This document shows positions 1-64,000 of a DNA stretch of 64,000 nucleotides, in pieces (within the stretch, counting starts at the first letter, position 1; the number at the start of each line of letters is the position of its first letter). Under the pieces are notes generated by a model, which was not told the origin of the DNA, did not search any database, and worked only from the letters and a program-made list of their open reading frames with translations. Origin of the DNA: Pseudomonadota bacterium (GTDB lineage: Bacteria > Pseudomonadota > Gammaproteobacteria > JAKAQQ01); the NCBI GenBank assembly GCA_027365475.1, contig DAHXNI010000012.1, positions 3,456 to 67,455 of the forward strand, read 5' to 3'. Made by a program: the position numbers and the translations under genes.

Positions 1-22
1 ATTGCCGGGACCGTTTTATCGA

Positions 23-796
23 ATGAAGATATTCTCCCTGGGTATGGCATTCCAGTCGATCACCGATGGTGCTTATGTCGGTATCCTCGCCTTGGTCTTC
101 GGACTGATTAGTGCCGGGACCGCGCTTTTCGTGCACCGCTCGCGCCTCGCGATGGCAAGTCTCGTGTTCGTGATGGGCGGCCTTCTGGCCTTCGGAGTCC
201 CATACTACTGGCTGCAAAAAGCCGAATCGGTTCCTCCCATCCATGACATCACGACCGATCCTGCGCATCCGCCCGCGTTCGTCGCACTATTGCCGCGCCT
301 TGCACACATTCCGAATTCTCCGGTCTATGGCGGGGGCAATGCGCGTGCGCGCAAGATCGAGCGCGCATCGGTGATCGGATTTGCGACCCGGGGGGAAGGG
401 CGCAGGAATCCCAAGGCTGCGCTCGTAGTCAAAAACTGCAAAAAGTGGTCGCCCCGCTGCCTTTCGACTGTTCAGTCGGTTTATTATCCGGATATTCATC
501 CTTTGATTTTCAAGGGAAAGCGTCTGGCACAAGTGTATGCTGCCACACTGGCGATCGTGCGCCGCCGGGGCTGGAAAGTGGTTTTTGCAAGCCCAGGTAC
601 CGGCCGCATTGAAGCCGTTGCCCGAACAGGATGGTTTGGGTTCAAGGACGATGTGGCATTGAGGATCCAGGCCGTCTCTTCAGGCACGCGCGTCGATATG
701 CGTTCCGAATCGCGGATCGGTTTGTCCGATATCGGAAGAAATGCGGAGCGGGTTCATCGGTTTCTCCATGCGCTCAAGACGCATCTCGATGGGTGA
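23..796 (+). CDS. DUF1499-like membrane-anchored protein (start uncertain; ORF is open to the window edge at nt 2)
   Basis: ORF 2..796 with the first ATG at 23 (MKIFSLGM). It has two N-terminal hydrophobic segments. The C-terminal block GFKDDVALRI...SRIGLSDIGRNAERV is what I recall as DUF1499-like. The family call is from memory only. Confidence 0.4.
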   Translation: MKIFSLGMAFQSITDGAYVGILALVFGLISAGTALFVHRSRLAMASLVFVMGGLLAFGVPYYWLQKAESVPPIHDITTDPAHPPAFVALLPRLAHIPNSPVYGGGNARARKIERASVIGFATRGEGRRNPKAALVVKNCKKWSPRCLSTVQSVYYPDIHPLIFKGKRLAQVYAATLAIVRRRGWKVVFASPGTGRIEAVARTGWFGFKDDVALRIQAVSSGTRVDMRSESRIGLSDIGRNAERVHRFLHALKTHLDG

Positions 797-864
797 GAAG
801 ACCGGTTGCGTCACTCGTTTGAAGGCTGGTTCACCTCGTGCATGGTTTCTGAGTTCGCCCATCC

Positions 865-1575
865 GTGCATAGCAGGCAGAGCCTGTGGGTCCGTATCGCT
901 GTTCTGGCCGCTGTGGGCTGGGTGGCCGTGCGCCTGGGTCTTGTGCCATGGCTTCAGCTTGACCGTATTCAAGCCGAAATCGGGTACTTTCAGGAATTGG
1001 TCCGGCAGCACGAGATGCTTGCGCTTCTCATTTTGGGTGGGCTGTATTTTCTCACCACCGCGCTCAGTCTGCCCTTTGGCCTCTTCTTGTCGGTTCTACT
1101 CGGGTATCTTTTGGGCCGCTGGGTCGGGACCTCTCTCATCGTTTGTTCAGCGACGGCGGGTGCTCTGGTTCTGTTCATCCTCGCGCGCTGGTTCCTCGGC
1201 CGATGGATCCGGAATAGACTTGAACGGCAGCCTCAGGCCGCATTCATTGCTCGCGGCTTTGAACATCACGCCTTCAACTATCTCCTGCTCTTACGCCTGA
1301 TTCCGCTTTTCCCGTTCTGGCTGGTCAATCTGGTACCGGCTTTAACGGCGATCCGAACGCGTGATTATGTGGCTGCCACGTTTCTGGGTATTCTCCCCGG
1401 CAGTTTCGTATTCGCCAACTTCGGTGCGAGTCTCCGCCATTTCAAACTGGGCGATCCATGGTCAACCGAAACCGTGACCGCCTTGATGCTCATCATTCTG
1501 TTGAGCCTGCTGCCGGTCATCTATCGCCTCTGGAAAAAAAAGCGTCCAGGGATTGGGCCCGAGGTTCCGGGATGA
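865..1575 (+). CDS. TVP38/TMEM64 (DedA-related, SNARE-associated) family membrane protein
   Basis: GTG start at 865. The protein is multi-TM with LRLIPLFPFWLVNLVPALT and ATFLGILPGSFVFA blocks typical of the family. Its stop overlaps the next gene start (ATGA at 1572-1575). Confidence 0.65.
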   Translation: MHSRQSLWVRIAVLAAVGWVAVRLGLVPWLQLDRIQAEIGYFQELVRQHEMLALLILGGLYFLTTALSLPFGLFLSVLLGYLLGRWVGTSLIVCSATAGALVLFILARWFLGRWIRNRLERQPQAAFIARGFEHHAFNYLLLLRLIPLFPFWLVNLVPALTAIRTRDYVAATFLGILPGSFVFANFGASLRHFKLGDPWSTETVTALMLIILLSLLPVIYRLWKKKRPGIGPEVPG

Positions 1576-2330
1576 AAACCTCAACCGATGCAATAGGCGC
1601 TCGAGACGCGGCCGACCCTCCGGTTCCCCTCAGACTTTCCATCATCATTCCAGTGCGTAACGAAGCCCATGCTCTTGCGATCCAGGAAAGCACCCTGCTC
1701 GCACTTCGCAATCGGGGACACGAGGTGATTGTGGTCGATGGAGGCAGCCTGGATAGGAGTGTGGAGATCGCCAGACGTTTTGCGACTCACGTTCTGGTGA
1801 CTCCACCCGGTCGGGCCCGGCAGATGAATGCCGGTGCCGATGTGGCTTCCGGAGCCATTTTGCTTTTTCTCCACGCGGATGTTCTCCTGCCATCGGGTGA
1901 TTTCACAGATTGGCTGCCATCGCCGGAAAGCGGAGGGGCTCCAATCTGGGGATGCTTTCCGGTCCGGCTCGATTCCCCAAAGCGGCTCTACCGCCTGATT
2001 GCAGCAGGGATCAATGTTCGCGCACATGCGACCGGGGTGGTGAGCGGCGATCAGGCACTTTGGGTTCGGCGTGACTGTTTCGAGCGAATGGGCGGATTCG
2101 CGGAAATCCTGCTCATGGAAGACATTGAGCTGTCGAAGCGGCTCAGAAAACAAGGCCCACCCGTATCTTGCCGATCCCCGGTTACCGTATCCGCTCGGCG
2201 CTGGAAACAGGGGCACCCGATCCGTCTCGTGATCCGCATGTGGATACTCCGGATCGCCTATGCTTGTGGGGTCCCACCCCAATACTTGGTGGGTTTTTAC
2301 GACCGCAGCTATCCGCGCGATTGGAGTTGA
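1572..2330 (+). CDS. Family 2 glycosyltransferase, TIGR04283-like (transferase 2 of the rSAM/selenodomain- or arsenosugar-associated pair)
   Basis: The internal ATG at 1572 is coupled to the upstream stop. Motifs seen: LSIIIPVRNEA, EVIVVDGGSLDRS, GRARQMNAGA, LLFLHADVLLP. The longer ORF-track start at 1458 overlaps the previous gene and was rejected. Confidence 0.7.
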   Translation: MKTSTDAIGARDAADPPVPLRLSIIIPVRNEAHALAIQESTLLALRNRGHEVIVVDGGSLDRSVEIARRFATHVLVTPPGRARQMNAGADVASGAILLFLHADVLLPSGDFTDWLPSPESGGAPIWGCFPVRLDSPKRLYRLIAAGINVRAHATGVVSGDQALWVRRDCFERMGGFAEILLMEDIELSKRLRKQGPPVSCRSPVTVSARRWKQGHPIRLVIRMWILRIAYACGVPPQYLVGFYDRSYPRDWS

Positions 2331-2334
2331 GGGC

Positions 2335-3129
2335 ATGGCCATTGAGGTTTGGATCCGGATCGGCTCATTTGTAGGGCTGTTCATTCTTTTTTGTGCATTA
2401 GAGCGGATCTGGCCACGTCGTCCACGACGGACCCGAGGATTTTTCGGTAATCTTCTGCTCGCGCCACTGGGATCGCTCGCTTCCCGGATCCTGATCCCGG
2501 CCGGGCTTGTCCTGTTCGCCGCGAGCTGGAACTGGGGGCTTTTGCATTGGCTGGATCTCGATCCGCTGGCCGCAATTCCTCTGGGTGTGCTTGTGCTCGA
2601 TTTCATCATCTACCTTCAGCACCGGCTGTTTCACAGGATTCCCTGGCTCTGGCGGCTCCACCGTGTCCATCACAGTGATCTTGAACTCGACGTAACCAGT
2701 GGCATCCGGTTCCATCCTGGAGAAATCTTTCTCTCGACACTGGTCAAGCTGGCAGTGATCGCACTGCTCGGTCTGTCCGCTCCGGCCGTGCTTGTCTTTG
2801 AGATTCTGCTCAATGCGACCTCGCTTTTCAACCACAGTAATCTCGTCCTCGGAGCTTCGTGGGATCGGCGTCTGCGTAGAGTGGTCGTGACCCCCGCGAT
2901 GCATGAAATTCACCATTCCGCCTGGCCCGGTGAACTGGATCGGAACTTTGGTTTCAACTTTCCCTGGTGGGATCGCTGGCTCGGGACTTACCGTGTGCGA
3001 TCCAGTGCTCCGACGCCGATTCCGATCGGACTGCCCGGACAGGATGGGCGTTGTCTCGGGTTCTGGCAAATGCTCTGGGATCCCTTCCGGCACTGGCCAG
3101 AGATCAGATCGGAAACCCCGGTGTCATAG
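2335..3129 (+). CDS. Fatty acid hydroxylase / sterol desaturase superfamily membrane protein
   Basis: ATG at 2335, 5 nt after the previous stop. Three histidine boxes are present (HRLFH, HRVHHS, HEIHHS) alongside several TM segments. Confidence 0.75.
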   Translation: MAIEVWIRIGSFVGLFILFCALERIWPRRPRRTRGFFGNLLLAPLGSLASRILIPAGLVLFAASWNWGLLHWLDLDPLAAIPLGVLVLDFIIYLQHRLFHRIPWLWRLHRVHHSDLELDVTSGIRFHPGEIFLSTLVKLAVIALLGLSAPAVLVFEILLNATSLFNHSNLVLGASWDRRLRRVVVTPAMHEIHHSAWPGELDRNFGFNFPWWDRWLGTYRVRSSAPTPIPIGLPGQDGRCLGFWQMLWDPFRHWPEIRSETPVS

Positions 3130-3131
3130 CT

Positions 3132-3782
3132 GTGTGCGCACGTTCCGTGCAGGCATCCATCCCGATTCTGCTTTTTGCCAAGGCACCCGTGCCCGGTTCG
3201 GTCAAAACCCGGCTCATCCCCACGCTCGGTGCGGAGCAGGCAGCTGAGCTGGCCGAAACACTGGCGGAGGAAACCATTCAGGCGGCGCTCGCATCAGGCG
3301 TGGGACCGGTTTCGCTCTGGGGTGCGCCGGACGTATCGCATCCCTTTTTCAGGAGAATGGAAGAGCGCTATGACATCGCTCTTGAAACACAGGAGGGGAC
3401 TGATGTGGGTGTCCGCATGGGTCATGCGCTCGATACGCAACTGCACGATCATCCGGCCGCTATTCTGACGGGAACCGATCTCATGCACCCCACCCCGGAG
3501 CTTTACAGAGGTGCAGCTCGGGCATTGGCATCCGGAGCCCATGCGACACTCGCGCCGAGTGCCGACGGCGGGTATGTTCTGATCGGCTTGAGCCGGATGA
3601 TTCCAACTCTCTTCCGTGGGATAGCGTGGGGAGCTGATGGGGTTTGCGCGGAGACCCTTTGTCGTCTCGAAGCGCTGGGGTGCCCCTTTGTCCTCCTGCC
3701 GCTTCAGCGCGATCTCGATATCCCTGAAGATTATGCTGACTGGGTCACTGTGCACAACTCTGATTTTCTCATGGAGGGCTGA
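3132..3782 (+). CDS. DUF2064 / TIGR04282-like transferase (transferase 1 partner of the GT2 above)
   Basis: GTG at 3132, 3 nt after the previous stop. Motifs seen: ILLFAKAPVPGSVKTRL, ILTGTDLMHP, PSADGGYVLIGL, IAWGADGV. Confidence 0.65.
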   Translation: MCARSVQASIPILLFAKAPVPGSVKTRLIPTLGAEQAAELAETLAEETIQAALASGVGPVSLWGAPDVSHPFFRRMEERYDIALETQEGTDVGVRMGHALDTQLHDHPAAILTGTDLMHPTPELYRGAARALASGAHATLAPSADGGYVLIGLSRMIPTLFRGIAWGADGVCAETLCRLEALGCPFVLLPLQRDLDIPEDYADWVTVHNSDFLMEG

Positions 3783-4118
3783 TATCGGACTGGTGCGATG
3801 TCTGGCAGTCTGTCGGGATTTGAAGTGGGCGCGGAGGATGTCGGCATCGTGCTGGTGGTCACCTGGGATGACGCCGGACTTACAGGTTGCCTCATCGGAA
3901 ACCGCAAGGCCGGTCAGGTCTGTCCTGAAACCGCTCCTACCGAATCAGGGTCTCCATACGTTCCTACTGCCTGAACCCTATACGCGATGAACATTCTCGA
4001 TCCGGCGCAGGTCACACCTCGATTTGGACTTGCTGCACTGTTGAATCCACATCTTGGGGTTGGTGGTTACCCCACCTTGGCGTAAGAAGCGTAAAAAACG
4101 GGGGTTAGAGCGCTAGAA

Positions 4119-4148
4119 TTGACAAGCGCAGGATATTTCGCTTAAAAT
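4119..4148 (+). promoter_or_regulatory. Candidate sigma70 promoter for the Hyf-like operon
   Basis: TTGACA at 4119-4124, a 17/18-nt spacer, then TTAAAAT at 4142-4148. It lies inside the only strongly AT-rich stretch upstream of 4253. Confidence 0.4.
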
Positions 4149-4252
4149 TAAAATAGTAGGTCTTTTTTTCCATTTTTATTTTTTACTCAAGCTGCCATCC
4201 GCGGAATTCGTCTTTTCGTTGGCGTTTGCGAAAAGGTTGATTCTCGGAACGG

Positions 4253-6310
4253 GTGGCCGATCCCAATCTGACGGAAGGAACGGTCTTGACGCTTGCTCTT
4301 GCCTACCTTGCGGTCGCCTCAGCTTTGCTGTCGGCACTGGTCGCGTTGGCAACCGATCGCTACCCCGTCGTATTCAAGATCACTTCTTTCGTGCTGCTTG
4401 GTGCAGCCGGCATCAGCGCGGTGGCTGCGGGCGTCATGAACCTGCTGTCCGGCAAGATCCATACCGCGCAACTGGGTCTGGGTTTGCCTTGGCTCGCCTG
4501 GCATCTGCGTCTTGATCCCTTGTCGGGCTTTTTCATGGCCGTGACGGGGATCGTGGTCTTGGCCGTGGCATTTTACGGTCCCGCATACGTGCGCCAGTAT
4601 CAGCATGGTCCGCAGCCCCTTTCGGTCCTGGGATTCTTTACCGGTCTGTTTGTCGCTGGCATGCTGCTCGTACTCATGGCAGACGATGCTTTCCTGTTCC
4701 TGGTTGCCTGGGAACTGATGTCGCTCTCGAGCTATTTTCTGGTCACTTACCAGCATCAGTATGCGTCCAACCGGAGGGCCGGGTATCTCTATCTTCTGAT
4801 GGCTGAAATCAGTGCGCTGCTCATCCTGTTGGCTTTTGGTGTTCTCGCGCAGTTCAGTCACAGTTTTGCCTTCCATGCCATGCGCCATGCTCAGGTTCCA
4901 CCTTTCTGGGCCACAACGGCCTTTGTGCTGGCGTTCCTCGGTTTTGGTTTGAAGGCGGGTCTGATTCCATTTCATGCATGGCTACCGGAAGCGCATCCCG
5001 TTGCACCCTCGCATATCTCCGCACTCATGAGTGGCCTCATGCTCAAGATCGCCGTGTATGGGCTGATTCGGTTTTCGTATGGCTTGCTCGCCCATATCCG
5101 CTGGGAATGGGGGCTTGTACTGCTACTCATGGGAACAGCCTCAGCTCTTTGGGGGGTGCTCTATGCCCTCATGCAACACGACCTCAAGCGACTGCTGGCG
5201 TACCACTCGGTCGAAAACATCGGGATCATTTTTATGGGGCTCGGCCTCTCCATGATCTTCATCGGCACCGGTCACCCGGTGCTCGGCGTACTGGGCCTGA
5301 TCGCTGCGCTCTACCATACCCTCAATCATGCGCTCTTCAAGAGCCTGCTCTTTCTCGGATCGGGCGCTATTCTCATGCGTACCCACGAAGGCGATCTTGA
5401 GCATATGGGTGGATTGATCCGGCGCATGCCACAGACCGCTTTTCTCTTTCTGATCGGCTGCCTCAGCATTTCTGCCCTGCCCCCGTTCAACGGTTTTGTC
5501 TCCGAGTGGCTGACCTTCCAGTCGGCATTGCAGGTCTCCGTGCTGTCCAACGCCGTGCTGCGTGCCATCATCCCGGTGACAGCAGCGCTGCTGGCATTGA
5601 CCGGCGCGTTGGCTGCCACCTGTTTCGTCAAAGTCTACGGGGTCGCCTTTCTGGGCCGGGCACGCACCCGTCGTATCCGTCACGCTCGTGAAGTGCACTG
5701 GAGCATGCGTCTGGCCATGGGAACGCTGGCCCTCCTGTGCCTTTTGTTTGGAGTCCTGCCGACTGTGACCATCCGCGTATTGGGATCGGTCACGAAGCTG
5801 TTGCTGCATCGGGGGCTGCCAAGTGCCTCAGTTCACGGCTGGCTGTGGCTGACGCCAGTCTCGGCTGGGGTGGCCTCCTACTCCGCTCCGCTGGTTGTGT
5901 TCGGCCTGCTTCTGGCGCTTGGAATCGGCTATGTGCTGCTCCACCCTCGCATGAGTAGTGGTGCGATCCGTCGTGTCTCAGCCTGGGACTGTGGATTTGG
6001 TGCTCTCAGTACGCGCATGCAGTACACGGCAACCGCTTTTTCGATGCCCATCCGCCGTATCTTCAATCCAGTCTGGCTGGTCGACGAATCCACGACGGTT
6101 CACATGGATCCACGGGAGCCGCTCCGGGTTGCTTCAGTCGAGTACCAGCTGCATATCGGTGACCGTTTCTGGCCGATGCTCTACGAACCGGTCAGCCGCT
6201 GGGTGTTGTCTGCCGCACGCTATGTCAGCCGAATCCAGACCGGTCGCGTGCGAACGTATCTGGCATACTCCTTTGTCACCCTGCTGGTTCTGTTGTGGCT
6301 CATCCGCTGA
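4253..6310 (+). CDS. HyfB/NuoL-like antiporter-type membrane subunit of a group-4-hydrogenase-related (Ehr-like) complex
   Basis: 685 aa polytopic protein, GTG start. It carries the WLPEAHPVAPSHISALMSG and HTLNHALFKSLLFL blocks typical of NuoL/HyfB-type subunits. Confidence 0.85.
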   Translation: MADPNLTEGTVLTLALAYLAVASALLSALVALATDRYPVVFKITSFVLLGAAGISAVAAGVMNLLSGKIHTAQLGLGLPWLAWHLRLDPLSGFFMAVTGIVVLAVAFYGPAYVRQYQHGPQPLSVLGFFTGLFVAGMLLVLMADDAFLFLVAWELMSLSSYFLVTYQHQYASNRRAGYLYLLMAEISALLILLAFGVLAQFSHSFAFHAMRHAQVPPFWATTAFVLAFLGFGLKAGLIPFHAWLPEAHPVAPSHISALMSGLMLKIAVYGLIRFSYGLLAHIRWEWGLVLLLMGTASALWGVLYALMQHDLKRLLAYHSVENIGIIFMGLGLSMIFIGTGHPVLGVLGLIAALYHTLNHALFKSLLFLGSGAILMRTHEGDLEHMGGLIRRMPQTAFLFLIGCLSISALPPFNGFVSEWLTFQSALQVSVLSNAVLRAIIPVTAALLALTGALAATCFVKVYGVAFLGRARTRRIRHAREVHWSMRLAMGTLALLCLLFGVLPTVTIRVLGSVTKLLLHRGLPSASVHGWLWLTPVSAGVASYSAPLVVFGLLLALGIGYVLLHPRMSSGAIRRVSAWDCGFGALSTRMQYTATAFSMPIRRIFNPVWLVDESTTVHMDPREPLRVASVEYQLHIGDRFWPMLYEPVSRWVLSAARYVSRIQTGRVRTYLAYSFVTLLVLLWLIR

Positions 6311-7254
6311 TTGCCTGGGCGCTGGCGCTCCTGCAGACGCTGCTGTTTATTGCGAGTGCACCACTTCTGGCGGGTTGGATCAAATGTGTGCGGTGCGTAC
6401 TCCAGAACCGCGCCTCTCCATCTGTGTTGCAGCCTTATCGTGATCTCGGAAAATTGTTTCGCAAAAAAGTGGTCCTGGCAGAGGAGGCGTCCTGGCTGTT
6501 TCGGTCGACGCCTTATATCGTACTGGGCACGATGATACTGGCCGCCGCCGTCATTCCACTAGTGACCGTTCGCCTTCCGACCGACGCCATTGCGGATGTC
6601 ATCGTGCTGGTCGGGTTTCTTGCATTGGGTCGTTTCTTTCTGGCGCTGGCGGGTCTCGATATCGGTACCTCATTTGGGGGCATGGGGTCGTCGCGTGAGA
6701 TGATGGTGGCCTCCCTGGCCGAGCCGGCCATGCTGATGGCCGTCTTTACCCTCTCCATGACGGCATCGAGTACCAACCTCTCGACGGCGATGCACTATCT
6801 GCTTCAAAGCGGGCTCGTACTGAGACCGGCGTTCGTGTTCACGGCGGCCGGTTTGATGATGGTCGCGATTGCGGAAACCGGGCGCTTGCCAGTCGATAAC
6901 CCTGCGACGCATCTTGAGTTGACCATGATTCACGAGGGAATGATCCTCGAATACAGTGGACGTCATCTGGCGCTCATGGAGTGGGCTTCCGAAATCAAGC
7001 TCATGATTTATGCAGTCCTGATTGCGGATATCTTTCTGCCATGGGGTATTGCGACGCGGTTTACAGCGTGGGCACTGGTGATGGGTGTGGTTGCAATTGG
7101 AGCGAAGCTTGCGCTTTTGGTGGTACTGCTTGCCGTCATTGAGAGCGGATTAGCCAAGATGCGATTGTTTCGCGTGCCGGAGTTCCTGAATCTTGCGTTC
7201 CTCCTGTGTCTGCTCGGTCTCCTCAGTCATATCATTCTGGAAGTGGGAATCTGA
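6295..7254 (+). CDS. HyfC/HycD/NuoH-like membrane subunit
   Basis: 319 aa with NuoH-type motifs (GSSREMMVASLAEP, ETGRLPVDNPATHLELTMIHEG). The GTG start overlaps the upstream gene end. Confidence 0.85.
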   Translation: MAHPLIAWALALLQTLLFIASAPLLAGWIKCVRCVLQNRASPSVLQPYRDLGKLFRKKVVLAEEASWLFRSTPYIVLGTMILAAAVIPLVTVRLPTDAIADVIVLVGFLALGRFFLALAGLDIGTSFGGMGSSREMMVASLAEPAMLMAVFTLSMTASSTNLSTAMHYLLQSGLVLRPAFVFTAAGLMMVAIAETGRLPVDNPATHLELTMIHEGMILEYSGRHLALMEWASEIKLMIYAVLIADIFLPWGIATRFTAWALVMGVVAIGAKLALLVVLLAVIESGLAKMRLFRVPEFLNLAFLLCLLGLLSHIILEVGI

Positions 7255-7925
7255 TGGTTGCAGTCGGCCTCTATACGCAGGCGATTCGGATGCTGGCTGC
7301 CCTGGTTTTGTTCACCTCGTTTGCTTTGCTCGCGCAAACGCGCATGGCTGCACTGATCCGTCTGTTTGCCTGGCAGGGCGCACTTCTGGCTGTGACGACC
7401 GCGCTGGTTGCGCTGGTCACCCATCAGCCGCGCCTGTATTTGTCTGCCCTGCTCACACTGGGCCTCAAGGCGCTCCTCATCCCCTGGTTCCTGAACCGGC
7501 TGGTCATTCGCCTGGAATTACAGCATGAAACGGAAGACCTCCGGGGTAACGCAATGGTCTTGCTGGGCGCTGCTGCCTTGACCGTGTTCAGTTACTACGT
7601 CGTGATGCCGATTGTCGAGCTTTCCACCCTGGTTACCCGGAATGTCATCGCCGTCAGCTTGGCGATCGTCCTGCTCGGGATGCTGCTGATCATTGTGCGG
7701 AGGAAAGCCGTCACCCAGGTGGTCGGATTCATGTGCATGGAGAACGGCCTCTTTTTCGCTGCAGTGGTATCCACTTACGGAATGCCGATGGTCGTTGAGC
7801 TGGGAGTCGCTTTCGATGTGCTGGTTGCCTCCATCCTGTTTGGCGTGTTCTTCCTGCATCTCCGCGATAGCATCGATTCGTTGGATGTGGACCGGCTCAA
7901 CCGGCTTCGGGAGGCAGACGAATGA
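7254..7925 (+). CDS. HyfE-like small polytopic membrane subunit (NuoK-related)
   Basis: The ATG at 7254 shares one base with the upstream stop (TGATG). The 223 aa protein is all hydrophobic helices and occupies the HyfE position between the NuoH-like and NuoN/M-like genes. Confidence 0.7.
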   Translation: MVAVGLYTQAIRMLAALVLFTSFALLAQTRMAALIRLFAWQGALLAVTTALVALVTHQPRLYLSALLTLGLKALLIPWFLNRLVIRLELQHETEDLRGNAMVLLGAAALTVFSYYVVMPIVELSTLVTRNVIAVSLAIVLLGMLLIIVRRKAVTQVVGFMCMENGLFFAAVVSTYGMPMVVELGVAFDVLVASILFGVFFLHLRDSIDSLDVDRLNRLREADE

Positions 7926-9397
7926 ATCCGCATGCCGATTCGATCTATCCGGTGCTGCTGATTCCTCTCTTGGGCGCCATCGCGCTCGGCGCCATCGGTC
8001 ATAGCCGTCGCGCCGGCTGGGTCAACATTGCGATCTCTGCCGCAACATTCATGGCATCTCTCAGGCTGGCCCTGGGGGTATGGGAACATGGCCCGCTGCT
8101 CACCACGAGCGGAATGTTCTATATCGACGCATTCAATGTCTACCTCCTGGTGCTGACCACTTTTGTCGGTCTCACGACAGCGATCTTCTCGCGCAACTAC
8201 ATGCTGGATGAAATGAAACAGGGGCGCGTGAACAGCAAGCGACTGCAGCTGTACCATGCCATGTATCAGGGGTTTCTGTTCACTATGCTGCTTGCGCTGG
8301 CGACCAATAATCTCGGTATTCTCTGGGTTGCCATGGAAGGCGCCACTCTCGCTACCGTTCTTCTGGTCAGTCTTTACCGTACACCGGAATCGATTGAGGC
8401 TGCCTGGAAATATTTCATTCTGTGTGGTGTGGGGATTGCCCAGGCGTTGTTTGGTACGGTCTTGCTGTTCTTTGCCGCTGAACGGGTCATTCCTAATCGG
8501 CATCAGGCGCTGCTCTGGAGTGTCCTCTATGCGCATGCGGCCCGCCTGGATCCTGCTGTCATGGGCCTGGCGTTCGTCTTTCTGCTCGTGGGTTATGGCA
8601 CCAAAGTCGGGCTGGTGCCCCTGCACAACTGGCTACCGGATGCCCATTCAGAAGGTCCGACGCCCATATCGGCCGTTCTTTCGGGATTGCTGCTCAATGT
8701 CGCGCTCTACGCTCTGGTTCGCATCAAGATGCTTGCTGATCCGACTCTCGGCGTGCTCCCGGGTGAACTCATGATGGGGTTTGGGATGCTATCGTTCATC
8801 GTGGCCGTGCTGTTTTTGCATCGACAGCGCGATATCAAACGGCTCTACAGTTATTCCTCTATTGAGCACATGGGGCTCATGACATTCGGGTTCGGGATCG
8901 GGGGGGCACTTGCGACTTTTGCCGCGCTTCTGCACATGACGGTCCACTCGCTGACCAAGTCATCCATTTTTGTCACAGCTGGACATGCCGCGCACATTGC
9001 GGGCACCCAGAGCATTGACCGGATCCGGGGACTGATTCGCACCCAACCAGCCGTTGGGTGGGGGCTGCTCATTGGAACGGCAGCCATTGCCGGATTCCCC
9101 CCCTTCGGCATTTTCACCAGTGAGTTCCTGCTCCTTGCAGCTACCATGCAAAGCTGGCCTTGGCTTACCGCACCTCTGCTGATCGGGTTGGTCGTTGCCC
9201 TGGCGGGATTGTTCCGGCAGGTACAGCCCATGGTGTACGGAGAAGCTCTGCCAGGCCAGAGACACGCCCGAACCAGCATGCTGCCGGTTGCTGTGCATCT
9301 GGCACTTGTATTGTGGTTGGGCCTTGCGATTCCCGCTTTTCTGGCGCAATGGTTCAATCACGCCACTTTTCTGATTTCCGGGAGTTCGCTGCTGTGA
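7922..9397 (+). CDS. HyfF/NuoN-M-like antiporter-type membrane subunit
   Basis: ATGA overlap at 7922-7925. 491 aa with the WLPDAHSEGPTPISAVLSG and SSIEHMGLM blocks. Confidence 0.85.
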   Translation: MNPHADSIYPVLLIPLLGAIALGAIGHSRRAGWVNIAISAATFMASLRLALGVWEHGPLLTTSGMFYIDAFNVYLLVLTTFVGLTTAIFSRNYMLDEMKQGRVNSKRLQLYHAMYQGFLFTMLLALATNNLGILWVAMEGATLATVLLVSLYRTPESIEAAWKYFILCGVGIAQALFGTVLLFFAAERVIPNRHQALLWSVLYAHAARLDPAVMGLAFVFLLVGYGTKVGLVPLHNWLPDAHSEGPTPISAVLSGLLLNVALYALVRIKMLADPTLGVLPGELMMGFGMLSFIVAVLFLHRQRDIKRLYSYSSIEHMGLMTFGFGIGGALATFAALLHMTVHSLTKSSIFVTAGHAAHIAGTQSIDRIRGLIRTQPAVGWGLLIGTAAIAGFPPFGIFTSEFLLLAATMQSWPWLTAPLLIGLVVALAGLFRQVQPMVYGEALPGQRHARTSMLPVAVHLALVLWLGLAIPAFLAQWFNHATFLISGSSLL

Positions 9398-9460
9398 TCT
9401 GCGGGAGCGTAGTGTGGTGGGCTCCGGGGAGCAAGACCCCGGTGCGAGTGGTCGTGTCAG

Positions 9461-11050
9461 GTGTCTGAGCCATCCGTCTGGGCAGTCGATTTTGCGGCCC
9501 GATTCCAAGAGCCTGCGGTGGCCGTTCGTGCCAGTGGCCAACCAGTGCGGGTATCCCAGTACCGGCTGTCTGTTGCGCCAGAAGAATGGGGACGTGTCGC
9601 TGAAGAAGCAGCCCATGTGGGTCTGCGCTGGGGGGGACTTTGGGCCGAGGACCGTGATGCACGGATCGAACTGACCGTCGTGCTGGAGCAGTGCGGCATC
9701 TATCTCATGGTCCGGACCCGAACGACGGATCTCGCTCCATCGGTTGCGTCTCATACCGCGTACTACCCTGCAGCTGGCCGGTTCGAGCGTCGCTTGACGG
9801 ATCTGTTTGGGATCACGTTTAGGGGTCAGGCCGACTCTCGTCGCTGGATCCGGCATTTGGCCTGGTCCGAGAATGAGTTTCCATTGCGCAAAGCCTACAG
9901 TTTGGTGGGGCACGATGGGGCCGCGGTCCGGCCGGATTCGGGATATCCTTTTCTTGAGGCTCAAGGTGCTGGCGTATACGAAATCCCTGTCGGACCGATC
10001 CATGCAGGTATCATCGAACCCGGGCATTTTCGGTTCCAGGCGGTGGGCGAGTCAATCTTGAATCTCGAAGTGAGACTCGGATATGTGCACAAGGGCATTG
10101 AGAAAACTGCCGAAGGTCGCGATCCGGATGGTCTGGCCCGTCTTGCGGGACGTGTATCGGGAGATGCAACCGTGGCTCACACATGGGCAGCCTGCATGGC
10201 GATGGAGCGTGCGGCAGGCATTGAGGTACCCGTACGTGCGCTGGCCTTGCGTGCGATCCTGGCGGAACGGGAACGGATCAGCAATCATCTGGGGGATATC
10301 GGTTCGATCTGCGGCGATGTCGGTTTCGCGTTCGGACAGTATCAGTTCGGGCGGTTGCGGGAACGCTGTCTGAGACTTCATGCGGAACTGTTCGGGCATC
10401 GGTTGGCGATGGATACGGTCGTCCCGGGTGGCGTGCAACCTGATTTACCGACTGACGGTGCGCATCGCTTGTTGGAAGACGGCATTGAGCTTAGACAGGA
10501 GCTTGAGGAGCTCAATGCCATTCTGAGCGAGAATTCCTCACTTCAGGACCGATGGTGCATGACGGGCATCCTTCCCACCGAGACGGCACGGATGCTCGGT
10601 GTCTTGGGATATGTCGCTCGCGCGAGTGGGGTCGATTTCGACCTCCGCCGGGATGTGCCTTACGCACCATACGATACCCTCAAGGTGCGTGTGCCGATAG
10701 CGACTGTGGGTGACGTGGCTGCACGAGTTCGGGTTCGTCAGGAAGAAATCGATGTGGCGCTGGGCCTCATTGATGAGCTGGTCAGCGTGTTGCCGGGAGG
10801 CCCCTGCCGGGTGCCGTGGTCGGTGCCCGCTTCGGACGCAGAGGGGTTGGGGTGTGTGGAAGGCTGGCGCGGCGAACATCTGGCTTATGTGCGTTTCGGG
10901 CCGGATAACACCATCGCCCGGTACTACCCCCGGGATCCGAGCGTGTTCAACTGGCAAGCACTGGAAAAGCTGATCATCGGTAACATCGTGCCGGATTTTC
11001 CGGTATGCAATAAATCCCTGAACGGGTCGTACTCCGGACATGATCTCTGA
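9461..11050 (+). CDS. NuoC-NuoD/HycE-HyfG-like large subunit lacking the [NiFe] cysteine ligands (Ehr large-subunit-like)
   Basis: PVGPIHAGIIEPGHFRF, RLGYVHKGIEK and ERERISNHLGD are conserved. The ligand motifs read RVSGDATVAH and SLNGSYSGHDL-stop instead of RVCGICxxxH and SLDPCxxCxDR. Confidence 0.85.
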   Translation: MSEPSVWAVDFAARFQEPAVAVRASGQPVRVSQYRLSVAPEEWGRVAEEAAHVGLRWGGLWAEDRDARIELTVVLEQCGIYLMVRTRTTDLAPSVASHTAYYPAAGRFERRLTDLFGITFRGQADSRRWIRHLAWSENEFPLRKAYSLVGHDGAAVRPDSGYPFLEAQGAGVYEIPVGPIHAGIIEPGHFRFQAVGESILNLEVRLGYVHKGIEKTAEGRDPDGLARLAGRVSGDATVAHTWAACMAMERAAGIEVPVRALALRAILAERERISNHLGDIGSICGDVGFAFGQYQFGRLRERCLRLHAELFGHRLAMDTVVPGGVQPDLPTDGAHRLLEDGIELRQELEELNAILSENSSLQDRWCMTGILPTETARMLGVLGYVARASGVDFDLRRDVPYAPYDTLKVRVPIATVGDVAARVRVRQEEIDVALGLIDELVSVLPGGPCRVPWSVPASDAEGLGCVEGWRGEHLAYVRFGPDNTIARYYPRDPSVFNWQALEKLIIGNIVPDFPVCNKSLNGSYSGHDL

Positions 11051-11119
11051 ATTCCATCGATCCAGTCATGGGGCGCGGGCCGGTACAGGTGTTCCGGATT
11101 TCTCGCGAGGTCGTCAAAC

Positions 11120-11644
11120 ATGTTCCGCCTATTAAACAAAATCCACCGTGTGGGCGGGGTGAGCGAGCCACTTGTGCAAGAATCAGGGGGCCTGGCCTTT
11201 GAGGCCGTGGGGGCGCGTCTCAGGGAGGCCGTGGGGCAGCGGTTCCGAGGCAGTTTGGCGATCCGAGAAGTGGATGCCGGTTCCTGTAACGGCTGTGAAC
11301 TTGAGATTCACGCGCTCAACAATGTGTATTACAGCATCGAGCGATACGGTATCCATTTCGTCGCTTCGCCGCGTCACGCCGATCTGCTTTTGGTCACGGG
11401 CCCTGTCTCGCGGCACATGCAAGCGGCACTCTTGAGCGCCTATGTCGCCATGCCTGAACCGAAACTGGTGCTCGCGATCGGCAATTGCGGCGCGGATGGA
11501 GGGGAGTTCGGAACGTCCTACGCAAGCTGCGGTGCGGTCCAGAATGTCATCCCGGTGGACGGCATCATCCGCGGTTGTCCACCCACGCCGCTCGCGCTCA
11601 TGCGAGGAATCCTCTCCCTCATCGATCGGAAAACACCTGGGTGA
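11120..11644 (+). CDS. NuoB/HycG/HyfI-like small subunit, [4Fe-4S] ligands retained
   Basis: GSCNGCELE, ASPRHADLLLVTG, GNCG and GCPPTP blocks are present, giving four candidate cluster cysteines. Confidence 0.85.
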   Translation: MFRLLNKIHRVGGVSEPLVQESGGLAFEAVGARLREAVGQRFRGSLAIREVDAGSCNGCELEIHALNNVYYSIERYGIHFVASPRHADLLLVTGPVSRHMQAALLSAYVAMPEPKLVLAIGNCGADGGEFGTSYASCGAVQNVIPVDGIIRGCPPTPLALMRGILSLIDRKTPG

Positions 11645-11655
11645 ATCGGGAGTTT

Positions 11656-11712
11656 CGATGGGGTGCCTGCTGGAAGGATGCAACGGCGCACATCGATCCA
11701 TCGGGATTTTTT
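11656..11712 (+). terminator. Weak candidate intrinsic terminator after the Hyf-like operon
   Basis: CGATGG (11656-11661) pairs with CCATCG (11698-11703), with internal GTGC/GCAC pairing, followed by GGATTTTTT (T-run 11707-11712). The stem is imperfect. Confidence 0.25.
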
Positions 11713-11745
11713 GCAAATTAGCGCCATTCCACGTAAGGTAGGGGT

Positions 11746-12120
11746 GAAACGCAGAGTGGACTAGACAGTCGCTCCGTCTTTGGGCGGAGAGGAAAGTCCG
11801 GGCTCCACGGATCAGGGCGCCAGGTAACGCCTGGGGGGCGCGAGCCTACGGAAAGTGCCACAGAAAAGATACCGCCGAAACGTCGCAAGGCGTTGGCAAG
11901 GGTGAAATGGTGCGGTAAGAGCGCACCGCGCTGCCGGTAACGGCAGTGGCAGGGTAAACCCCGCCCGGAGCAAGACCGAATAGGGGGGCAGGTCGCCTCA
12001 AAAACGACACGTGTGATCCGCACGGCTCCCGGGTTGGTCGCTTGAGTGCAACGGTGACGTTGCATCGAGATGCATGGCTGTCCGCGACAGAACCCGGCTT
12101 ATCGGCCCACTCTGCGTTTC
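11746..12120 (+). ncRNA. rnpB: RNase P RNA, bacterial type A
   Basis: Near-identical universal blocks are present: GAGGAAAGTCCGGGCTCC, CAGGTAACGCCTGGG, GGTAAGAGCGCACC and ACAGAACCCGGCTTA. P1 pairing is GAAACGCAGAGTGG (5') with CCACTCTGCGTTTC (3'). Confidence 0.92.
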
Positions 12121-12179
12121 CTCACGAACGCTACTGCTGCATCTCGTATCCCTGGGTACGTTAGAAATGCCGGGGCGTG

Positions 12180-12911
12180 TTATGGAGTCGAGCAGCGAAC
12201 CTGCGTATCAAAACTGAGATGGATGTTCGCCTCGTGCCGGACCAAAGGCATCGACTGGGCGGGTTTCGGCCGGATCGATGCGCTCATGGTGAGAAGCGGG
12301 CGGAACGTCTCAGGGCGCGGCGCACGCAGGATCTCAATGTGGAGAATATCTGACCGGGCATAGCCGAGGGCCTGACAGGCCTTTTGTGCGATCTTTTTGA
12401 TCCGTTTAAAGCCTGTGACGATGAGATGCTCGCGGGCCCGATTCACTCCGAGCGGCTGATAGTTGATGGTGGGGTCGATGAGACGGGTTTCGAGCTGGCC
12501 GATGAGCTGACTGATGAGCGTGAGATTCCGTGTGCGGAGGGTGATGGATCCGGTGGCAAGCCATTGCCGGATTTGCCCGTTGACCCAGTTAATCGGCACG
12601 GTCCCGAGGCGGTTGATGAAGAAATGGATCTCACTTTGCACCGGTTTGAGCTGCGTGACAGCCCAGCGCAGGTTCCGATTCATTTCGATTTGGGCGCGAT
12701 GGGGGGTGGGTGCGCGGCTTTGCGCCGTGAGGGTTGCCTTGAGTTCGGTCGGGACATGCGTTTTCAGGCTGAGGTCAAAGCTGATGGTCGGGCCCGTGCG
12801 TGTCGCGGCCCAAGTGGTTCCTGCGAACGTCAGGATTGCGACGAGCGCGAAAGTTCCCGTCAGTTTCCGGACGACTGGACAGGTTGATCTTGATTGACAA
12901 TTGGAAATCAC
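12180..12911 (-). CDS. Secreted SIMPL/DUF541-like protein (tentative)
   Basis: 243 aa ORF with a signal-peptide-like segment (LTGTFALVAILTFAGTTWA). The C-terminal AREHLIVTGFKRIKKIAQKACQALGY block resembles the SIMPL family. The family call is weak. Confidence 0.4.
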   Translation of the reverse strand: MISNCQSRSTCPVVRKLTGTFALVAILTFAGTTWAATRTGPTISFDLSLKTHVPTELKATLTAQSRAPTPHRAQIEMNRNLRWAVTQLKPVQSEIHFFINRLGTVPINWVNGQIRQWLATGSITLRTRNLTLISQLIGQLETRLIDPTINYQPLGVNRAREHLIVTGFKRIKKIAQKACQALGYARSDILHIEILRAPRPETFRPLLTMSASIRPKPAQSMPLVRHEANIHLSFDTQVRCSTP

Positions 12912-13184
12912 GCGCCGCTCCCTTGGGCCTCCTGAATGATGAGCCTAATCTGGATTCCGAGACAACTCAAGCCTTGGAAGGGTTCCCGGCTGCTTCTCGT
13001 GGGAACGGGATCTCGGTCCCTAAAGCTTGCGCCATTGGCGAAGGAAGGCCCAGGATGCATTCGGAGCGGGTTTTGGAGGGTGCATGGGGTATTTTTGTAA
13101 CTTTATGATATTATTAATAAAATAAAAAAACCGGATCGGTTCTTCAAAGCTTTTCGGCCAAAACTCAAACAGGGGTTTGCAGTT

Positions 13185-13214
13185 GTGGTAAAAAGTGGTA
13201 AAAACTGGGATAGC
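13185..13214 (+). promoter_or_regulatory. Candidate MraZ operator: three direct repeats at 10-bp phasing
   Basis: GTGGTAAAAA / GTGGTAAAAA / CTGGGATAGC at 13185, 13195 and 13205, ending 21 nt upstream of the mraZ start. The pattern resembles the TGGGN repeats bound by E. coli MraZ. Confidence 0.5.
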
Positions 13215-13234
13215 GAGCACAACGGGAGCCGATT

Positions 13235-13690
13235 TTGTACCGTGGCGTCAATCAGGTGGCATTGGATGGGAAGGGCCGTCTCGCGGTCCCGACCCGCTAC
13301 CGCCGCGCCCTGTCCGAGACGTGTCAGGGTGCGCTCGTTTTCACGGTCGATCGGGATGAGTGCCTGCTGCTCTATCCCCTGCCGGAATGGGAACAAGTAG
13401 AAGCGCAGCTTTCGGCCCTGCCCAATCTGGATCGTCAGACCCGTCGCTTGCAGCGGCTTCTGCTCGGCCATGCCACTGAAGTCGTCATGGATTCACACGG
13501 GCGCATCCTCGTGCCTCCGCCACTCCGCACCTTCGCGAGACTCGATCATCGAACAGTCTTGATTGGACAGGGGAACAAGTTCGAGCTCTGGGATGAGTCA
13601 CGCTGGACTGAGAACCGGAGTGTCTGGCTTGCGGAAGGCATGCCAGCGGGTACGGACCTGCCCACCGAACTCGCCAACCTGCGGTTATGA
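13235..13690 (+). CDS. mraZ: Transcriptional regulator MraZ
   Basis: TTG start with GGGAG 7 nt upstream. The sequence MYRGVNQVALDGKGRLAVPTRYR and a duplicated SpoVT-AbrB-like half are present. Confidence 0.9.
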   Translation: MYRGVNQVALDGKGRLAVPTRYRRALSETCQGALVFTVDRDECLLLYPLPEWEQVEAQLSALPNLDRQTRRLQRLLLGHATEVVMDSHGRILVPPPLRTFARLDHRTVLIGQGNKFELWDESRWTENRSVWLAEGMPAGTDLPTELANLRL

Positions 13691-13702
13691 GGCCCCCTGC
13701 CC

Positions 13703-14626
13703 GTGGAAATCACCCACGCTCCCGTCCTGGTCGAGGAGGTGGTGAGATCCCTCGTTGGGGATCCCGCCGGAATCTACATCGATGCGACCTATGGACGCGG
13801 CGGACATACCCGGGCGCTGCTCGCGGTACTCGATCCATCGGCGCGCCTGCTGGTATGCGACCGCGATCCCGAGGCTTTGGAGCATGCCCGGCACAACTTC
13901 GCAGGAGATGCCCGAGTACAAGTGTTGCAGGGTCGATTTTCAAATCTCAGCCACTGGCTCGAGGCTGAAGGGGTGATGGGTCAGATCCAGGGCATTGTTT
14001 TCGATCTCGGGGTCTCTTCGCCTCAGTTCGCGGATCCCCGACGTGGATTTTCATTTCAGACCGACGGCCCACTCGACATGCGCATGAGCCCGGATGCAGG
14101 GCGAAGTGCTGCCGACTGGCTGTCGCGCGTGAATCTGCCGGAACTCGAGCGGGTCATCTGGGAGTGGGGTGAGGAGCGTTATGCCCGACGCATTGCCCGG
14201 GCGATCATCTCTGAACGGCGCGCCGGGAAAGGGGAGTGGACTACTGGACGTCTCGCCCAACTCATCGCCCGTACGGTTCCGCGGCGAGAGCGTGACAAAC
14301 ATCCCGCAACTCGGACATTCCAAGCCATCCGCATTGCGGTTAATGAAGAACTTCTGGAGCTTGAGACGACTCTGCCGCAGGCAGCCCGTTCGCTTAGGAT
14401 CGGCGGACGCCTTCTGGTCGTGAGTTTCCATTCGCTTGAGGACCGGATCGTCAAGCACTTTTTCAGGGATCACCGGGAACCGCGCCAATCTTCCCCGGAT
14501 TCCCCGTCCCCGCACGAGTTTCGAGTGAAATCGCTGGGCCGGCCCGTGCGTCCGACGGTGCTTGAATGCCGCAACAATCCAAGGGCGCGGAGCGCCATCC
14601 TCCGGTTGGGAGAGCGGGTTTCATGA
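13703..14626 (+). CDS. rsmH: 16S rRNA (cytosine1402-N4)-methyltransferase
   Basis: HAPVLVEEV, DATYGRGGH, FDLGVSSPQ and SFHSLEDRIVK motifs. Confidence 0.92.
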   Translation: MEITHAPVLVEEVVRSLVGDPAGIYIDATYGRGGHTRALLAVLDPSARLLVCDRDPEALEHARHNFAGDARVQVLQGRFSNLSHWLEAEGVMGQIQGIVFDLGVSSPQFADPRRGFSFQTDGPLDMRMSPDAGRSAADWLSRVNLPELERVIWEWGEERYARRIARAIISERRAGKGEWTTGRLAQLIARTVPRRERDKHPATRTFQAIRIAVNEELLELETTLPQAARSLRIGGRLLVVSFHSLEDRIVKHFFRDHREPRQSSPDSPSPHEFRVKSLGRPVRPTVLECRNNPRARSAILRLGERVS

Positions 14627-14895
14627 GAACCCCGACGATCCTGTCGATTTTTCTCGCGATCGCCTTGCTGGCCAGCGCGCTCCTCGTGGTTCAGGCGACC
14701 TATGAGCACCGGAGCCGACTGGCTGAGCTCATCCATCTCCGCTCGCTGCATGACCTCGCGGAGGCGCGCCGGATGCAACTCATGCTCCAGAAAAGCACCC
14801 TCACCAACCATGCCCGGATCGCACGGCTCGCCAAGCACGAGTTCGGCATGCATCCCCCGCGCCGGATCCGGCTGATCCTGGTCCGGAAACCATGA
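14623..14895 (+). CDS. ftsL: Cell division protein FtsL
   Basis: ATGA overlap with rsmH at 14623-14626. It is a 90 aa single-TM plus coiled-coil protein in the canonical position. Confidence 0.8.
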   Translation: MRTPTILSIFLAIALLASALLVVQATYEHRSRLAELIHLRSLHDLAEARRMQLMLQKSTLTNHARIARLAKHEFGMHPPRRIRLILVRKP

Positions 14896-16610
14896 CGTTG
14901 CCAGGCCGTTCCACGCAGTCGACCTCGATCCGCTGGTTTCTCCTGATCGCATTCTTCGCGCTTTTGGGTACCGGGCTGATCCTGCGTGCGCTCTGGCTCG
15001 AACTCGGCGCACGGACTTTCCTGCTGAAGCAGATGGCGGAACGGGATCTCAGGATCCTGACGCTTCCAGCACACCGGGGTCTCATCGTGGATCGTCATGG
15101 CGAACCGCTTGCCGTGAGTGCGCCCGTCGAGGATCTTTGTCTCGACCCCCGAGTGTTCATCCGGGAACGGGCTGATTGGGCACCTCTCGCCCGGATGCTC
15201 GGTTGGCCTGAGGGGCGTCTTGCGCGCGTCGTGGAGGCGTCCCGCCACGAGTATTTCCTTTATCTCAGGCGTGATCTCGATCCTTTTCGCGCCGAAAACA
15301 TCTTGGACCGTGGAATCCCAGGCGTATTCATGGTGCCCGCCGATGAGCGGTTCTACCCCGCCGGCGCGATTGCGAGCCAGCTCGTCGGCTACACGAATAT
15401 CGACGATCAAGGGCAGGGAGGCCTTGAGCTCGAGTTCAATCGCTGGCTCAGGGGCCGGGACGGACGCATGGAAGTGATCCAGAACGGGCGGGGACAGTCG
15501 GTCAGCGTGGTGCGGATTATTTCCCGCCCTCAACCGGGACGTATGCTGCGCACGAGTCTTGACCTGAGGCTCCAGTATCTCGCCTATCGGGCGCTGCGGA
15601 ACGAAATCAGCAAGGAAAACGCACGTTCCGGCTCGGTGGTCGTGGTCAGCCCGCAGAGCGGCGAGATTCTGGCCATGGCGAGTTTCCCATCCTTCAATCC
15701 GAACAACCGTGCCACGTTTATCCCAGCACATATGCGTGCGCGCGCTGCGACCGATATGTTTGAGCCTGGCTCCTCCTTCAAACCGTTCACAATCTCGGCA
15801 GCTCTGGTCAGCGGCCGTTATGAACCCTGGAGCCTCGTCAATACCGGCAACGGCGTTTTCCGGGTCGGGGATTACACGATCCGGGACGATGCGGACTGGG
15901 GCATCATCAATCTCACGACTCTGCTTGAGAAATCGAGCAACGTGGGAGCGGCCAAAATCGCGCTTTCGCTCCCCCGCCATTACCTCTGGCAAGCCTATCG
16001 CGACTTTGGGTTTGGACAGACGACGGGCACGGGCTTTCCTGGGGAATCACCCGGGCTTTTGCACCGCTGGTTCGAATGGCCGCCAGCCGCACACGCGGCC
16101 ATTGCCTATGGGTATGGGGTCTCCGTGACGGCGCTGCAGTTGGCGCGTGCCTACAGCGTGCTCGCAGATGGCGGTATCCGGCGCCCCCTCACCTTCCTCG
16201 ACCTTGTTCATCCGCCGCGTGGTCGGCGGGTCATTCCGGCCCGCCTGGCACACACCCTGCGTACCATGCTCGAGACCGTGGTTTCGCCGGCAGGAACGGG
16301 TTTCCGGGCGCAGATCCCTTATTACCGGGTCGCGGGGAAAACCGGGACGGCCCGCCTGTTCATTCATGGGCACTACTCGCGACGGGTTTACAACTCGGTG
16401 TTTGCGGGCATGGCGCCTGCCGGTCATCCCCGGTTTGTGGTGATCGTCATCATCAAGCACGCGACACGGGCCTATTTTGGAGGACTGGTCGCGGCACCCG
16501 TGTTTGCGAAGGTTATGCAGAGTGCGCTTCGGCTCTATGGGGTGGCTCCCTCCCATTGGCCAAAATCCACCCCGCCGATCATCCTGAATGACCGGGAGCC
16601 CGTGTCGTGA
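14892..16610 (+). CDS. ftsI: Peptidoglycan D,D-transpeptidase FtsI (PBP3)
   Basis: ATGA overlap at 14892. The SSFKP (SxxK), SSN and KTGT motifs are present. Confidence 0.92.
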   Translation: MTLPGRSTQSTSIRWFLLIAFFALLGTGLILRALWLELGARTFLLKQMAERDLRILTLPAHRGLIVDRHGEPLAVSAPVEDLCLDPRVFIRERADWAPLARMLGWPEGRLARVVEASRHEYFLYLRRDLDPFRAENILDRGIPGVFMVPADERFYPAGAIASQLVGYTNIDDQGQGGLELEFNRWLRGRDGRMEVIQNGRGQSVSVVRIISRPQPGRMLRTSLDLRLQYLAYRALRNEISKENARSGSVVVVSPQSGEILAMASFPSFNPNNRATFIPAHMRARAATDMFEPGSSFKPFTISAALVSGRYEPWSLVNTGNGVFRVGDYTIRDDADWGIINLTTLLEKSSNVGAAKIALSLPRHYLWQAYRDFGFGQTTGTGFPGESPGLLHRWFEWPPAAHAAIAYGYGVSVTALQLARAYSVLADGGIRRPLTFLDLVHPPRGRRVIPARLAHTLRTMLETVVSPAGTGFRAQIPYYRVAGKTGTARLFIHGHYSRRVYNSVFAGMAPAGHPRFVVIVIIKHATRAYFGGLVAAPVFAKVMQSALRLYGVAPSHWPKSTPPIILNDREPVS

Positions 16611-18094
16611 CGCCCCGTTCCTCACTTCGAGCCTGTCTCGCTGGCTTTGCGTCGGATCCGGTTCCCGACGAACCAGTCGATTCGTTTGTACTCGACAGTC
16701 ATGCGGCCATACCGGGCAGCGTATTTCTCGCGGTCCGGGGCGCGCAGAGACATGGACTCGAGTTCTTGGACGAAGCGCGAGGGCGTGGCGCCCGGATGGT
16801 TGTCTACGAGCCCGGGCCTGGTATCCGGGCTCCCGCTGGATTTCCGGCTGTTTCCGTGCCGGACTTGCGTCATCATGTGGGCGAAATCGCCGCCCGGTTT
16901 TACGGGAATCCGAGCGAGCACCTGACGATCGATGCGGTGACAGGAACCAACGGCAAGACCTCGGTGGCCTGGTTTCTCACTCAGGCGCTTGATCGTCTAG
17001 GAGAGCGGACGGCCTATCTCGGCACACTCGGTGCGGGTCTTTTGGGGGCGATCACACCGCAGGATCGCACCACTCCCGATCCGGTGGCTCTGCAGTTGCA
17101 ACTCGCGGAGTGGCTCAAGCGGGGCGTGACGGCTGTAAGTCTTGAAGCGTCCTCCCACGCGCTTGATCAGGGACGGCTTGCGGGAACCCGGATCACGCTT
17201 GGCCTGTTCAGCAATCTCACGCACGATCACCTGGATTATCACGGAGATCTCGTCCGCTATCGAGAGGCCAAATCAAAACTCTTCCGCGATTTCGCGCTTC
17301 AGGGTTCTGTTTTCAACGTGCGTGACCCGGTCGGACGCGATTTGGCCCGTCAGTTGGACCCGGATCGTCCTTTGATCCGTGTCGCACTGGAGCCCGTTCC
17401 GGCTTGGGCAGCCGACCTCTGGATCGACGCACCCATCGAACATCATCCGGACGGGATGCGCTTCCTGCTCCGGGATCGGACACAGGAAGTGCCCGTTACG
17501 ACACCCTTATGGGGACGCTTCAACATCGAAAACCTTCTGCTCGTGGCCGGCGCACTCCGGTTTCGGGGCCTTGACTTTCGGGCAATCGGTTCCCTGCTTG
17601 AGCAGCTCAGCCCTCCACCCGGGCGTTTCGAACGGTTTCAGGCTCCCGGTCGTCCGCTCGTCGTGGTCGATTATGCGCATACTCCGGATGCTCTGGAGCA
17701 GGCACTCGAGACACTCGCACAGGCGACCGTTGGGGAACTGACGGTCGTTTTCGGATGTGGCGGCGAACGCGATGCCCAAAAGCGGTCGATCATGGGTGCG
17801 ATTGCCGCCCGCCATGCCCGCCGGATCGTCCTGACCGATGACAACCCGCGCGGGGAGGATCCGGAAGAGATCACGGATGCCATCCGCACCGGGATTCCCA
17901 AGGCCGTGTGGGTGCGGATCGAGCATGACCGGAAACTTGCGATCCGCCTGGCGCTTGAGACGGCAGATCCGAAGGGTGCTGTTCTCGTCGCGGGCAAAGG
18001 CCACGAGACCACGCAGGTCGCAGGCGGCATCGAGAGTCCCCACTCAGACCGCATGGTGGTGGCCGAGTTGCTGGGCGTGGAGGCTCCGCGATGA
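16607..18094 (+). CDS. murE: UDP-N-acetylmuramoyl-L-alanyl-D-glutamate--2,6-diaminopimelate ligase
   Basis: GTGA overlap at 16607. VTGTNGKTS P-loop and DNPR motif. Confidence 0.92.
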   Translation: MTPRSSLRACLAGFASDPVPDEPVDSFVLDSHAAIPGSVFLAVRGAQRHGLEFLDEARGRGARMVVYEPGPGIRAPAGFPAVSVPDLRHHVGEIAARFYGNPSEHLTIDAVTGTNGKTSVAWFLTQALDRLGERTAYLGTLGAGLLGAITPQDRTTPDPVALQLQLAEWLKRGVTAVSLEASSHALDQGRLAGTRITLGLFSNLTHDHLDYHGDLVRYREAKSKLFRDFALQGSVFNVRDPVGRDLARQLDPDRPLIRVALEPVPAWAADLWIDAPIEHHPDGMRFLLRDRTQEVPVTTPLWGRFNIENLLLVAGALRFRGLDFRAIGSLLEQLSPPPGRFERFQAPGRPLVVVDYAHTPDALEQALETLAQATVGELTVVFGCGGERDAQKRSIMGAIAARHARRIVLTDDNPRGEDPEEITDAIRTGIPKAVWVRIEHDRKLAIRLALETADPKGAVLVAGKGHETTQVAGGIESPHSDRMVVAELLGVEAPR

Positions 18095-19473
18095 TCGACT
18101 GCACCCTGTCTGACTTGGCGCAAATCGTGGCTGGCGTGTTGCACGGCCGGGACCGCCCCTGGCGGGGAGTTTCGATCGATACCCGAACCCTGATGCCTGG
18201 TAACCTGTTTGCCGCCCTGGCTGGATCGCATCAGGACGGTCATGCGTTCGTTGGGCAGGCTTTCGCGGCCGGTGCGGCGGGTGTGCTGGTATCAAGGGTG
18301 CCCGAAGCCGGGTGCGAGGCTGCCGTCGTCGTGCCCGACCCCCTCCGTGCGCTCGGACGGCTGGCACATACCTGGCGCCGACGGTTCGGAGCTCCGGTCG
18401 CAGCCATCACCGGATCGAGCGGCAAGACCACGGTCAAGGACATGTTGTCTGCAATTCTCGGACAACACGCCCGGGTCCTCGCGACTTCCGGGAACCTGAA
18501 CAACCAGATCGGGGTTCCACTCACGCTGCTCAACGGGCCGGACGATCCGGAATATGTCGTTCTGGAACTCGGAACGAGTGCACACGGGGAGATTGCTCAA
18601 CTGGCTTCGATGGTCGAGCCGGATCTCGCGCTCGTCACCAATGCACAGGCTGCGCATCTCGAAGGGCTCGGAACAGTCGATCAGGTCGCTCATGAAAAGG
18701 GCACGCTTTATGAATCGCTGTCCGCAAATGGAATTGCGGTTTTGAGTGCCGAAGACCCGTATGCACCGCTCTGGCGCAAATCGATCGGCAAGTGCCGGAT
18801 CGTGAGTTACGGAATGGCAAAGGGTGATCTCCACCTCGCGGCACCACTCCAATGGGACGCCCGCAAAGGGATGTGGAACGGGACCGTCTGCCTGGGAGAG
18901 GACACCTGTCCACTCGAACTCTTTTTACTCGGCCGGCACAATGCCATGAACGCACTGGCAGCGATGGCTGCGGCACACGCCTGGTCGATTCCCATCGAGA
19001 CGAGTGCCCGAGCGCTGGCTCGATTCCGCCCGGTCGCGAGAAGGCTTGAGCGCAGGCGCGGACCGGATGGATTCGAGATTATCGACGATTCCTACAATGC
19101 CAATCCGCACTCCGTGATCGCCGGTATCGATGCCGCTTTGGCACTGGGGCCACCGCTTTGGCTTGTGATAGGCGAACTGGCCGAACTCGGCCCCGAATCG
19201 TCCATCTGGCACCGGGATCTCGGCCAGGTGGCGCGCGCGCGCGGCGTTCGGCGCGTGTATGCAACCGGTCAGGCGACGCAGGATCTCGTTCACGGCTTCG
19301 GCAAGGACGGGTACTGGTTCCAAACCCCGGATGCGCTGCTTGACGGGATCAAAAAGGATCTGGGAGCTGGGCCTGCCGTGATCCTCGTCAAGGGATCCCA
19401 CCGATCACGCATGGATCGGGTCGCCGATGCTCTGTCTGTCAAAGGAGGCGCTCATGCTCATCTGGCTTACTGA
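18091..19473 (+). CDS. murF: UDP-N-acetylmuramoyl-tripeptide--D-alanyl-D-alanine ligase
   Basis: ATGA overlap at 18091. [12 protein letters not shown]-loop and DDSYNANP motif. Confidence 0.92.
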
Positions 19474-20539
19474 CGCGCTGGCCCACTGGATCCCGGGTTT
19501 CCGAGTCTTCCACTATCTCACCTTTCGGGCATTGCTCGCGATTGTGACGGCACTCAGCTTGACGCTTGTGCTCGGGCCATTCATGATCCGGCGGCTGGAG
19601 GCACTCCGGGTGGGCCAGGTCATACGCGAGCTTGGACCCAAACAGCATCAGTCCAAGCGGGGGACGCCCACCATGGGCGGAACCCTGATCCTTCTCTCCA
19701 TCCTCATCACGACACTGCTCTGGGCTAATCCTGCCAATCGCTATGTGCAGTTGGTACTCGCCGCACTCCTGGCTTTTGGCCTGATCGGAGGGGTCGATGA
19801 CACACTCAAACTCCGCCGTGACTCGAGCCGTGGACTTCGTGCGCGCGACAAGTTTTTCGCGCAGGGGGTTGTGGCACTGATTCTGGTCGGCGTGCTCTAT
19901 GCGACGGATCGTAATCCGCTCGCGACGACATTGCTGGTGCCGTTCGTGAAGCATGCTGCCTGGCCGCTTGGGGGCGCCGGGTTTTTGGCTGTCGGCTGGT
20001 TGGTTCTTGTCGGAACGAGCAATGCGGTCAATCTGACTGACGGACTTGATGGATTGGCCATCATGCCGACTGTGTTCGTCGCCGGCGCGCTCTCCGTCTT
20101 TGCTTATGTGACAGGCAACTACAACTTCGCCTCCTATCTCGAAATCGCCTATTTGCCGCACACCGGAGAACTTGCGGTTTTTTGCGCGAGCCTTATGGGT
20201 GCGGGTATCGGATTCCTCTGGTTCAACACGTACCCCGCCCAGGTCTTCATGGGGGATGTGGGGGCGCTTGCCCTGGGAGCCGCGCTTGGAATGATTGCAC
20301 TCATGATCCGTCAGGAAATCATGCTGGTGTTCATGGGCGGAGTTTTCGTGATCGAGACCCTTTCGGTCATTCTTCAGGTGGCCTCGTTCAAGCTGACCGG
20401 GCAACGCCTGTTCCGGATGGCCCCTCTCCACCATCATTTCGAACTCAAGGGGTGGGCTGAACCCAAAGTCATCGTGCGCTTCTGGATCATCTCCTTCGTG
20501 CTCGCCCTGCTCGCGCTCGCAACGCTCAAGGTGCGGTGA
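19454..20539 (+). CDS. mraY: Phospho-N-acetylmuramoyl-pentapeptide transferase
   Basis: ATG at 19454 preceded by AAGGAGG (19442-19448). The N-terminus [27 protein letters not shown] matches the MraY N-terminus. The track start at 19427 was rejected. Confidence 0.92.
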
Positions 20540-20545
20540 CCAGTC

Positions 20546-21874
20546 ATGGGTAAGGATCTCGTTTTGGGTTTGGGTCGCAGCGGCTGGGCGAGCGTGAACT
20601 GGCTGGTCAGCCAGGGTCGGACGGTGATCGCGGTTGATGACCGCCCGGCTCCGGCTGCGGGGGAAGTGCCCACGCCGCTTCCTCCGGATGTGATCCTGCA
20701 CTGGGGGGGGGTTGCCCCCGACCGGATCGCGGGGTGTGACCGGCTGGTTGCCGCGCCGGGTGTGCCCGAGACACATCCCTTGATTCAGGAAGCCCGTCGC
20801 CTGGGAATTGAAGTCATGGGCGATATCGAACTCTTTGTGCGTGCCATCCGGCGCCCGATCATTGCGATCACCGGTACCAACGGAAAAAGCAGTGTGGCGA
20901 CGCTGACCGCAGACATGCTTCACCGCTCGGGTCACCGGGTTCGCTCGGGTGCCAATCTGGGAACGCCCGTGCTCGAACTGGCCGCTGAATCCCCGGCTGA
21001 TTTTTACGTTTTCGAGCTCTCGAGTTTCCAGTTGGAGCGGACTGAATCCCTGTGTCCGCGTGCGGCCGTCGTGCTCAACATCTCTCAGGATCACTTGGAC
21101 CGCCATCCGTCTATCGACGATTATGTTCGGGCCAAGGCCCGGATCTACCGGGGTGCCGGGACCCGGGTCGCGAATCGAGAAGATCCCCTCGTGATGGCCA
21201 TGCCGGAGCTGGTTCGGTCCGATTACACCTTCGGGTGGGATCCGCCCGAGTCAGAGCAGGCGTTCGGGATCCGTACAACCGGATCGGGACTCGTTCTGGC
21301 GCGGGGCCGCGAATCCATTCTGCCTCTCACGGATGTTCCCGGCACCGGACGGGCATCCGCGCTCAATGCGCTTGCAGCACTTGCGCTCACGGCCGATCTC
21401 GGACTTGATCCTGAAGCCGTTAAAGAGGCGATCCGGTCCTTTCGCGGCCTGCCACACCGGCTCGAGTTTGTCGGTACCCTCCGTGGGGTGCGTTTTTTCG
21501 ACGACAGCAAGGCGACAAATGTCGGGTCCGCAGTGACCGCAGTCGAAAGTTTTGACGATCCTGTGGTACTGATTGCCGGGGGGGTCGGCAAGGGACAGGA
21601 TTTCACGCTCTGGTCAGAAGCGATAGCCCGGAAAGCCCGATCGGTATTTCTGATCGGCGAAAGTGCCGGATCCATGGCTGATCTGCTCAGGGGACAGTGC
21701 CCGGTCGAAATCGTCGCAGATCTTCATGAGGCGGTGCGGAGCGCCTTCCGCGCAGCAAAGGCAGGCGATGTGGTATTGCTCGCGCCCGCCTGTGCGAGTT
21801 TTGACCAGTTTCACGGTTACGCCGAGCGCGGTCGGGTATTTCAGAGTGCGTTCCGGGAGCTCGGTCATGGTTGA
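20546..21874 (+). CDS. murD: UDP-N-acetylmuramoylalanine--D-glutamate ligase
   Basis: ITGTNGKSSV P-loop and DDSKATN motif. Confidence 0.92.
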   Translation: MGKDLVLGLGRSGWASVNWLVSQGRTVIAVDDRPAPAAGEVPTPLPPDVILHWGGVAPDRIAGCDRLVAAPGVPETHPLIQEARRLGIEVMGDIELFVRAIRRPIIAITGTNGKSSVATLTADMLHRSGHRVRSGANLGTPVLELAAESPADFYVFELSSFQLERTESLCPRAAVVLNISQDHLDRHPSIDDYVRAKARIYRGAGTRVANREDPLVMAMPELVRSDYTFGWDPPESEQAFGIRTTGSGLVLARGRESILPLTDVPGTGRASALNALAALALTADLGLDPEAVKEAIRSFRGLPHRLEFVGTLRGVRFFDDSKATNVGSAVTAVESFDDPVVLIAGGVGKGQDFTLWSEAIARKARSVFLIGESAGSMADLLRGQCPVEIVADLHEAVRSAFRAAKAGDVVLLAPACASFDQFHGYAERGRVFQSAFRELGHG

Positions 21875-23042
21875 ACGGCAGCTATCTTCTCCTGGTCGTC
21901 ACGCGGTTCAAAGGCTCGATGGTGCCCTCCTCACGGTGACGTTTCTTCTGCTGGGTTTCGGTCTCGTGATGGTGGCTTCTGCCTCTGTCTTCTGGTCGAC
22001 CGCCGTCACCGGGCATGCGTGGCGCGTCTTTGACCGCCAACTCCTCTTTGCCCTTCTGGGGCTTGCAGCAGGGTTCGTCGTGCTCAATGTGCCACTCAGC
22101 CTTCTGCTCCGTTTCAGACTGTGGGCACTCGCACTCGCACTGCTTCTGCTGGCGCTGGTATTGGTGCCGGGCATCGGGCGCGAAGTAAACGGCAGTATCC
22201 GGTGGTTGCCGCTCGGACCGATCCGAATCCAGGCGTCGGAGCCGGCACTGCTTCTTTTGGCCATCTATCTCGCGGGATACGCGAGCGAGCAGGGGGGCGC
22301 GCTCCGGGAGAATCTGGCCGGTCTCGTTCGGCCACTGTTCGTCGTGGGTTGTTGTGCGATGCTGCTCCTGCTCGAGCCCGACTTCGGTGCTGCGGTCGTA
22401 CTCATAGCCATGGCAGGCACGGTATTTTTTCTGGCCGGAGCCAGGTGGCGCGATCTGTTCCGGGTGTTCTGGGTCGCCGTGTTTGGTCTCCTGCTGATCG
22501 CCTTGGCGGCACCCTATCGGGTGATCCGGCTCACGACTTTCCTCGATCCCTGGCATCACGCTCTGGGAGGCGGGTTCCAGCTTGCGCAATCGCTCATGGC
22601 CATCGGACATGGTGGATGGTGGGGCGTGGGTCTCGGGCGGGGTATCGAGAAAATGTTTTATCTACCTGAGCCCGAATCGGATTTTATTTTTGCAGTCATC
22701 GGGGAAGAGCTCGGGTTTGTGGGCATGATGGTTACGCTTGCGTTATATGGATATCTGCTGCTCAGGATTTTCCGAATCGGACGCAAGGCCGATGTCATGG
22801 GGCGCCGGTTTGAGGGTTTTTTGTGCTACGCGATCGGTGGGTGGATCGGCATGGAGGCTCTGATCAACATGGGTGTCAATCTCGGGGCACTGCCGACCAA
22901 GGGCATCACCCTGCCGCTCCTCTCTGCAGGGGGCTCCAATCTCGTGGTCACGTTGGTCGCGATTGGCCTCGTTCTCAACGTGGATGCATCGCTCGGTGGA
23001 AGGCGGATACGCAGCAATCCGGCCGGGAGAGGGTATGCCTAA
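21867..23042 (+). CDS. ftsW: Peptidoglycan glycosyltransferase / cell division protein FtsW (SEDS family)
   Basis: Internal ATG at 21867, an 8-nt overlap with murD. It is polytopic with the PLPTKGITLPLLSAGGS SEDS block. The upstream part of track ORF 21663 is in the murD shadow. Confidence 0.9.
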   Translation: MVERQLSSPGRHAVQRLDGALLTVTFLLLGFGLVMVASASVFWSTAVTGHAWRVFDRQLLFALLGLAAGFVVLNVPLSLLLRFRLWALALALLLLALVLVPGIGREVNGSIRWLPLGPIRIQASEPALLLLAIYLAGYASEQGGALRENLAGLVRPLFVVGCCAMLLLLEPDFGAAVVLIAMAGTVFFLAGARWRDLFRVFWVAVFGLLLIALAAPYRVIRLTTFLDPWHHALGGGFQLAQSLMAIGHGGWWGVGLGRGIEKMFYLPEPESDFIFAVIGEELGFVGMMVTLALYGYLLLRIFRIGRKADVMGRRFEGFLCYAIGGWIGMEALINMGVNLGALPTKGITLPLLSAGGSNLVVTLVAIGLVLNVDASLGGRRIRSNPAGRGYA

Positions 23043-24120
23043 GACACCCGTGATTGCAATCGTGGCAGGTGGAACGGGCGGACATGTGATGCCGGCGCTC
23101 GCCGTGGCGGATGCGCTCGCGCGGCGCGGTTATGGCATCCACTGGTTCGGAACCCGCCAGGGTCTCGAAGCCCGGCTCGTGCCCGAGCGGGGATATCCCC
23201 TGACCGCGCTGGCGCTGCACGGATTCCGTGGCAAGTCCGGCTGGATCCGCATCGTCGCCGCCCTTGAGCTCATGGTGGCTCTGTTCCGCAGTGGGTACGT
23301 GCTGCGTTGCCAGAGGGTCGATGCCGTATTGTGCATGGGCGGATATGCCAGTGTTGCGACCGGCACAGCCGCATGGCTGACCCGCCGCCCGCTCTTCATC
23401 CACGAACAGAATGCAATTGCGGGATGGGCCAACCGCTTGTTGCGCCCGCTCGCACGCGTGACCTTCAGTGCATTTCCAGGAGCCTTTCCGAGCGGCACCC
23501 GGGTGGTGGAATCGGGGCTCCCCGTCCGCTCCGAGATTCGTGCGCTTGAGGTACCCAGGGTCCGGTTTGCCGATCGCACTGAACCGCGTCGTCTCCTGAT
23601 ACTGGGAGGCAGTCAGGGTGCGAGACGACTGAACGAGGTGGTGCCACGGGCGTTAACGAGCTGGTCTGCACCACTTTCCGTGATTCATCAAACCGGTTTG
23701 GGTCAGGTGGAGGAAACCCGGGAAGCTTATCGCGCGAGCCCGGTCGAGGTCAGGGTCACCGCATTTCTGGATGACATCGCCGAGGCTTATGCATGGGCGG
23801 ATCTGGTCGTGGCCCGGGCAGGCGCCTCAACCGTTGCCGAACTCGCGGTGGCGGGTTTGCCATCCATTCTGGTGCCCTATCCCCACGCAGTCGATGACCA
23901 TCAGACGCACAATGCCCGCTACCTCGTGGAACGCGGAGCGGCGCGTCTTATTCCGGATGCGGAGCTCGACCCCAAAACACTTCTGCGCAACCTGCATGGC
24001 CTGCTTCAGGACCGGCAGACGCTGCTGCGCATGGCCGAGTCTGCGCGGGGGGCGGCGCATCCGGACGCGGCTGAGGTGATTGCGACAGGCATCCGACACA
24101 CGGTGGAGGGGGGAGGGTGA
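23035..24120 (+). CDS. murG: UDP-N-acetylglucosamine--N-acetylmuramyl-(pentapeptide) pyrophosphoryl-undecaprenol GlcNAc transferase
   Basis: ATG at 23035. AGGTGGHVMPALAVA and PYPHAVDDHQTHNA motifs. Confidence 0.92.
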   Translation: MPKTPVIAIVAGGTGGHVMPALAVADALARRGYGIHWFGTRQGLEARLVPERGYPLTALALHGFRGKSGWIRIVAALELMVALFRSGYVLRCQRVDAVLCMGGYASVATGTAAWLTRRPLFIHEQNAIAGWANRLLRPLARVTFSAFPGAFPSGTRVVESGLPVRSEIRALEVPRVRFADRTEPRRLLILGGSQGARRLNEVVPRALTSWSAPLSVIHQTGLGQVEETREAYRASPVEVRVTAFLDDIAEAYAWADLVVARAGASTVAELAVAGLPSILVPYPHAVDDHQTHNARYLVERGAARLIPDAELDPKTLLRNLHGLLQDRQTLLRMAESARGAAHPDAAEVIATGIRHTVEGGG

Positions 24121-25523
24121 TGCAGGCTGAGCGGATGGGGCAGATCCGGCGCATTCACTGTGTCGGGATCGGTGGAACCGGCATGAACGGGGTAGCCGAG
24201 GTGCTCCACAATCTGGGGTATGAGGTGTCCGGCTCAGATCGTGAGACGAGCCGGACCACCGAACGGCTCTCGGCTCTGGGCATTCCGGTCGTGATTGGGC
24301 ATCGGGCCGAGGCGGTTGCAAATGCCGATGTCGTCGTGATCTCGAGTGCCATCGGGACGGACAACGTCGAACTCGAAGCCGCACGGGCTCGACGGATCCC
24401 CATTATCCCGCGCGCCGAAATGCTTGCAGAACTCATGCGTTTCCGGTACGGGATTGCGGTCGCCGGGAGTCACGGGAAAACCACGACGACCGCACTCATC
24501 GCGAGCATTCTGGTCGAAGCCGGCGAAGATCCGACCTTCGTGATTGGGGGTCGCCTGAACAGTGTCTCGGCCAATGCACGGTTGGGCAGCGGACGCTATC
24601 TGGTTGCTGAGGCGGATGAAAGCGATGCCTCGTTTCTGCTCTATCAGCCACTTCTGGCTGTGGTGACCAACATCGACCGCGATCATCTGAGTACCTACCA
24701 AGGCGATTTCAATCGTCTGCGCGAGGCGTTCCATGATTTTCTGCATCACCTGCCATTTTATGGCGTGGCGGTGCTCTGTCTTGATGATCCCGAAATTGGA
24801 CGTCTCCTGCCTCGTCTGGCGCGTCCAGTCGTGAGCTACGGCTTCTCCGCGTCGGCAGACGTCCGTGCGGTGGAAGTCGTCTATGAGGGGTTGCAGACGC
24901 GGATCCGGGTGATGCGCCGATCTCGACCTGAAGCCGAGTTTCGGGTCAATCTGGTCGGACGTCACAATGCCACCAATGCCCTGGCCGCAATTGCGGTTGC
25001 AGGTGTTCTCGAACTGCCCGATGCGTCGGTCGCACGGGCACTCGCGGGATTTGCCGGAACCGGCCGGCGTTTCCAGTTTCATGGGAGCGGACATTTCGGT
25101 ACTGTTGAGTTCCTTCTGGTCGAAGATTACGCTCACCACCCGCGCGAAATCGAGGCCACCCTCGCGGCAGCGGATCTGGCCTGGCCGTCCCGGCGCAAGG
25201 TTGTCGTCTTCCAGCCTCACCGCTATAGCCGTACGTTTGAGCTCATGGATGACTTCAGCCGGGTTCTCTCCCGCACGTCGTCGCTCGTGCTGACGGAGGT
25301 CTATCCGGCGGGCGAAACGCCACGTCCGACAGCCGATGGACGTGCGCTGTCGCGGGCTGTCCGTGCGCGGGGGCAGGCCGATCCGATTTTTGCCGAGCGG
25401 ATCAGCGATATCCCGAAGATCCTCTCGAACATCGTTCGCCCCGACGATCTGGTGCTCCTGCTCGGCGCGGGCGACTGGGGCGGTGTGATCCCGGAACTGC
25501 TCCAGCGGCGGGGTGAACCATGA
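24117..25523 (+). CDS. murC: UDP-N-acetylmuramate--L-alanine ligase
   Basis: GTG at 24117 and ATG at 24120 both overlap the murG stop. GIGGTGMNG and AGSHGKTTTT motifs. Confidence 0.92.
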   Translation: MMQAERMGQIRRIHCVGIGGTGMNGVAEVLHNLGYEVSGSDRETSRTTERLSALGIPVVIGHRAEAVANADVVVISSAIGTDNVELEAARARRIPIIPRAEMLAELMRFRYGIAVAGSHGKTTTTALIASILVEAGEDPTFVIGGRLNSVSANARLGSGRYLVAEADESDASFLLYQPLLAVVTNIDRDHLSTYQGDFNRLREAFHDFLHHLPFYGVAVLCLDDPEIGRLLPRLARPVVSYGFSASADVRAVEVVYEGLQTRIRVMRRSRPEAEFRVNLVGRHNATNALAAIAVAGVLELPDASVARALAGFAGTGRRFQFHGSGHFGTVEFLLVEDYAHHPREIEATLAAADLAWPSRRKVVVFQPHRYSRTFELMDDFSRVLSRTSSLVLTEVYPAGETPRPTADGRALSRAVRARGQADPIFAERISDIPKILSNIVRPDDLVLLLGAGDWGGVIPELLQRRGEP

Positions 25524-26398
25524 ATGCCGCGATCCGCGAAAACGTTCCCATGTCCGAGCTGACCTCTTGGCGGGTGGGTGGATGCGCGCGACGTCTGGTT
25601 GAGCCCGAAGACCGGAGCGCGCTCGTTGGAGTGCTCCGCTCGCTGGATCCGTCGGAGCCGGTAATTTATGTCGGGCTGGGCAGTAATCTTCTTGTCCGGG
25701 ATGGTGGAATCCGGGGCACTGTTGTGCTTCTGAGGAAAGGATTCTCCAAAATGGTGCGGCTCGATGATCGCACCCTCCGGATTGAGGCAGGCGTGGCCTG
25801 CGCCCAGATGGCCCGCCGTGCGCTCCAGTGGAAACTCTCTGGTGCTGATTTTTTTGCCGGCATTCCAGGTACCCTCGGCGGGGCGCTCGCGATGAACGCG
25901 GGTGCATTCGGCGACGAGACTTGGCGCCACGTGAAGGCCATCGAGTGGATCAGTCGCAGCGGTGACATCGAATGGGTTCAAGCCGAGAAGTTTACGGTGT
26001 CCTACCGGCAGGTCACGGTTCCTCCGGGACAGGGATTCCTCTCGGCGGATCTCGTGTTCGAACCGGATCCGGCCGTCACGCGCAAGGGAATCCGCGAGCT
26101 TCTGGCGCGGCGTGCGGCCACGCAGCCACTCGAGCATCCGAACTCGGGATCGGTCTTTATGAATCCCCCGGGGGATCACGCGGCGCGTCTGATTGAGTCG
26201 TGTGGACTCAAGGGCTGGCGGATTGGAGATGCGGAAGTCTCGGTCAAACACGCCAATTTCATCGTGAACCGCGGACAGGCCCGTGCGCGTGACATCGAGG
26301 CGCTGATCTGCCACGTCCACGACACGGTTCAGGCGAAAACCGGTATCGATCTCACAACCGAGGTCCGCATCATTGGAGAACCCGGTCATGACGCATAA
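25520..26398 (+). CDS. murB: UDP-N-acetylenolpyruvoylglucosamine reductase
   Basis: ATGA overlap at 25520. GLGSNLL, PNSGSVF and VSVKHANFIVN motifs. Confidence 0.9.
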   Translation: MNAAIRENVPMSELTSWRVGGCARRLVEPEDRSALVGVLRSLDPSEPVIYVGLGSNLLVRDGGIRGTVVLLRKGFSKMVRLDDRTLRIEAGVACAQMARRALQWKLSGADFFAGIPGTLGGALAMNAGAFGDETWRHVKAIEWISRSGDIEWVQAEKFTVSYRQVTVPPGQGFLSADLVFEPDPAVTRKGIRELLARRAATQPLEHPNSGSVFMNPPGDHAARLIESCGLKGWRIGDAEVSVKHANFIVNRGQARARDIEALICHVHDTVQAKTGIDLTTEVRIIGEPGHDA

Positions 26399-27323
26399 AA
26401 AACACCGGGATTCGAAAGAACGCATCGCTCTCCTCGCGGGCGGTACTTCGTCGGAACGTGCGGTCTCCCTGGAAAGCGGCCGGTCTGTCCTGGAGGCGCT
26501 CGCCGGTCTGGGATTCCGGGTCGAGATGCTTGATCCGGCAGAGCAGGGCTTCATCGACCGGCTTCGGGCAGGCGGGTTTACTCGCGCGTTTAACATCCTG
26601 CATGGAGGAGCGGGCGAGGATGGATCGATCCAGGGTCTGCTTGAGATCCTGAAGATCCCCTATACCGGCAGTGGCGTGCTCGGATCCGCCTTGAGCTGCG
26701 ATAAGAACCGCACCAAGGCGCTCTGGCAGGCTTTGGGTTTGCCCACTCCTGCCGGATGGCTGCTTGAACCGGACGTCATGGAGACGCCACCGTTTCCGCC
26801 TCCCTGGTGCGTCAAACCCGTGGATCAGGGTTCGAGTGTTGGGGTGAGTCGCGTCGAGACAGAAGAGCGATTCCAACAAGCCGTCGAGGCCGCCCGGTTT
26901 TATTCCGACCGGGTGCTGGTCGAGCCGTGGATTGCCGGCGGCGAGTATACGGTCGGTTTTGTGGGGGAGGTGATCCTGCCTTCGGTCCGGATTGAAACTC
27001 CACGGGTTTTTTACGATTACGTGGCGAAGTATGAGGATCCAGCGACCCGGTATCATTGCCCATCCGGCCTCCCCGCACGCGACGAAGCTGCCCTGGGTGA
27101 CCTTGCTTGGCGCGCGGCACGGGCGCTCGGGGTATCGGGCTGGGGACGGGTGGATTTCATGCTCACCTCCCGACTCGAACCTTATCTCATCGAGGTGAAT
27201 GTCGCGCCCGGGATGACGAGCCACAGTCTCGTTCCGATGGCGGCCCGGGAAGTGGGCTGGTCGTATGCCGAGCTGTGCCAGAAAATCCTCGCTCAAGTTC
27301 GTGGAGGGACCGGAGATGGCTGA
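26388..27323 (+). CDS. ddl: D-alanine--D-alanine ligase
   Basis: ATG at 26388 with GGAGAA 8 nt upstream. GGTSSEREVSL-like segment, HGGAGEDGSIQGLLE and EVNVAPGMT motifs. Confidence 0.9.
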   Translation: MTHKKHRDSKERIALLAGGTSSERAVSLESGRSVLEALAGLGFRVEMLDPAEQGFIDRLRAGGFTRAFNILHGGAGEDGSIQGLLEILKIPYTGSGVLGSALSCDKNRTKALWQALGLPTPAGWLLEPDVMETPPFPPPWCVKPVDQGSSVGVSRVETEERFQQAVEAARFYSDRVLVEPWIAGGEYTVGFVGEVILPSVRIETPRVFYDYVAKYEDPATRYHCPSGLPARDEAALGDLAWRAARALGVSGWGRVDFMLTSRLEPYLIEVNVAPGMTSHSLVPMAAREVGWSYAELCQKILAQVRGGTGDG

Positions 27324-28095
27324 GGCAGGCCACCTGGCCAGGCGATCCCGTGCCCTGACCAAGAGCATCGGAATTCCGGCGCTCGTATGCGGTGCGGCCG
27401 TTGCGCTCTGGGTCGGGTTCCGTTCCCTGCCGTTCGGTCTGGGCCCTCCGCTTGATCATCTCGTCGTGATCAATCACGGGCGCGAAGTCAAGGCAAGTCA
27501 GGTCGAGGCACTGATCCGGCCCGACTGGTCGCGAGGCTGGCTCGGGTTTCCCTTGCGACGGGTTCGGCGCCGGCTCGAGCGAATGCCGTGGGTGGCGCGG
27601 GCGAGTCTCGAGCGGATTTTCCCTGATACGCTCGTGGTCACGGTCTTCGAACAACACCCGATCGCACGACTGCGCCGGCGTGGACTCGTCAACCGGGCTG
27701 GCGTCCTCTTTTATCGTGGCGCCCTGCCGACCCGTTTTACCAGACTCCCCGAAATCAGGGGTCCGTTGGGCAGCCTCCACGCTCTCGTCCGGACCGACCT
27801 TGCGTTTGGGCGTGTCCTTAAAGCAGGCGGTTTCGCAATTCAGACGCTCACCGAGGACCGCCGGGGCGGCTACCGGGTCCGGTTATCGTCCGGCGTGAGC
27901 CTCCGGCTCGGACAGGGTCGGCCGCGCGCGCGCCGCCGGCTCATGCGATTTCTGAACGTGGTGCGACCGGCACTGGGCAAAAAGCTCAACGCCGCAGCCT
28001 ACGTCGATCTGCGTTATGTGCGCGGTTTCGCGGTCGGCTGGCGCCGACCCGGAGCCGCCCCACTCCATTTACGAACGAGGATGCCGTATGGCTAA
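27316..28095 (+). CDS. ftsQ: Cell division protein FtsQ
   Basis: ATG at 27316, an 8-nt overlap with ddl. It has a single TM and a POTRA-like region, and sits between ddl and ftsA. Confidence 0.8.
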   Translation: MAEAGHLARRSRALTKSIGIPALVCGAAVALWVGFRSLPFGLGPPLDHLVVINHGREVKASQVEALIRPDWSRGWLGFPLRRVRRRLERMPWVARASLERIFPDTLVVTVFEQHPIARLRRRGLVNRAGVLFYRGALPTRFTRLPEIRGPLGSLHALVRTDLAFGRVLKAGGFAIQTLTEDRRGGYRVRLSSGVSLRLGQGRPRARRRLMRFLNVVRPALGKKLNAAAYVDLRYVRGFAVGWRRPGAAPLHLRTRMPYG

Positions 28096-29326
28096 AAAAT
28101 CCGATAAGACATTGGTGGTGGGTCTCGACATCGGGACGTCCAAGGTGGTTGCCTTGGTGGGTGAACTCCACAAAGAGGGGGCGATCGAGGTCATTGGAAT
28201 TGGTTCCCACCCCTCGCGTGGACTCAAACGCGGAGTCGTGGTGAACATCGATTCAACCGTGCAATCGATCGAGCGGGCGATCGCCGAGGCTGAGTTCATG
28301 TCCGATATCGAGATCGATTCGGTCTATACCGGTATTGCAGGCAGTCACGTGCGCAGCCTCAACTCGCATGGCATCGTGGCCATCCGTGAGCAGGAGGTCA
28401 CGCACGAGGATGTGACGCGGGTCATCGATGCTGCTCGAGCGGTTGCGATTCCAGCGGATCAGAAAGTGCTCCATGTCGTTCCGCAGGAGTTCATCGTGGA
28501 TCAGCAGGGGGATGTGCGCGAGCCGGTCGGTATGTTTGGCGTGAGACTCGAGGCCAAGGTACACATCGTGACTGGCGCCGTCTCTGCGGCCCAGAACATT
28601 GTGAAGTGTATCGAACGCTGCGGGCTTCGGGTGCAGGGCATGGTATTGGAACAGTTGGCTTCCGCGGAAGCCACCCTCACCGAGGACGAGAAGGAACTCG
28701 GTGTGGCATTGGTCGATATCGGGGGTGGCACAACCGATCTCGCGGTCTTTTCGCATGGCGCAATTCGCCACACCGCGGTCATTCCAATCGCGGGCGACCA
28801 GGTCACGAACGATATCGCCATCACGCTCAGGACCCCGAGCCACCACGCTGAGGATATCAAGCTTCGCTATGGCTGCGCCCTCTCGCAGCTCGCGAGCCCC
28901 GAAGAGACAATTGAGGTTCCGAGCGTAGGTGAGCGTCCATCGCGCAAACTCGCGCGCCAGGCCCTGGCTGAAGTGATCCAGCCGCGCTACGAGGAGCTCT
29001 TCACCCTCATTCAGCATGAAATCCAGCGCGCGGGCTACGAGGATCTTGTTCCGGCTGGCATCGTGCTGACAGGCGGCGCCTCCAAGATGGAAGGCGCAGT
29101 CGAGTTGGCCGAAGAGATTTTCCACGCGCCGGTCCGGCTGGGGATACCTCAGGCCGTGACCGGCCTTCAGGATGTTGTCTCCAATCCGATCTATGCGACG
29201 GCTGTGGGCCTTTTGCTGCACGCGGCCCGCGAGGAATCGGCGCCACGGGTTGACCGGATGCGGTTGCGCGAAGACTTTGAGGGGATCTGGGTGCGGATGA
29301 AACAGTGGTTCCAGGGCAATTTTTGA
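28088..29326 (+). CDS. ftsA: Cell division protein FtsA
   Basis: ATG at 28088. LVVGLDIGTSKV and VDIGGGTTDLAVF actin-fold motifs. Confidence 0.92.
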   Translation: MAKKSDKTLVVGLDIGTSKVVALVGELHKEGAIEVIGIGSHPSRGLKRGVVVNIDSTVQSIERAIAEAEFMSDIEIDSVYTGIAGSHVRSLNSHGIVAIREQEVTHEDVTRVIDAARAVAIPADQKVLHVVPQEFIVDQQGDVREPVGMFGVRLEAKVHIVTGAVSAAQNIVKCIERCGLRVQGMVLEQLASAEATLTEDEKELGVALVDIGGGTTDLAVFSHGAIRHTAVIPIAGDQVTNDIAITLRTPSHHAEDIKLRYGCALSQLASPEETIEVPSVGERPSRKLARQALAEVIQPRYEELFTLIQHEIQRAGYEDLVPAGIVLTGGASKMEGAVELAEEIFHAPVRLGIPQAVTGLQDVVSNPIYATAVGLLLHAAREESAPRVDRMRLREDFEGIWVRMKQWFQGNF

Positions 29327-29383
29327 GAGGAGTAGTCATGAAATGGTTTTTATTTTTTCAACGTTACTGTGGAGGGTTGAATC

Positions 29384-30541
29384 ATGAGTTTATTTGAACT
29401 GGTTGATAGCATTACTCAGAATGCGGTGATCAAGGTCATCGGCGTCGGTGGGGGTGGTGGCAACGCTGTGAATCACATGCTTTCGATGGGCATCGAGGGT
29501 GTCGAGTTCATCTGCGTCAACACCGACGCCCAGGCACTTCGTAATACCCAAGTCAAACTGGGGCTCCAGATCGGATCCAACCTGACGCGCGGACTCGGTG
29601 CTGGCTCCAATCCGGATGTCGGTCGCCAGGCAGCGCTTGAGGATCGGGAACGGCTGCAGGAGGTGATCCAGGGGAGTGATCTCCTCTTCATCACATCCTG
29701 CATGGGCGGGGGTACCGGAACCGGTGCGGCCCCGGTCATCGCGCAGATCGCGAAGGAGATGGGGATTCTCGTGGTGGCAGTCATCACCAAGCCGTTCACA
29801 TTTGAAGGCACGCGCCGGATGACGATCGCCCAGCAGGGGATTGCCGAACTCGGGCGTGTCGTTGACTCCCTGATCACGGTACCGAACCAGAAACTGCTGA
29901 GCGTCGTGGGAGCGCAAGTGCCCTTGCTCGAGGCTTTCAAGACTGCGAATGGGGTTTTGGTCGGGGCCGTGCAGGGCATCGCCGAGTTGATCACCCGCCC
30001 GGGCATCATCAATCTCGATTTCGCGGATGTCAAAACCGTGATGTCGGAGATGGGAATGGCCATGATGGGAACCGGCAACGCGCTCGGAGAGAGTCGCGCC
30101 CGGGAAGCGGCTGAAAAGGCTGTGGCGAGTCCCTTGCTCGAGGAATGTGATCTGTCGGGTGCCAAGGGTCTTCTGGTTAATGTGACGGCTGGAGAGGATC
30201 CGGTTCTGAGCCTCGGGGAGTTCCAGGAAGTGGGCGATCTGGTGCGTCAGCTCGCCTCCGAAGACGCTGTGGTCAAGATTGGAACCGTCGTCGATCCCAG
30301 TCTGGGTGGGGAACTGCGGGTGACCGTGGTGGTCACCGGGCTGAACCAGCCCCGGGCCAAGCCGGTTGTGGTCGAGGCCGCCCGCATCCGTAACGAGATT
30401 GGACATCCCCCGAACTATCCGGATCTCGAACGTCCCTCCGTGATCCGGAAAAAGAGCGGATCGGGTGTGGCAGTCCCGCCCACGCTTTCCGAGGAAACAC
30501 TTTTCGACATTCCGGCTTTTCTGAGACGGCAGGCGGACTGA
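29384..30541 (+). CDS. ftsZ: Cell division GTPase FtsZ
   Basis: GGAGGG 7 nt upstream of the start. GGGTGTGAAP tubulin signature and C-terminal DIPAFLRRQAD peptide. Confidence 0.96.
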   Translation: MSLFELVDSITQNAVIKVIGVGGGGGNAVNHMLSMGIEGVEFICVNTDAQALRNTQVKLGLQIGSNLTRGLGAGSNPDVGRQAALEDRERLQEVIQGSDLLFITSCMGGGTGTGAAPVIAQIAKEMGILVVAVITKPFTFEGTRRMTIAQQGIAELGRVVDSLITVPNQKLLSVVGAQVPLLEAFKTANGVLVGAVQGIAELITRPGIINLDFADVKTVMSEMGMAMMGTGNALGESRAREAAEKAVASPLLEECDLSGAKGLLVNVTAGEDPVLSLGEFQEVGDLVRQLASEDAVVKIGTVVDPSLGGELRVTVVVTGLNQPRAKPVVVEAARIRNEIGHPPNYPDLERPSVIRKKSGSGVAVPPTLSEETLFDIPAFLRRQAD

Positions 30542-31098
30542 AGCGACGAGGGTGCTTGCATTCAGCGGGCATAAGCTGCTGCACCCTCGTTGAGCCGTCT
30601 CCTGGCTGGTTTCCCCAAATGTTTGCGGGACCTCGCCACTCGTCGGTGTCGCGTTCTGGGGCCCTTGTCCGGATCGGCTGGAGTATGCCAACTCCGGGTG
30701 CCCAGAGTCCAGCTGACTCCTCATTTTTGGTTTCTACAGTCTGAGTTCCGCGATTGAATAGGCAAGGATTCCGGAAATCGTAAAACGGGGCTTGCCCCGT
30801 ACTTGTTGGTGGCGGGAATGAGATTGGCGGCGTCGTGATCGTCATCGACGCAAAGAATGACAAAGATAGCGAAATGGTACGCAAGCTACGGCGCAGTGCC
30901 ACTTCCGGACGCACCTTTAACACTCCTGCTGCCCTTGCGACAATTAAGGTTGCATTTCAGTAGCCGTTCACTGCGAGCCTGGTGCTCTGTAACCTCGCTG
31001 CTGGTGGGCTAAGCACATTCGCATGTCCGTGCGCGGGTCGAGGATTTCTTCGGGCATCCAGTGACACTGATGAAGCAGGCAATTGTGCGTACCATTAG

Positions 31099-31118
31099 CC
31101 CGACTTAGCGGATTCGAG
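31099..31118. repeat. IS left terminal inverted repeat CCCGACTTAGCGGATTCGAG
   Basis: Exact reverse complement of 33092-33111. Confidence 0.85.
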
Positions 31119-31259
31119 TAGGTTTTCCACGTCATATTCAGTATGAAGCGGCGCAATGCCTTGGTGGGCGGGGGGGCGGTGGCCGCCCGAGGGTAAAACA
31201 CGTTGTAGTGAAGACCGACCCTATTTTCTTTCATGACGCGGCGTGGATAATGGATAGCC

Positions 31260-33035
31260 ATGTTTCTGCGCGCGACGACCCGCAAGAAGGACGGCAAAGA
31301 GCACCGCTATTTCAGCGTGGTGGAGAACCGGCGCGTGCGTGGTGGACGCGTGCTGCAACGGCACGTGCTGTATCTGGGAGAGATCAACTCGTCGCAAGAA
31401 CTCGCCTGGCGTAAATCGATCGAAGTGTGGGATGAGGGCACGCGCTACCCGCGCACGCTGGCTTTGTTTCCAGAGGATCGTTGTGAGGGGTTCGCCCCTG
31501 ACGAGTCGATCGTGCGACTCAAGCTCGCTGAGCTGCGGCTGGAGCGGCCGCGTCAATGGGGCGCGTGCTGGCTTGCGCTCGAGCTGTGGCAACAGCTCGG
31601 GCTCGGGGAGTTCTGGGGTGAGCGGCTGACGGTGAGTCGCAAAGGCACACGCTGGGATCAGGTGCTGTTGGTGCTGGTGGCGTACCGGCTGTTGTCGCCC
31701 GGCAGCGAGTGGCGCTTGCACCGGCAATGGTTTGCGCAGAGTGCGCTCGCGGATCTGTTGGGTGGCGATGCCGGCCTCGCCGATATCCACACGCTCTACG
31801 CCTGTCATGACCGGCTGCTCGCACACCAGCAGGCGCTGTTTGATCATCTGGTCGGACGCTGGCGGGATCTGTTCCATGCTCGTTTCGATGTGCTGCTCTA
31901 TGACTTGACGAGTACCTATTTTGAGTCCGAGCCGCGTCGCGACGAGGACGACAAGCGCCGCTTTGGCTATTCCCGCGATCACCGCCCCGACTGCGTGCAA
32001 GTGGTGATTGCCCTGGTAGTGACTCCCGAGGGGTTACCACTCGCCTACGAGGTGCTCCCCGGCAATACCGCCGATTCGACCACCTTGCAGGCGTTCCTCG
32101 CGCGCATCGAACACCAGTATGGCCAGGCCAGACGGGTCTGGTGCATGGATCGTGGGGTGCCAACCGAGGCGGTGCTCGCGCAGATGCGCGCGAGCGACCC
32201 GCCGGTGCAGTATCTCGTCGGCACCCCGAAGGGACGCTTGACGCGCCTCGAACAGGCGCTGCTGACGCAGCCCTGGCACGCCGTCCGTCCCGGCGTGAAG
32301 GTCAAACTGCTCCCGGAGGACGATGAGCTGTACGTGTTCGCCGAGAGCACGGACCGGATCGCCAAGGAACGTGCGATGCGTCGCCGGCAACTGAAGTGGC
32401 TGTGGGCGCGGTTGCAGAAACTGGCGAGCATGACGCTCACGCGCGATGCCTTGCTGATGAAGCTCGGCAGCGCCAAGACGCAGGCGCCGGCGGCTTGGCG
32501 CCTGATCGACGTGCAGGTCCACGCGCAGGGTGCGCAGTTCACCTATCACCTTGATCGGCACGCGCTCCGGCAGGCGCGCCGGCGCGAAGGCCGCTACCTG
32601 TTACGTACCAATCTCACCGAGTCCGATCCCGGAAAGCTCTGGAACTACTACCTGCAACTGGTCGCCGTGGAGGAAGCGTTCAAAACGCTCAAGGGCGATC
32701 TCGCCGTCCGCCCCATCTTCCACCAAGAGGAGCGGCGCATCGAAGCGCACATCTTTATTGCCTTCTTGGCCTACTGCCTCCACGTCACGCTCGGCCAGCA
32801 ACTGAAAGCGTTCGCACCGGGCCTGACCGCGCGCAGCGTGCTCGAGAAATTCTCCGCCGTGCAGATGATCGATGTGTACGTCCCGACCACCGATGGACGC
32901 GAGCTCAGCCTCACGCGTTACACCCAGCCAGAACCAGAACTGAAGGTGCTGCTCGAGAAACTCAATCTGACCTTGCCCGCCCAACCGCCACCGAAAATCA
33001 CCGCTGCCCAGGTCACGGCGTCCCAGCCGCTGTAG
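31260..33035 (+). CDS. IS1634-family DDE transposase
   Basis: 591 aa. The N-terminus MFLRATTRKKDGKEHRYFSVVENRRV...VLYLGE and the C-terminal EEAFKTLKGDLAVRPIFH block are typical of IS1634-type transposases, as I recall them. Confidence 0.8.
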   Translation: MFLRATTRKKDGKEHRYFSVVENRRVRGGRVLQRHVLYLGEINSSQELAWRKSIEVWDEGTRYPRTLALFPEDRCEGFAPDESIVRLKLAELRLERPRQWGACWLALELWQQLGLGEFWGERLTVSRKGTRWDQVLLVLVAYRLLSPGSEWRLHRQWFAQSALADLLGGDAGLADIHTLYACHDRLLAHQQALFDHLVGRWRDLFHARFDVLLYDLTSTYFESEPRRDEDDKRRFGYSRDHRPDCVQVVIALVVTPEGLPLAYEVLPGNTADSTTLQAFLARIEHQYGQARRVWCMDRGVPTEAVLAQMRASDPPVQYLVGTPKGRLTRLEQALLTQPWHAVRPGVKVKLLPEDDELYVFAESTDRIAKERAMRRRQLKWLWARLQKLASMTLTRDALLMKLGSAKTQAPAAWRLIDVQVHAQGAQFTYHLDRHALRQARRREGRYLLRTNLTESDPGKLWNYYLQLVAVEEAFKTLKGDLAVRPIFHQEERRIEAHIFIAFLAYCLHVTLGQQLKAFAPGLTARSVLEKFSAVQMIDVYVPTTDGRELSLTRYTQPEPELKVLLEKLNLTLPAQPPPKITAAQVTASQPL

Positions 33036-33091
33036 TGCAGACCTGCTGAGGTCTACCCCCGTTCAATCAAGGAGTTAGCATTGCTACACCC

Positions 33092-33111
33092 CTCGAATCC
33101 GCTAAGTCGGG
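33092..33111. repeat. IS right terminal inverted repeat CTCGAATCCGCTAAGTCGGG
   Basis: Exact reverse complement of 31099-31118. Confidence 0.85.
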
Positions 33112-33580
33112 TTAGCCAGGCGCGAGCGGAGTTTATAGTCGGATGCACGAAGCTGGCTATCACTTGAGCCAAGTGGGGAAACTCAAACGGCTGACCACCT
33201 GAGGATCGGAAACCCAGGGTGAACTTGCTGGCAACCGTGCCATCAAACCATCATCCGATGCAACACGATCCCCGATAACACGAGAGATTCCAAGCATTCG
33301 TCAGCCTGACACACCAGCTTATTCAAAAGGCATATTTTTTGAAAGCCCCGAACTTCTTGCCAAAGACCCCCATACCATAAAAGATTCCATCCTCTTCATC
33401 TGGAACCAAGGCCTAGCTAATCCAGGTCCATTTCTTGGAAGATCATGGTTTTGCCAAAGAAAAAAGTATGTTAGGATGTGAACCCCACCTCAAGCCTGAG
33501 GAATCCCCACCTCGGCTTGGGCTTTTCGCCTGCTCGGTGCCCCAGTGGGCGCCAGAAATACACAAGAGGGAAATCTGATC

Positions 33581-34492
33581 ATGTTGCAGCAACGTACGCT
33601 CCGAAACAGCATCAAGGCCACGGGAGTGGGGGTCCACACGGGAGTCAAGGTCTATATGTGCCTGAGACCTGCGGCGCCTAACACAGGAATCGTGTTTCGC
33701 CGGGTCGACCTGCCCGAACCGGTTGATATTCCCGCGAGCGGTCTCCATGTGGGTGAGACCACGCTCGGCACGACGCTCATCAATCAGCACATCAAAGTGG
33801 CGACGGTTGAGCATCTCATGGCTGCGTTTGCAGGACTCGGGATTGATAATGCCTACGTCGATCTGAGCGCACCCGAGGTACCGATCATGGACGGCAGTGC
33901 GGGACCGTTCGTGTTTCTGATCCAGTCGGCTGGCATCGAAGTTCAGCCCGAACCCAAACGTTTCATCCGAATTCTCAAACCCATCGAAGTGCGGCAGGAC
34001 GAGAAATGGGCACGTCTTGAACCCTATAACGGCTTTCGGGTCAGTGTCGAGATCGACTTTGATCATCCCGTGTTCCGCCGCCATACCCAGAATGCAGCAG
34101 TCGACTTCTCAACCACTTCCTTCGTGAAAGAAGTGAGCCGCGCCCGGACTTTCGGGTTTTTGCGAGACATTGAAGCCTTGCGGATGCGGCAGCTGACGCT
34201 CGGTGCCTCGCTCGACAATGCCATTGCCATTGACGACTACCGGATCCTCAATGAGGATGGCCTGCGTTATGAAGACGAGTTCGTCAAACACAAGATTCTT
34301 GATGCGATCGGAGATCTTTATCTTCTGGGGCATGGGGTGATCGGGTCTTACATGGCGTACAAATGCGGGCATGGGATCAACAATGCCATTGTCCGTGCTG
34401 TGCTTGCTGAGCGTTCAGCCTGGGAAGAGGTCAGTTTCGAGGACACCGAACATGCACCGATTTGCTATCTCAGTCCAGCTCACGCAGCGTGA
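33581..34492 (+). CDS. lpxC: UDP-3-O-acyl-N-acetylglucosamine deacetylase
   Basis: ATG at 33581 with AGAGGG upstream. [29 protein letters not shown] and [14 protein letters not shown] motifs. Confidence 0.92.
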
Positions 34493-34510
34493 AGGCAGGA
34501 TCCTGGCGGG

Positions 34511-34900
34511 TCAACCCAGGGTTGCTGGGGTGCCCGATGGCATGATCCATTCACCAGGCGGGATGATGAGTACCCGCAGGCGTACGGGTTTTGTTTCGCA
34601 GATCAGGGAAGCTTCATCGAGGATGCGGCTTTCCTCGTACCGCAGCCGCGTCGCCCAGCTGCTATTGTCCGTCACAATGAATACGATTCCTTTTTCGGCC
34701 GTGGCCCAGTGGCAGTGTGGCGCCAGATCCGGTGGGAGCGTCTTGCGGATCACCCGGGTGAGTCTCCAAGCGTCTTGGGCGCGGGCATGGAGAGATTGTC
34801 CGCCGATCCGGGCTTGGGCCAGGATTTCAGGCAGGGAATTCGGATCGTTGGTGTCGGCCCGTTTGTGCATGCAGGAAGCAACCTGAAGGCATTTCTCCAT
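34511..34900 (-). CDS. DUF721 / DciA-like protein (start uncertain: 34900 or 34870)
   Basis: LAPHCHWATAEKGIVFIVTDNSSWATRLRYEESRILD followed by VRLRVLI matches my recollection of the DUF721 core. The track start at 34999 would overlap the divergent M23 gene. Confidence 0.55.
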   Translation of the reverse strand: MEKCLQVASCMHKRADTNDPNSLPEILAQARIGGQSLHARAQDAWRLTRVIRKTLPPDLAPHCHWATAEKGIVFIVTDNSSWATRLRYEESRILDEASLICETKPVRLRVLIIPPGEWIMPSGTPATLG

Positions 34901-34946
34901 GCACATCATACTGGTTGGCCGGCGGGGGGGGTCGAGAACGATCGAG

Positions 34947-35822
34947 ATGAATCGGCGGACCGGCGTTCTGGCAGGCCTGCTGGTTTTTCTTCTGGCCATA
35001 GGTCTCGTTGGATCCGGCTATTTCTGGAGTCAAAGCAACTCCCGTCCGTCCTTCCACGTCATCCGGTTGTGGCAGGGGAGACTGCGGGCGGAAACTGCTC
35101 AGCTCAGAACGCTGAGGCGTCTTCACCGCTCCGAGATCGATGCGCTGGCTGAACGGGTGGCCACGCTCGAAGCCCGCATGGCGCAACTCGATGCCCTGGG
35201 CGGCGAACTGACCCATCGGGCAGGTATCAATCCGCATCTATTCAACTTCAACGCGCCGGTGCCGGAAGGCGGTCTGACCAGCCTTGCAGGAGAGATTCCC
35301 CTGACCGGTGCTGAACTTGAGCGGCGCATCGGTCATCTGGCGGACCGGATCGGTGCCGAACGGTTGGCCCTTCAGACCTTGAACCGCCGTGTCGTCGAAA
35401 CCAGTCTGAGACGCGAGATCATCCCGTCCGGGCATCCGGTCCGAACTTTCTGGGTTTCCTCCCCCTTCGGCTGGCGGATCGATCCGATCACCGGACGGCT
35501 CGAGTTTCACGAGGGGATTGATCTTGCCGCGCCGGAAGGGGAACCGATCCATGCTGTGGCCGCTGGGGTGGTGACCTGGGCTGGACCCCGTTACGGATTC
35601 GGTAACATAGTCATGATCAATGACGGCCAAGGGTATACGACTTACTATGCCCATTGCGAAAAAGTTTTTGTCAAGATCGGTCAGGTGATCCGGCGCGGGG
35701 AAGCCATTGCACTGGTCGGATCGACCGGGATGTCCACCGGACCTCACGTTCACTTCGAAGTTCTGCGCGACAATCGACCGGTCAATCCTGCTCCGTTTGT
35801 GTTTGGCGCTCCCAGGACTTGA
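34947..35822 (+). CDS. M23 family metallopeptidase with N-terminal TM and coiled coil
   Basis: HEGIDLAAPEGEPIHA (HxxxD) and GSTGMSTGPHVHFEV (HxH) motifs. The start is taken at MNRRTGVLAGLLVFLL. Confidence 0.8.
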   Translation: MNRRTGVLAGLLVFLLAIGLVGSGYFWSQSNSRPSFHVIRLWQGRLRAETAQLRTLRRLHRSEIDALAERVATLEARMAQLDALGGELTHRAGINPHLFNFNAPVPEGGLTSLAGEIPLTGAELERRIGHLADRIGAERLALQTLNRRVVETSLRREIIPSGHPVRTFWVSSPFGWRIDPITGRLEFHEGIDLAAPEGEPIHAVAAGVVTWAGPRYGFGNIVMINDGQGYTTYYAHCEKVFVKIGQVIRRGEAIALVGSTGMSTGPHVHFEVLRDNRPVNPAPFVFGAPRT

Positions 35823-35983
35823 GCACCCAGCTGTCCGAAAATCCCGCCCAGCAGAAGGGTGACCCGTGACGTGGCATAATTTCACGGGAAGGTCGTATTT
35901 TACTGATTCGGGCTTGCACACCCCAGATTCGGTCCGGCCCTGATGTCCAGCCTTTCTCTGTTCAGCCCATCGAGCCCAGCGTC

Positions 35984-38692
35984 ATGATCCGAGGTCTCGC
36001 TCAAAAGATTTTTGGCAGCCGCAATGAGCGGGTGCTCCGACGGCTTGGCCGGGATGTGGTGCGCATCAATACGCTTGAGGCGGCATGCCAGGCACTGTCC
36101 GATACCGCCCTCCGTGAGCGGACCGGACTGCTCAAGACGCGACACGCAGGAGGCGAGTCGCTCAAGGTGCTTCTGCCCGAGGCGTTCGCACTCATGCGCG
36201 AATCCGCGCGACGGACCCTCGGTTTGCGCCATTTCGACAGTCAGATTGTGGGTGGAATGGTTCTCCATGAAGGGCGCATCGCCGAGATGGCGACAGGAGA
36301 AGGCAAAACACTCGTTGCGACACTCCCGGTCTATCTCAATGCATTGACCGGGCGCAGTGTTCATGTGGTGACGGTCAACGAGTACCTGGCGAGTCGCGAT
36401 GCCGAGTGGATGCGTCCGGCTTATGAAGCGCTTGGACTCAAGGTCGGGGTGATCCAGTCCAATCAGTCGCTTGAAGACAAAAAAGCCGCCTACCAGGCGG
36501 ATGTCGTCTATGGGACCAACCACGAGTTTGTTTTCGATTATCTCCGTGACAACATGGCTTTCGAGCCGGGCGACCGGGTCCATCGCGGGCTCAGTTATGG
36601 CATCGTCGATGAGGTGGATTCGATCCTGATCGATGAGGCCAGGACCCCGCTCATTATCTCGGGCCCGGTTGAGGAAGATACGGATCTTTATGCGGTGGTT
36701 GACCGGATTGCACGTCGTCTGACTCCACAGCGGGAACCCAGCGGGCCGGGCGACTTTGAAATAGACGAGAAGACCAAACAAACCCATCTCACCGAAGACG
36801 GTCACCGCCGGGTTGAGGCACTTCTCCTTGAAAACCGCTTGATTGCACCCGGTGAAAGCCTTTACGAACCCAAGAATCTCAAGTTCATGCACTATGTGCA
36901 GGCAGGGCTGCGCGCACACTGGCTGTACAAGCGTGAAGTGGACTATATCGTGCGGGATCGGGAGATCGTGATCGTCGATGAATTTACCGGTCGGACGATG
37001 GAGGGGCGCCGCTGGTCGGAAGGTTTGCACCAGGCCATCGAGGCGAAAGAGGGGCTTAGGGTCCAAGCCGAGAACCAGACCCTGGCCTCGATCAGTTACC
37101 AGAACTATTTCCGCCTCTATGAAAAGCTCGCAGGCATGACGGGTACCGCGGATACCGAAGCTTATGAGTTTCTGGACATCTACCGCCTCGAGGTGGTCGT
37201 CGTTCCGACCCACCGACCCATGGTCCGGCAGGACCTCCCGGATCTCATCTATCTCGGGAAGAAAAAGAAATTCGAAGCTATCGTCGAAGATATCGTGGAG
37301 CGCCACGGACAGGGCCAGCCCATCCTGGTTGGCACGACATCGATTGAAAACTCCGAATACCTTTCCGGGCTTCTCACCCAGAGGAAGGTTCCGCACGAAG
37401 TCCTCAATGCCAAGCAGCATCAACGGGAAGCGGAGATCGTCGCGCAGGCGGGGCGTCCGGGGCGGGTCACCATCGCAACCAACATGGCGGGTCGCGGGAC
37501 AGATATCGTTCTCGGCGGCAACCTGAATGCCGAAATTGCAACACTCGCAGGCGATGCCGCACGGGTTGCGGCAGCTCGTTCCGACTGGAACGAGCGACAT
37601 GCAGCGGTGCTTCATGCCGGTGGGCTGGCGATTATTGGAACAGAACGTCATGAGTCGCGACGCATCGACAATCAGCTCCGAGGACGTGCCGGCCGACAGG
37701 GTGATCCGGGTGTCAGCCGATTTTACCTGTCGCTTGAAGACGATCTCATGCGGATCTTTGCCGCTGACCGCCTGAAAGGTCTCATGGGCAAGCTCGGCAT
37801 GCAGGAAGATGAGGCGCTCGAGCACCCGTGGGTGACGCGCACCATCGAAAATGCCCAGCGCAAGGTTGAAGCCCATAACTACGACATGCGCAAACAGCTT
37901 CTCGAATACGACGATGTCGCGAATGAACAGCGCAAGTTGATTTATCGTCAGCGCAATGACCTGCTTGATGCGGACGATGTGGGTGAACGTATCCGGGGCA
38001 TGCAGGCCGATGTGATCGACTCGCTTCTTGCGCCGCATATCCTGCCGGGAACGTATGCCGAGCACTGGGATCTCGGAAGTCTGGAAGAGGATCTGAAACG
38101 GGATTTTGATCTGGAGACCGGACTCTCGGCATGGATCCGGGAGCATCCAGAGGGCAGTGGAGAGGAACTTTCCGTCTATCTGACCGGAAAGCTCGAAACA
38201 CAGTGGCAGGAGAAAGTCCGCAAACTCGGAGCCGATGAGATGAACCGGTTTGCGCGCCAAGTGATGCTCATGACGCTCGATGATCTTTGGAAGGAACATT
38301 TGGCTGCCATGGACTATCTCCGCCAGGGCATCCACCTCCGGGGTTTTGCCCAGGTCGATCCCAAACAGGCCTACAAGAGCGAGGCCTTCACCATGTTCAC
38401 TGAACTTTTGGATCGCATCCTGTTCGAGACGGTGAGTGTACTCGCAAAGGTCGAAGTTCGGTCACCTGAAGAAGTTGCGGCAGCCGAGCAAAGGAGACGG
38501 AAGCCACAGAACTGGCGCCTTGAGCAGGCGGATTATGAGAGTGGTGCGCCGAGCGAGACCCAGAGTTCAGAAGCCCTGGTCCCGTCCATGCCGTTTGTAC
38601 GCTCCGGCCGCAAAGTGGGGCGGAACGAACCTTGTCCCTGTGGCTCCGGACTCAAATACAAAAACTGTCACGGTCGCATTCAGGACGCATGA
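35984..38692 (+). CDS. secA: Preprotein translocase ATPase SecA
   Basis: [22 protein letters not shown]-terminus, [14 protein letters not shown] Walker A and C-terminal zinc motif [14 protein letters not shown]. Confidence 0.96.
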
Positions 38693-39663
38693 AACGCGGG
38701 ACGACAGTGCATACCGGAGACGATCTCGTCCCGGTTGTCGCACTCTGTCTCAAGGACGGGTCGGGCCGGATCTTGGCCCAAAGGCGCCCACCCGACCGAT
38801 CCTGGGCTGGATTCTGGGAGTTTCCCGGAGGTAAGGTTCAGCCGGGAGAAACCAGCCGGGCTGCACTCGGGCGCGAGATCCGCGAAGAGCTCGGTATCGA
38901 GATTAAAGGCGTCGAGCCTCTCTGCCGTCGCGTCTACCGTGCACAGGGCTTGGCTCTGTCACTCGACTTTTTTACGGCCCGGAGCTTCAAAGGGACGCCG
39001 GTCGGAGTGGAGGGGCAGATCATCGAATGGCTGTTTCCCGCTGAACTCGCTGCGCGTCCATGGCTTCCAGCGGATCGCCCGATCGTGACCGCACTCGCAC
39101 TTGGCCAGTTTTGCGGGGTGACGCCCAGGCTTACCCGATCCGACCCCGACTTCATCGAAGCTGGCTTCCGGGAATCCCTGGCCCAGGGGCTCCATTTTAT
39201 TCTGGTCCGCTTTGAGGCTGGAGCGGGTAGATCCGTTTCAGACCAGGCCCCGCTTTTGGCCTGGGCCAGGGATCGCGGACTCGTTCTTGCGCTCGAATAT
39301 GTCCACGGAAACCCAGAATCACCGGTCATTCATCTCCAGGCGGATCAGGCTCGAAAACTCGATGCTCGTCCTGCACCGGATGAAATTCTCCTTGGAGTCT
39401 CCACTCACAACGAAGCGGAGATCAAGCGGGCGCAGGTACTCTCGGCCGATTATCTCTTTCTGGGCCATGTCGAATCCACACCGAGCCACCCCGGTCAACC
39501 GGATCTCGGTTGGGATGAATGGACCCGGCTCGCCGCCCGGAGCGAGTGTCCGGTTTACGCGATCGGGGGCCTCGGCCCCGCTGACCTCACCCGCGCGAGA
39601 GCAGCTGGTGCAGCGGGTATCGCCGGCATCCGGGCGTTCTGGAAGATGCCTGACTTGAGCTGA
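38689..39663 (+). CDS. mutT: Nudix 8-oxo-dGTP diphosphatase (MutT) fused to a thiamine-phosphate-synthase-like (TMP-TENI) domain
   Basis: ATGA overlap with secA at 38689-38692. The Nudix box is [30 protein letters not shown]. The C-terminal half carries the GVSTHN...YAIGGL...[10 protein letters not shown] ThiE-fold blocks. Confidence 0.8.
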
Positions 39664-40057
39664 GCAGTCGGGCGCGCTCCCCGTTTACGGGACGAGGCTG
39701 ACTGTTGAATCGGCATGGAAGTGTTGAATTCAAGCGGCATACCGAAACGGTTCACGTTCGTAGTGACTCTTGAAGCGCCCGGCCTGCCTTGCTCCACGCG
39801 ATGACCGTCTATCCCGCCGCCAAGGTGGATGTGATCGACGGGGGGCCGTGCTCCATCCATCCGCCCCGGCGGTTCCCAACCGCCCGCCACTGCGCGACTG
39901 CGCTCCGCTGCGGCCTCCGGGCGGCTCCTTGACGCCTCTCCGCAACTCTACTTTGGTTACGTTTCGCCCTAATTACCGGAAATTACCCGGTAAAAATGAG
40001 ACTGAATCCCGAGCAGGTTCCGAGCCGTCGCGCGGCGGGACGGGAGCGAGCATCCTA

Positions 40058-40087
40058 TATAGCTTAAATGGCTATTTGAGCTATAAT
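40058..40087 (+). promoter_or_regulatory. Candidate promoter/operator of the toxin-antitoxin pair
   Basis: A perfect 7-bp inverted repeat, TATAGCT (40058-40064) and AGCTATA (40079-40085), is separated by 14 nt. The right arm overlaps a consensus TATAAT (40082-40087), about 30 nt upstream of the antitoxin ATG. Confidence 0.4.
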
Positions 40088-40116
40088 AGGCCCGTCTGCT
40101 GTGAGAGGTATTCCCA

Positions 40117-40461
40117 ATGAGCACGCTATCTCTACGAAACAGTCGCGGCCAAGCCGTGGAATCTTTTAGCGCTACTGACGCCAAGAACGCGTTCGGTGCG
40201 GTCCTGGAAAAGGCCCTGACCAAGGGCATGGCGACCATCACGAAGCGGGGCAAGGCTCGGGCGGTACTGCTTTCTGTAGAGGAGTACCAAGCGCTCCTGG
40301 AACGGGTTCCTGATCCCTTGAAGACGCTGAGTTCGGAGTTCGATGCGCTCGTGGCGCGCATGCAGACCCCCAAGGCAAAGGCGGCGGGTAAGGCTCTGTT
40401 CAAGGCGTCACCGGCCGAGCTTGGAAAAGCAATGGTAGTCCGCGCCCGTAAGCGTGGTTAA
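40117..40461 (+). CDS. Phd/YefM-type antitoxin
   Basis: 114 aa with GAGAGG SD. The N-terminal SATDAKNAFGAVLEKA...TITKRGKARAVLLSVEEYQAL matches the Phd/YefM fold signature. The C-terminal tail is basic and low-complexity. Confidence 0.7.
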   Translation: MSTLSLRNSRGQAVESFSATDAKNAFGAVLEKALTKGMATITKRGKARAVLLSVEEYQALLERVPDPLKTLSSEFDALVARMQTPKAKAAGKALFKASPAELGKAMVVRARKRG

Positions 40462-41089
40462 ACCCACGGTCTGCATCTGGGTGCTGGCAGGAACGAACGG
40501 TGCTGGTAAGAGCAGCGTTGCCGGTACATTTGTGCGGCAGGAAGGCGGCGATTACTTCAACCCCGACGAGGTCACGAAACGCATCTGTGAGTTGCAACCA
40601 GGAATTTCCGAGAACGTAGCCAACAGCTTGGCCTGGGTGGAAGGATTGAAAAGACTGGAGGCTGCGATCCAGGACCGACATGATTACTGGTTTGAAACCA
40701 CTCTAGGCGGCAACACCATGATAGCGACGCTGGAGTCTGCCTTGTTGGCGGGTCTGGACGTCCGCATCTGGTACATCGGTCTCAGAAGCCCGGAGTTGCA
40801 TATTGCTCGTGTGGCGGAGCGCGTAAAACACGGAGGGCATGACATCCCCACGGATAAGATTCGCGCGCGCTACGACAGCAGCCGACGAAACCTCATCCAT
40901 CTCTTACCTCGCCTGACTGAAGTTCGTATTTTCGACAACAGTAAAGATGCCAATCCGGTAACCGGCAAGCGGCCACAGCCGCTGCTGATCCTTCATATGC
41001 GGCATGGGCAAATCCTCAATTCCATCGAGTTGTCGCAGACTCCGGAATGGGCAAAACCGATAATCACTGCTGCTATAACCGGCCGTTGA
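40454..41089 (+). CDS. Zeta-toxin / COG4185-like P-loop kinase (putative toxin)
   Basis: The GTG start overlaps the antitoxin by 8 nt. Walker A is LAGTNGAGKSS, followed by a later ETTLGG block and RVKHGGHDIP, as in zeta/PezT-like and COG4185 ATPases. Confidence 0.65.
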   Translation: MVKPTVCIWVLAGTNGAGKSSVAGTFVRQEGGDYFNPDEVTKRICELQPGISENVANSLAWVEGLKRLEAAIQDRHDYWFETTLGGNTMIATLESALLAGLDVRIWYIGLRSPELHIARVAERVKHGGHDIPTDKIRARYDSSRRNLIHLLPRLTEVRIFDNSKDANPVTGKRPQPLLILHMRHGQILNSIELSQTPEWAKPIITAAITGR

Positions 41090-41428
41090 TTTGCTCTGCG
41101 GTATTTTCAGGCTTGACTATCCTTTCCGAAACGATAACCGGGTTGGAGAGTGATCGATGCGGACGGGGGGGCTCGATCCCGCCCGAGCGACAGCATCCCG
41201 TAACACACGCATCCCAGGTCCGATCCTCCTGGTTTATGCATCTTGGTTGATACTGTGTTCGGACAGTCATGGTGTCAATTGGCACCGGGATTCAGCCCAT
41301 CAACTGCTGTAAATAGCACGGCTCCCGCAAGTGATTGAGATGTATTTTCGATCCGCGTGGTATCTCCCGCATGATGGATTAGTGCGAACCTGATTCCGAA
41401 CGCCTGCACATGTCCCGGCGGGAGCAGG

Positions 41429-42232
41429 CTAAATCTGGCAGTGCTGGATCTGCCAGTGGACAGCGGTTTTGACCGCGGTGGGGCGCTCACAGAGGTTGGG
41501 CTGGGTCAGGAAACGGATGAACAACCGGTGCCGGTTGGCGCTGACCTCAGGAAAATAAGCGCAGCCGGGATCCAGAGCGATCCGGATCAGGCTCATGGTG
41601 GCAAGCGGGGTGAGATCCTGTTCAAAACCCCCGTTGGGCGCTACCCGATCCGTAAAGTCGGCGCTCTCGCGCAGCAACTTGAGATAGAAGTGGATGGCCG
41701 ATTCGATCGGTGCGAGTTCACCGTACCAGGCATCCAATGTGGCCTGACGCGCGGTTGGTTCAAGCTGGATGAACCGTCCATACGCCGGAACATCGAAGTC
41801 GGTTGCGCCTCCCGGCAGAACCGCCTTGCTTTTTATGAGATTGAGGAGTTCGCAGTTTTTGAGACCTTCACCCACGCGTTCCTGGGGGTCGAGTAGTGCC
41901 CGTGTTTTTTGCGAGAACTCGGCCAGCAGGCGATCGAGCCGCTTGGGATCGAGATGCGGGAGGGCGCGGAGCTGACTCCAGGTGAGTTGGACACGCTCAA
42001 ACTCGCGCAGGATCTCCTTTCGTATGTCACCACGCTGGAGCAGGATACCGAGATCGAGGAGGTGTCCGATCCGTGCATGCAAGGCGCCGGTCCCAGACAC
42101 CTGACTGAGATCCCGGTTATGCAAGAAAAGCCATTCGAGTCTCAGGAAGAGGCGGATCCGCTCATTCAGGGGATGTTCATAGATGCAGCGTCGATCCGTA
42201 CCAGCTCCGGTCGTGAACAGCGGCTTGCTCAC
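41429..42232 (-). CDS. zapD: Cell division protein ZapD
   Basis: YEHPLNERIRLFLRLEWLF near the N-terminus. GTG at 42232 forms a GTGA overlap with the coaE stop (plus strand TCAC at 42229-42232). The track ATG at 42322 would lie 90 nt inside coaE. Confidence 0.8.
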   Translation of the reverse strand: MSKPLFTTGAGTDRRCIYEHPLNERIRLFLRLEWLFLHNRDLSQVSGTGALHARIGHLLDLGILLQRGDIRKEILREFERVQLTWSQLRALPHLDPKRLDRLLAEFSQKTRALLDPQERVGEGLKNCELLNLIKSKAVLPGGATDFDVPAYGRFIQLEPTARQATLDAWYGELAPIESAIHFYLKLLRESADFTDRVAPNGGFEQDLTPLATMSLIRIALDPGCAYFPEVSANRHRLFIRFLTQPNLCERPTAVKTAVHWQIQHCQI

Positions 42233-42867
42233 GTGCGTGATCCAGTTTGTCGGGTCTCGGTGATTCGATGTGCCGCGTAGTCTCGCGCGAGCGACCGGGC
42301 TGCCTCGGAGAGGGCATCCCATCCGTCCTCGTTGATCACAAGATCATCGGCCAGGGCTAGGCGGTCTATCCGTGATGCCTGGAGTGTCAGCATGCATCGG
42401 GCATCATCCGGAGAGACATCATCACGCTTGACGAGACGCTGGATCTGGGTCTCAGCCAAGCAGTCAATCACGAGAACCCGGTCGATCGGGATTTGCCAGT
42501 GGCCGGCTGACTCGGCCAGTAGCGGAATCACGACGAGTATCCAGTCTGCCTTCGAGGCCATCACGGCCTCAGCGAGTGCTGCCCAGATTTTAGGGTGGAG
42601 GATGGTTTCGAGACGGTGCCGGAGCTCCGGATCCTGGGCGATGGCGAACCGCAGGGCCCTGCGATCCATTGTGCCATCGGATCTAAAATAGTGATCGGCG
42701 AGGGTTTCGCGAAGCGCGACATAAAGTTCGCTGCCTGTCTCCGTCAGCTGTCGGCTGATCCGGTCGACATCAATGACAGTTGCCCCTGCCTCCGCGAAGT
42801 GGCGGGTGAGCATGCTTTTCCCACTCGCGATGCCTCCCGTCAGGGCGACCGTATAGGGACGGGTCAT
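42229..42867 (-). CDS. coaE: Dephospho-CoA kinase
   Basis: VALTGGIASGKS P-loop. It overlaps the pilD stop by 4 nt. Confidence 0.9.
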   Translation of the reverse strand: MTRPYTVALTGGIASGKSMLTRHFAEAGATVIDVDRISRQLTETGSELYVALRETLADHYFRSDGTMDRRALRFAIAQDPELRHRLETILHPKIWAALAEAVMASKADWILVVIPLLAESAGHWQIPIDRVLVIDCLAETQIQRLVKRDDVSPDDARCMLTLQASRIDRLALADDLVINEDGWDALSEAARSLARDYAAHRITETRQTGSRT

Positions 42868-43727
42868 GAAGTGTGCAGGCCTGTGAGCCAGAGCGAGATC
42901 AGCTGCGGCCCGAAGGCCAGCGCAATGAGCCCGGCACCCGCGAGGAAAGGCCCGAAGGGCAGGGGGTCTTCTCGTTTTTGTCGACCGGCCATGATGAGTC
43001 CGATACCGGTCACAGCCCCGATGGCCGAGGCCGCGAGGATGATGAGGACGAGGCTCATGGCTCCAAGCCAGGCACCCAAAAGGGCCAGCAGTTTGAAATC
43101 ACCATATCCGAGACCCTCTTTACCTGTGATGAGCCGGAACGCCTGATAGACCGCCCAGAGAAAGAGGTAACCCGCAATGGCCCCCCAGAGAGCCGACCTC
43201 AGGGGCACGAATATATCGAAGCTGTTCAGAATGAGTCCCAGCCAGAGTCCCGGGATCGTGATGCTGTCCGGCAGGATTTTGTGATCGAAGTCAATGAACG
43301 AGAGGGCGATCAGCATCCAGACGAGCACCATGGCGCCAATCGCTTTGAGCGGGTGATCGAAACCCCAGGCGCAGAGGAATGCCCCGAGTCCGGCGGCAAG
43401 TTCAACCACGGGATAGCGCACACTGATTGCCTGGTGGCAGAAATAGCAGCGCCCGCGCAAAAAAAGCCAGCTCAGGACCGGCACATTGGCCCAGGGGGGG
43501 ATCGGGTGGCTACATCCCGGACAATGTGAGCCGGGATGGGCGAGATTGAAGACCGGTCCGGTCTCCGTTGTCGTCCCCGCGAGTTCGGCGCAATCACGCT
43601 GCCAGCGGGCTTCGAGCATGCGTGGCAGACGGTGAATCACGACATTCAGGAAACTGCCTACCACAAGACCCAAAAGGCCTGCTGTGACGAGGTACCATGC
43701 CATCAGGCGACTTGGGATGACGATCAC
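42864..43727 (-). CDS. pilD: Prepilin leader peptidase / N-methyltransferase
   Basis: CPGCSHPI...RGRCYFCHQ zinc motif and GYGDFKLLA aspartyl-protease block. Confidence 0.9.
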   Translation of the reverse strand: MIVIPSRLMAWYLVTAGLLGLVVGSFLNVVIHRLPRMLEARWQRDCAELAGTTTETGPVFNLAHPGSHCPGCSHPIPPWANVPVLSWLFLRGRCYFCHQAISVRYPVVELAAGLGAFLCAWGFDHPLKAIGAMVLVWMLIALSFIDFDHKILPDSITIPGLWLGLILNSFDIFVPLRSALWGAIAGYLFLWAVYQAFRLITGKEGLGYGDFKLLALLGAWLGAMSLVLIILAASAIGAVTGIGLIMAGRQKREDPLPFGPFLAGAGLIALAFGPQLISLWLTGLHTS

Positions 43728-43784
43728 GAAGCTGCTCTCGGACCGGAGTCCCGGGATGGAATCATGTGAGCGGAGGGGGTGGTC

Positions 43785-45002
43785 TTAAACCACAGAACCC
43801 AACTTGAAGATCGGAAGGTACATGGCCACCACGAGGCTACCGACAATGATCCCGAGGACCACGATAATGATCGGCTCAAGGAGTGTGCTCAGGGTTTCAA
43901 CCGCGTTATCGACCTCATTCTCGTAGATTACGGCGACCTTGTTGGCCATATCCTGGATTTTCCCGGACTGTTCGCCGATCGCAATCATCTGGACCACTGC
44001 GTTCGGAAAGAGATCGGTCTGTTTCATGGTTTCCTGAAGACTGCGTCCGGTTGCCACCTGATCGCGGATCCTGTGGATTCCGATTTCATAGACGCGGTTG
44101 CCAGCCGTACCAGCAATGATGTCGAGGCCCTCGACCATCGGTACCCCCGCCCCGTACATAGTGGCCAGTGAGCGTGCAAAGCGGGCAATGATGGCCTTTT
44201 TGAGAATCGCGCCGATGATCGGAATCCGGAGGATAGCCTGGTCCACGCGAAGGCGAAACGCCGCCGAGCGCCGGTAGAACCACGTGATGGCGGAAACAAT
44301 GGCAGCGATGACCACGATGTAAACCGGGGCGTAGTTGCGGACACTCTCGGACAGATCGATGACCATCCGGGTGTACGCCGGAAGGGAGGCGCCAAAGCCG
44401 TTAAACAGTTTCTGGAACTCCGGAATGACCCAGATCAGCATGACAATCATGACAAGTACGGCGACTGCAATCACCGACGCCGGGTAAAACATCGCCTTCT
44501 TGATCTTCGACTTGATGTATTCCATTTTTTCCTTGTAAGTGGCGATCTTTTCGAGCAGTTGCTCGAGCTGACCCGAGTGCTCGCCAGCCTGGACCAGATT
44601 GACGAAAAGCGTATCGAAGTATTTGGGATACTCGGAGAGTGCCTTGGAAAGCGCAGTACCACTTTCCACATCGGCTTTCATACGCCCGACCAGATTCTGC
44701 ATGCGCGGGTTGTTGTCGCTTGTTCCGATAATGTCGAGCGACTGGACGATCGGCACGCCCGCACCGGTCAAGGTGGCGAGCTGCCGGGTGAAGTTGGCAA
44801 TGTCGCGAGGGCGGATCCGCCGCCCACGCGCTGATTTGAAGCGTTCGCGCCGGATCCGGGTGACCGTGATGCCCTGTCCGCGGAGCTGGTTGCGCAGGAG
44901 TGCTTCTGCGACTGAAGGCTCGCGCCCGCGGACCCGGTGGCCCTGTCGGTCGCGCCCCTCCCACTGAAAGGTTGTGATTCGAACGTTTGCTTTGCTGGCC
45001 AT
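43785..45002 (-). CDS. pilC: Type IV pilus inner-membrane platform protein PilC
   Basis: 405 aa with duplicated GspF domains (LATLTGAGVPIVQSL and LATMYGAGVPMVEGL). Confidence 0.9.
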   Translation of the reverse strand: MASKANVRITTFQWEGRDRQGHRVRGREPSVAEALLRNQLRGQGITVTRIRRERFKSARGRRIRPRDIANFTRQLATLTGAGVPIVQSLDIIGTSDNNPRMQNLVGRMKADVESGTALSKALSEYPKYFDTLFVNLVQAGEHSGQLEQLLEKIATYKEKMEYIKSKIKKAMFYPASVIAVAVLVMIVMLIWVIPEFQKLFNGFGASLPAYTRMVIDLSESVRNYAPVYIVVIAAIVSAITWFYRRSAAFRLRVDQAILRIPIIGAILKKAIIARFARSLATMYGAGVPMVEGLDIIAGTAGNRVYEIGIHRIRDQVATGRSLQETMKQTDLFPNAVVQMIAIGEQSGKIQDMANKVAVIYENEVDNAVETLSTLLEPIIIVVLGIIVGSLVVAMYLPIFKLGSVV

Positions 45003-45013
45003 ATTCCACCCGC

Positions 45014-46765
45014 CTAACTGGAGATTACCCGATCGATCTCCTCAAGTGATGTGACACCGTGCGCTACCTTTTCGAGGCCGGCCCGTCTGAGATCCCAGAT
45101 CCCCTCGGTATGGGCCTGAGCGGCAATCTGGATGGCATTGGCACGGTTCATCATGAGTTCGGACATCGCATCCGAAATCGGGAAAACCTGGTAGATGCCG
45201 ATCCGCCCCCGGTATCCCTGCTGACATTGGGGACAGCCATCGGGATTTGCGTGAAAGATCTTGGGCGACTGTGCAGTCAGTGCGGGCGGAAAACCTGCCT
45301 CGTCCAGTGCCTGGGGAGTCATATTGGCACGCTGTTTGCAGTGTTCGCACAGTTTCCGGGCAAGCCGTTGAGAGATGATGAGGTGAATCGAACTTGCAAC
45401 CGAATAGGCGGGTACGCCGATATCAAGCAGCCGGGTGAGGGTCTGGGGTGCATCGTTGGTATGCAGGGTCGACAGGACCAAGTGTCCGGTTTGCGCCGCT
45501 TTGACAGCGATCTCGGCGGTTGGAAGATCGCGGATCTCGCCCACGAGAATGACGTCGGGATCCTGGCGGAGGAACGCCCGAAGCGCATCGGCGAATCCGA
45601 GTCCGATCGCAGGATAGACATTGACCTGATTCACGCCCGGGAGCTGGATCTCGACCGGATCCTCGGCGGTACTGATATTTCGTTCATTCGTATTGAGGTG
45701 GTTGATTCCGGCGTACATGGTCACCGTCTTGCCGCTCCCGGTCGGGCCCGTGACCAGAATCATGCCGTGCGACTGATTCAGCGCATGGAGGTAGATCTCT
45801 TTCTGGGCCGGTTCGAATCCGAGCGACTCAATCCCCATTTGGGACATGCTGGCATCGAGAAGACGAAGTACGATCTTCTCGCCATAGACGGCGGGAATGC
45901 TGCTCACCCGGAAGTCGATCGCGCGCTGCTTTCCGAGATTGACCCGGATTTTGCCATCCTGAGGCAGGCGATGTTCCGCAATATTGAGGCGGGCAAGCAC
46001 CTTGATCCGGGCGGCGATGCGTTCTTTGAACTGAACCGGAGGATGGCTGTAATCGCGCAGGATGCCGTCAATGCGCATGCGTACGCGGTAGAATTTTTCG
46101 TATGGCTCGAAATGGATGTCCGAGGCCTCCTTCTGGATGGCCTGCAGGATGGTGTTCTTGACGAAACGGATAATGGGCTGTTCATCGTCCTGGCTTGCGC
46201 CCATCTCAATGCTCGGGCTGGAAGCTTCGGCGCTGGAATCGAGATCGACCTCGTTCAAGAGGTTCGCCTCGTCGCTGGTCACCCCGGGCATGATCCCGTT
46301 GATGTTGTCGAGCATGTCCCCGATGGCCCGCTGGAGTTTGTCGTGCTCAACTAGAATGGGTTCGATCGCCCGTCCGGTCTTGAAGCGGATTTCGTCGAGT
46401 GCACGTGCCTGACCCAAGTCGGAGACTGCAATGTAAAGTGTGCTCCCCCGTTCGAAGAACGGCAGCACACGGTGTGCCTGAATCAGTCGTTCGTCGATTT
46501 TCCTGACGCACTCTGGATCGACTACGATCGCATTGAGGTCCATCAGCGGTCTGCCGAAGCAGATGGAGGCAGCCAGCGCGAGTTCACGCGCGGGGAGGCT
46601 CGCATGCTCTACGAGATAGGGAATCAGTGGGGTGTTGGCCGCACGGGCCTCTTGGTCCAGCTGGCGGGCGCGGGCATCCGCAAGCAAGCCTTGTGCGACC
46701 AGGGCCTGTATCAGGGATCCCGGTGGAGTGCGGCTTGTGGTGTTTGCGGCTGTCTGGGTTGCCAT
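45014..46765 (-). CDS. pilB: Type IV pilus assembly ATPase PilB
   Basis: GspE-family motifs: VTGPTGSGKT Walker A, ILVGEIRD and tetracysteine CEHC...CPQC. Confidence 0.92.
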   Translation of the reverse strand: MATQTAANTTSRTPPGSLIQALVAQGLLADARARQLDQEARAANTPLIPYLVEHASLPARELALAASICFGRPLMDLNAIVVDPECVRKIDERLIQAHRVLPFFERGSTLYIAVSDLGQARALDEIRFKTGRAIEPILVEHDKLQRAIGDMLDNINGIMPGVTSDEANLLNEVDLDSSAEASSPSIEMGASQDDEQPIIRFVKNTILQAIQKEASDIHFEPYEKFYRVRMRIDGILRDYSHPPVQFKERIAARIKVLARLNIAEHRLPQDGKIRVNLGKQRAIDFRVSSIPAVYGEKIVLRLLDASMSQMGIESLGFEPAQKEIYLHALNQSHGMILVTGPTGSGKTVTMYAGINHLNTNERNISTAEDPVEIQLPGVNQVNVYPAIGLGFADALRAFLRQDPDVILVGEIRDLPTAEIAVKAAQTGHLVLSTLHTNDAPQTLTRLLDIGVPAYSVASSIHLIISQRLARKLCEHCKQRANMTPQALDEAGFPPALTAQSPKIFHANPDGCPQCQQGYRGRIGIYQVFPISDAMSELMMNRANAIQIAAQAHTEGIWDLRRAGLEKVAHGVTSLEEIDRVISS

Positions 46766-46946
46766 GGATACCGGCTTCCGCGACGATCCGCGGCTCCTGT
46801 GGAATTCTTTGGTGAATCATAGCACGGAGACAGAAGGGGGGTGACCCCGGCTACGAGCTGCATGCCCGGCTCTAGGGCACTCTGGCCTGCTTTCGCCGTC
46901 CGCTCCTTTGCCCTATGATGCACCGATACCTCATGAAGATGCTCCC

Positions 46947-47819
46947 ATGCCTCAGGCCGGTCCTTCTCTCAGCATCATCCTTCCCGCCAAAAATGAGGGA
47001 TCGATTCTCCCAGCACTCCTCTTCCGGATTCGGACCCTGCATCCGGACGCGGAACTCATCGTCGTCGACGATGGGTCGATCGACCGGACCGCTCAAGTCG
47101 CGCAGGAGGCGGGAGCACGGGTGATATCCCATCCCTATTCGCTTGGAAACGGTGCCGCCGTGAAAAGCGGCGCCCGAGAAGCTCGGGGTGAGGTACTCGT
47201 ATTCCTCGATGCAGACGGGCAGCATCCACCGGAGGACATCAGCCGGCTCTTGGGGCCCCTTGCAGAGGGTTACACGATGGCGATCGGTGCACGCGATTCG
47301 GGATCACAGAGCAATCTGCTCCGTGCACTCGCAAATCAATTCTACAACCGCCTCTCAAGCTGGATGGTGGGGCACCGGATATTGGATTTGACCTCCGGGT
47401 TTCGTGCCGTACGCGCGGATCTGTTTCGCCGTTTCCTCTACCTTTTGCCAAACGGATTTTCATACCCCACGACCATTACCATGGCCTTTTTCCGGGTGGG
47501 TTACCCGGTCCGTTACGTCCCCTTTCATGCGCCTGCACGCTCTGCGAACCAGAGCCATCTGCATCCGATGAAAGATGGTGTCAAGTTCCTCCTGATCATC
47601 TTTCGGATCGGAATTCTGTATTCGCCGCTCAAAATATTTCTTCCGATCAGTCTGACCCTGTTCCTGTTGGGCCTCCTGCGCTATGGCTATACCTACTTTA
47701 CGACGGGTCTTCTGACCAATATGAGTGTGCTCCTCTGGATCACCGCAGTGCTCACGTTTTTGATCGGGCTCGTCTCGGAACAGATCACATCGCTGCTTTA
47801 CCGTGAACCTGGATCGTGA
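46947..47819 (+). CDS. GT2 polyprenol-phosphate glycosyltransferase (GtrB/ArnC/DPM1-like)
   Basis: LSIILPAKNE, LIVVDDGSIDRT and FLDADGQHPP motifs plus two C-terminal TM helices. The ATG at 46947 is preferred over the TTG at 46908. Confidence 0.8.
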   Translation: MPQAGPSLSIILPAKNEGSILPALLFRIRTLHPDAELIVVDDGSIDRTAQVAQEAGARVISHPYSLGNGAAVKSGAREARGEVLVFLDADGQHPPEDISRLLGPLAEGYTMAIGARDSGSQSNLLRALANQFYNRLSSWMVGHRILDLTSGFRAVRADLFRRFLYLLPNGFSYPTTITMAFFRVGYPVRYVPFHAPARSANQSHLHPMKDGVKFLLIIFRIGILYSPLKIFLPISLTLFLLGLLRYGYTYFTTGLLTNMSVLLWITAVLTFLIGLVSEQITSLLYREPGS

Positions 47820-48990
47820 AGAGGGCGGGGGCCAATGCGACCCCCATGCGCGTCTCCTCGTTCTGACGCGCAACTTCCCGCCGGTGATCGGTGGCATTGA
47901 ACGGGTGGTTGCCGAGGCCGTCCAGGCCCTTCGCGCCGCTTTTGATGTGACCGTCATCGGACCCCGGGGAGGCCGACAGGAGAGCAGCGGTCTGGATTAT
48001 CGGGAGATTGCGGCGCAACCGGCCAGCGTGTTCCTCGCTCAGTCGATTCTGCGGGCGGTTGGAGCAGCCCGTCAGCTGCGACCCTCTTGGGTCCTGGCGG
48101 GCAGCGGGGTCATGGCACCAGCCGCGATGAGCGCGGCGCGAAGAACCGGCTGTCCGGCTTGGGCATTCGTGCATGGGCTCGACGTTACCACGCAACATCC
48201 CTTGTACCGGTCTTTTTTCGTGCCCGCGATCCGTCGTCTGGATGGAGTCATCGCGAACAGTCATGCGACCGCAGAGGCGGCCAGATGTCTCGGCGCAGGA
48301 GGGGGGAACATCGTCTGCATCCATCCCGGAGTGGATCTTCCAGCGATCCCCTGTGGGGAGGAGCGGATCCGGTTCCGGCGGAACCACGGACTGCCAGTGG
48401 ATGCACGCATTCTCCTGTTCGTGGGGCGATTCATATCCCGCAAAGGGCTCGGACCGTTCATCGACCGGGCGCTGTTACCGGTTGTGTCCGTAGAGCCCCG
48501 TGCCCATCTCGTGGTCGTGGGCGCCCCGCCCGCACAGGCCCTCGGACGCGGCGCGCAAGGCCAAACCGATCTTGAGCGGCGCGCCGCACGTTTGGGTCTT
48601 GCCGACCGTGTGCATTTTCTGGGGCCGCTCACGGGAGCTCCATTGAGCGAGGCGTACGGAGCAGCCGATGTGCACATCTTCCCGGTGCTCGATCGCCACT
48701 GGGATCTCGAGGGATTCGGTCTCGTGGCGCTCGAAGCAGCCGCCCATGGATTGCACACTGTGGCTTTTGCCACAGGTGGGGTCCCGGATGCAGTTTCCGT
48801 TCCTGAAAGTGGTCGGCTCGTCCAGCCTGACGATTACGAGGGGTTCGTCCAGGCGATTCTTGAAGTGTTGTCCGATCCTCAGAGGTCCGGATCAGCCTCC
48901 GCGCGCCGGTTCGCCGAGACCCATACGTGGGCGCAGTTCCGAGCCCGGATCGAATCTCTCGCACGCGCTCAGTCCAAGCCAACGGCTTGA
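47803..48990 (+). CDS. GT4 (group 1) glycosyltransferase
   Basis: FPPVIGGIERV N-terminus, GRFISRKG and EGFGLVALEAAAHGLHTVAFATGGVPD (EX7E region). The GTG start overlaps the previous gene by 17 nt. Confidence 0.75.
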   Translation: MNLDREEGGGQCDPHARLLVLTRNFPPVIGGIERVVAEAVQALRAAFDVTVIGPRGGRQESSGLDYREIAAQPASVFLAQSILRAVGAARQLRPSWVLAGSGVMAPAAMSAARRTGCPAWAFVHGLDVTTQHPLYRSFFVPAIRRLDGVIANSHATAEAARCLGAGGGNIVCIHPGVDLPAIPCGEERIRFRRNHGLPVDARILLFVGRFISRKGLGPFIDRALLPVVSVEPRAHLVVVGAPPAQALGRGAQGQTDLERRAARLGLADRVHFLGPLTGAPLSEAYGAADVHIFPVLDRHWDLEGFGLVALEAAAHGLHTVAFATGGVPDAVSVPESGRLVQPDDYEGFVQAILEVLSDPQRSGSASARRFAETHTWAQFRARIESLARAQSKPTA

Positions 48991-48998
48991 GAGGAATT

Positions 48999-50133
48999 TC
49001 ACCGCCTGGTTTCCATGCCATCCAGTTTGCGGGCGAGAACCTCCCAGGCAGAAGCGAGGGTGGGAGCTGCATCCAGTCTGAGTCGACCCCGTTCGAGCCT
49101 GCGTCGGGTTCGTGCCGGTTGACCGCCGCGTAGAAGCCAGCGAGCCCTGAGAATCCAGGGCAGCGGGCTTCCCAGACGTTCCACAGCTGCGGATTCGAGT
49201 GCGTGCAATGCCTGTGTGAGGTGACCCAGTCTTTCGTTTTCATATCCGAGATAGATGGAAATCAAAAACCGGTTGTGCGTGCACCGACTCCGGATGGATT
49301 GTGCCCGCTCGAGGAGGATCAGGAATCGATGGTGTGAATATTGGCAACGTCCGTTGAGACCGAGGATGGCGAGATGCGTGAGGGTCGTGATCGGATAGGC
49401 GGAAAAATGGCGGGCTCGGGCCGGGATCAGGGTTGGGTTGAGCTCGGCCGTGCCGATCCGGCCATGCATGAGGCAGCGGTAGATATCGGCTTGCACTCCG
49501 GCTCCCACGATCCCCGATTTCCGGAGAAGATCAATTGCCTGATGCGGATATCTGTACTCAAACTCCACCTGAGCAAGCCCCGATACAGCAGTGGCTGAGT
49601 GCGGGTGGGTAGGGGCGCCCTCCCGGTAGAATCGCATGGGCTGGCACCAAAGGCTCGCCTGATGGAACGTCAGGATCGCGAGGAGAGACACCAGGTGGGT
49701 AGGGGCGCGAGACAGGCGAGCCTGGCCCCGAGGGAGCTGGCTGGCCGAATGTAAAGCCACGTCCGGCATAGCCAGCCCGGATGAAGCCCCGGTCGACCAT
49801 CGCAAGACCGATGAGCCCGAGAGCCAGGGCGGTGAGGGTGCCGAAATAAACAAGGAGCATCCGTCGGATGCCCTCCGGTCCCCGGAAGCGGAAAAAAAGC
49901 AGTTCCACGAGCAGAGCCAAGACGGGTGTGAGCGTTCCATTCTCCTTGCTGAAGAGTGCGATGAGCGGGCAGAGCATAAAGAGCCAGGAGAAACCAGACG
50001 CCGGCCGCCTGCCCTTTTTGGCCACGCGGGCGGGCCTCGATATAGCACCAAACAGGGAACGGGCCAGATCAAAAATGAGAAGACCGGAGAGCCCCGGCCA
50101 GTAGACGGCAGCCGTGATTGCACAGACGGCCAC
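48999..50133 (-). pseudogene. Decayed TPR-containing GT-C/PMT-like membrane protein (frameshift near 49740, probably also truncated)
   Basis: The membrane-protein-like reading frame (49558..50133) is credible only up to GRGFTFGQ (codon ending 49741). The protein-like continuation (A)RLSRAPTHLVSLLAILTF... and the TPR-like C-terminus are in the frame of ORF 48999..50180. Both other halves are R/P/S-rich nonsense. Confidence 0.4.
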
Positions 50134-50204
50134 CCAAAACGCGATGCGCTACACCCGAGAACTCGCCCGGTCAGACCCAAAACGCGGGTGTGTGGTTTGT
50201 GAAA

Positions 50205-51611
50205 TCAGGGTGTGGAACAGAGAGTCGGCTGGAGGCTTCGGATCGCCTGTTCGATCTCGCGGAGGAGCGTCGAGGTTTTCTGTACGAGCAGACGGGGATT
50301 GTCCCGGGCTTCCAGGTTGATGCGGAGGAGGGGCTCGGTGTTCGATGCGCGGACGTTGAAACGCCAGTTGTCGTACTCGACAGAAAGACCATCTAGGCGG
50401 TCGATCGACCGCGTGTCGGTCTGGTGCTGCCCTGCCAGTGTTTCGAGAATAACGTCGGGTTTTTGTACCGAACGGTTGATTTCTCCGCTGATCGGGTATC
50501 GCGTCATGCGTTCTTCGACGAGTTGAGACAGGGACATTCCTGATTCGGCCATAAGCCGCGTCACGACGAGCCAGGGGACCATGCCACTGTCGCAGTAGAA
50601 AAAGTCACGGAAATAGTGGTGACCGCTCATCTCGCCGCCATAAACCGCTCCGTGCGCTCGCATGGCTTCCTTGATGAACGCATGCCCCGACTTGCAAACG
50701 ATGGACTGCCCACTAGACGCCGTGACGAGTTCACGGGTGTTCCAGACGAGCCTCGGGTCATGAACGATTGTGGCACCCGGCTCCCCGGTCAGGAGGGACG
50801 ATGCAATCAGCCCAACGAGATAATAACTTTCGATGAAGCGCCCGGTTTCATCATAAAAGAAGCAGCGATCGGCGTCGCCATCCCAGGCGAGACCGAGATC
50901 CGCTCCCGTCGCGTGAACGAGCTGGGCTGTTTCGCTCCGATTTTCCGGCAGGAGAGGGTTCGGCACACCGTGAGGGTAGCGTCCGTCTGGTACTTCGTGG
51001 AGCCAGATCCATTCGAACGGCAGATGTACCGCAAGTTCCCGGATGAGGGGCCCGGCCATGCCGTTTCCGGCGTTGGCGACGATTCGAAAGGGGCGTTTTT
51101 GTTTGGGTCCGAAGCGCTCGAGCAGGGTTTCAGCCAGTTTGGGTCGGATGTCGACCCGCTCGACCCGGCCGGTCCGGGTCTTGGGGATGGCAGGGGGGTC
51201 CAGGCTTGAGATGCCGATCTCGCGAAGGCCCGTGTCGGAGCTGATCGGGCGCGCCTCGCTCCGCACCAGCTTGAATCCATTGTCCCCAGCTGGATTGTGG
51301 CTGGCCGTGACCATGATTCCGCCATCAAGTCCGAGCGATGCGGTGGCGAAGTACAGTTCCTCGGTGGCAACCGCTCCAAGCGCGACCACGTCCACGCCGT
51401 TTTGCGTGAGCGTCTCCTCGACTGTTGCGGCGAGATCCGGGCCCGAGAGGCGGGCATCGTATCCGACGGCGATCTTTCGGGGCTTCAAAAACCCGATATA
51501 GGCCCGTGTGATGCGCGACGTCAGTTCTGCATCGATCTCGGCTGGTGCGGCACCGCGGATGTCGTAAGCCTTGAAGCAGGTGGGCGGGTTCCGGTCGGGT
51601 GGGGAAGTCAC
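50205..51611 (-). CDS. Phosphomannomutase / phosphoglucomutase
   Basis: FKAYDIRG, TASHNPAGDNGFK (active-site Ser), GDGDADR-like WDGDADRC and GGEMSGHHYF motifs. Confidence 0.9.
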   Translation of the reverse strand: MTSPPDRNPPTCFKAYDIRGAAPAEIDAELTSRITRAYIGFLKPRKIAVGYDARLSGPDLAATVEETLTQNGVDVVALGAVATEELYFATASLGLDGGIMVTASHNPAGDNGFKLVRSEARPISSDTGLREIGISSLDPPAIPKTRTGRVERVDIRPKLAETLLERFGPKQKRPFRIVANAGNGMAGPLIRELAVHLPFEWIWLHEVPDGRYPHGVPNPLLPENRSETAQLVHATGADLGLAWDGDADRCFFYDETGRFIESYYLVGLIASSLLTGEPGATIVHDPRLVWNTRELVTASSGQSIVCKSGHAFIKEAMRAHGAVYGGEMSGHHYFRDFFYCDSGMVPWLVVTRLMAESGMSLSQLVEERMTRYPISGEINRSVQKPDVILETLAGQHQTDTRSIDRLDGLSVEYDNWRFNVRASNTEPLLRINLEARDNPRLLVQKTSTLLREIEQAIRSLQPTLCSTP

Positions 51612-51822
51612 GCGAGGATTCTCAAAGTGCAGGTCTCAGACCCTAGTTTGTCTTAATCTAGCACAGGATTGGCTTTCCGCACCGCACGAGCCCCAGGGTC
51701 CGGGGAAGCTTGAAAAGGTGCGATCCACTCGGCGGTCCCATGCGCTATTCAAGGATCTGGCCGTGGGAGGGCCACGGGTGTGCTTGTGACTGAAACGGGA
51801 CAGTTTTGATGTTTGTCTCGGC

Positions 51823-52767
51823 TCAGCGTCTGTGGTTCCAGATCTTCCCCGGGTTGAGCCAGATACTTTCCAGGGGTACCCGAGCGAGACGGCTCACCGG
51901 TGGGCGGCCAAGGATCCGTCCCACGAGTCCACCCGCTCTGAGCAGTGCCGGAAGATCTACTCCGGTTCGGCAGCCCTGTCCTTCCAGCAGGTAAACCACT
52001 TCTTCGGTCGCGACGTTCCCGCTGGCACCAGGCGCAAACGGACAACCCCCAAGCCCATGGACGGAAGAGTCGATGATGCACACACCCTGATCCAGAGCGG
52101 TTTGCACATTGGCCAGGGCCTGCCCGTAGGTATCGTGAAAGTGAACGGCAATCCGCGTCACCGGCACGCGCTGGCTGACCTGATCGAGGAGGCGCTTGAC
52201 CTGTGCTGGTGTGCCGACGCCGATCGTGTCTCCGAGCGAGACTTCATCGACCCCGAGCATCATGAACCGTTCTGCCATCTCCGCCACTTTCCCGGGATCA
52301 ATGACACCTTCGTAAGGACAACCGATCACGGTTGAAAGATAACCCCGAATGGGAAGCCCCGCCTGTCGGGCGTCTGCGATGACGGGAGTGAAGCGCGCAA
52401 AGGATTCCTCAATGCTAGCGCCAATGTTGCGCTGATTGAAAGTTTCGGAAACCGCGATGAAAAGCGCAATTGCATCCGGTCGGTGAACCAATGCACGCTC
52501 AAGACCCTGAAGGTTGGGTACAAGTACGCCATAGGCGACATTCGGGATCCGGTCGATCTCGGCCAGGACTATTTCGGCATCCGCGAGTTGCGGAACCCGG
52601 TCCGAGCGGACGAAACTTGTGACCTCGATGCGCCGGAGACCCGTGCGGCTCAGTGCGTTGATCCAGGCGATTTTGACGTCGGTCGGAACGATGTGGTGCT
52701 CGTTCTGGAGTCCATCTCTTGGAGCGACCTCGACGATCGAGACCGGTGCACCAGAACCCGTGTTCAT
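51823..52767 (-). CDS. liuE: Hydroxymethylglutaryl-CoA lyase
   Basis: VEVAPRDGLQNE, HFHDTYGQALAN and GLGGCPFAPGASGNV motifs. ATGA overlap with the upstream gene. Confidence 0.88.
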   Translation of the reverse strand: MNTGSGAPVSIVEVAPRDGLQNEHHIVPTDVKIAWINALSRTGLRRIEVTSFVRSDRVPQLADAEIVLAEIDRIPNVAYGVLVPNLQGLERALVHRPDAIALFIAVSETFNQRNIGASIEESFARFTPVIADARQAGLPIRGYLSTVIGCPYEGVIDPGKVAEMAERFMMLGVDEVSLGDTIGVGTPAQVKRLLDQVSQRVPVTRIAVHFHDTYGQALANVQTALDQGVCIIDSSVHGLGGCPFAPGASGNVATEEVVYLLEGQGCRTGVDLPALLRAGGLVGRILGRPPVSRLARVPLESIWLNPGKIWNHRR

Positions 52768-54737
52768 GGTGTTACGAGATCCGGATCGAGTTCCATCAAA
52801 GGCTGATCCATAGCGACCGCTGCACCTTCCTCGCAGGAAACAGTCCGGATCCGCCCCGGGTAAGGTGCCCGGAGCGTGTATTCCATTTTCATGCCTTCTA
52901 TGATGACGAGAGGAGATCCGGCTGCGACGGCTTGGTTGGCGCAGACCGTGATCTTGACGATACGGCCGGGAAACGGGCTCACGAGACGACCCGCGTCCTG
53001 TTCGATGGGACGTGTGGGGCGGGTGTCATCGAAATGGGTTTCGAAGTCCACCGCATCGGTTCCGAAATCAATCCTCAGTCGGTTCCTCAAGCGACGTGCA
53101 TGACCTGTCCGTGCGCAGCCCTCCACTGCGACCCATAAGCTCTCGGGTGTGAGCCAGCGTGTTTCCACCGGGTGCTCCACACCATCCAGACCGAGATGCC
53201 AGGATCCCGGATCCTGCCCGGAGCGGATCGTAAGTGCGAATGGGCCCCGGGGCCCCGTGAAATTCAATGTTGCGGGCAGGTGGCCGATGCGGAAAGCATC
53301 TCGGACTCCCCATGGAGAAGAATCGTCTATCTCCCATGCTCGTGTCGTGGCCCAGGCGAGGGCAGCCAAGTGATGCAGGGTGGGTTCGGGTGTGAGAATG
53401 AGTTCGGCAAGATGGGTGGTGATGAAGCCGGTATCGACATGTGCTTGTGCCACTTCAGGATTTCTGGCAAGTCCTTCGAGAAGAGGCAGGTTGGTTGCAA
53501 GAGGGGCAACCCAGGTCGCAGCGAGTGCACGGACGAGTTTGGCCAGGCAGGCCGCGCGTGTGGGACCTTGAGCGATGAGTTTGGCGATGAGGGTATCGTA
53601 ATCGGTGCCGACCCGATCACCGGTACGGTAGCCGGTATCCACTCGGATGATATCCGGCAGGTCCAGGCGGTCCAGCCGCCCCGCCGTAGGCAGGAAGTCT
53701 TTCTGTGGATTCTCCGCGTAAAGACGCACTTCGATCGCATGCCCCTCACAGCGGACGTCTTCCTGGCGAAAGGGAATGGGGTGACCCGCTGCGATTTCGA
53801 ACTGGAGGGCGACCAGGTCGAGGCCAGTTACGAACTCCGTTACGGGGTGCTCGACCTGGAGACGGGTATTCATTTCAAGGAAGTGAAATGCACCGCTGCG
53901 ATCCACCACAAACTCGACCGTTCCGGCCCCAACGTAACGGACCGCGCGGGCCGCATGGAGGGCGGCCTGAAGCAGTGCTTCGCGCGATTCACCCGCAGGC
54001 AGGGAGGACGGGGATTCTTCCCAAACTTTCTGATAACGGCGCTGCAGTGTGCACTCCCGTTCGAACAGGTGGACGACCCGACCATGCCGGTCGCCCAGAA
54101 TCTGCACTTCGATATGGCGCGGTGTCTCGATATAGCGTTCAAGCAGGAGCGAACCGTCTCCGAAACTCGCCAAGGCTTCGCGTCTGGCACTTTCGAGCGC
54201 GGCGGGTAGTTCTCCGATCTCCCGGACGAGCCGCATGCCGCGTCCGCCGCCGCCGTGGACTGCTTTGATGAGTAGTGGAAAACCGATGGATTGGGCCTGC
54301 GCTGCAAGGAAGACCGGATCCTGATTGTCCCCCGCGTAACCCGGCACAACCGGAACGCCCACGGTTTCCATGAGCGCTTTTGCAGCACGTTTCGATCCCA
54401 TCTGTTCGATGGTGTCCGGATCCGGGCCGACGAACACGAGTCCGGCGTGCATGACTCGTCTTGCAAACTCCGCTTGTTCGGACAGGAAGCCATATCCCGG
54501 GTGGATGGCCTCTGCACGGCTTCTGCGGGCGGCCTCCAGGATGGCATCAACAGACAAGTACGATTGGCTGGGTGCCGATTCCCCGATCGGCCAGGCTTCA
54601 TCAGCGAGCTCGATATGGCGCGCGTACCGATCGGCTTCGGAATAGACGGCGATCGCAGTGAGTCCAAGCTTGTGACAGCTCTGGATGATCCGGCAGGCGA
54701 TCTCGCCCCGGTTTGCGATCAATACCCGACTGAACAT
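52764..54737 (-). CDS. liuD: Methylcrotonyl-CoA carboxylase alpha subunit (biotin carboxylase plus biotinyl domain)
   Basis: LIANRGEIACRI N-terminus, ATP-grasp blocks and a C-terminal biotinyl motif EGMKME. Confidence 0.85.
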   Translation of the reverse strand: MFSRVLIANRGEIACRIIQSCHKLGLTAIAVYSEADRYARHIELADEAWPIGESAPSQSYLSVDAILEAARRSRAEAIHPGYGFLSEQAEFARRVMHAGLVFVGPDPDTIEQMGSKRAAKALMETVGVPVVPGYAGDNQDPVFLAAQAQSIGFPLLIKAVHGGGGRGMRLVREIGELPAALESARREALASFGDGSLLLERYIETPRHIEVQILGDRHGRVVHLFERECTLQRRYQKVWEESPSSLPAGESREALLQAALHAARAVRYVGAGTVEFVVDRSGAFHFLEMNTRLQVEHPVTEFVTGLDLVALQFEIAAGHPIPFRQEDVRCEGHAIEVRLYAENPQKDFLPTAGRLDRLDLPDIIRVDTGYRTGDRVGTDYDTLIAKLIAQGPTRAACLAKLVRALAATWVAPLATNLPLLEGLARNPEVAQAHVDTGFITTHLAELILTPEPTLHHLAALAWATTRAWEIDDSSPWGVRDAFRIGHLPATLNFTGPRGPFALTIRSGQDPGSWHLGLDGVEHPVETRWLTPESLWVAVEGCARTGHARRLRNRLRIDFGTDAVDFETHFDDTRPTRPIEQDAGRLVSPFPGRIVKITVCANQAVAAGSPLVIIEGMKMEYTLRAPYPGRIRTVSCEEGAAVAMDQPLMELDPDLVTP

Positions 54738-54752
54738 GGAGTGAATTCCATC

Positions 54753-55562
54753 CTAATCCGGCTCAGGGGCCGGATTTCGCCAGGCAGGCCTGCGTTTTTC
54801 GAGGAAGGCGCTCAATCCCTCACGGCCTTCCGGGCTTGCGCGAAGACGGGTGAGCAGGGCCAGAGTTTCGTCTGCGAGTCGGACCTCATCATGAAAACTC
54901 GGCTGCAGGCGTCGGATCAGGGTTTTGGCGGCCCGGATTGCCTCGGGACCGCCTTTCAGGAGTTCATCGAGGAGATCCGCGAGAGTGGCCTCAAGTCGGT
55001 TGCCCGGTACGACGATCTGGATGAGCCCCATGCGCTTAGCCTCTTCGGCATCGAAAAGTTCGCCGGTCAGCATGTATCGCCTGAGATTCCGGAAACCCAT
55101 GGCGCGTGCCACGTAGGGTGAGATGATCGCTGGTGCGAGTCCAAGCCGCACCTCGCTCAGGGCAAAATGCGCGGTATTCGCGGCGAGAGCTATGTCGCAG
55201 GCGGCAATGAGTCCCAAGGCGCCTCCGAATGCCGGGCCTTGAACGAGAGCCAGGGTCGGGGTCGGGAACTGGTTGAGCTGGGCGATGAGTGAGAGCAACC
55301 GGTGGGCATCGTCGAGGTTTTCATCTGGACTCGCGTCTGCCATGAGGCGCATGGTTGCAAGATCCGCACCGGACGAAAAAGTGTCGCCAGATCCGCGGAG
55401 AACTAGCGCGCGTAGCGTGCGATCCTCCGCCAGTTTTTCGAGACGTTTGAGCAGCGTCTCGACCAGTTTTCCATCAAGTGCGTTGCGTACCTTCGGGCGG
55501 TTCAGTGTGAGCGTAACCACGCCCGGTTCGATGCGCTGTTCAAGTAAGATGGTTTCCATCAT
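54753..55562 (-). CDS. liuC: Methylglutaconyl-CoA hydratase (crotonase family)
   Basis: Crotonase fold motifs (LNRPKVRNAL, GSGDTFSSGADL, GPAFGGALGL). Positioned between the two carboxylase subunits as in liuABCDE. Confidence 0.75.
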   Translation of the reverse strand: MMETILLEQRIEPGVVTLTLNRPKVRNALDGKLVETLLKRLEKLAEDRTLRALVLRGSGDTFSSGADLATMRLMADASPDENLDDAHRLLSLIAQLNQFPTPTLALVQGPAFGGALGLIAACDIALAANTAHFALSEVRLGLAPAIISPYVARAMGFRNLRRYMLTGELFDAEEAKRMGLIQIVVPGNRLEATLADLLDELLKGGPEAIRAAKTLIRRLQPSFHDEVRLADETLALLTRLRASPEGREGLSAFLEKRRPAWRNPAPEPD

Positions 55563-57166
55563 TACATCCTGAAGATACCGAAGTGCCCGGTCGGGCGCAG
55601 TCTGGGTTCTTCGCTCACGAGTGCGAGTGCAAGACCCAGGACGCGCCGCGTATCGGCCGGATCCAGTATCCCATCATCCCAGAGTCGCGCCGTTGCATAG
55701 TAGGGGTCCCCCTGATCTTCATACTGTTGGCGAATGACAGACCGGAATGCAGCCTGTTCCGAATCGGGCCAGGAGCGTCCGCGTTGGGCAAGGGTATCGT
55801 TCCGGACGGATGTCAGCACTTCGGCCGCCTGCTCGCCGCCCATGACGGATATCCGTGCGTTGGGCCAGCTCCAGAGGAATCGGCTGCCATACGCCCGTCC
55901 TGCCATGGCATAGTTCCCGGCACCGAAAGAGCCACCGATCAGAATCGTGAGTTTGGGAACGCTCGCAGTGGCGACTGCGTTGACCATTTTGGCGCCGTCC
56001 TTGGCAATGCCGGACTGTTCGTATTTCTGGCCTACCATGAATCCTGTGATATTTTGGAGAAAAAGCAGCGGAATGCCGCGCTGTTCACAAAGCTCGATGA
56101 AATGTGTGCCCTTGAGGGCGGATTCCGAAAAGAGGATGCCATTGTTGGCGAGTATCCCGACTGGATATCCTGCGATTCCGGCAAAGGCTGTCACGAGCGT
56201 TTTCCCATAGAGCGGCTTGAACTCGTCAAAGACCGAATCGTCGACCAGGCGGGCGATGATTTCGCGCACCTCATAGGGGTAGCGCACATCGACCGGCAGG
56301 ATGCCATAGAGTTCCTCGGTCGGGTAGCGGGGCTCGCGGAATGGACGCACCCGCGATTCCGGCGATTCTGGCAGGCGCCCAACCAGGCTGCGGGCGAGTG
56401 CGAGGGCGTGTTCGTCATCTTCGGCCAGTGTATCGATCACGCCCGATTGGCGTGTGTGCACATCTCCGCCGCCCAACGTTTCGGCATCGACGATTTCGCC
56501 CGTAGCGGCGCGAACCAGTGGAGGGCCGCCGAGAAAGACCGTACCCTGATTCCGGACAATGATTGCCTCATCGCACATGGCCGGCACATAGGCACCCCCT
56601 GCTGTGCAGGATCCCATGACGATGGCAATTTGCGCGAGCCCGCGTGCCGACAGATGGGCTTGGTTGTAGAAAATACGTCCGAAATGCTCACGGTCCGGGA
56701 AAACCTCATCCTGAAGCGGCAGGAATGCGCCACCGGAATCGACCAGATACAGGCAGGGCAGGCCGTTTTCGAGGGCCACCGTCTGTGCACGCAGGTGTTT
56801 TTTCACGGTGAGCGGAAAATAGCAGCCGCCCTTGACTGTGGCATCATTGGCCACGATCATGACCCGCCGCCTCGAAACCGTGCCGATGCCGGTCACGAGC
56901 CCGGCAGCGGGTGCTTCACCGTCGTAGAGCATCTCTGCCGCGAGCGGGGCGAGTTCGAGAAAAGGGCTGCCGGGATCGAGGAGGCGGTCGATCCGTCTGC
57001 GGACGAAAAGTTTGCCACGTTCCTCATGTTTGCGGCGTGCTTCACTCCCGCCTCCTTGGGCGGTCTGTTCCAGTTTTGCCCGCAGGGTTCGGGCGAGCGA
57101 CTCGTGGTGCTGGTAGCGCGTCCGGTAATCCGAGTCGTGGCTCAGAGTCGTGATCCAGGGAGTCAT
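55562..57166 (-). CDS. liuB: Methylcrotonyl-CoA carboxylase beta (carboxyltransferase) subunit
   Basis: 534 aa with [23 protein letters not shown] and [14 protein letters not shown] blocks. TAATG junction with the next gene. Confidence 0.88.
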
Positions 57167-57224
57167 GGTCGTACCGTTCGCATGGTCTCAAAATCGCGAA
57201 AGCGTCCGATGAATGGATCCCGTC

Positions 57225-58415
57225 TCAAGTCGCGGACCGCTCGATGGCGATCGCAGTGGCTTCTCCTCCGCCGATGCAGAGCGTCGCGATGCCGCGCTGC
57301 TGCCCCCGTCTGGCCAGGGCGTGGATCAGGGTGACGATCAGGCGTGCCCCGCTTGCCCCGATCGGGTGCCCGAGCGCGCAGGCACCCCCGTGGACGTTGA
57401 CTCTCTCGGGATCCAGCCCAAGATCGTGTATGGCTGCCATTGTGACTACAGCAAACGCCTCGTTGATTTCGAACAGCTCGACCTGGCCGATATCCCAGCC
57501 CACCTTCCGACAAAGGTTCCGGATCGCCCCGATGGGTGCAGTGGTGAACCATTGAGGTGCCTGGGCATGGCTCGCGACACCGGCGAGATGGGCGAGCGGA
57601 GGAAGATTCAGGCGCTCCGCTTCTGCACGTGTCGTGAGGAGCAGTGCAGCGGCTCCGTCCGAAATCGACGAAGAACTCGCGGCCGTCACAGTTCCGTCCT
57701 TGCGAAAGGCCGGTTTCAGCGTTTTGATCTTTTCGAGATCGACGCGGCCCGGACCTTCATCCATATCGACTTCCGTCCTTTGGCCCCGGTGTGTCACACT
57801 GATCGGAATGATCTCTGCACGGAAGGCACCCTCCGCCTGAGCTGTGCGAGCCCGTTCTGCAGAGCGGATCGCATAAGCATCCTGGCTGGCCCGGCCGAAC
57901 GCATAGCGTTCTGCGCAGAGCTCTGCGAACTCACCCATGGTTTTGTGGTCGGAGGCGTTTTCAAGCCCGTCATAGAGCATATGGTCCAGTACGCGTTCAT
58001 GCCCCATGCGATAGCCAATCCGTGCCCGAGGCAGGAGGTAGGGGGCCTGGCTCATCGACTCCATTCCGCCCGCGATGACCATCCGGGATTGCCCGGAGCG
58101 GAGGAGCGCATCGGCCAGAAGTACAGTTTTCATGCCTGATCCGCACACTTTGTTGATCGTGGTGGCTCCAGTTGAGTCGGGCAGTCCCGCGAGAAGCGTC
58201 GCCTGGCGGGCGGGTGCCTGGCCCACTCCCGCAGGGAGTACGCAGCCGATCAGGGTCTCGTCAATCGCATCGATCAGAGCGGGTCGGGAGGTGAGCAGCG
58301 CCCGTATGACAGGTGCCATGATCTCCGGTGCACTAAGCGGTGCAAGTGTGCCCTGGAATGAACCGATCGGGCTACGGCGCGCGTCGACGATGACGATGTC
58401 GGATGTGTCGGTCAT
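57225..58415 (-). CDS. Acetyl-CoA C-acetyltransferase (thiolase II)
   Basis: NKVCGSGMK active-site Cys, NVHGGACALGHPIGASG and CIGGGEATA motifs. Confidence 0.88.
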   Translation of the reverse strand: MTDTSDIVIVDARRSPIGSFQGTLAPLSAPEIMAPVIRALLTSRPALIDAIDETLIGCVLPAGVGQAPARQATLLAGLPDSTGATTINKVCGSGMKTVLLADALLRSGQSRMVIAGGMESMSQAPYLLPRARIGYRMGHERVLDHMLYDGLENASDHKTMGEFAELCAERYAFGRASQDAYAIRSAERARTAQAEGAFRAEIIPISVTHRGQRTEVDMDEGPGRVDLEKIKTLKPAFRKDGTVTAASSSSISDGAAALLLTTRAEAERLNLPPLAHLAGVASHAQAPQWFTTAPIGAIRNLCRKVGWDIGQVELFEINEAFAVVTMAAIHDLGLDPERVNVHGGACALGHPIGASGARLIVTLIHALARRGQQRGIATLCIGGGEATAIAIERSAT

Positions 58416-59599
58416 GAGATGTGATCCGGTTGGCTATGGCGTTCGTACAGTTCGCGTCCGATCAGCATGCGTCGGATCTCATTGGTACCGGCTCCGATTT
58501 CGTAAAGCTTGGCATCGCGCAGAAAGCGGCCGGTCGGATAGTCGTTGATGTAACCGTTGCCACCCAGGCACTGGATGGACTCCAGGGCGACGGCAACCGC
58601 ACTTTCTGCAGCCATGAGCAGTGCTGCTGCCGCATCAATCCGGCTCGGATGGCCCCGATCGAATGATTCTGCTACTCGGTACGTGAGACTCCGGGATGCT
58701 TCGAGTTTCGTGTACATGTCGGCCAGCTTCCCTTGCATGAGCTCAAACTCTCCGATGGGTCGGCCGAATTGCCTGCGTTGAACGAGGTAGGGCAGGACGA
58801 GATCGAGACAGGCCTGCATGATGCCGAGCGGTCCACCCGACAGGATGAGCCGCTCGCTATCGAGGCCGCTCATGAGGATTTCGACGCCCTCGTGGACGGT
58901 TCCGAGAACCTGATCGTCGCGGAGTTCGCAGGCATCGAACAGGAGTTCGCAGGTGCCCGATCCGCGCATGCCGAGCTTGTCGAGTTTTTGCGCGGTTGTG
59001 AATCCTTTTTGGCTGCGCTCGACAATGAAGGCAGTGAGCGAGCGGGAGCCGGCCTGGGCGTAATCCCGGGTTCTGAGATAAACAATGAGCACATCTGCCT
59101 CGGGACCGTTCGTGATCCACATTTTGGTGCCGTTCACGACCCAGCCTTTGGGTCGACGCTCGGCCCGACACTGAATCGAGCCCACCACATCCGAACCGGC
59201 GCCGGATTCCGACATGGCTAGTGCGCCGACCCATTCACCGCTGATGAGTTTGGGGAGATAGCGGCGTTTCTGTTCCTCGGTTCCGTTCCGGGCGAGATTG
59301 TGCAAGCAGAGATTGGAGTGGGCGCCGTAGGACAGGCCCACGGAAGCGGATGCCCGTGACAATTCCTCCATTGCGAGGACATGCGCGAGAAATCCCATCC
59401 CGCTGCCTCCCAGAACCTCGGGTAGGTTGAGTCCGAGAAACCCGAGTTCCCCCATCCGCCGCCAGAGTGATCGGGGGAATCCACCCGCCTGGTCGAATGC
59501 ATCCGCATGCGGGGCAACTTCCGCCTCGGCAAAGCGCCGCACGGACTCGCGGAGGAGCTCGAGGTCTGTCCTTCCGGTTTCAGGCATCGGGGCGGCCAT
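58412..59599 (-). CDS. liuA: Isovaleryl-CoA dehydrogenase
   Basis: Acyl-CoA dehydrogenase blocks (GALAMSESGAGSD, WITNGPEAD, YEIGAGTNEIRR). The start is taken at ATG 59599, just after the ldh stop. The 144-codon upstream extension in the track overlaps ldh and is R/S-rich. Confidence 0.85.
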   Translation of the reverse strand: MAAPMPETGRTDLELLRESVRRFAEAEVAPHADAFDQAGGFPRSLWRRMGELGFLGLNLPEVLGGSGMGFLAHVLAMEELSRASASVGLSYGAHSNLCLHNLARNGTEEQKRRYLPKLISGEWVGALAMSESGAGSDVVGSIQCRAERRPKGWVVNGTKMWITNGPEADVLIVYLRTRDYAQAGSRSLTAFIVERSQKGFTTAQKLDKLGMRGSGTCELLFDACELRDDQVLGTVHEGVEILMSGLDSERLILSGGPLGIMQACLDLVLPYLVQRRQFGRPIGEFELMQGKLADMYTKLEASRSLTYRVAESFDRGHPSRIDAAAALLMAAESAVAVALESIQCLGGNGYINDYPTGRFLRDAKLYEIGAGTNEIRRMLIGRELYERHSQPDHIS

Positions 59600-59606
59600 G
59601 GGATCG

Positions 59607-60722
59607 TCAGCGGCTAGCCGAAGTCCGGGCGAGCTGGCGAATGCGCCGCATCGGGGGGTTTTCGAGATAACGCCCTCGCGCCGGAGTGAGCGCTGCAATT
59701 CGCTCCTCCGCAATGGCATCGGCTGCTTTCCAGGTGGGGATTCCGCGTGCCGCGGCGTGCTCGAAGATCTTCTTGATAATGTCGTAGATGGCATTGACGC
59801 GCCGTTCGGCGAGTTCCCGCTGGTAGCCTTCAATTTCAAGCGCGACGTTGATGAGTCCGCCCGCATTGAGGGCATAGTCGGGGGTATAGAGGATCCCGCG
59901 GCGGTCGAGCTCCGTCCCGCATTCCGGTGTGGCCAGCTGATTGTTCGCACTACCCGCGACAATTTTGCAGCGTAGGCGTGGAAGCGTTTCGGGATTGATC
60001 GATCCACCGAGTGCGCACGGGGCGAACACATCGACTTTGAGGTCGTAGATCTGATCGCCGGTCACGGCTTCGCAACCGTACTCTTCGACCGCGCGCTGGA
60101 CGCGGTCTGCATGAATATCCGTCACGAAGACCTGTGCCTTTTCCTTGCGCAGAAGACGGGCGAGGTGCAGGCCCACATGTCCCACGCCCTGAATCGCGAT
60201 GCTCCGGGAAGCCCAGTCGGCCTGGCCGAATGTCTTCTCGAGCGCGGCGCGCATCCCCTGAAAGGCTCCCCAGGCGGTAAACGGTGAGGGATCGCCACTT
60301 CCGCCATGTTCGGGGTGGATGCCCACGGCATACTCGGTTTCCTGGTAGATGAGTTCGATGTCTTCGACGTTGATGTTGACATCTTCGGCCGTGATATAGC
60401 GCCCGGCCAGACCCTGGATGTAGCGGCCGAAACTCCGGAACAGGGCCTCGCTCTTGATGGACGGATCCCCCATGATGACGGATTTGCCGCCTCCGAGATT
60501 GAGTCCTGCGATGGCCGCTTTGTAGGTCATGCCCCGTGACAGACGCAGGACGTCGGTCAGGGCTTCATCTTCACTCGCATAGGGCCAAAGCCGGAGTCCG
60601 CCGAGCGCAGGTCCAAGGGTGGTGTCATGGATCGCGACAATGGCACGCAGGCCAGCGGCGTCATCGTGAACGAAGACGACTTCTTCGTGGTCCGAGAAAA
60701 ACGGATTTGAAAACACGCTCAT
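59607..60722 (-). CDS. ldh: Leucine dehydrogenase (Glu/Leu/Phe/Val dehydrogenase family)
   Basis: HDTTLGPALGGLRLWPY, GLNLGGGKSVI (catalytic Lys) and IQGVGHVG Rossmann motif. The start is taken at MSVFSN (60722). Confidence 0.8.
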   Translation of the reverse strand: MSVFSNPFFSDHEEVVFVHDDAAGLRAIVAIHDTTLGPALGGLRLWPYASEDEALTDVLRLSRGMTYKAAIAGLNLGGGKSVIMGDPSIKSEALFRSFGRYIQGLAGRYITAEDVNINVEDIELIYQETEYAVGIHPEHGGSGDPSPFTAWGAFQGMRAALEKTFGQADWASRSIAIQGVGHVGLHLARLLRKEKAQVFVTDIHADRVQRAVEEYGCEAVTGDQIYDLKVDVFAPCALGGSINPETLPRLRCKIVAGSANNQLATPECGTELDRRGILYTPDYALNAGGLINVALEIEGYQRELAERRVNAIYDIIKKIFEHAAARGIPTWKAADAIAEERIAALTPARGRYLENPPMRRIRQLARTSASR

Positions 60723-60899
60723 GCATACATCTCCGGTCGGGAAGGGTGGCTTGAGGGCCATCCATCGGATGGCGCGTCAGTTCAGGTTCCATCGGCCCTC
60801 AGTTGACCCCCCATTATAACTTGCCCGCCCGTACCGTAAGGATATGGAAGGCCTATAATCAAATATCGTTGGATCCGTTCGAATGGGTGAGTCCGATCC

Positions 60900-63800
60900 A
60901 TGAGTCCTGCTGCTGCCCTGGAAACTCGCACGGAACCGGTGCCCTCCAAACCGGTTCGTTTCGTCACAGCCACATCGCTTTTCGACGGGCACGATGCTGC
61001 AATCAACCTGATTCGGCGCCTTTTGCTCGCCCAGGGCGCGGAGGTGGTGCATCTCGGTCACAACCGATCGGTTGCAGAGCTCGTCCAAACGGCGCTTTCG
61101 GAAGATGCACAGGCGATTGCCGTGAGCTCCTATCAAGGCGGGCACATGGAGTATTTCAAGTATCTCGTTGATGAGCTCGCTCGCGAGCACGCGAGCGATA
61201 TCGCTGTGATCGTCGGTGGGGGTGGCACGATCGCTCCTGACGAGGTCAAGGAACTTGAAGCCTATGGGGTTGAACGGATTTACCGGCCCGAGGATGGGCA
61301 AAGACTCGGGCTTGAAGGCATGATCGACGATATTCTGCAAAGAGTCCGGAAAAGACAGCAACCACCTGTGATCCCTCAACCAGGTTCCACCCGGGATCGT
61401 CGCGTGCTCGCGCGGACTATCAGCTGGATTGAGAGTCACCCCGATTCCGCGATGCGTACCCCGTTTCTGCGGAGCCTCAAGCCTGTTTCAAGCCCTGCTT
61501 CGGTCATCGGCCTCACCGGTAGCGGTGGGGCGGGCAAGAGCAGTCTCACCGACGAACTCGTCCGGCGGTTTCTGGAAGCATTTCCGGCTCTCGAGATTGC
61601 GGTGGTGGCGGTCGATCCGACACGCAACCGGACCGGTGGAGCCCTTCTCGGAGACCGGATCCGGATGAACAGCCTCGCGCATCCCAGGGTCTTTATGCGC
61701 TCGCTTGCGACCGGTCGGCAGGGTGGATCGTTGCACGTGCATCTCGGAGAGATCATTCAGTTCCTCAAGGCACAGGGATTCGGGCTGGTTCTGGTCGAAA
61801 CCGCAGGCAGTGGACAGGGTGATACCGCCATCAGCGACCTCGTTGATCTCAGTCTTTATGTCATGACTTCGGACTACGGTGGCCCCCTCCAGCTTGAGAA
61901 GCTGGGTATGCTTGATTACGCCGATCTGATCGTGCTCAACAAATTCGAGAAGCGCGGTTCAGATGATGCCCTGCGTGACATCCGCAAGCAGTGGCGGCGC
62001 AATCATGCGGAGTTCAAACGCAGTGACGAGGACGTACCGGTCTTTGCGACCATCGCGAGCCAATTTCAGAATTCCGGTGTCGACCGCCTGTTTGCCGAGT
62101 TGTGCCGGATGCTCAAAGACCGATCCGGCGACGATCCTGCGCGCTGGAAACCGGCGCAAGACCTGAATCGCGATCCGCCGGCCGGTCATGTGCTCATTCC
62201 CCAATCCCATGAGCGCTATCTTGCGGAAATCGCCCAGGTGATCCGGAACGCTCGGGAGCGTAACCGGCTTTCGGCCGAAGCAGCATCCCGGGCACAGAGC
62301 CTTCATGATGCATTGGGTTGCCTGGATCATGAACCACGACCAGAACCCCTTGAGCGCTACCCCGCCGAGGCACTCGTTGGCGACAATGACCGGGTTCGGC
62401 TGCGTCAGGCTTATGAGGCTGCACTGGATGCAGTCGGGCAGGAAGGTATCGCGAGTCTCAAAGACTGGCCTGCGCGATTGCAGTCCGCACGCGCAGAGGC
62501 CTATGCCTATCCGGTGCGTGACCAGTGGGTCAAAGGGGCGAACTACACCGAAACGCTTTCCGGACTCCGAGTTCCGAAAATTGCACTCCCCAACTGGCGG
62601 GACTGGGGCGATATCCTCTCTTTCATCCAGTCGGAGAATCTCCCCGGCGCCTATCCCTATACAGCCGGGGTCTATCCCTATCGGCGCACCGCTGAGGACC
62701 CGACCCGCATGTTTGCGGGTGAGGGTACCCCCGAGCGGACCAACCGCCGCTTTCACTACCTGGCCCGCGGACAGAATGCTACCCGGCTCTCCACCGCCTT
62801 CGATTCGGTGACGCTCTACGGCGAAGATCCTGATCACCGCCCCGACATCTATGGGCGGATCGGAAACTCCGGCGTGTCGATCGCAACCCTTGATGACATG
62901 AAGAAACTCTATTCCGGGTTTGATCTGCTCTCACCCAACACCTCGGTCTCGATGACCATTAATGGACCTGCCCCGATCCTGCTTGCTCTTTTCTTCAATG
63001 CCGCTATTGACCAGGCGGTTGAGCGTCACCTCATCGAATCCGGCGGATTCGAATCTGCCCGGGCAGATCTCCGCGCGCGGCTCGGCGAGGCGGCCCCGCA
63101 TTACACGGGCGCGCTCCCCGAAGGTCACTCGGGATTGGGACTGGGGTTCCTCGGCATCAGTGGGGATCGCCTGGTTGGACCCGAGACGTATGCCCGGATC
63201 CGCACCGATGTTCTGAAACGTGTCCGCGGTACTGTTCAGGCTGATATCCTCAAGGAGGATCAGGCACAGAACACATGCATCTTCTCGGTCGAGTTCGCGC
63301 TCAAGCTCATGGGAGATGTGGCGGCCTACTTCGTGGAACACGACATCCGGAACTTCTACAGCGTGTCAGTGAGTGGCTATCACATCGCGGAAGCGGGTGC
63401 CAACCCGATCACCCAGCTCGCCTTCACACTGGCCAATGGATTCACGCTGGTTGAGTACTATCTCGCGCGCGGGCTTTCGATCGATGCATTCGCACCCAAC
63501 CTGAGCTTCTTCTTCTCGAATGGCATGGATTCGGAATATGCCGTCATCGGCCGCGTGGCCCGAAGAATCTGGGCGCGGGCATTGCGCGAACGCTATGGAG
63601 CCTCTTCCCGCAGCCAGATGCTCAAATATCACATCCAGACTTCAGGCCGGAGCCTTCACGCACGCGAGATCCAGTTCAACGATATCCGTACCACGCTGCA
63701 GGCACTCTATGCGATCTACGATAACTGTCAGAGTCTCCATACGAATGCCTACGATGAGGCGCTCACGACGCCAACAGAGGAATCGGTTCGGCGTGCGATG

Positions 63801-64000
63801 GCAATCCAGCTCATCATCAACCGGGAACTGGGTCTCGCGAAAAACGAGAATCCCCTCCAGGGTGCCTTCATCATCGAAACGCTGACAGATCTTGTTGAAG
63901 AGGCGGTACTGGTCGAGTTTGACCGGATCTCGGAACGTGGCGGCGTGCTCGGCGCCATGGAGACCATGTACCAGCGCAACAAGATCCAGGAAGAAAGCCT
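60900..64000 (+). CDS. icmF: Fused isobutyryl-CoA mutase IcmF (B12-binding domain, MeaB-like GTPase, mutase barrel); 3' end beyond the window
   Basis: My own translation from ATG 60900 (in-frame TGA at 60888) has no stop to nt 64000. Motifs seen: SLFDGHDAAINLI, GLTGSGGAGKSSL, YPYTAGVYPYRR, RMFAGEGTPERTN, GYHIAEAGANPITQLAF. It is not in the supplied ORF track because it has no stop in the window. Confidence 0.88.
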   Translation, partial: MSPAAALETRTEPVPSKPVRFVTATSLFDGHDAAINLIRRLLLAQGAEVVHLGHNRSVAELVQTALSEDAQAIAVSSYQGGHMEYFKYLVDELAREHASDIAVIVGGGGTIAPDEVKELEAYGVERIYRPEDGQRLGLEGMIDDILQRVRKRQQPPVIPQPGSTRDRRVLARTISWIESHPDSAMRTPFLRSLKPVSSPASVIGLTGSGGAGKSSLTDELVRRFLEAFPALEIAVVAVDPTRNRTGGALLGDRIRMNSLAHPRVFMRSLATGRQGGSLHVHLGEIIQFLKAQGFGLVLVETAGSGQGDTAISDLVDLSLYVMTSDYGGPLQLEKLGMLDYADLIVLNKFEKRGSDDALRDIRKQWRRNHAEFKRSDEDVPVFATIASQFQNSGVDRLFAELCRMLKDRSGDDPARWKPAQDLNRDPPAGHVLIPQSHERYLAEIAQVIRNARERNRLSAEAASRAQSLHDALGCLDHEPRPEPLERYPAEALVGDNDRVRLRQAYEAALDAVGQEGIASLKDWPARLQSARAEAYAYPVRDQWVKGANYTETLSGLRVPKIALPNWRDWGDILSFIQSENLPGAYPYTAGVYPYRRTAEDPTRMFAGEGTPERTNRRFHYLARGQNATRLSTAFDSVTLYGEDPDHRPDIYGRIGNSGVSIATLDDMKKLYSGFDLLSPNTSVSMTINGPAPILLALFFNAAIDQAVERHLIESGGFESARADLRARLGEAAPHYTGALPEGHSGLGLGFLGISGDRLVGPETYARIRTDVLKRVRGTVQADILKEDQAQNTCIFSVEFALKLMGDVAAYFVEHDIRNFYSVSVSGYHIAEAGANPITQLAFTLANGFTLVEYYLARGLSIDAFAPNLSFFFSNGMDSEYAVIGRVARRIWARALRERYGASSRSQMLKYHIQTSGRSLHAREIQFNDIRTTLQALYAIYDNCQSLHTNAYDEALTTPTEESVRRAMAIQLIINRELGLAKNENPLQGAFIIETLTDLVEEAVLVEFDRISERGGVLGAMETMYQRNKIQEES

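Follow-up and report, generated by a model that had tools for sequence, protein, structure and literature searches.

Ehr (energy-converting or Ech-hydrogenase-related) complexes are group-4-like complexes that lack the motifs RxCGxCxxxH and DPCxxCxxH/R and whose function is unknown (PMC4378227, PMC6349859, PMC10284858, PMC12342949). The absence of these two motifs, the L1/L2 loss, defines the class (PMC4378227), and its function was still described as unknown in 2025 (PMC12342949). Described examples are EhrA-S of Geobacter sulfurreducens (GSU0739-45), AFE2149-54 of A. ferrooxidans, Rmet_4666-71 of Cupriavidus metallidurans, H16_A2196-2201 of C. necator, Rv0082-87 of M. tuberculosis and the Ehr complexes of Nitrospira, Sulfobacillus and Methylacidiphilum. 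The catalytic subunit of the A. ferrooxidans hyfBCEFGI cluster is a non-hydrogenase by HydDB (PMC7735108), and in Nitrospira moscoviensis H2 has no effect on Ehr expression (PMC12342949). In the literature on Ehr, hyfBCEFGI, Rv0082-87, H16_A2196-2201 and rhizobial hyf we found no demonstrated function. A formate hydrogenlyase-type annotation is customary in genome papers on A. ferrooxidans, Cupriavidus and methanotrophs.

The window analysed here, a stretch of 64,000 nucleotides, carries a six-gene operon at positions 4253-11644 (hyfB-C-E-F-G-I-like), in which the large subunit is gene five (Table 1). In common with the described Ehr complexes, the operon encodes NuoL-, NuoH-, HyfE- and HyfF-like membrane subunits, a large subunit without the ligand Cys and a NuoB-like small subunit, with the same L1/L2 Cys loss and without a dedicated partner enzyme; we found no substantial difference between them. 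Three features by which Ehr is recognised are present, namely group 4/NuoD homology, absent L1/L2 Cys, and NuoB-, NuoH- and Mrp/NuoL-type genes. The earlier note on this DNA had assigned the large subunit to Ehr, and the composition of the operon fits the published class. In our best explanation, to which we give a probability of roughly 55%, the product of the ORF at 9461-11050 is the large subunit in an Ehr-type membrane complex of six proteins that works as an ion-coupled redox machine.

Table 1. Features of the Ehr-type operon, in positions of the window.
Feature	Position	Strand	Description
Candidate sigma-70-type promoter	4119..4148	+	TTGACA-18 nt-TAAAAT, 11/12 matches, ~105 nt ahead of gene one; a consensus match only, such sites in the region being not above shuffled expectation
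HyfB/NuoL-like antiporter-type membrane subunit	4253..6310	+	685 aa; Pfam PF00361
HyfC/HycD/NuoH-like membrane subunit	6295..7254	+	319 aa; Pfam PF00146
HyfE-like small membrane subunit	7206..7925	+	C-terminal half NuoK-like; NCBIfam 'hydrogenase 4 membrane subunit' E 2e-25; PF00420 weak
HyfF/NuoN-M-like antiporter-type membrane subunit	7922..9397	+	491 aa; NCBIfam 'hydrogenase 4 subunit F' 739 bits, over cut-off
Large subunit, EhrL/HyfG-like	9461..11050	+	529 aa; NuoC-like N-terminal domain fused to HycE/NuoD-like domain
Former L1 motif RVSGDATVAHT	10151..10183	+	Cys1 replaced by Ser233, Cys2 by Ala236; Asp235 between
Former L2 motif SLNGSYSGHDL + stop	11015..11050	+	Cys3 replaced by Ser523, Cys4 by Gly526
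Small subunit, EhrS/HyfI/HycG/NuoB-like	11120..11644	+	174 aa; Pfam PF01058

The large subunit and its former Ni-Fe site

The large subunit matches the Pfam families PF00346, PF00329 and PF00374, and its closest solved relative is E. coli HycE (phmmer against PDB; 7z0s_E, E 8e-63). In this alignment 'rvCgiCgfah' of HycE falls on 'rvSgdAtvah' and 'sldpCysC' on 'slngSysG', and the residues in the four NiFe ligand columns are thus S233, A236, S523 and G526, not the cysteines of a group 4 hydrogenase. Both the translation and the HycE alignment bear out what the earlier note had read from the sequence, i.e. Cys to Ser and Ala in L1, and Cys to Ser and Gly in L2 with the stop directly after it. That note had named two findings that would overturn its reading, other cysteines at the ligand positions and sequencing errors. 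The protein contains eight Cys, none of which lies on a ligand column in the alignments to PDB relatives; C516, seven residues upstream of S523, pairs with an Ile of HycE. The codons of the four residues are TCG, GCA, TCG and GGA, each at least two substitutions from TGY, and single sequencing errors are therefore no explanation.

The scaffold around the former ligands is retained. The blocks PVGPIHAGIIEPGHFRF, RLGYVHKGIEK and ERERISNHL are all found in the translation, exactly as claimed before, and the beta1-beta2 loop still has its proton-relay residues, Glu186 and His189. As the earlier note had also stated, the protein lacks a C-terminal extension for maturation: its stop lies three residues past the last ligand position, at the point that matches what we take to be the end of mature HycE. 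The AF2 model of the large subunit reached a pTM of 0.81, and its top fold match in the PDB is again HycE (7z0s_E, TM 0.82), indicating that the predicted hydrogenase/NuoD fold is intact. This model, in which the large subunit was modelled alone, is unreliable at residues 151-212 and 506-529 (pLDDT under 50), which are the pocket-forming segments. The PDB set that was searched contains no solved Ehr structure, and HycE stays the top match.

The substituted motifs are a stable property of the family. In the 120 closest homologues RVSGDxTVxH and ...NGSYSGxDL-stop are kept, bar two single Cys (RVCGD in P0054 and RVSGDC in P0088). A far broader sample, the full-length representatives of 50%-identity clusters, comprises 80 sequences without ligand Cys and 18 with all four. 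Asp235 is present in 67 of the 80 Cys-less representatives, while the Cys-containing sisters have Val or Ala at this position; S523 and G526 each occur in 73 of the 80. In this sample the Cys-less group is set apart by Asp235, Asp286 and Asn521, whereas E186, H189, H181 and D528 are common to this group and true hydrogenases. Matches were found in at least 591 GTDB species representatives, and the same ligand-site residues recur across hundreds of species. Within the Gammaproteobacteria, the present copy falls in a sub-branch whose motifs are RVSGD[AST]TV.H and PVCNKS.NGSYSG.DL and which shows ~60% identity to members of the Methylococcales and Chromatiales. Its second ligand residue is Ala, where Ser or Thr is commoner. 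The gene is under strong purifying selection and is therefore not degraded, which together with the predicted fold upholds the earlier view of a conserved scaffold.

These observations bear on whether the gene could be a pseudogene in decay or an artefact of sequencing, or could encode a true hydrogenase with unconventional ligands. What speaks for this is the similarity to hydrogenases only. The ORFs are intact and coupled, the ligand codons are too far from Cys codons and the same residues occur in too many species for decay or artefact, and we rejected both. On the sequence evidence we also rejected unconventional ligands, as no Cys occupies a ligand column and no hyp motifs occur in the window: a six-frame regex search of the 64 kb gave no HypC, HypD, HypE, HypF or HypB motif and no second NiFe L1/L2 motif, and hycI was not found in the window either. 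We regard this whole group of explanations as scarcely credible. The ancestors of the complex are group 4 [NiFe]-hydrogenases; as it cannot hold a Ni-Fe centre, it is predicted neither to make nor to consume H2. From the sequence comparisons we are confident in predicting a functional, ion-coupled Ehr-type non-hydrogenase.

The earlier note had further suggested looking for a quinone-like cavity in the former Ni-Fe pocket. In a HMMER alignment to T. thermophilus Nqo4 (2fug_4), Tyr87 ('rmdY') corresponds to the invariant Gly234 and His38 ('pstHg') to Ile185. We take Tyr87 and His38 to be the quinone head-group ligands of complex I. Because these canonical ligands are absent, a quinone acceptor has no sequence support.

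The six-gene operon and its relatives

The ORFs of the operon are intact and translationally coupled. The HyfE-like subunit likely starts at ATG 7254, overlapping the stop of the preceding gene, which gives a protein of 223 aa; its relatives are 223-226 aa long. The HyfB-like subunit matches NCBIfam 'hydrogenase 4 subunit B' with 837 bits, over the cut-off, and matches of the operon proteins to NCBIfam NuoD, NuoB and NuoH are all under the curated cut-offs. The buried Glu/Lys/His chain of the membrane subunits, their predicted ion pathway, is strongly conserved. E154, K234, K265, H359/K363 and E418 of the HyfB-like subunit are kept in 68-73 of 74 homologues, E139, K228, H342/K346 and E401 of the HyfF-like subunit in 77-80 of 80, and E179 of the HyfE-like subunit in 58 of 60. 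The invariant acidic residues of the HyfC-like subunit (45 homologues) include D101, D122, E135, E143, E194, D201, E208, E214 and E219. The small subunit has the complete Cys set of its proximal [4Fe-4S] cluster (C56, C59, C123 and C153), and every cluster Cys is matched in the alignment to HycG (7z0s_G, E 1e-32). The CxxC...GxC...GCPP pattern was present in 48 of 51 called homologues; the exceptions resemble gene-calling artefacts. A NuoI/HycF/HyfH-type subunit with two [4Fe-4S] clusters, through which group 4 hydrogenases connect their small subunit with the electron donor, was found neither in the operon nor adjoining it in related loci.

The gene order B-C-E-F-G-I is shared by nearly all of about 150-160 related loci, i.e. 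by nearly all of ~88 genome loci with genes in view and by 62 of the 63 metagenome loci with at least three genes visible. The loci of Acidithiobacillus, Thiomonas, Nitrospirota, Cupriavidus and Rhizobium are homologues with 43-51% identity and identical gene order. A plasmid nucleotide search with the large-subunit gene returned no match.

Compared with the group 4a systems HycE (PDB 7Z0S) and Hyf/FHL-2, the operon has the same NuoC-NuoD fusion, scaffold blocks, beta1-beta2 Glu/His and hyfB/C/E/F/G/I order; the nearest Cys-containing sisters of the large subunit are in group 4f. Unlike HycE and Hyf, it has lost the four Ni-Fe Cys and the C-terminal extension, lacks HyfA, D, H, J, R, HycB and HycF, and has no formate dehydrogenase or hyp genes nearby. 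This comparison bears on a formate hydrogenlyase-like system, in which the operon would provide the membrane and hydrogenase part and the formate dehydrogenase would be encoded elsewhere. The annotation tradition in A. ferrooxidans, Cupriavidus and methanotrophs agrees with such a system, Geobacter Ehr subunits are more abundant in formate-grown cells (PMC7894505), and a pairing of FDH with Ehr was proposed for Margulisbacteria and Saganbacteria (PMC6349859). However, no H2 evolution is possible without the Ni-Fe site, and the HycB/HycF-type wiring subunits are absent from the operon. A molybdopterin oxidoreductase family is neither among the frequent neighbours of related operons (386 ORFs, see below) nor among the window genes scanned, which likewise include no formate dehydrogenase gene; 20 further window genes are housekeeping, and rnpB was the sole match of Rfam and tRNA scans of the window. 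Overall, we consider a formate hydrogenlyase-like role very unlikely.

With complex I the operon shares homologous modules, a NuoB homologue that carries one N2-like [4Fe-4S] cluster, an antiporter-like Glu/Lys chain and the absence of a Ni-Fe site. Unlike complex I, with its 11-14 core subunits, it has six genes and is without NuoA, NuoJ, NuoI and the NADH module, the quinone head-group ligands are not conserved, and it has a hydrogenase-type beta1-beta2 loop. Complex I proper was rejected on the missing quinone ligands, the six genes and the Nuo matches under cut-off.

The membrane subunits might also act as a redox-independent or redox-gated Mrp-like cation/proton antiporter, on which the hydrogenase-derived module would sit as a cap, either structural or regulatory, with an Fe-S cluster that is structural or a redox sensor. 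Relative to the closest relatives, the HyfB- and HyfF-like subunits are 90% and 92% identical versus 81% for the large subunit, which would suit such an antiporter, as would the absence of an electron-input module and a partner enzyme and the joint loss of canonical NiFe and quinone ligands. On the other hand, the motifs of the former active site are nearly invariant across the family, the four Fe-S Cys are retained and the proton-relay Glu is kept. Conservation is tighter than a passive cap needs, which argues against an antiporter of this kind, and we consider it quite improbable.

Genomic neighbourhood and possible functions

To search for partners, we called the neighbour genes in related loci with a per-locus codon-usage model and examined the three nearest ORFs on each side in 84 loci. 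Among these 386 nearest-neighbour ORFs no family was universally linked to the operon, neither ferredoxin nor flavodoxin nor formate dehydrogenase, and the neighbours that did occur (SulP, XRE-type HTH regulators, two-component/sigma-54 regulators and DUF2490) were lineage-restricted. SulP (PF00916) was the commonest functional neighbour, with 19 of the 386 ORFs. It lies at three distinct positions relative to the operon: directly upstream of the hyfB-like gene in Methylococcales loci, between the hyfF-like and large-subunit genes in L167, and immediately 3' of the small-subunit gene in L076, L082 and L112. A beta-carbonic anhydrase gene is directly upstream in two relatives with 81% identity (L001/L002) and nearby in L018. 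Form II RuBisCO follows the operon directly in Thiomonas (L079) and is nearby in L019; cbbLS lies close to the operon in L037, as does cbbL in L137. The A. ferrooxidans cluster AFE2149-54 adjoins cbbM AFE2155 (PMC2621215), as it does in strain NFP31. In A. caldus one copy lies with carbon-fixation genes and another adjoins a beta-CA gene (PMC3826726).

This neighbourhood suggests a role in inorganic-carbon or anion uptake, either by Na+/H+ pumping that energises a SulP-type symporter for bicarbonate or anions or by energy-coupled CO2 hydration in the pocket, which we regard as possible though unlikely. The linkages just described are in its favour. However, the 64-kb window contains no SulP, carbonic anhydrase (tblastn) or RuBisCO gene, and most loci are without such neighbours, including those of heterotrophs (Rhizobium pRL11, Paraburkholderia) and most soil metagenome loci. 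No SulP protein reached the NCBIfam cut-off for BicA, DauA or sulfate permease, so that NCBIfam assigns them no substrate, and the neighbour counts are phylogenetically clumped and without a proper background. In addition, CO2 hydration needs no Fe-S cluster, yet the cluster is retained.

By analogy, Ehr could form a third complex-I-derived family for inorganic-carbon or anion acquisition, beside NDH-1(3/4)-CupA and DAB. SulP-type bicarbonate transporters, carbonic anhydrase and RuBisCO may be the partners of a redox- or pmf-driven pump, which may supply a Na+/H+ gradient for uptake or may carry out vectorial CO2 hydration in the Asp/Ser/His-lined former Ni-Fe pocket. Such a family would agree with SulP having come to lie, repeatedly and independently, at either end of the operon and within it, and with the beta-CA or cbbM/cbbLS genes that adjoin the operon in Acidithiobacillus, Thiomonas and Thiotrichales and in the window's closest relatives. 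DAB (DabAB) and the cyanobacterial NDH-1(3/4)-CupA contain complex I/Mrp-type antiporter subunits, as does the Ehr operon. Beyond this, the likeness is one of genomic context only (SulP, beta-CA and RuBisCO in several lineages), a context absent from the window, and the family matches of the six operon proteins include no DabA (PF10070) or CupA carbonic-anhydrase-like subunit. We find a third family of this kind decidedly doubtful.

We favour an ion-coupled redox machine. A precedent is the MBS/MBX system of Pyrococcus furiosus (PDB 6U8Y), which is described as group-4-derived, as having lost H2 chemistry and as still being a redox-driven ion pump; it also exemplifies a reaction catalysed on or close to the proximal Fe-S cluster (PMC7684303). 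MBS is far more distant from our large subunit than HycE (6u8y_L, E 5e-32), and in the alignment MbsL keeps a Cys at the first ligand position. Unlike the operon, MBS has a NuoI-like three-cluster wire (MbsN) and a 13-subunit Mrp-type arm.

The proposed Ehr-type machine would be self-contained, with its redox chemistry coupled to ion movement. Electrons would be traded directly between the single Fe-S cluster and a general soluble low-potential carrier, such as ferredoxin or flavodoxin, and would end up on an acceptor in the membrane or the pocket, for which a non-canonically bound quinone is the most plausible candidate. Charge changes at the polar pocket (Ser233, Asp235, Glu186, His189 and Asp528) would drive H+ or Na+ through HyfC/E/F/B. 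In the reverse mode, the machine would use the membrane potential to reduce the low-potential carrier against the redox gradient. The identities of the electron donor and acceptor are guesses. Several observations count against this scheme: no precedent shows how both donor and acceptor could reach the one Fe-S cluster of a complex that lacks a NuoI-like subunit, a ferredoxin or flavodoxin gene is not recurrently linked to the operon among the 386 neighbour ORFs, and the SulP, carbonic anhydrase and RuBisCO neighbours in some lineages point to another physiological role.

The observation of the earlier note on the large subunit holds. The Ehr class is already described and very common, and the present copy is an ordinary member that adds nothing unusual to it. 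Carriers of Ehr include methanotrophs, nitrifiers, iron and sulfur oxidisers, rhizobia, Cupriavidus and M. tuberculosis. Annotations routinely mislabel Ehr genes as 'hydrogenase 4', 'formate hydrogenlyase' or 'NADH-quinone oxidoreductase subunit C', which inflates the H2 and formate metabolism inferred in genome surveys. Our analysis sharpens the problem to a rigid, autonomous six-gene module with one Fe-S cluster, a conserved new Asp in the former active site and intact ion pathways. The linkage with SulP, carbonic anhydrase and RuBisCO in several autotroph and methanotroph lineages offers a concrete hypothesis that is testable in tractable hosts.

Former ligand sites of the large subunit

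The large-subunit ORF translates into 529 amino acids without internal stops (the database copy, P0001, 510 aa, starts later than 9461), and Pfam recognises NuoC-like, NuoD-like and NiFe large-subunit domains within it. Among all PDB sequences the top match was E. coli HycE (7z0s_E, E 8e-63), followed by MbhL, Aquifex NuoCD, Nqo4 and MbsL. An AF2 model of the subunit alone, built from a 24-sequence alignment (pTM 0.81), again had HycE as its best PDB fold match (TM 0.82). The N-terminal sheet (residues 151–212) and the C-terminal tail (506–529) were poorly predicted in isolation; both are normally packed against the small subunit. No structure of an energy-converting hydrogenase-related (Ehr) complex was present in the PDB copy searched by sequence and fold.

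The HMMER alignment to HycE is confident over both former [NiFe] ligand motifs, N-terminal L1 and C-terminal L2. The earlier note had claimed that all four cysteine ligands are replaced, and its motif coordinates (10151–10183 and 11015–11050) proved exact: HycE drvCgiCgfahs lies opposite grvSgdAtvaht, and sldpCysC opposite slngSysG, pairing the former ligands with Ser/Ala and Ser/Gly. Two objections that it had raised itself were checked. None of the eight cysteines of the protein falls on a ligand column of this alignment, and base-calling errors are excluded because reaching a Cys codon would take two or more substitutions in each of the four codons (TCG, GCA, TCG and GGA). As also claimed, there is no C-terminal extension, since the stop follows three residues past the fourth ligand position. 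Within the 64-kb window, a motif scan returned no hyp-like motif. The large subunit cannot be a [NiFe]-hydrogenase.

We then compared homologues. Among the 120 best from a collection of 5.8 billion proteins (identity 56–100%), all carry R[VI]SGDxxxxH and the terminal ...CNKSxN[GA]SYSGxDL, bar two with a single Cys (P0054, RVCGD; P0088, RVSGDC). A library of 1.84 billion representatives gave 7557 matches at E up to 1e-3, and the ligand columns were inspected in the approximately 120 full-length representatives nearest to the query. Eighty of these lack Cys in all four columns, the usual reading being S-x-S-G, and only 18 have the full set of four. The Cys-less group is marked by Asp235 (67 of 80; Val/Ala in the Cys-containing group), Asp286 (65 of 80; Gly) and Asn521 (61 of 80; Glu). 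Scaffold residues are common to this group and true hydrogenases, as are His181, Glu186 and His189 of the beta1-beta2 loop and Asp528. Residues particular to the Cys-less group are thus conserved in or near the old site: the pocket has been remodelled and afterwards kept constant, a pattern that marks a new function and not loss. The conservation of these motifs and group-specific residues agrees with the earlier view that this is not a degraded gene.

The operon, its relatives and its class

The large-subunit gene is the fifth of six co-directional genes, tightly packed or overlapping, and a sigma-70-like candidate promoter with a good consensus match lies at 4119–4148. For the HyfE-like gene the most likely start is ATG 7254, which overlaps the HyfC-like stop as TGATG; this gives 223 aa, as in relatives, and GTG 7206 gives 239 aa. 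The rnpB gene, which separates the operon from the SIMPL/mraZ genes, starts 109 nt past the small-subunit gene; ORFs 11718–12065 (−) and 12070–12363 (+) overlap it and were rejected as spurious.

Features of the window and domains of the large subunit
Feature	Position	Strand	Basis or remark
VTT/DedA-like, glycosyltransferase 2, fatty-acid hydroxylase family, DUF2064/TIGR04282	2-3782	+	
HyfB/NuoL-like	4253-6310	+	operon gene 1
HyfC/NuoH-like	6295-7254	+	operon gene 2
HyfE-like	7206-7925	+	operon gene 3; probable true start 7254
HyfF/NuoN-like	7922-9397	+	operon gene 4
Large subunit	9461-11050	+	operon gene 5
NuoC-like domain	residues 59-150		Pfam PF00329
NuoD/49-kDa domain			Pfam PF00346
NiFe large-subunit family, N-terminal part	residues 211-277		Pfam PF00374
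NuoB/HycG-like small subunit	11120-11644	+	operon gene 6
rnpB, full-length bacterial RNase P RNA	11753-12117	+	Rfam RF00010, 320 bits
IS-type DDE transposase ORF	31260-33035	+	PF01609, 591 aa
zapD, pilD/pilC/pilB, liu-like leucine-catabolism cluster	41429-46765 and 51823-58415	-	

Downstream of the cell-division (dcw) cluster, all 20 scanned genes are housekeeping (IS, lpxC, secA, pilBCD, glycosyltransferases, leucine catabolism), with no formate dehydrogenase among them. The transposase ORF splits the end of the dcw cluster from lpxC, a junction that is normally tightly conserved. The liu-like cluster is complete (HMG-CoA lyase, biotin carboxylase, enoyl-CoA hydratase, carboxyltransferase, thiolase). 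The zapD/pil and leucine-catabolism genes, although ordinary housekeeping ones, mark the host as something other than a strict minimal autotroph.

A scan that covered each GTDB species with a single genome found relatives in at least 591 species, including Methylococcales, Chromatiales and Thiotrichales MAGs, Nitrospirota, Zetaproteobacteria, Burkholderiales, Rhizobiales, Azospirillum, Acidithiobacillus and Actinomycetota. For the genes in view, nearly every one of some 88 genome loci keeps the order hyfB-C-E-F-G-I (G, large; I, small subunit), and so do 62 of 63 metagenome loci in which three or more genes are visible. Plasmids and chromids of Rhizobium, Azospirillum, Cupriavidus, Paraburkholderia and others also carry the cluster, where RefSeq labels the large subunit 'NADH-quinone oxidoreductase subunit C'. 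The closest related locus, L086 (89%), has the same flanks as the window, whereas those of L001 and L002 (81%) are entirely different; therefore the six genes move as one module. Likewise, the genes upstream of the operon are syntenic with L086 and not with the 81% relatives, placing the operon in different chromosomal contexts within one lineage. At L086:3281–6766 a DDE_3 transposase has inserted immediately ahead of the operon, and the HyfB-like gene, called at only 474 aa versus about 680, may be disrupted.

In the literature such clusters are named Ehr (energy-converting or Ech hydrogenase-related complexes). By definition they resemble group 4 hydrogenases and have lost the L1 and L2 cysteine motifs (PMC4378227); phylogenetically they are near group 4f. 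The A. ferrooxidans hyfBCEFGI cluster (AFE2149-54) was initially interpreted as a group 4 hydrogenase; HydDB later listed it as a non-hydrogenase, and it was undetected in H2-grown cells (PMC7735108). The six-gene set also occurs in Cupriavidus. A 2025 Nitrospirales survey described Ehr function as still unknown and expression as unresponsive to H2 (PMC12342949), and Geobacter had higher levels of its Ehr subunits on formate (PMC7894505). Because the published clusters are exactly of this kind, the Ehr assignment of the earlier note is right: the locus belongs to a known, common and enigmatic class, and as a routine member it should hold little surprise for a specialist.

Conserved machinery and a possible mechanism

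All four [4Fe-4S] cysteines of HycG are matched in the small subunit, and 48 of 51 homologues show the CxxC...GxC...GCPP pattern. Essentially no homologue of the antiporter-like subunits has lost the TM5 Glu, TM7 Lys, HxxxK or TM12 Glu, and the same is true of the TM8 Lys in the HyfB-like one. A dense array of acidic residues is preserved in the NuoH-like subunit. Strong constraint acts on the Fe-S site, on the remodelled polar pocket and on the ion pathways of the membrane part alike.

The protein is not complex I proper: the quinone ligands of Nqo4, Tyr87 and His38, align to invariant Gly234 and to Ile185 of the large subunit. The six-gene operon also has no NuoI/HycF/HyfH-type ferredoxin subunit; with neither this wire nor the canonical ligands for quinone, a simple ferredoxin:quinone scheme fits poorly. 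The best reading would be a compact, reversible machine that couples redox chemistry to ion movement. Through its single Fe-S cluster it would pass electrons directly to and from a general low-potential carrier, and also an acceptor located in the pocket or close to it, the identity of either being a guess. Protonation changes around Asp235, Glu186 and His189 would drive H+ or Na+ movement through HyfC/E/F/B.

Genomic neighbours and inorganic carbon

For 84 non-redundant loci, the closest three ORFs to either side were scanned with Pfam. Among these 386 ORFs there was no universal partner gene, and the Ehr module is autonomous. The commonest families were SulP (19), XRE-type HTH (12), two-component/sigma-54 regulators (about 10) and DUF2490 (6). 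A small XRE-type gene (about 85–100 aa) abuts or overlaps the HyfB-like start in L073 (4559–4813), L089 (3539–3835) and at least seven other loci spanning Alpha-, Beta- and Gammaproteobacteria, Rhizobium pRL11 among them. This gene is likely a dedicated regulator; the window has none. A second NuoB-like small-subunit gene lies directly upstream of the operon in one Nitrospirota locus (L042:3742–4278), and a second HyfB-like gene directly downstream in one from Zetaproteobacteria (L044:12168–14165), which may represent a tandem second complex.

Several independent arrangements tie the operon physically to inorganic-carbon or anion genes. SulP lies directly upstream of the hyfB-like gene in Methylococcales loci, often as two tandem genes, with gaps of 19–200 nt (e.g. 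L004:3147–4781), between the hyfF-like and large-subunit genes in L167 (8150–9813), and directly downstream of the small subunit in Burkholderiales-type loci (L076:2947–4416, L082:11899–12915, L112:11954–13681). A beta-carbonic anhydrase is found upstream in the 81% relatives L001 (3319–3969) and L002, and near L018. Form II RuBisCO is directly downstream in a Thiomonas MAG (L079:6374–7753) and nearby in a Thiotrichales MAG (L019:6138–6461); cbbLS with a LysR regulator adjoins the operon in L037 (13886–15870), and cbbL is near L137. The RuBisCO and carbonic anhydrase neighbours match published adjacencies: AFE2149-54 abuts cbbM AFE2155 in A. ferrooxidans (PMC2621215), and A. caldus has one copy with carbon-fixation genes and another abutting a beta-carbonic anhydrase (PMC3826726). 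In such lineages Ehr might energise bicarbonate or anion uptake, or handle CO2. We consider this rather unlikely, and the caveats weigh heavily: the window itself has no SulP, carbonic anhydrase or RuBisCO gene, most heterotroph and soil loci lack such neighbours, the adjoining SulP proteins have no assigned substrate, and the neighbour counts are clumped by phylogeny and not set against a proper background model. The linkage to SulP, carbonic anhydrase and RuBisCO offers a testable handle on the Ehr class.
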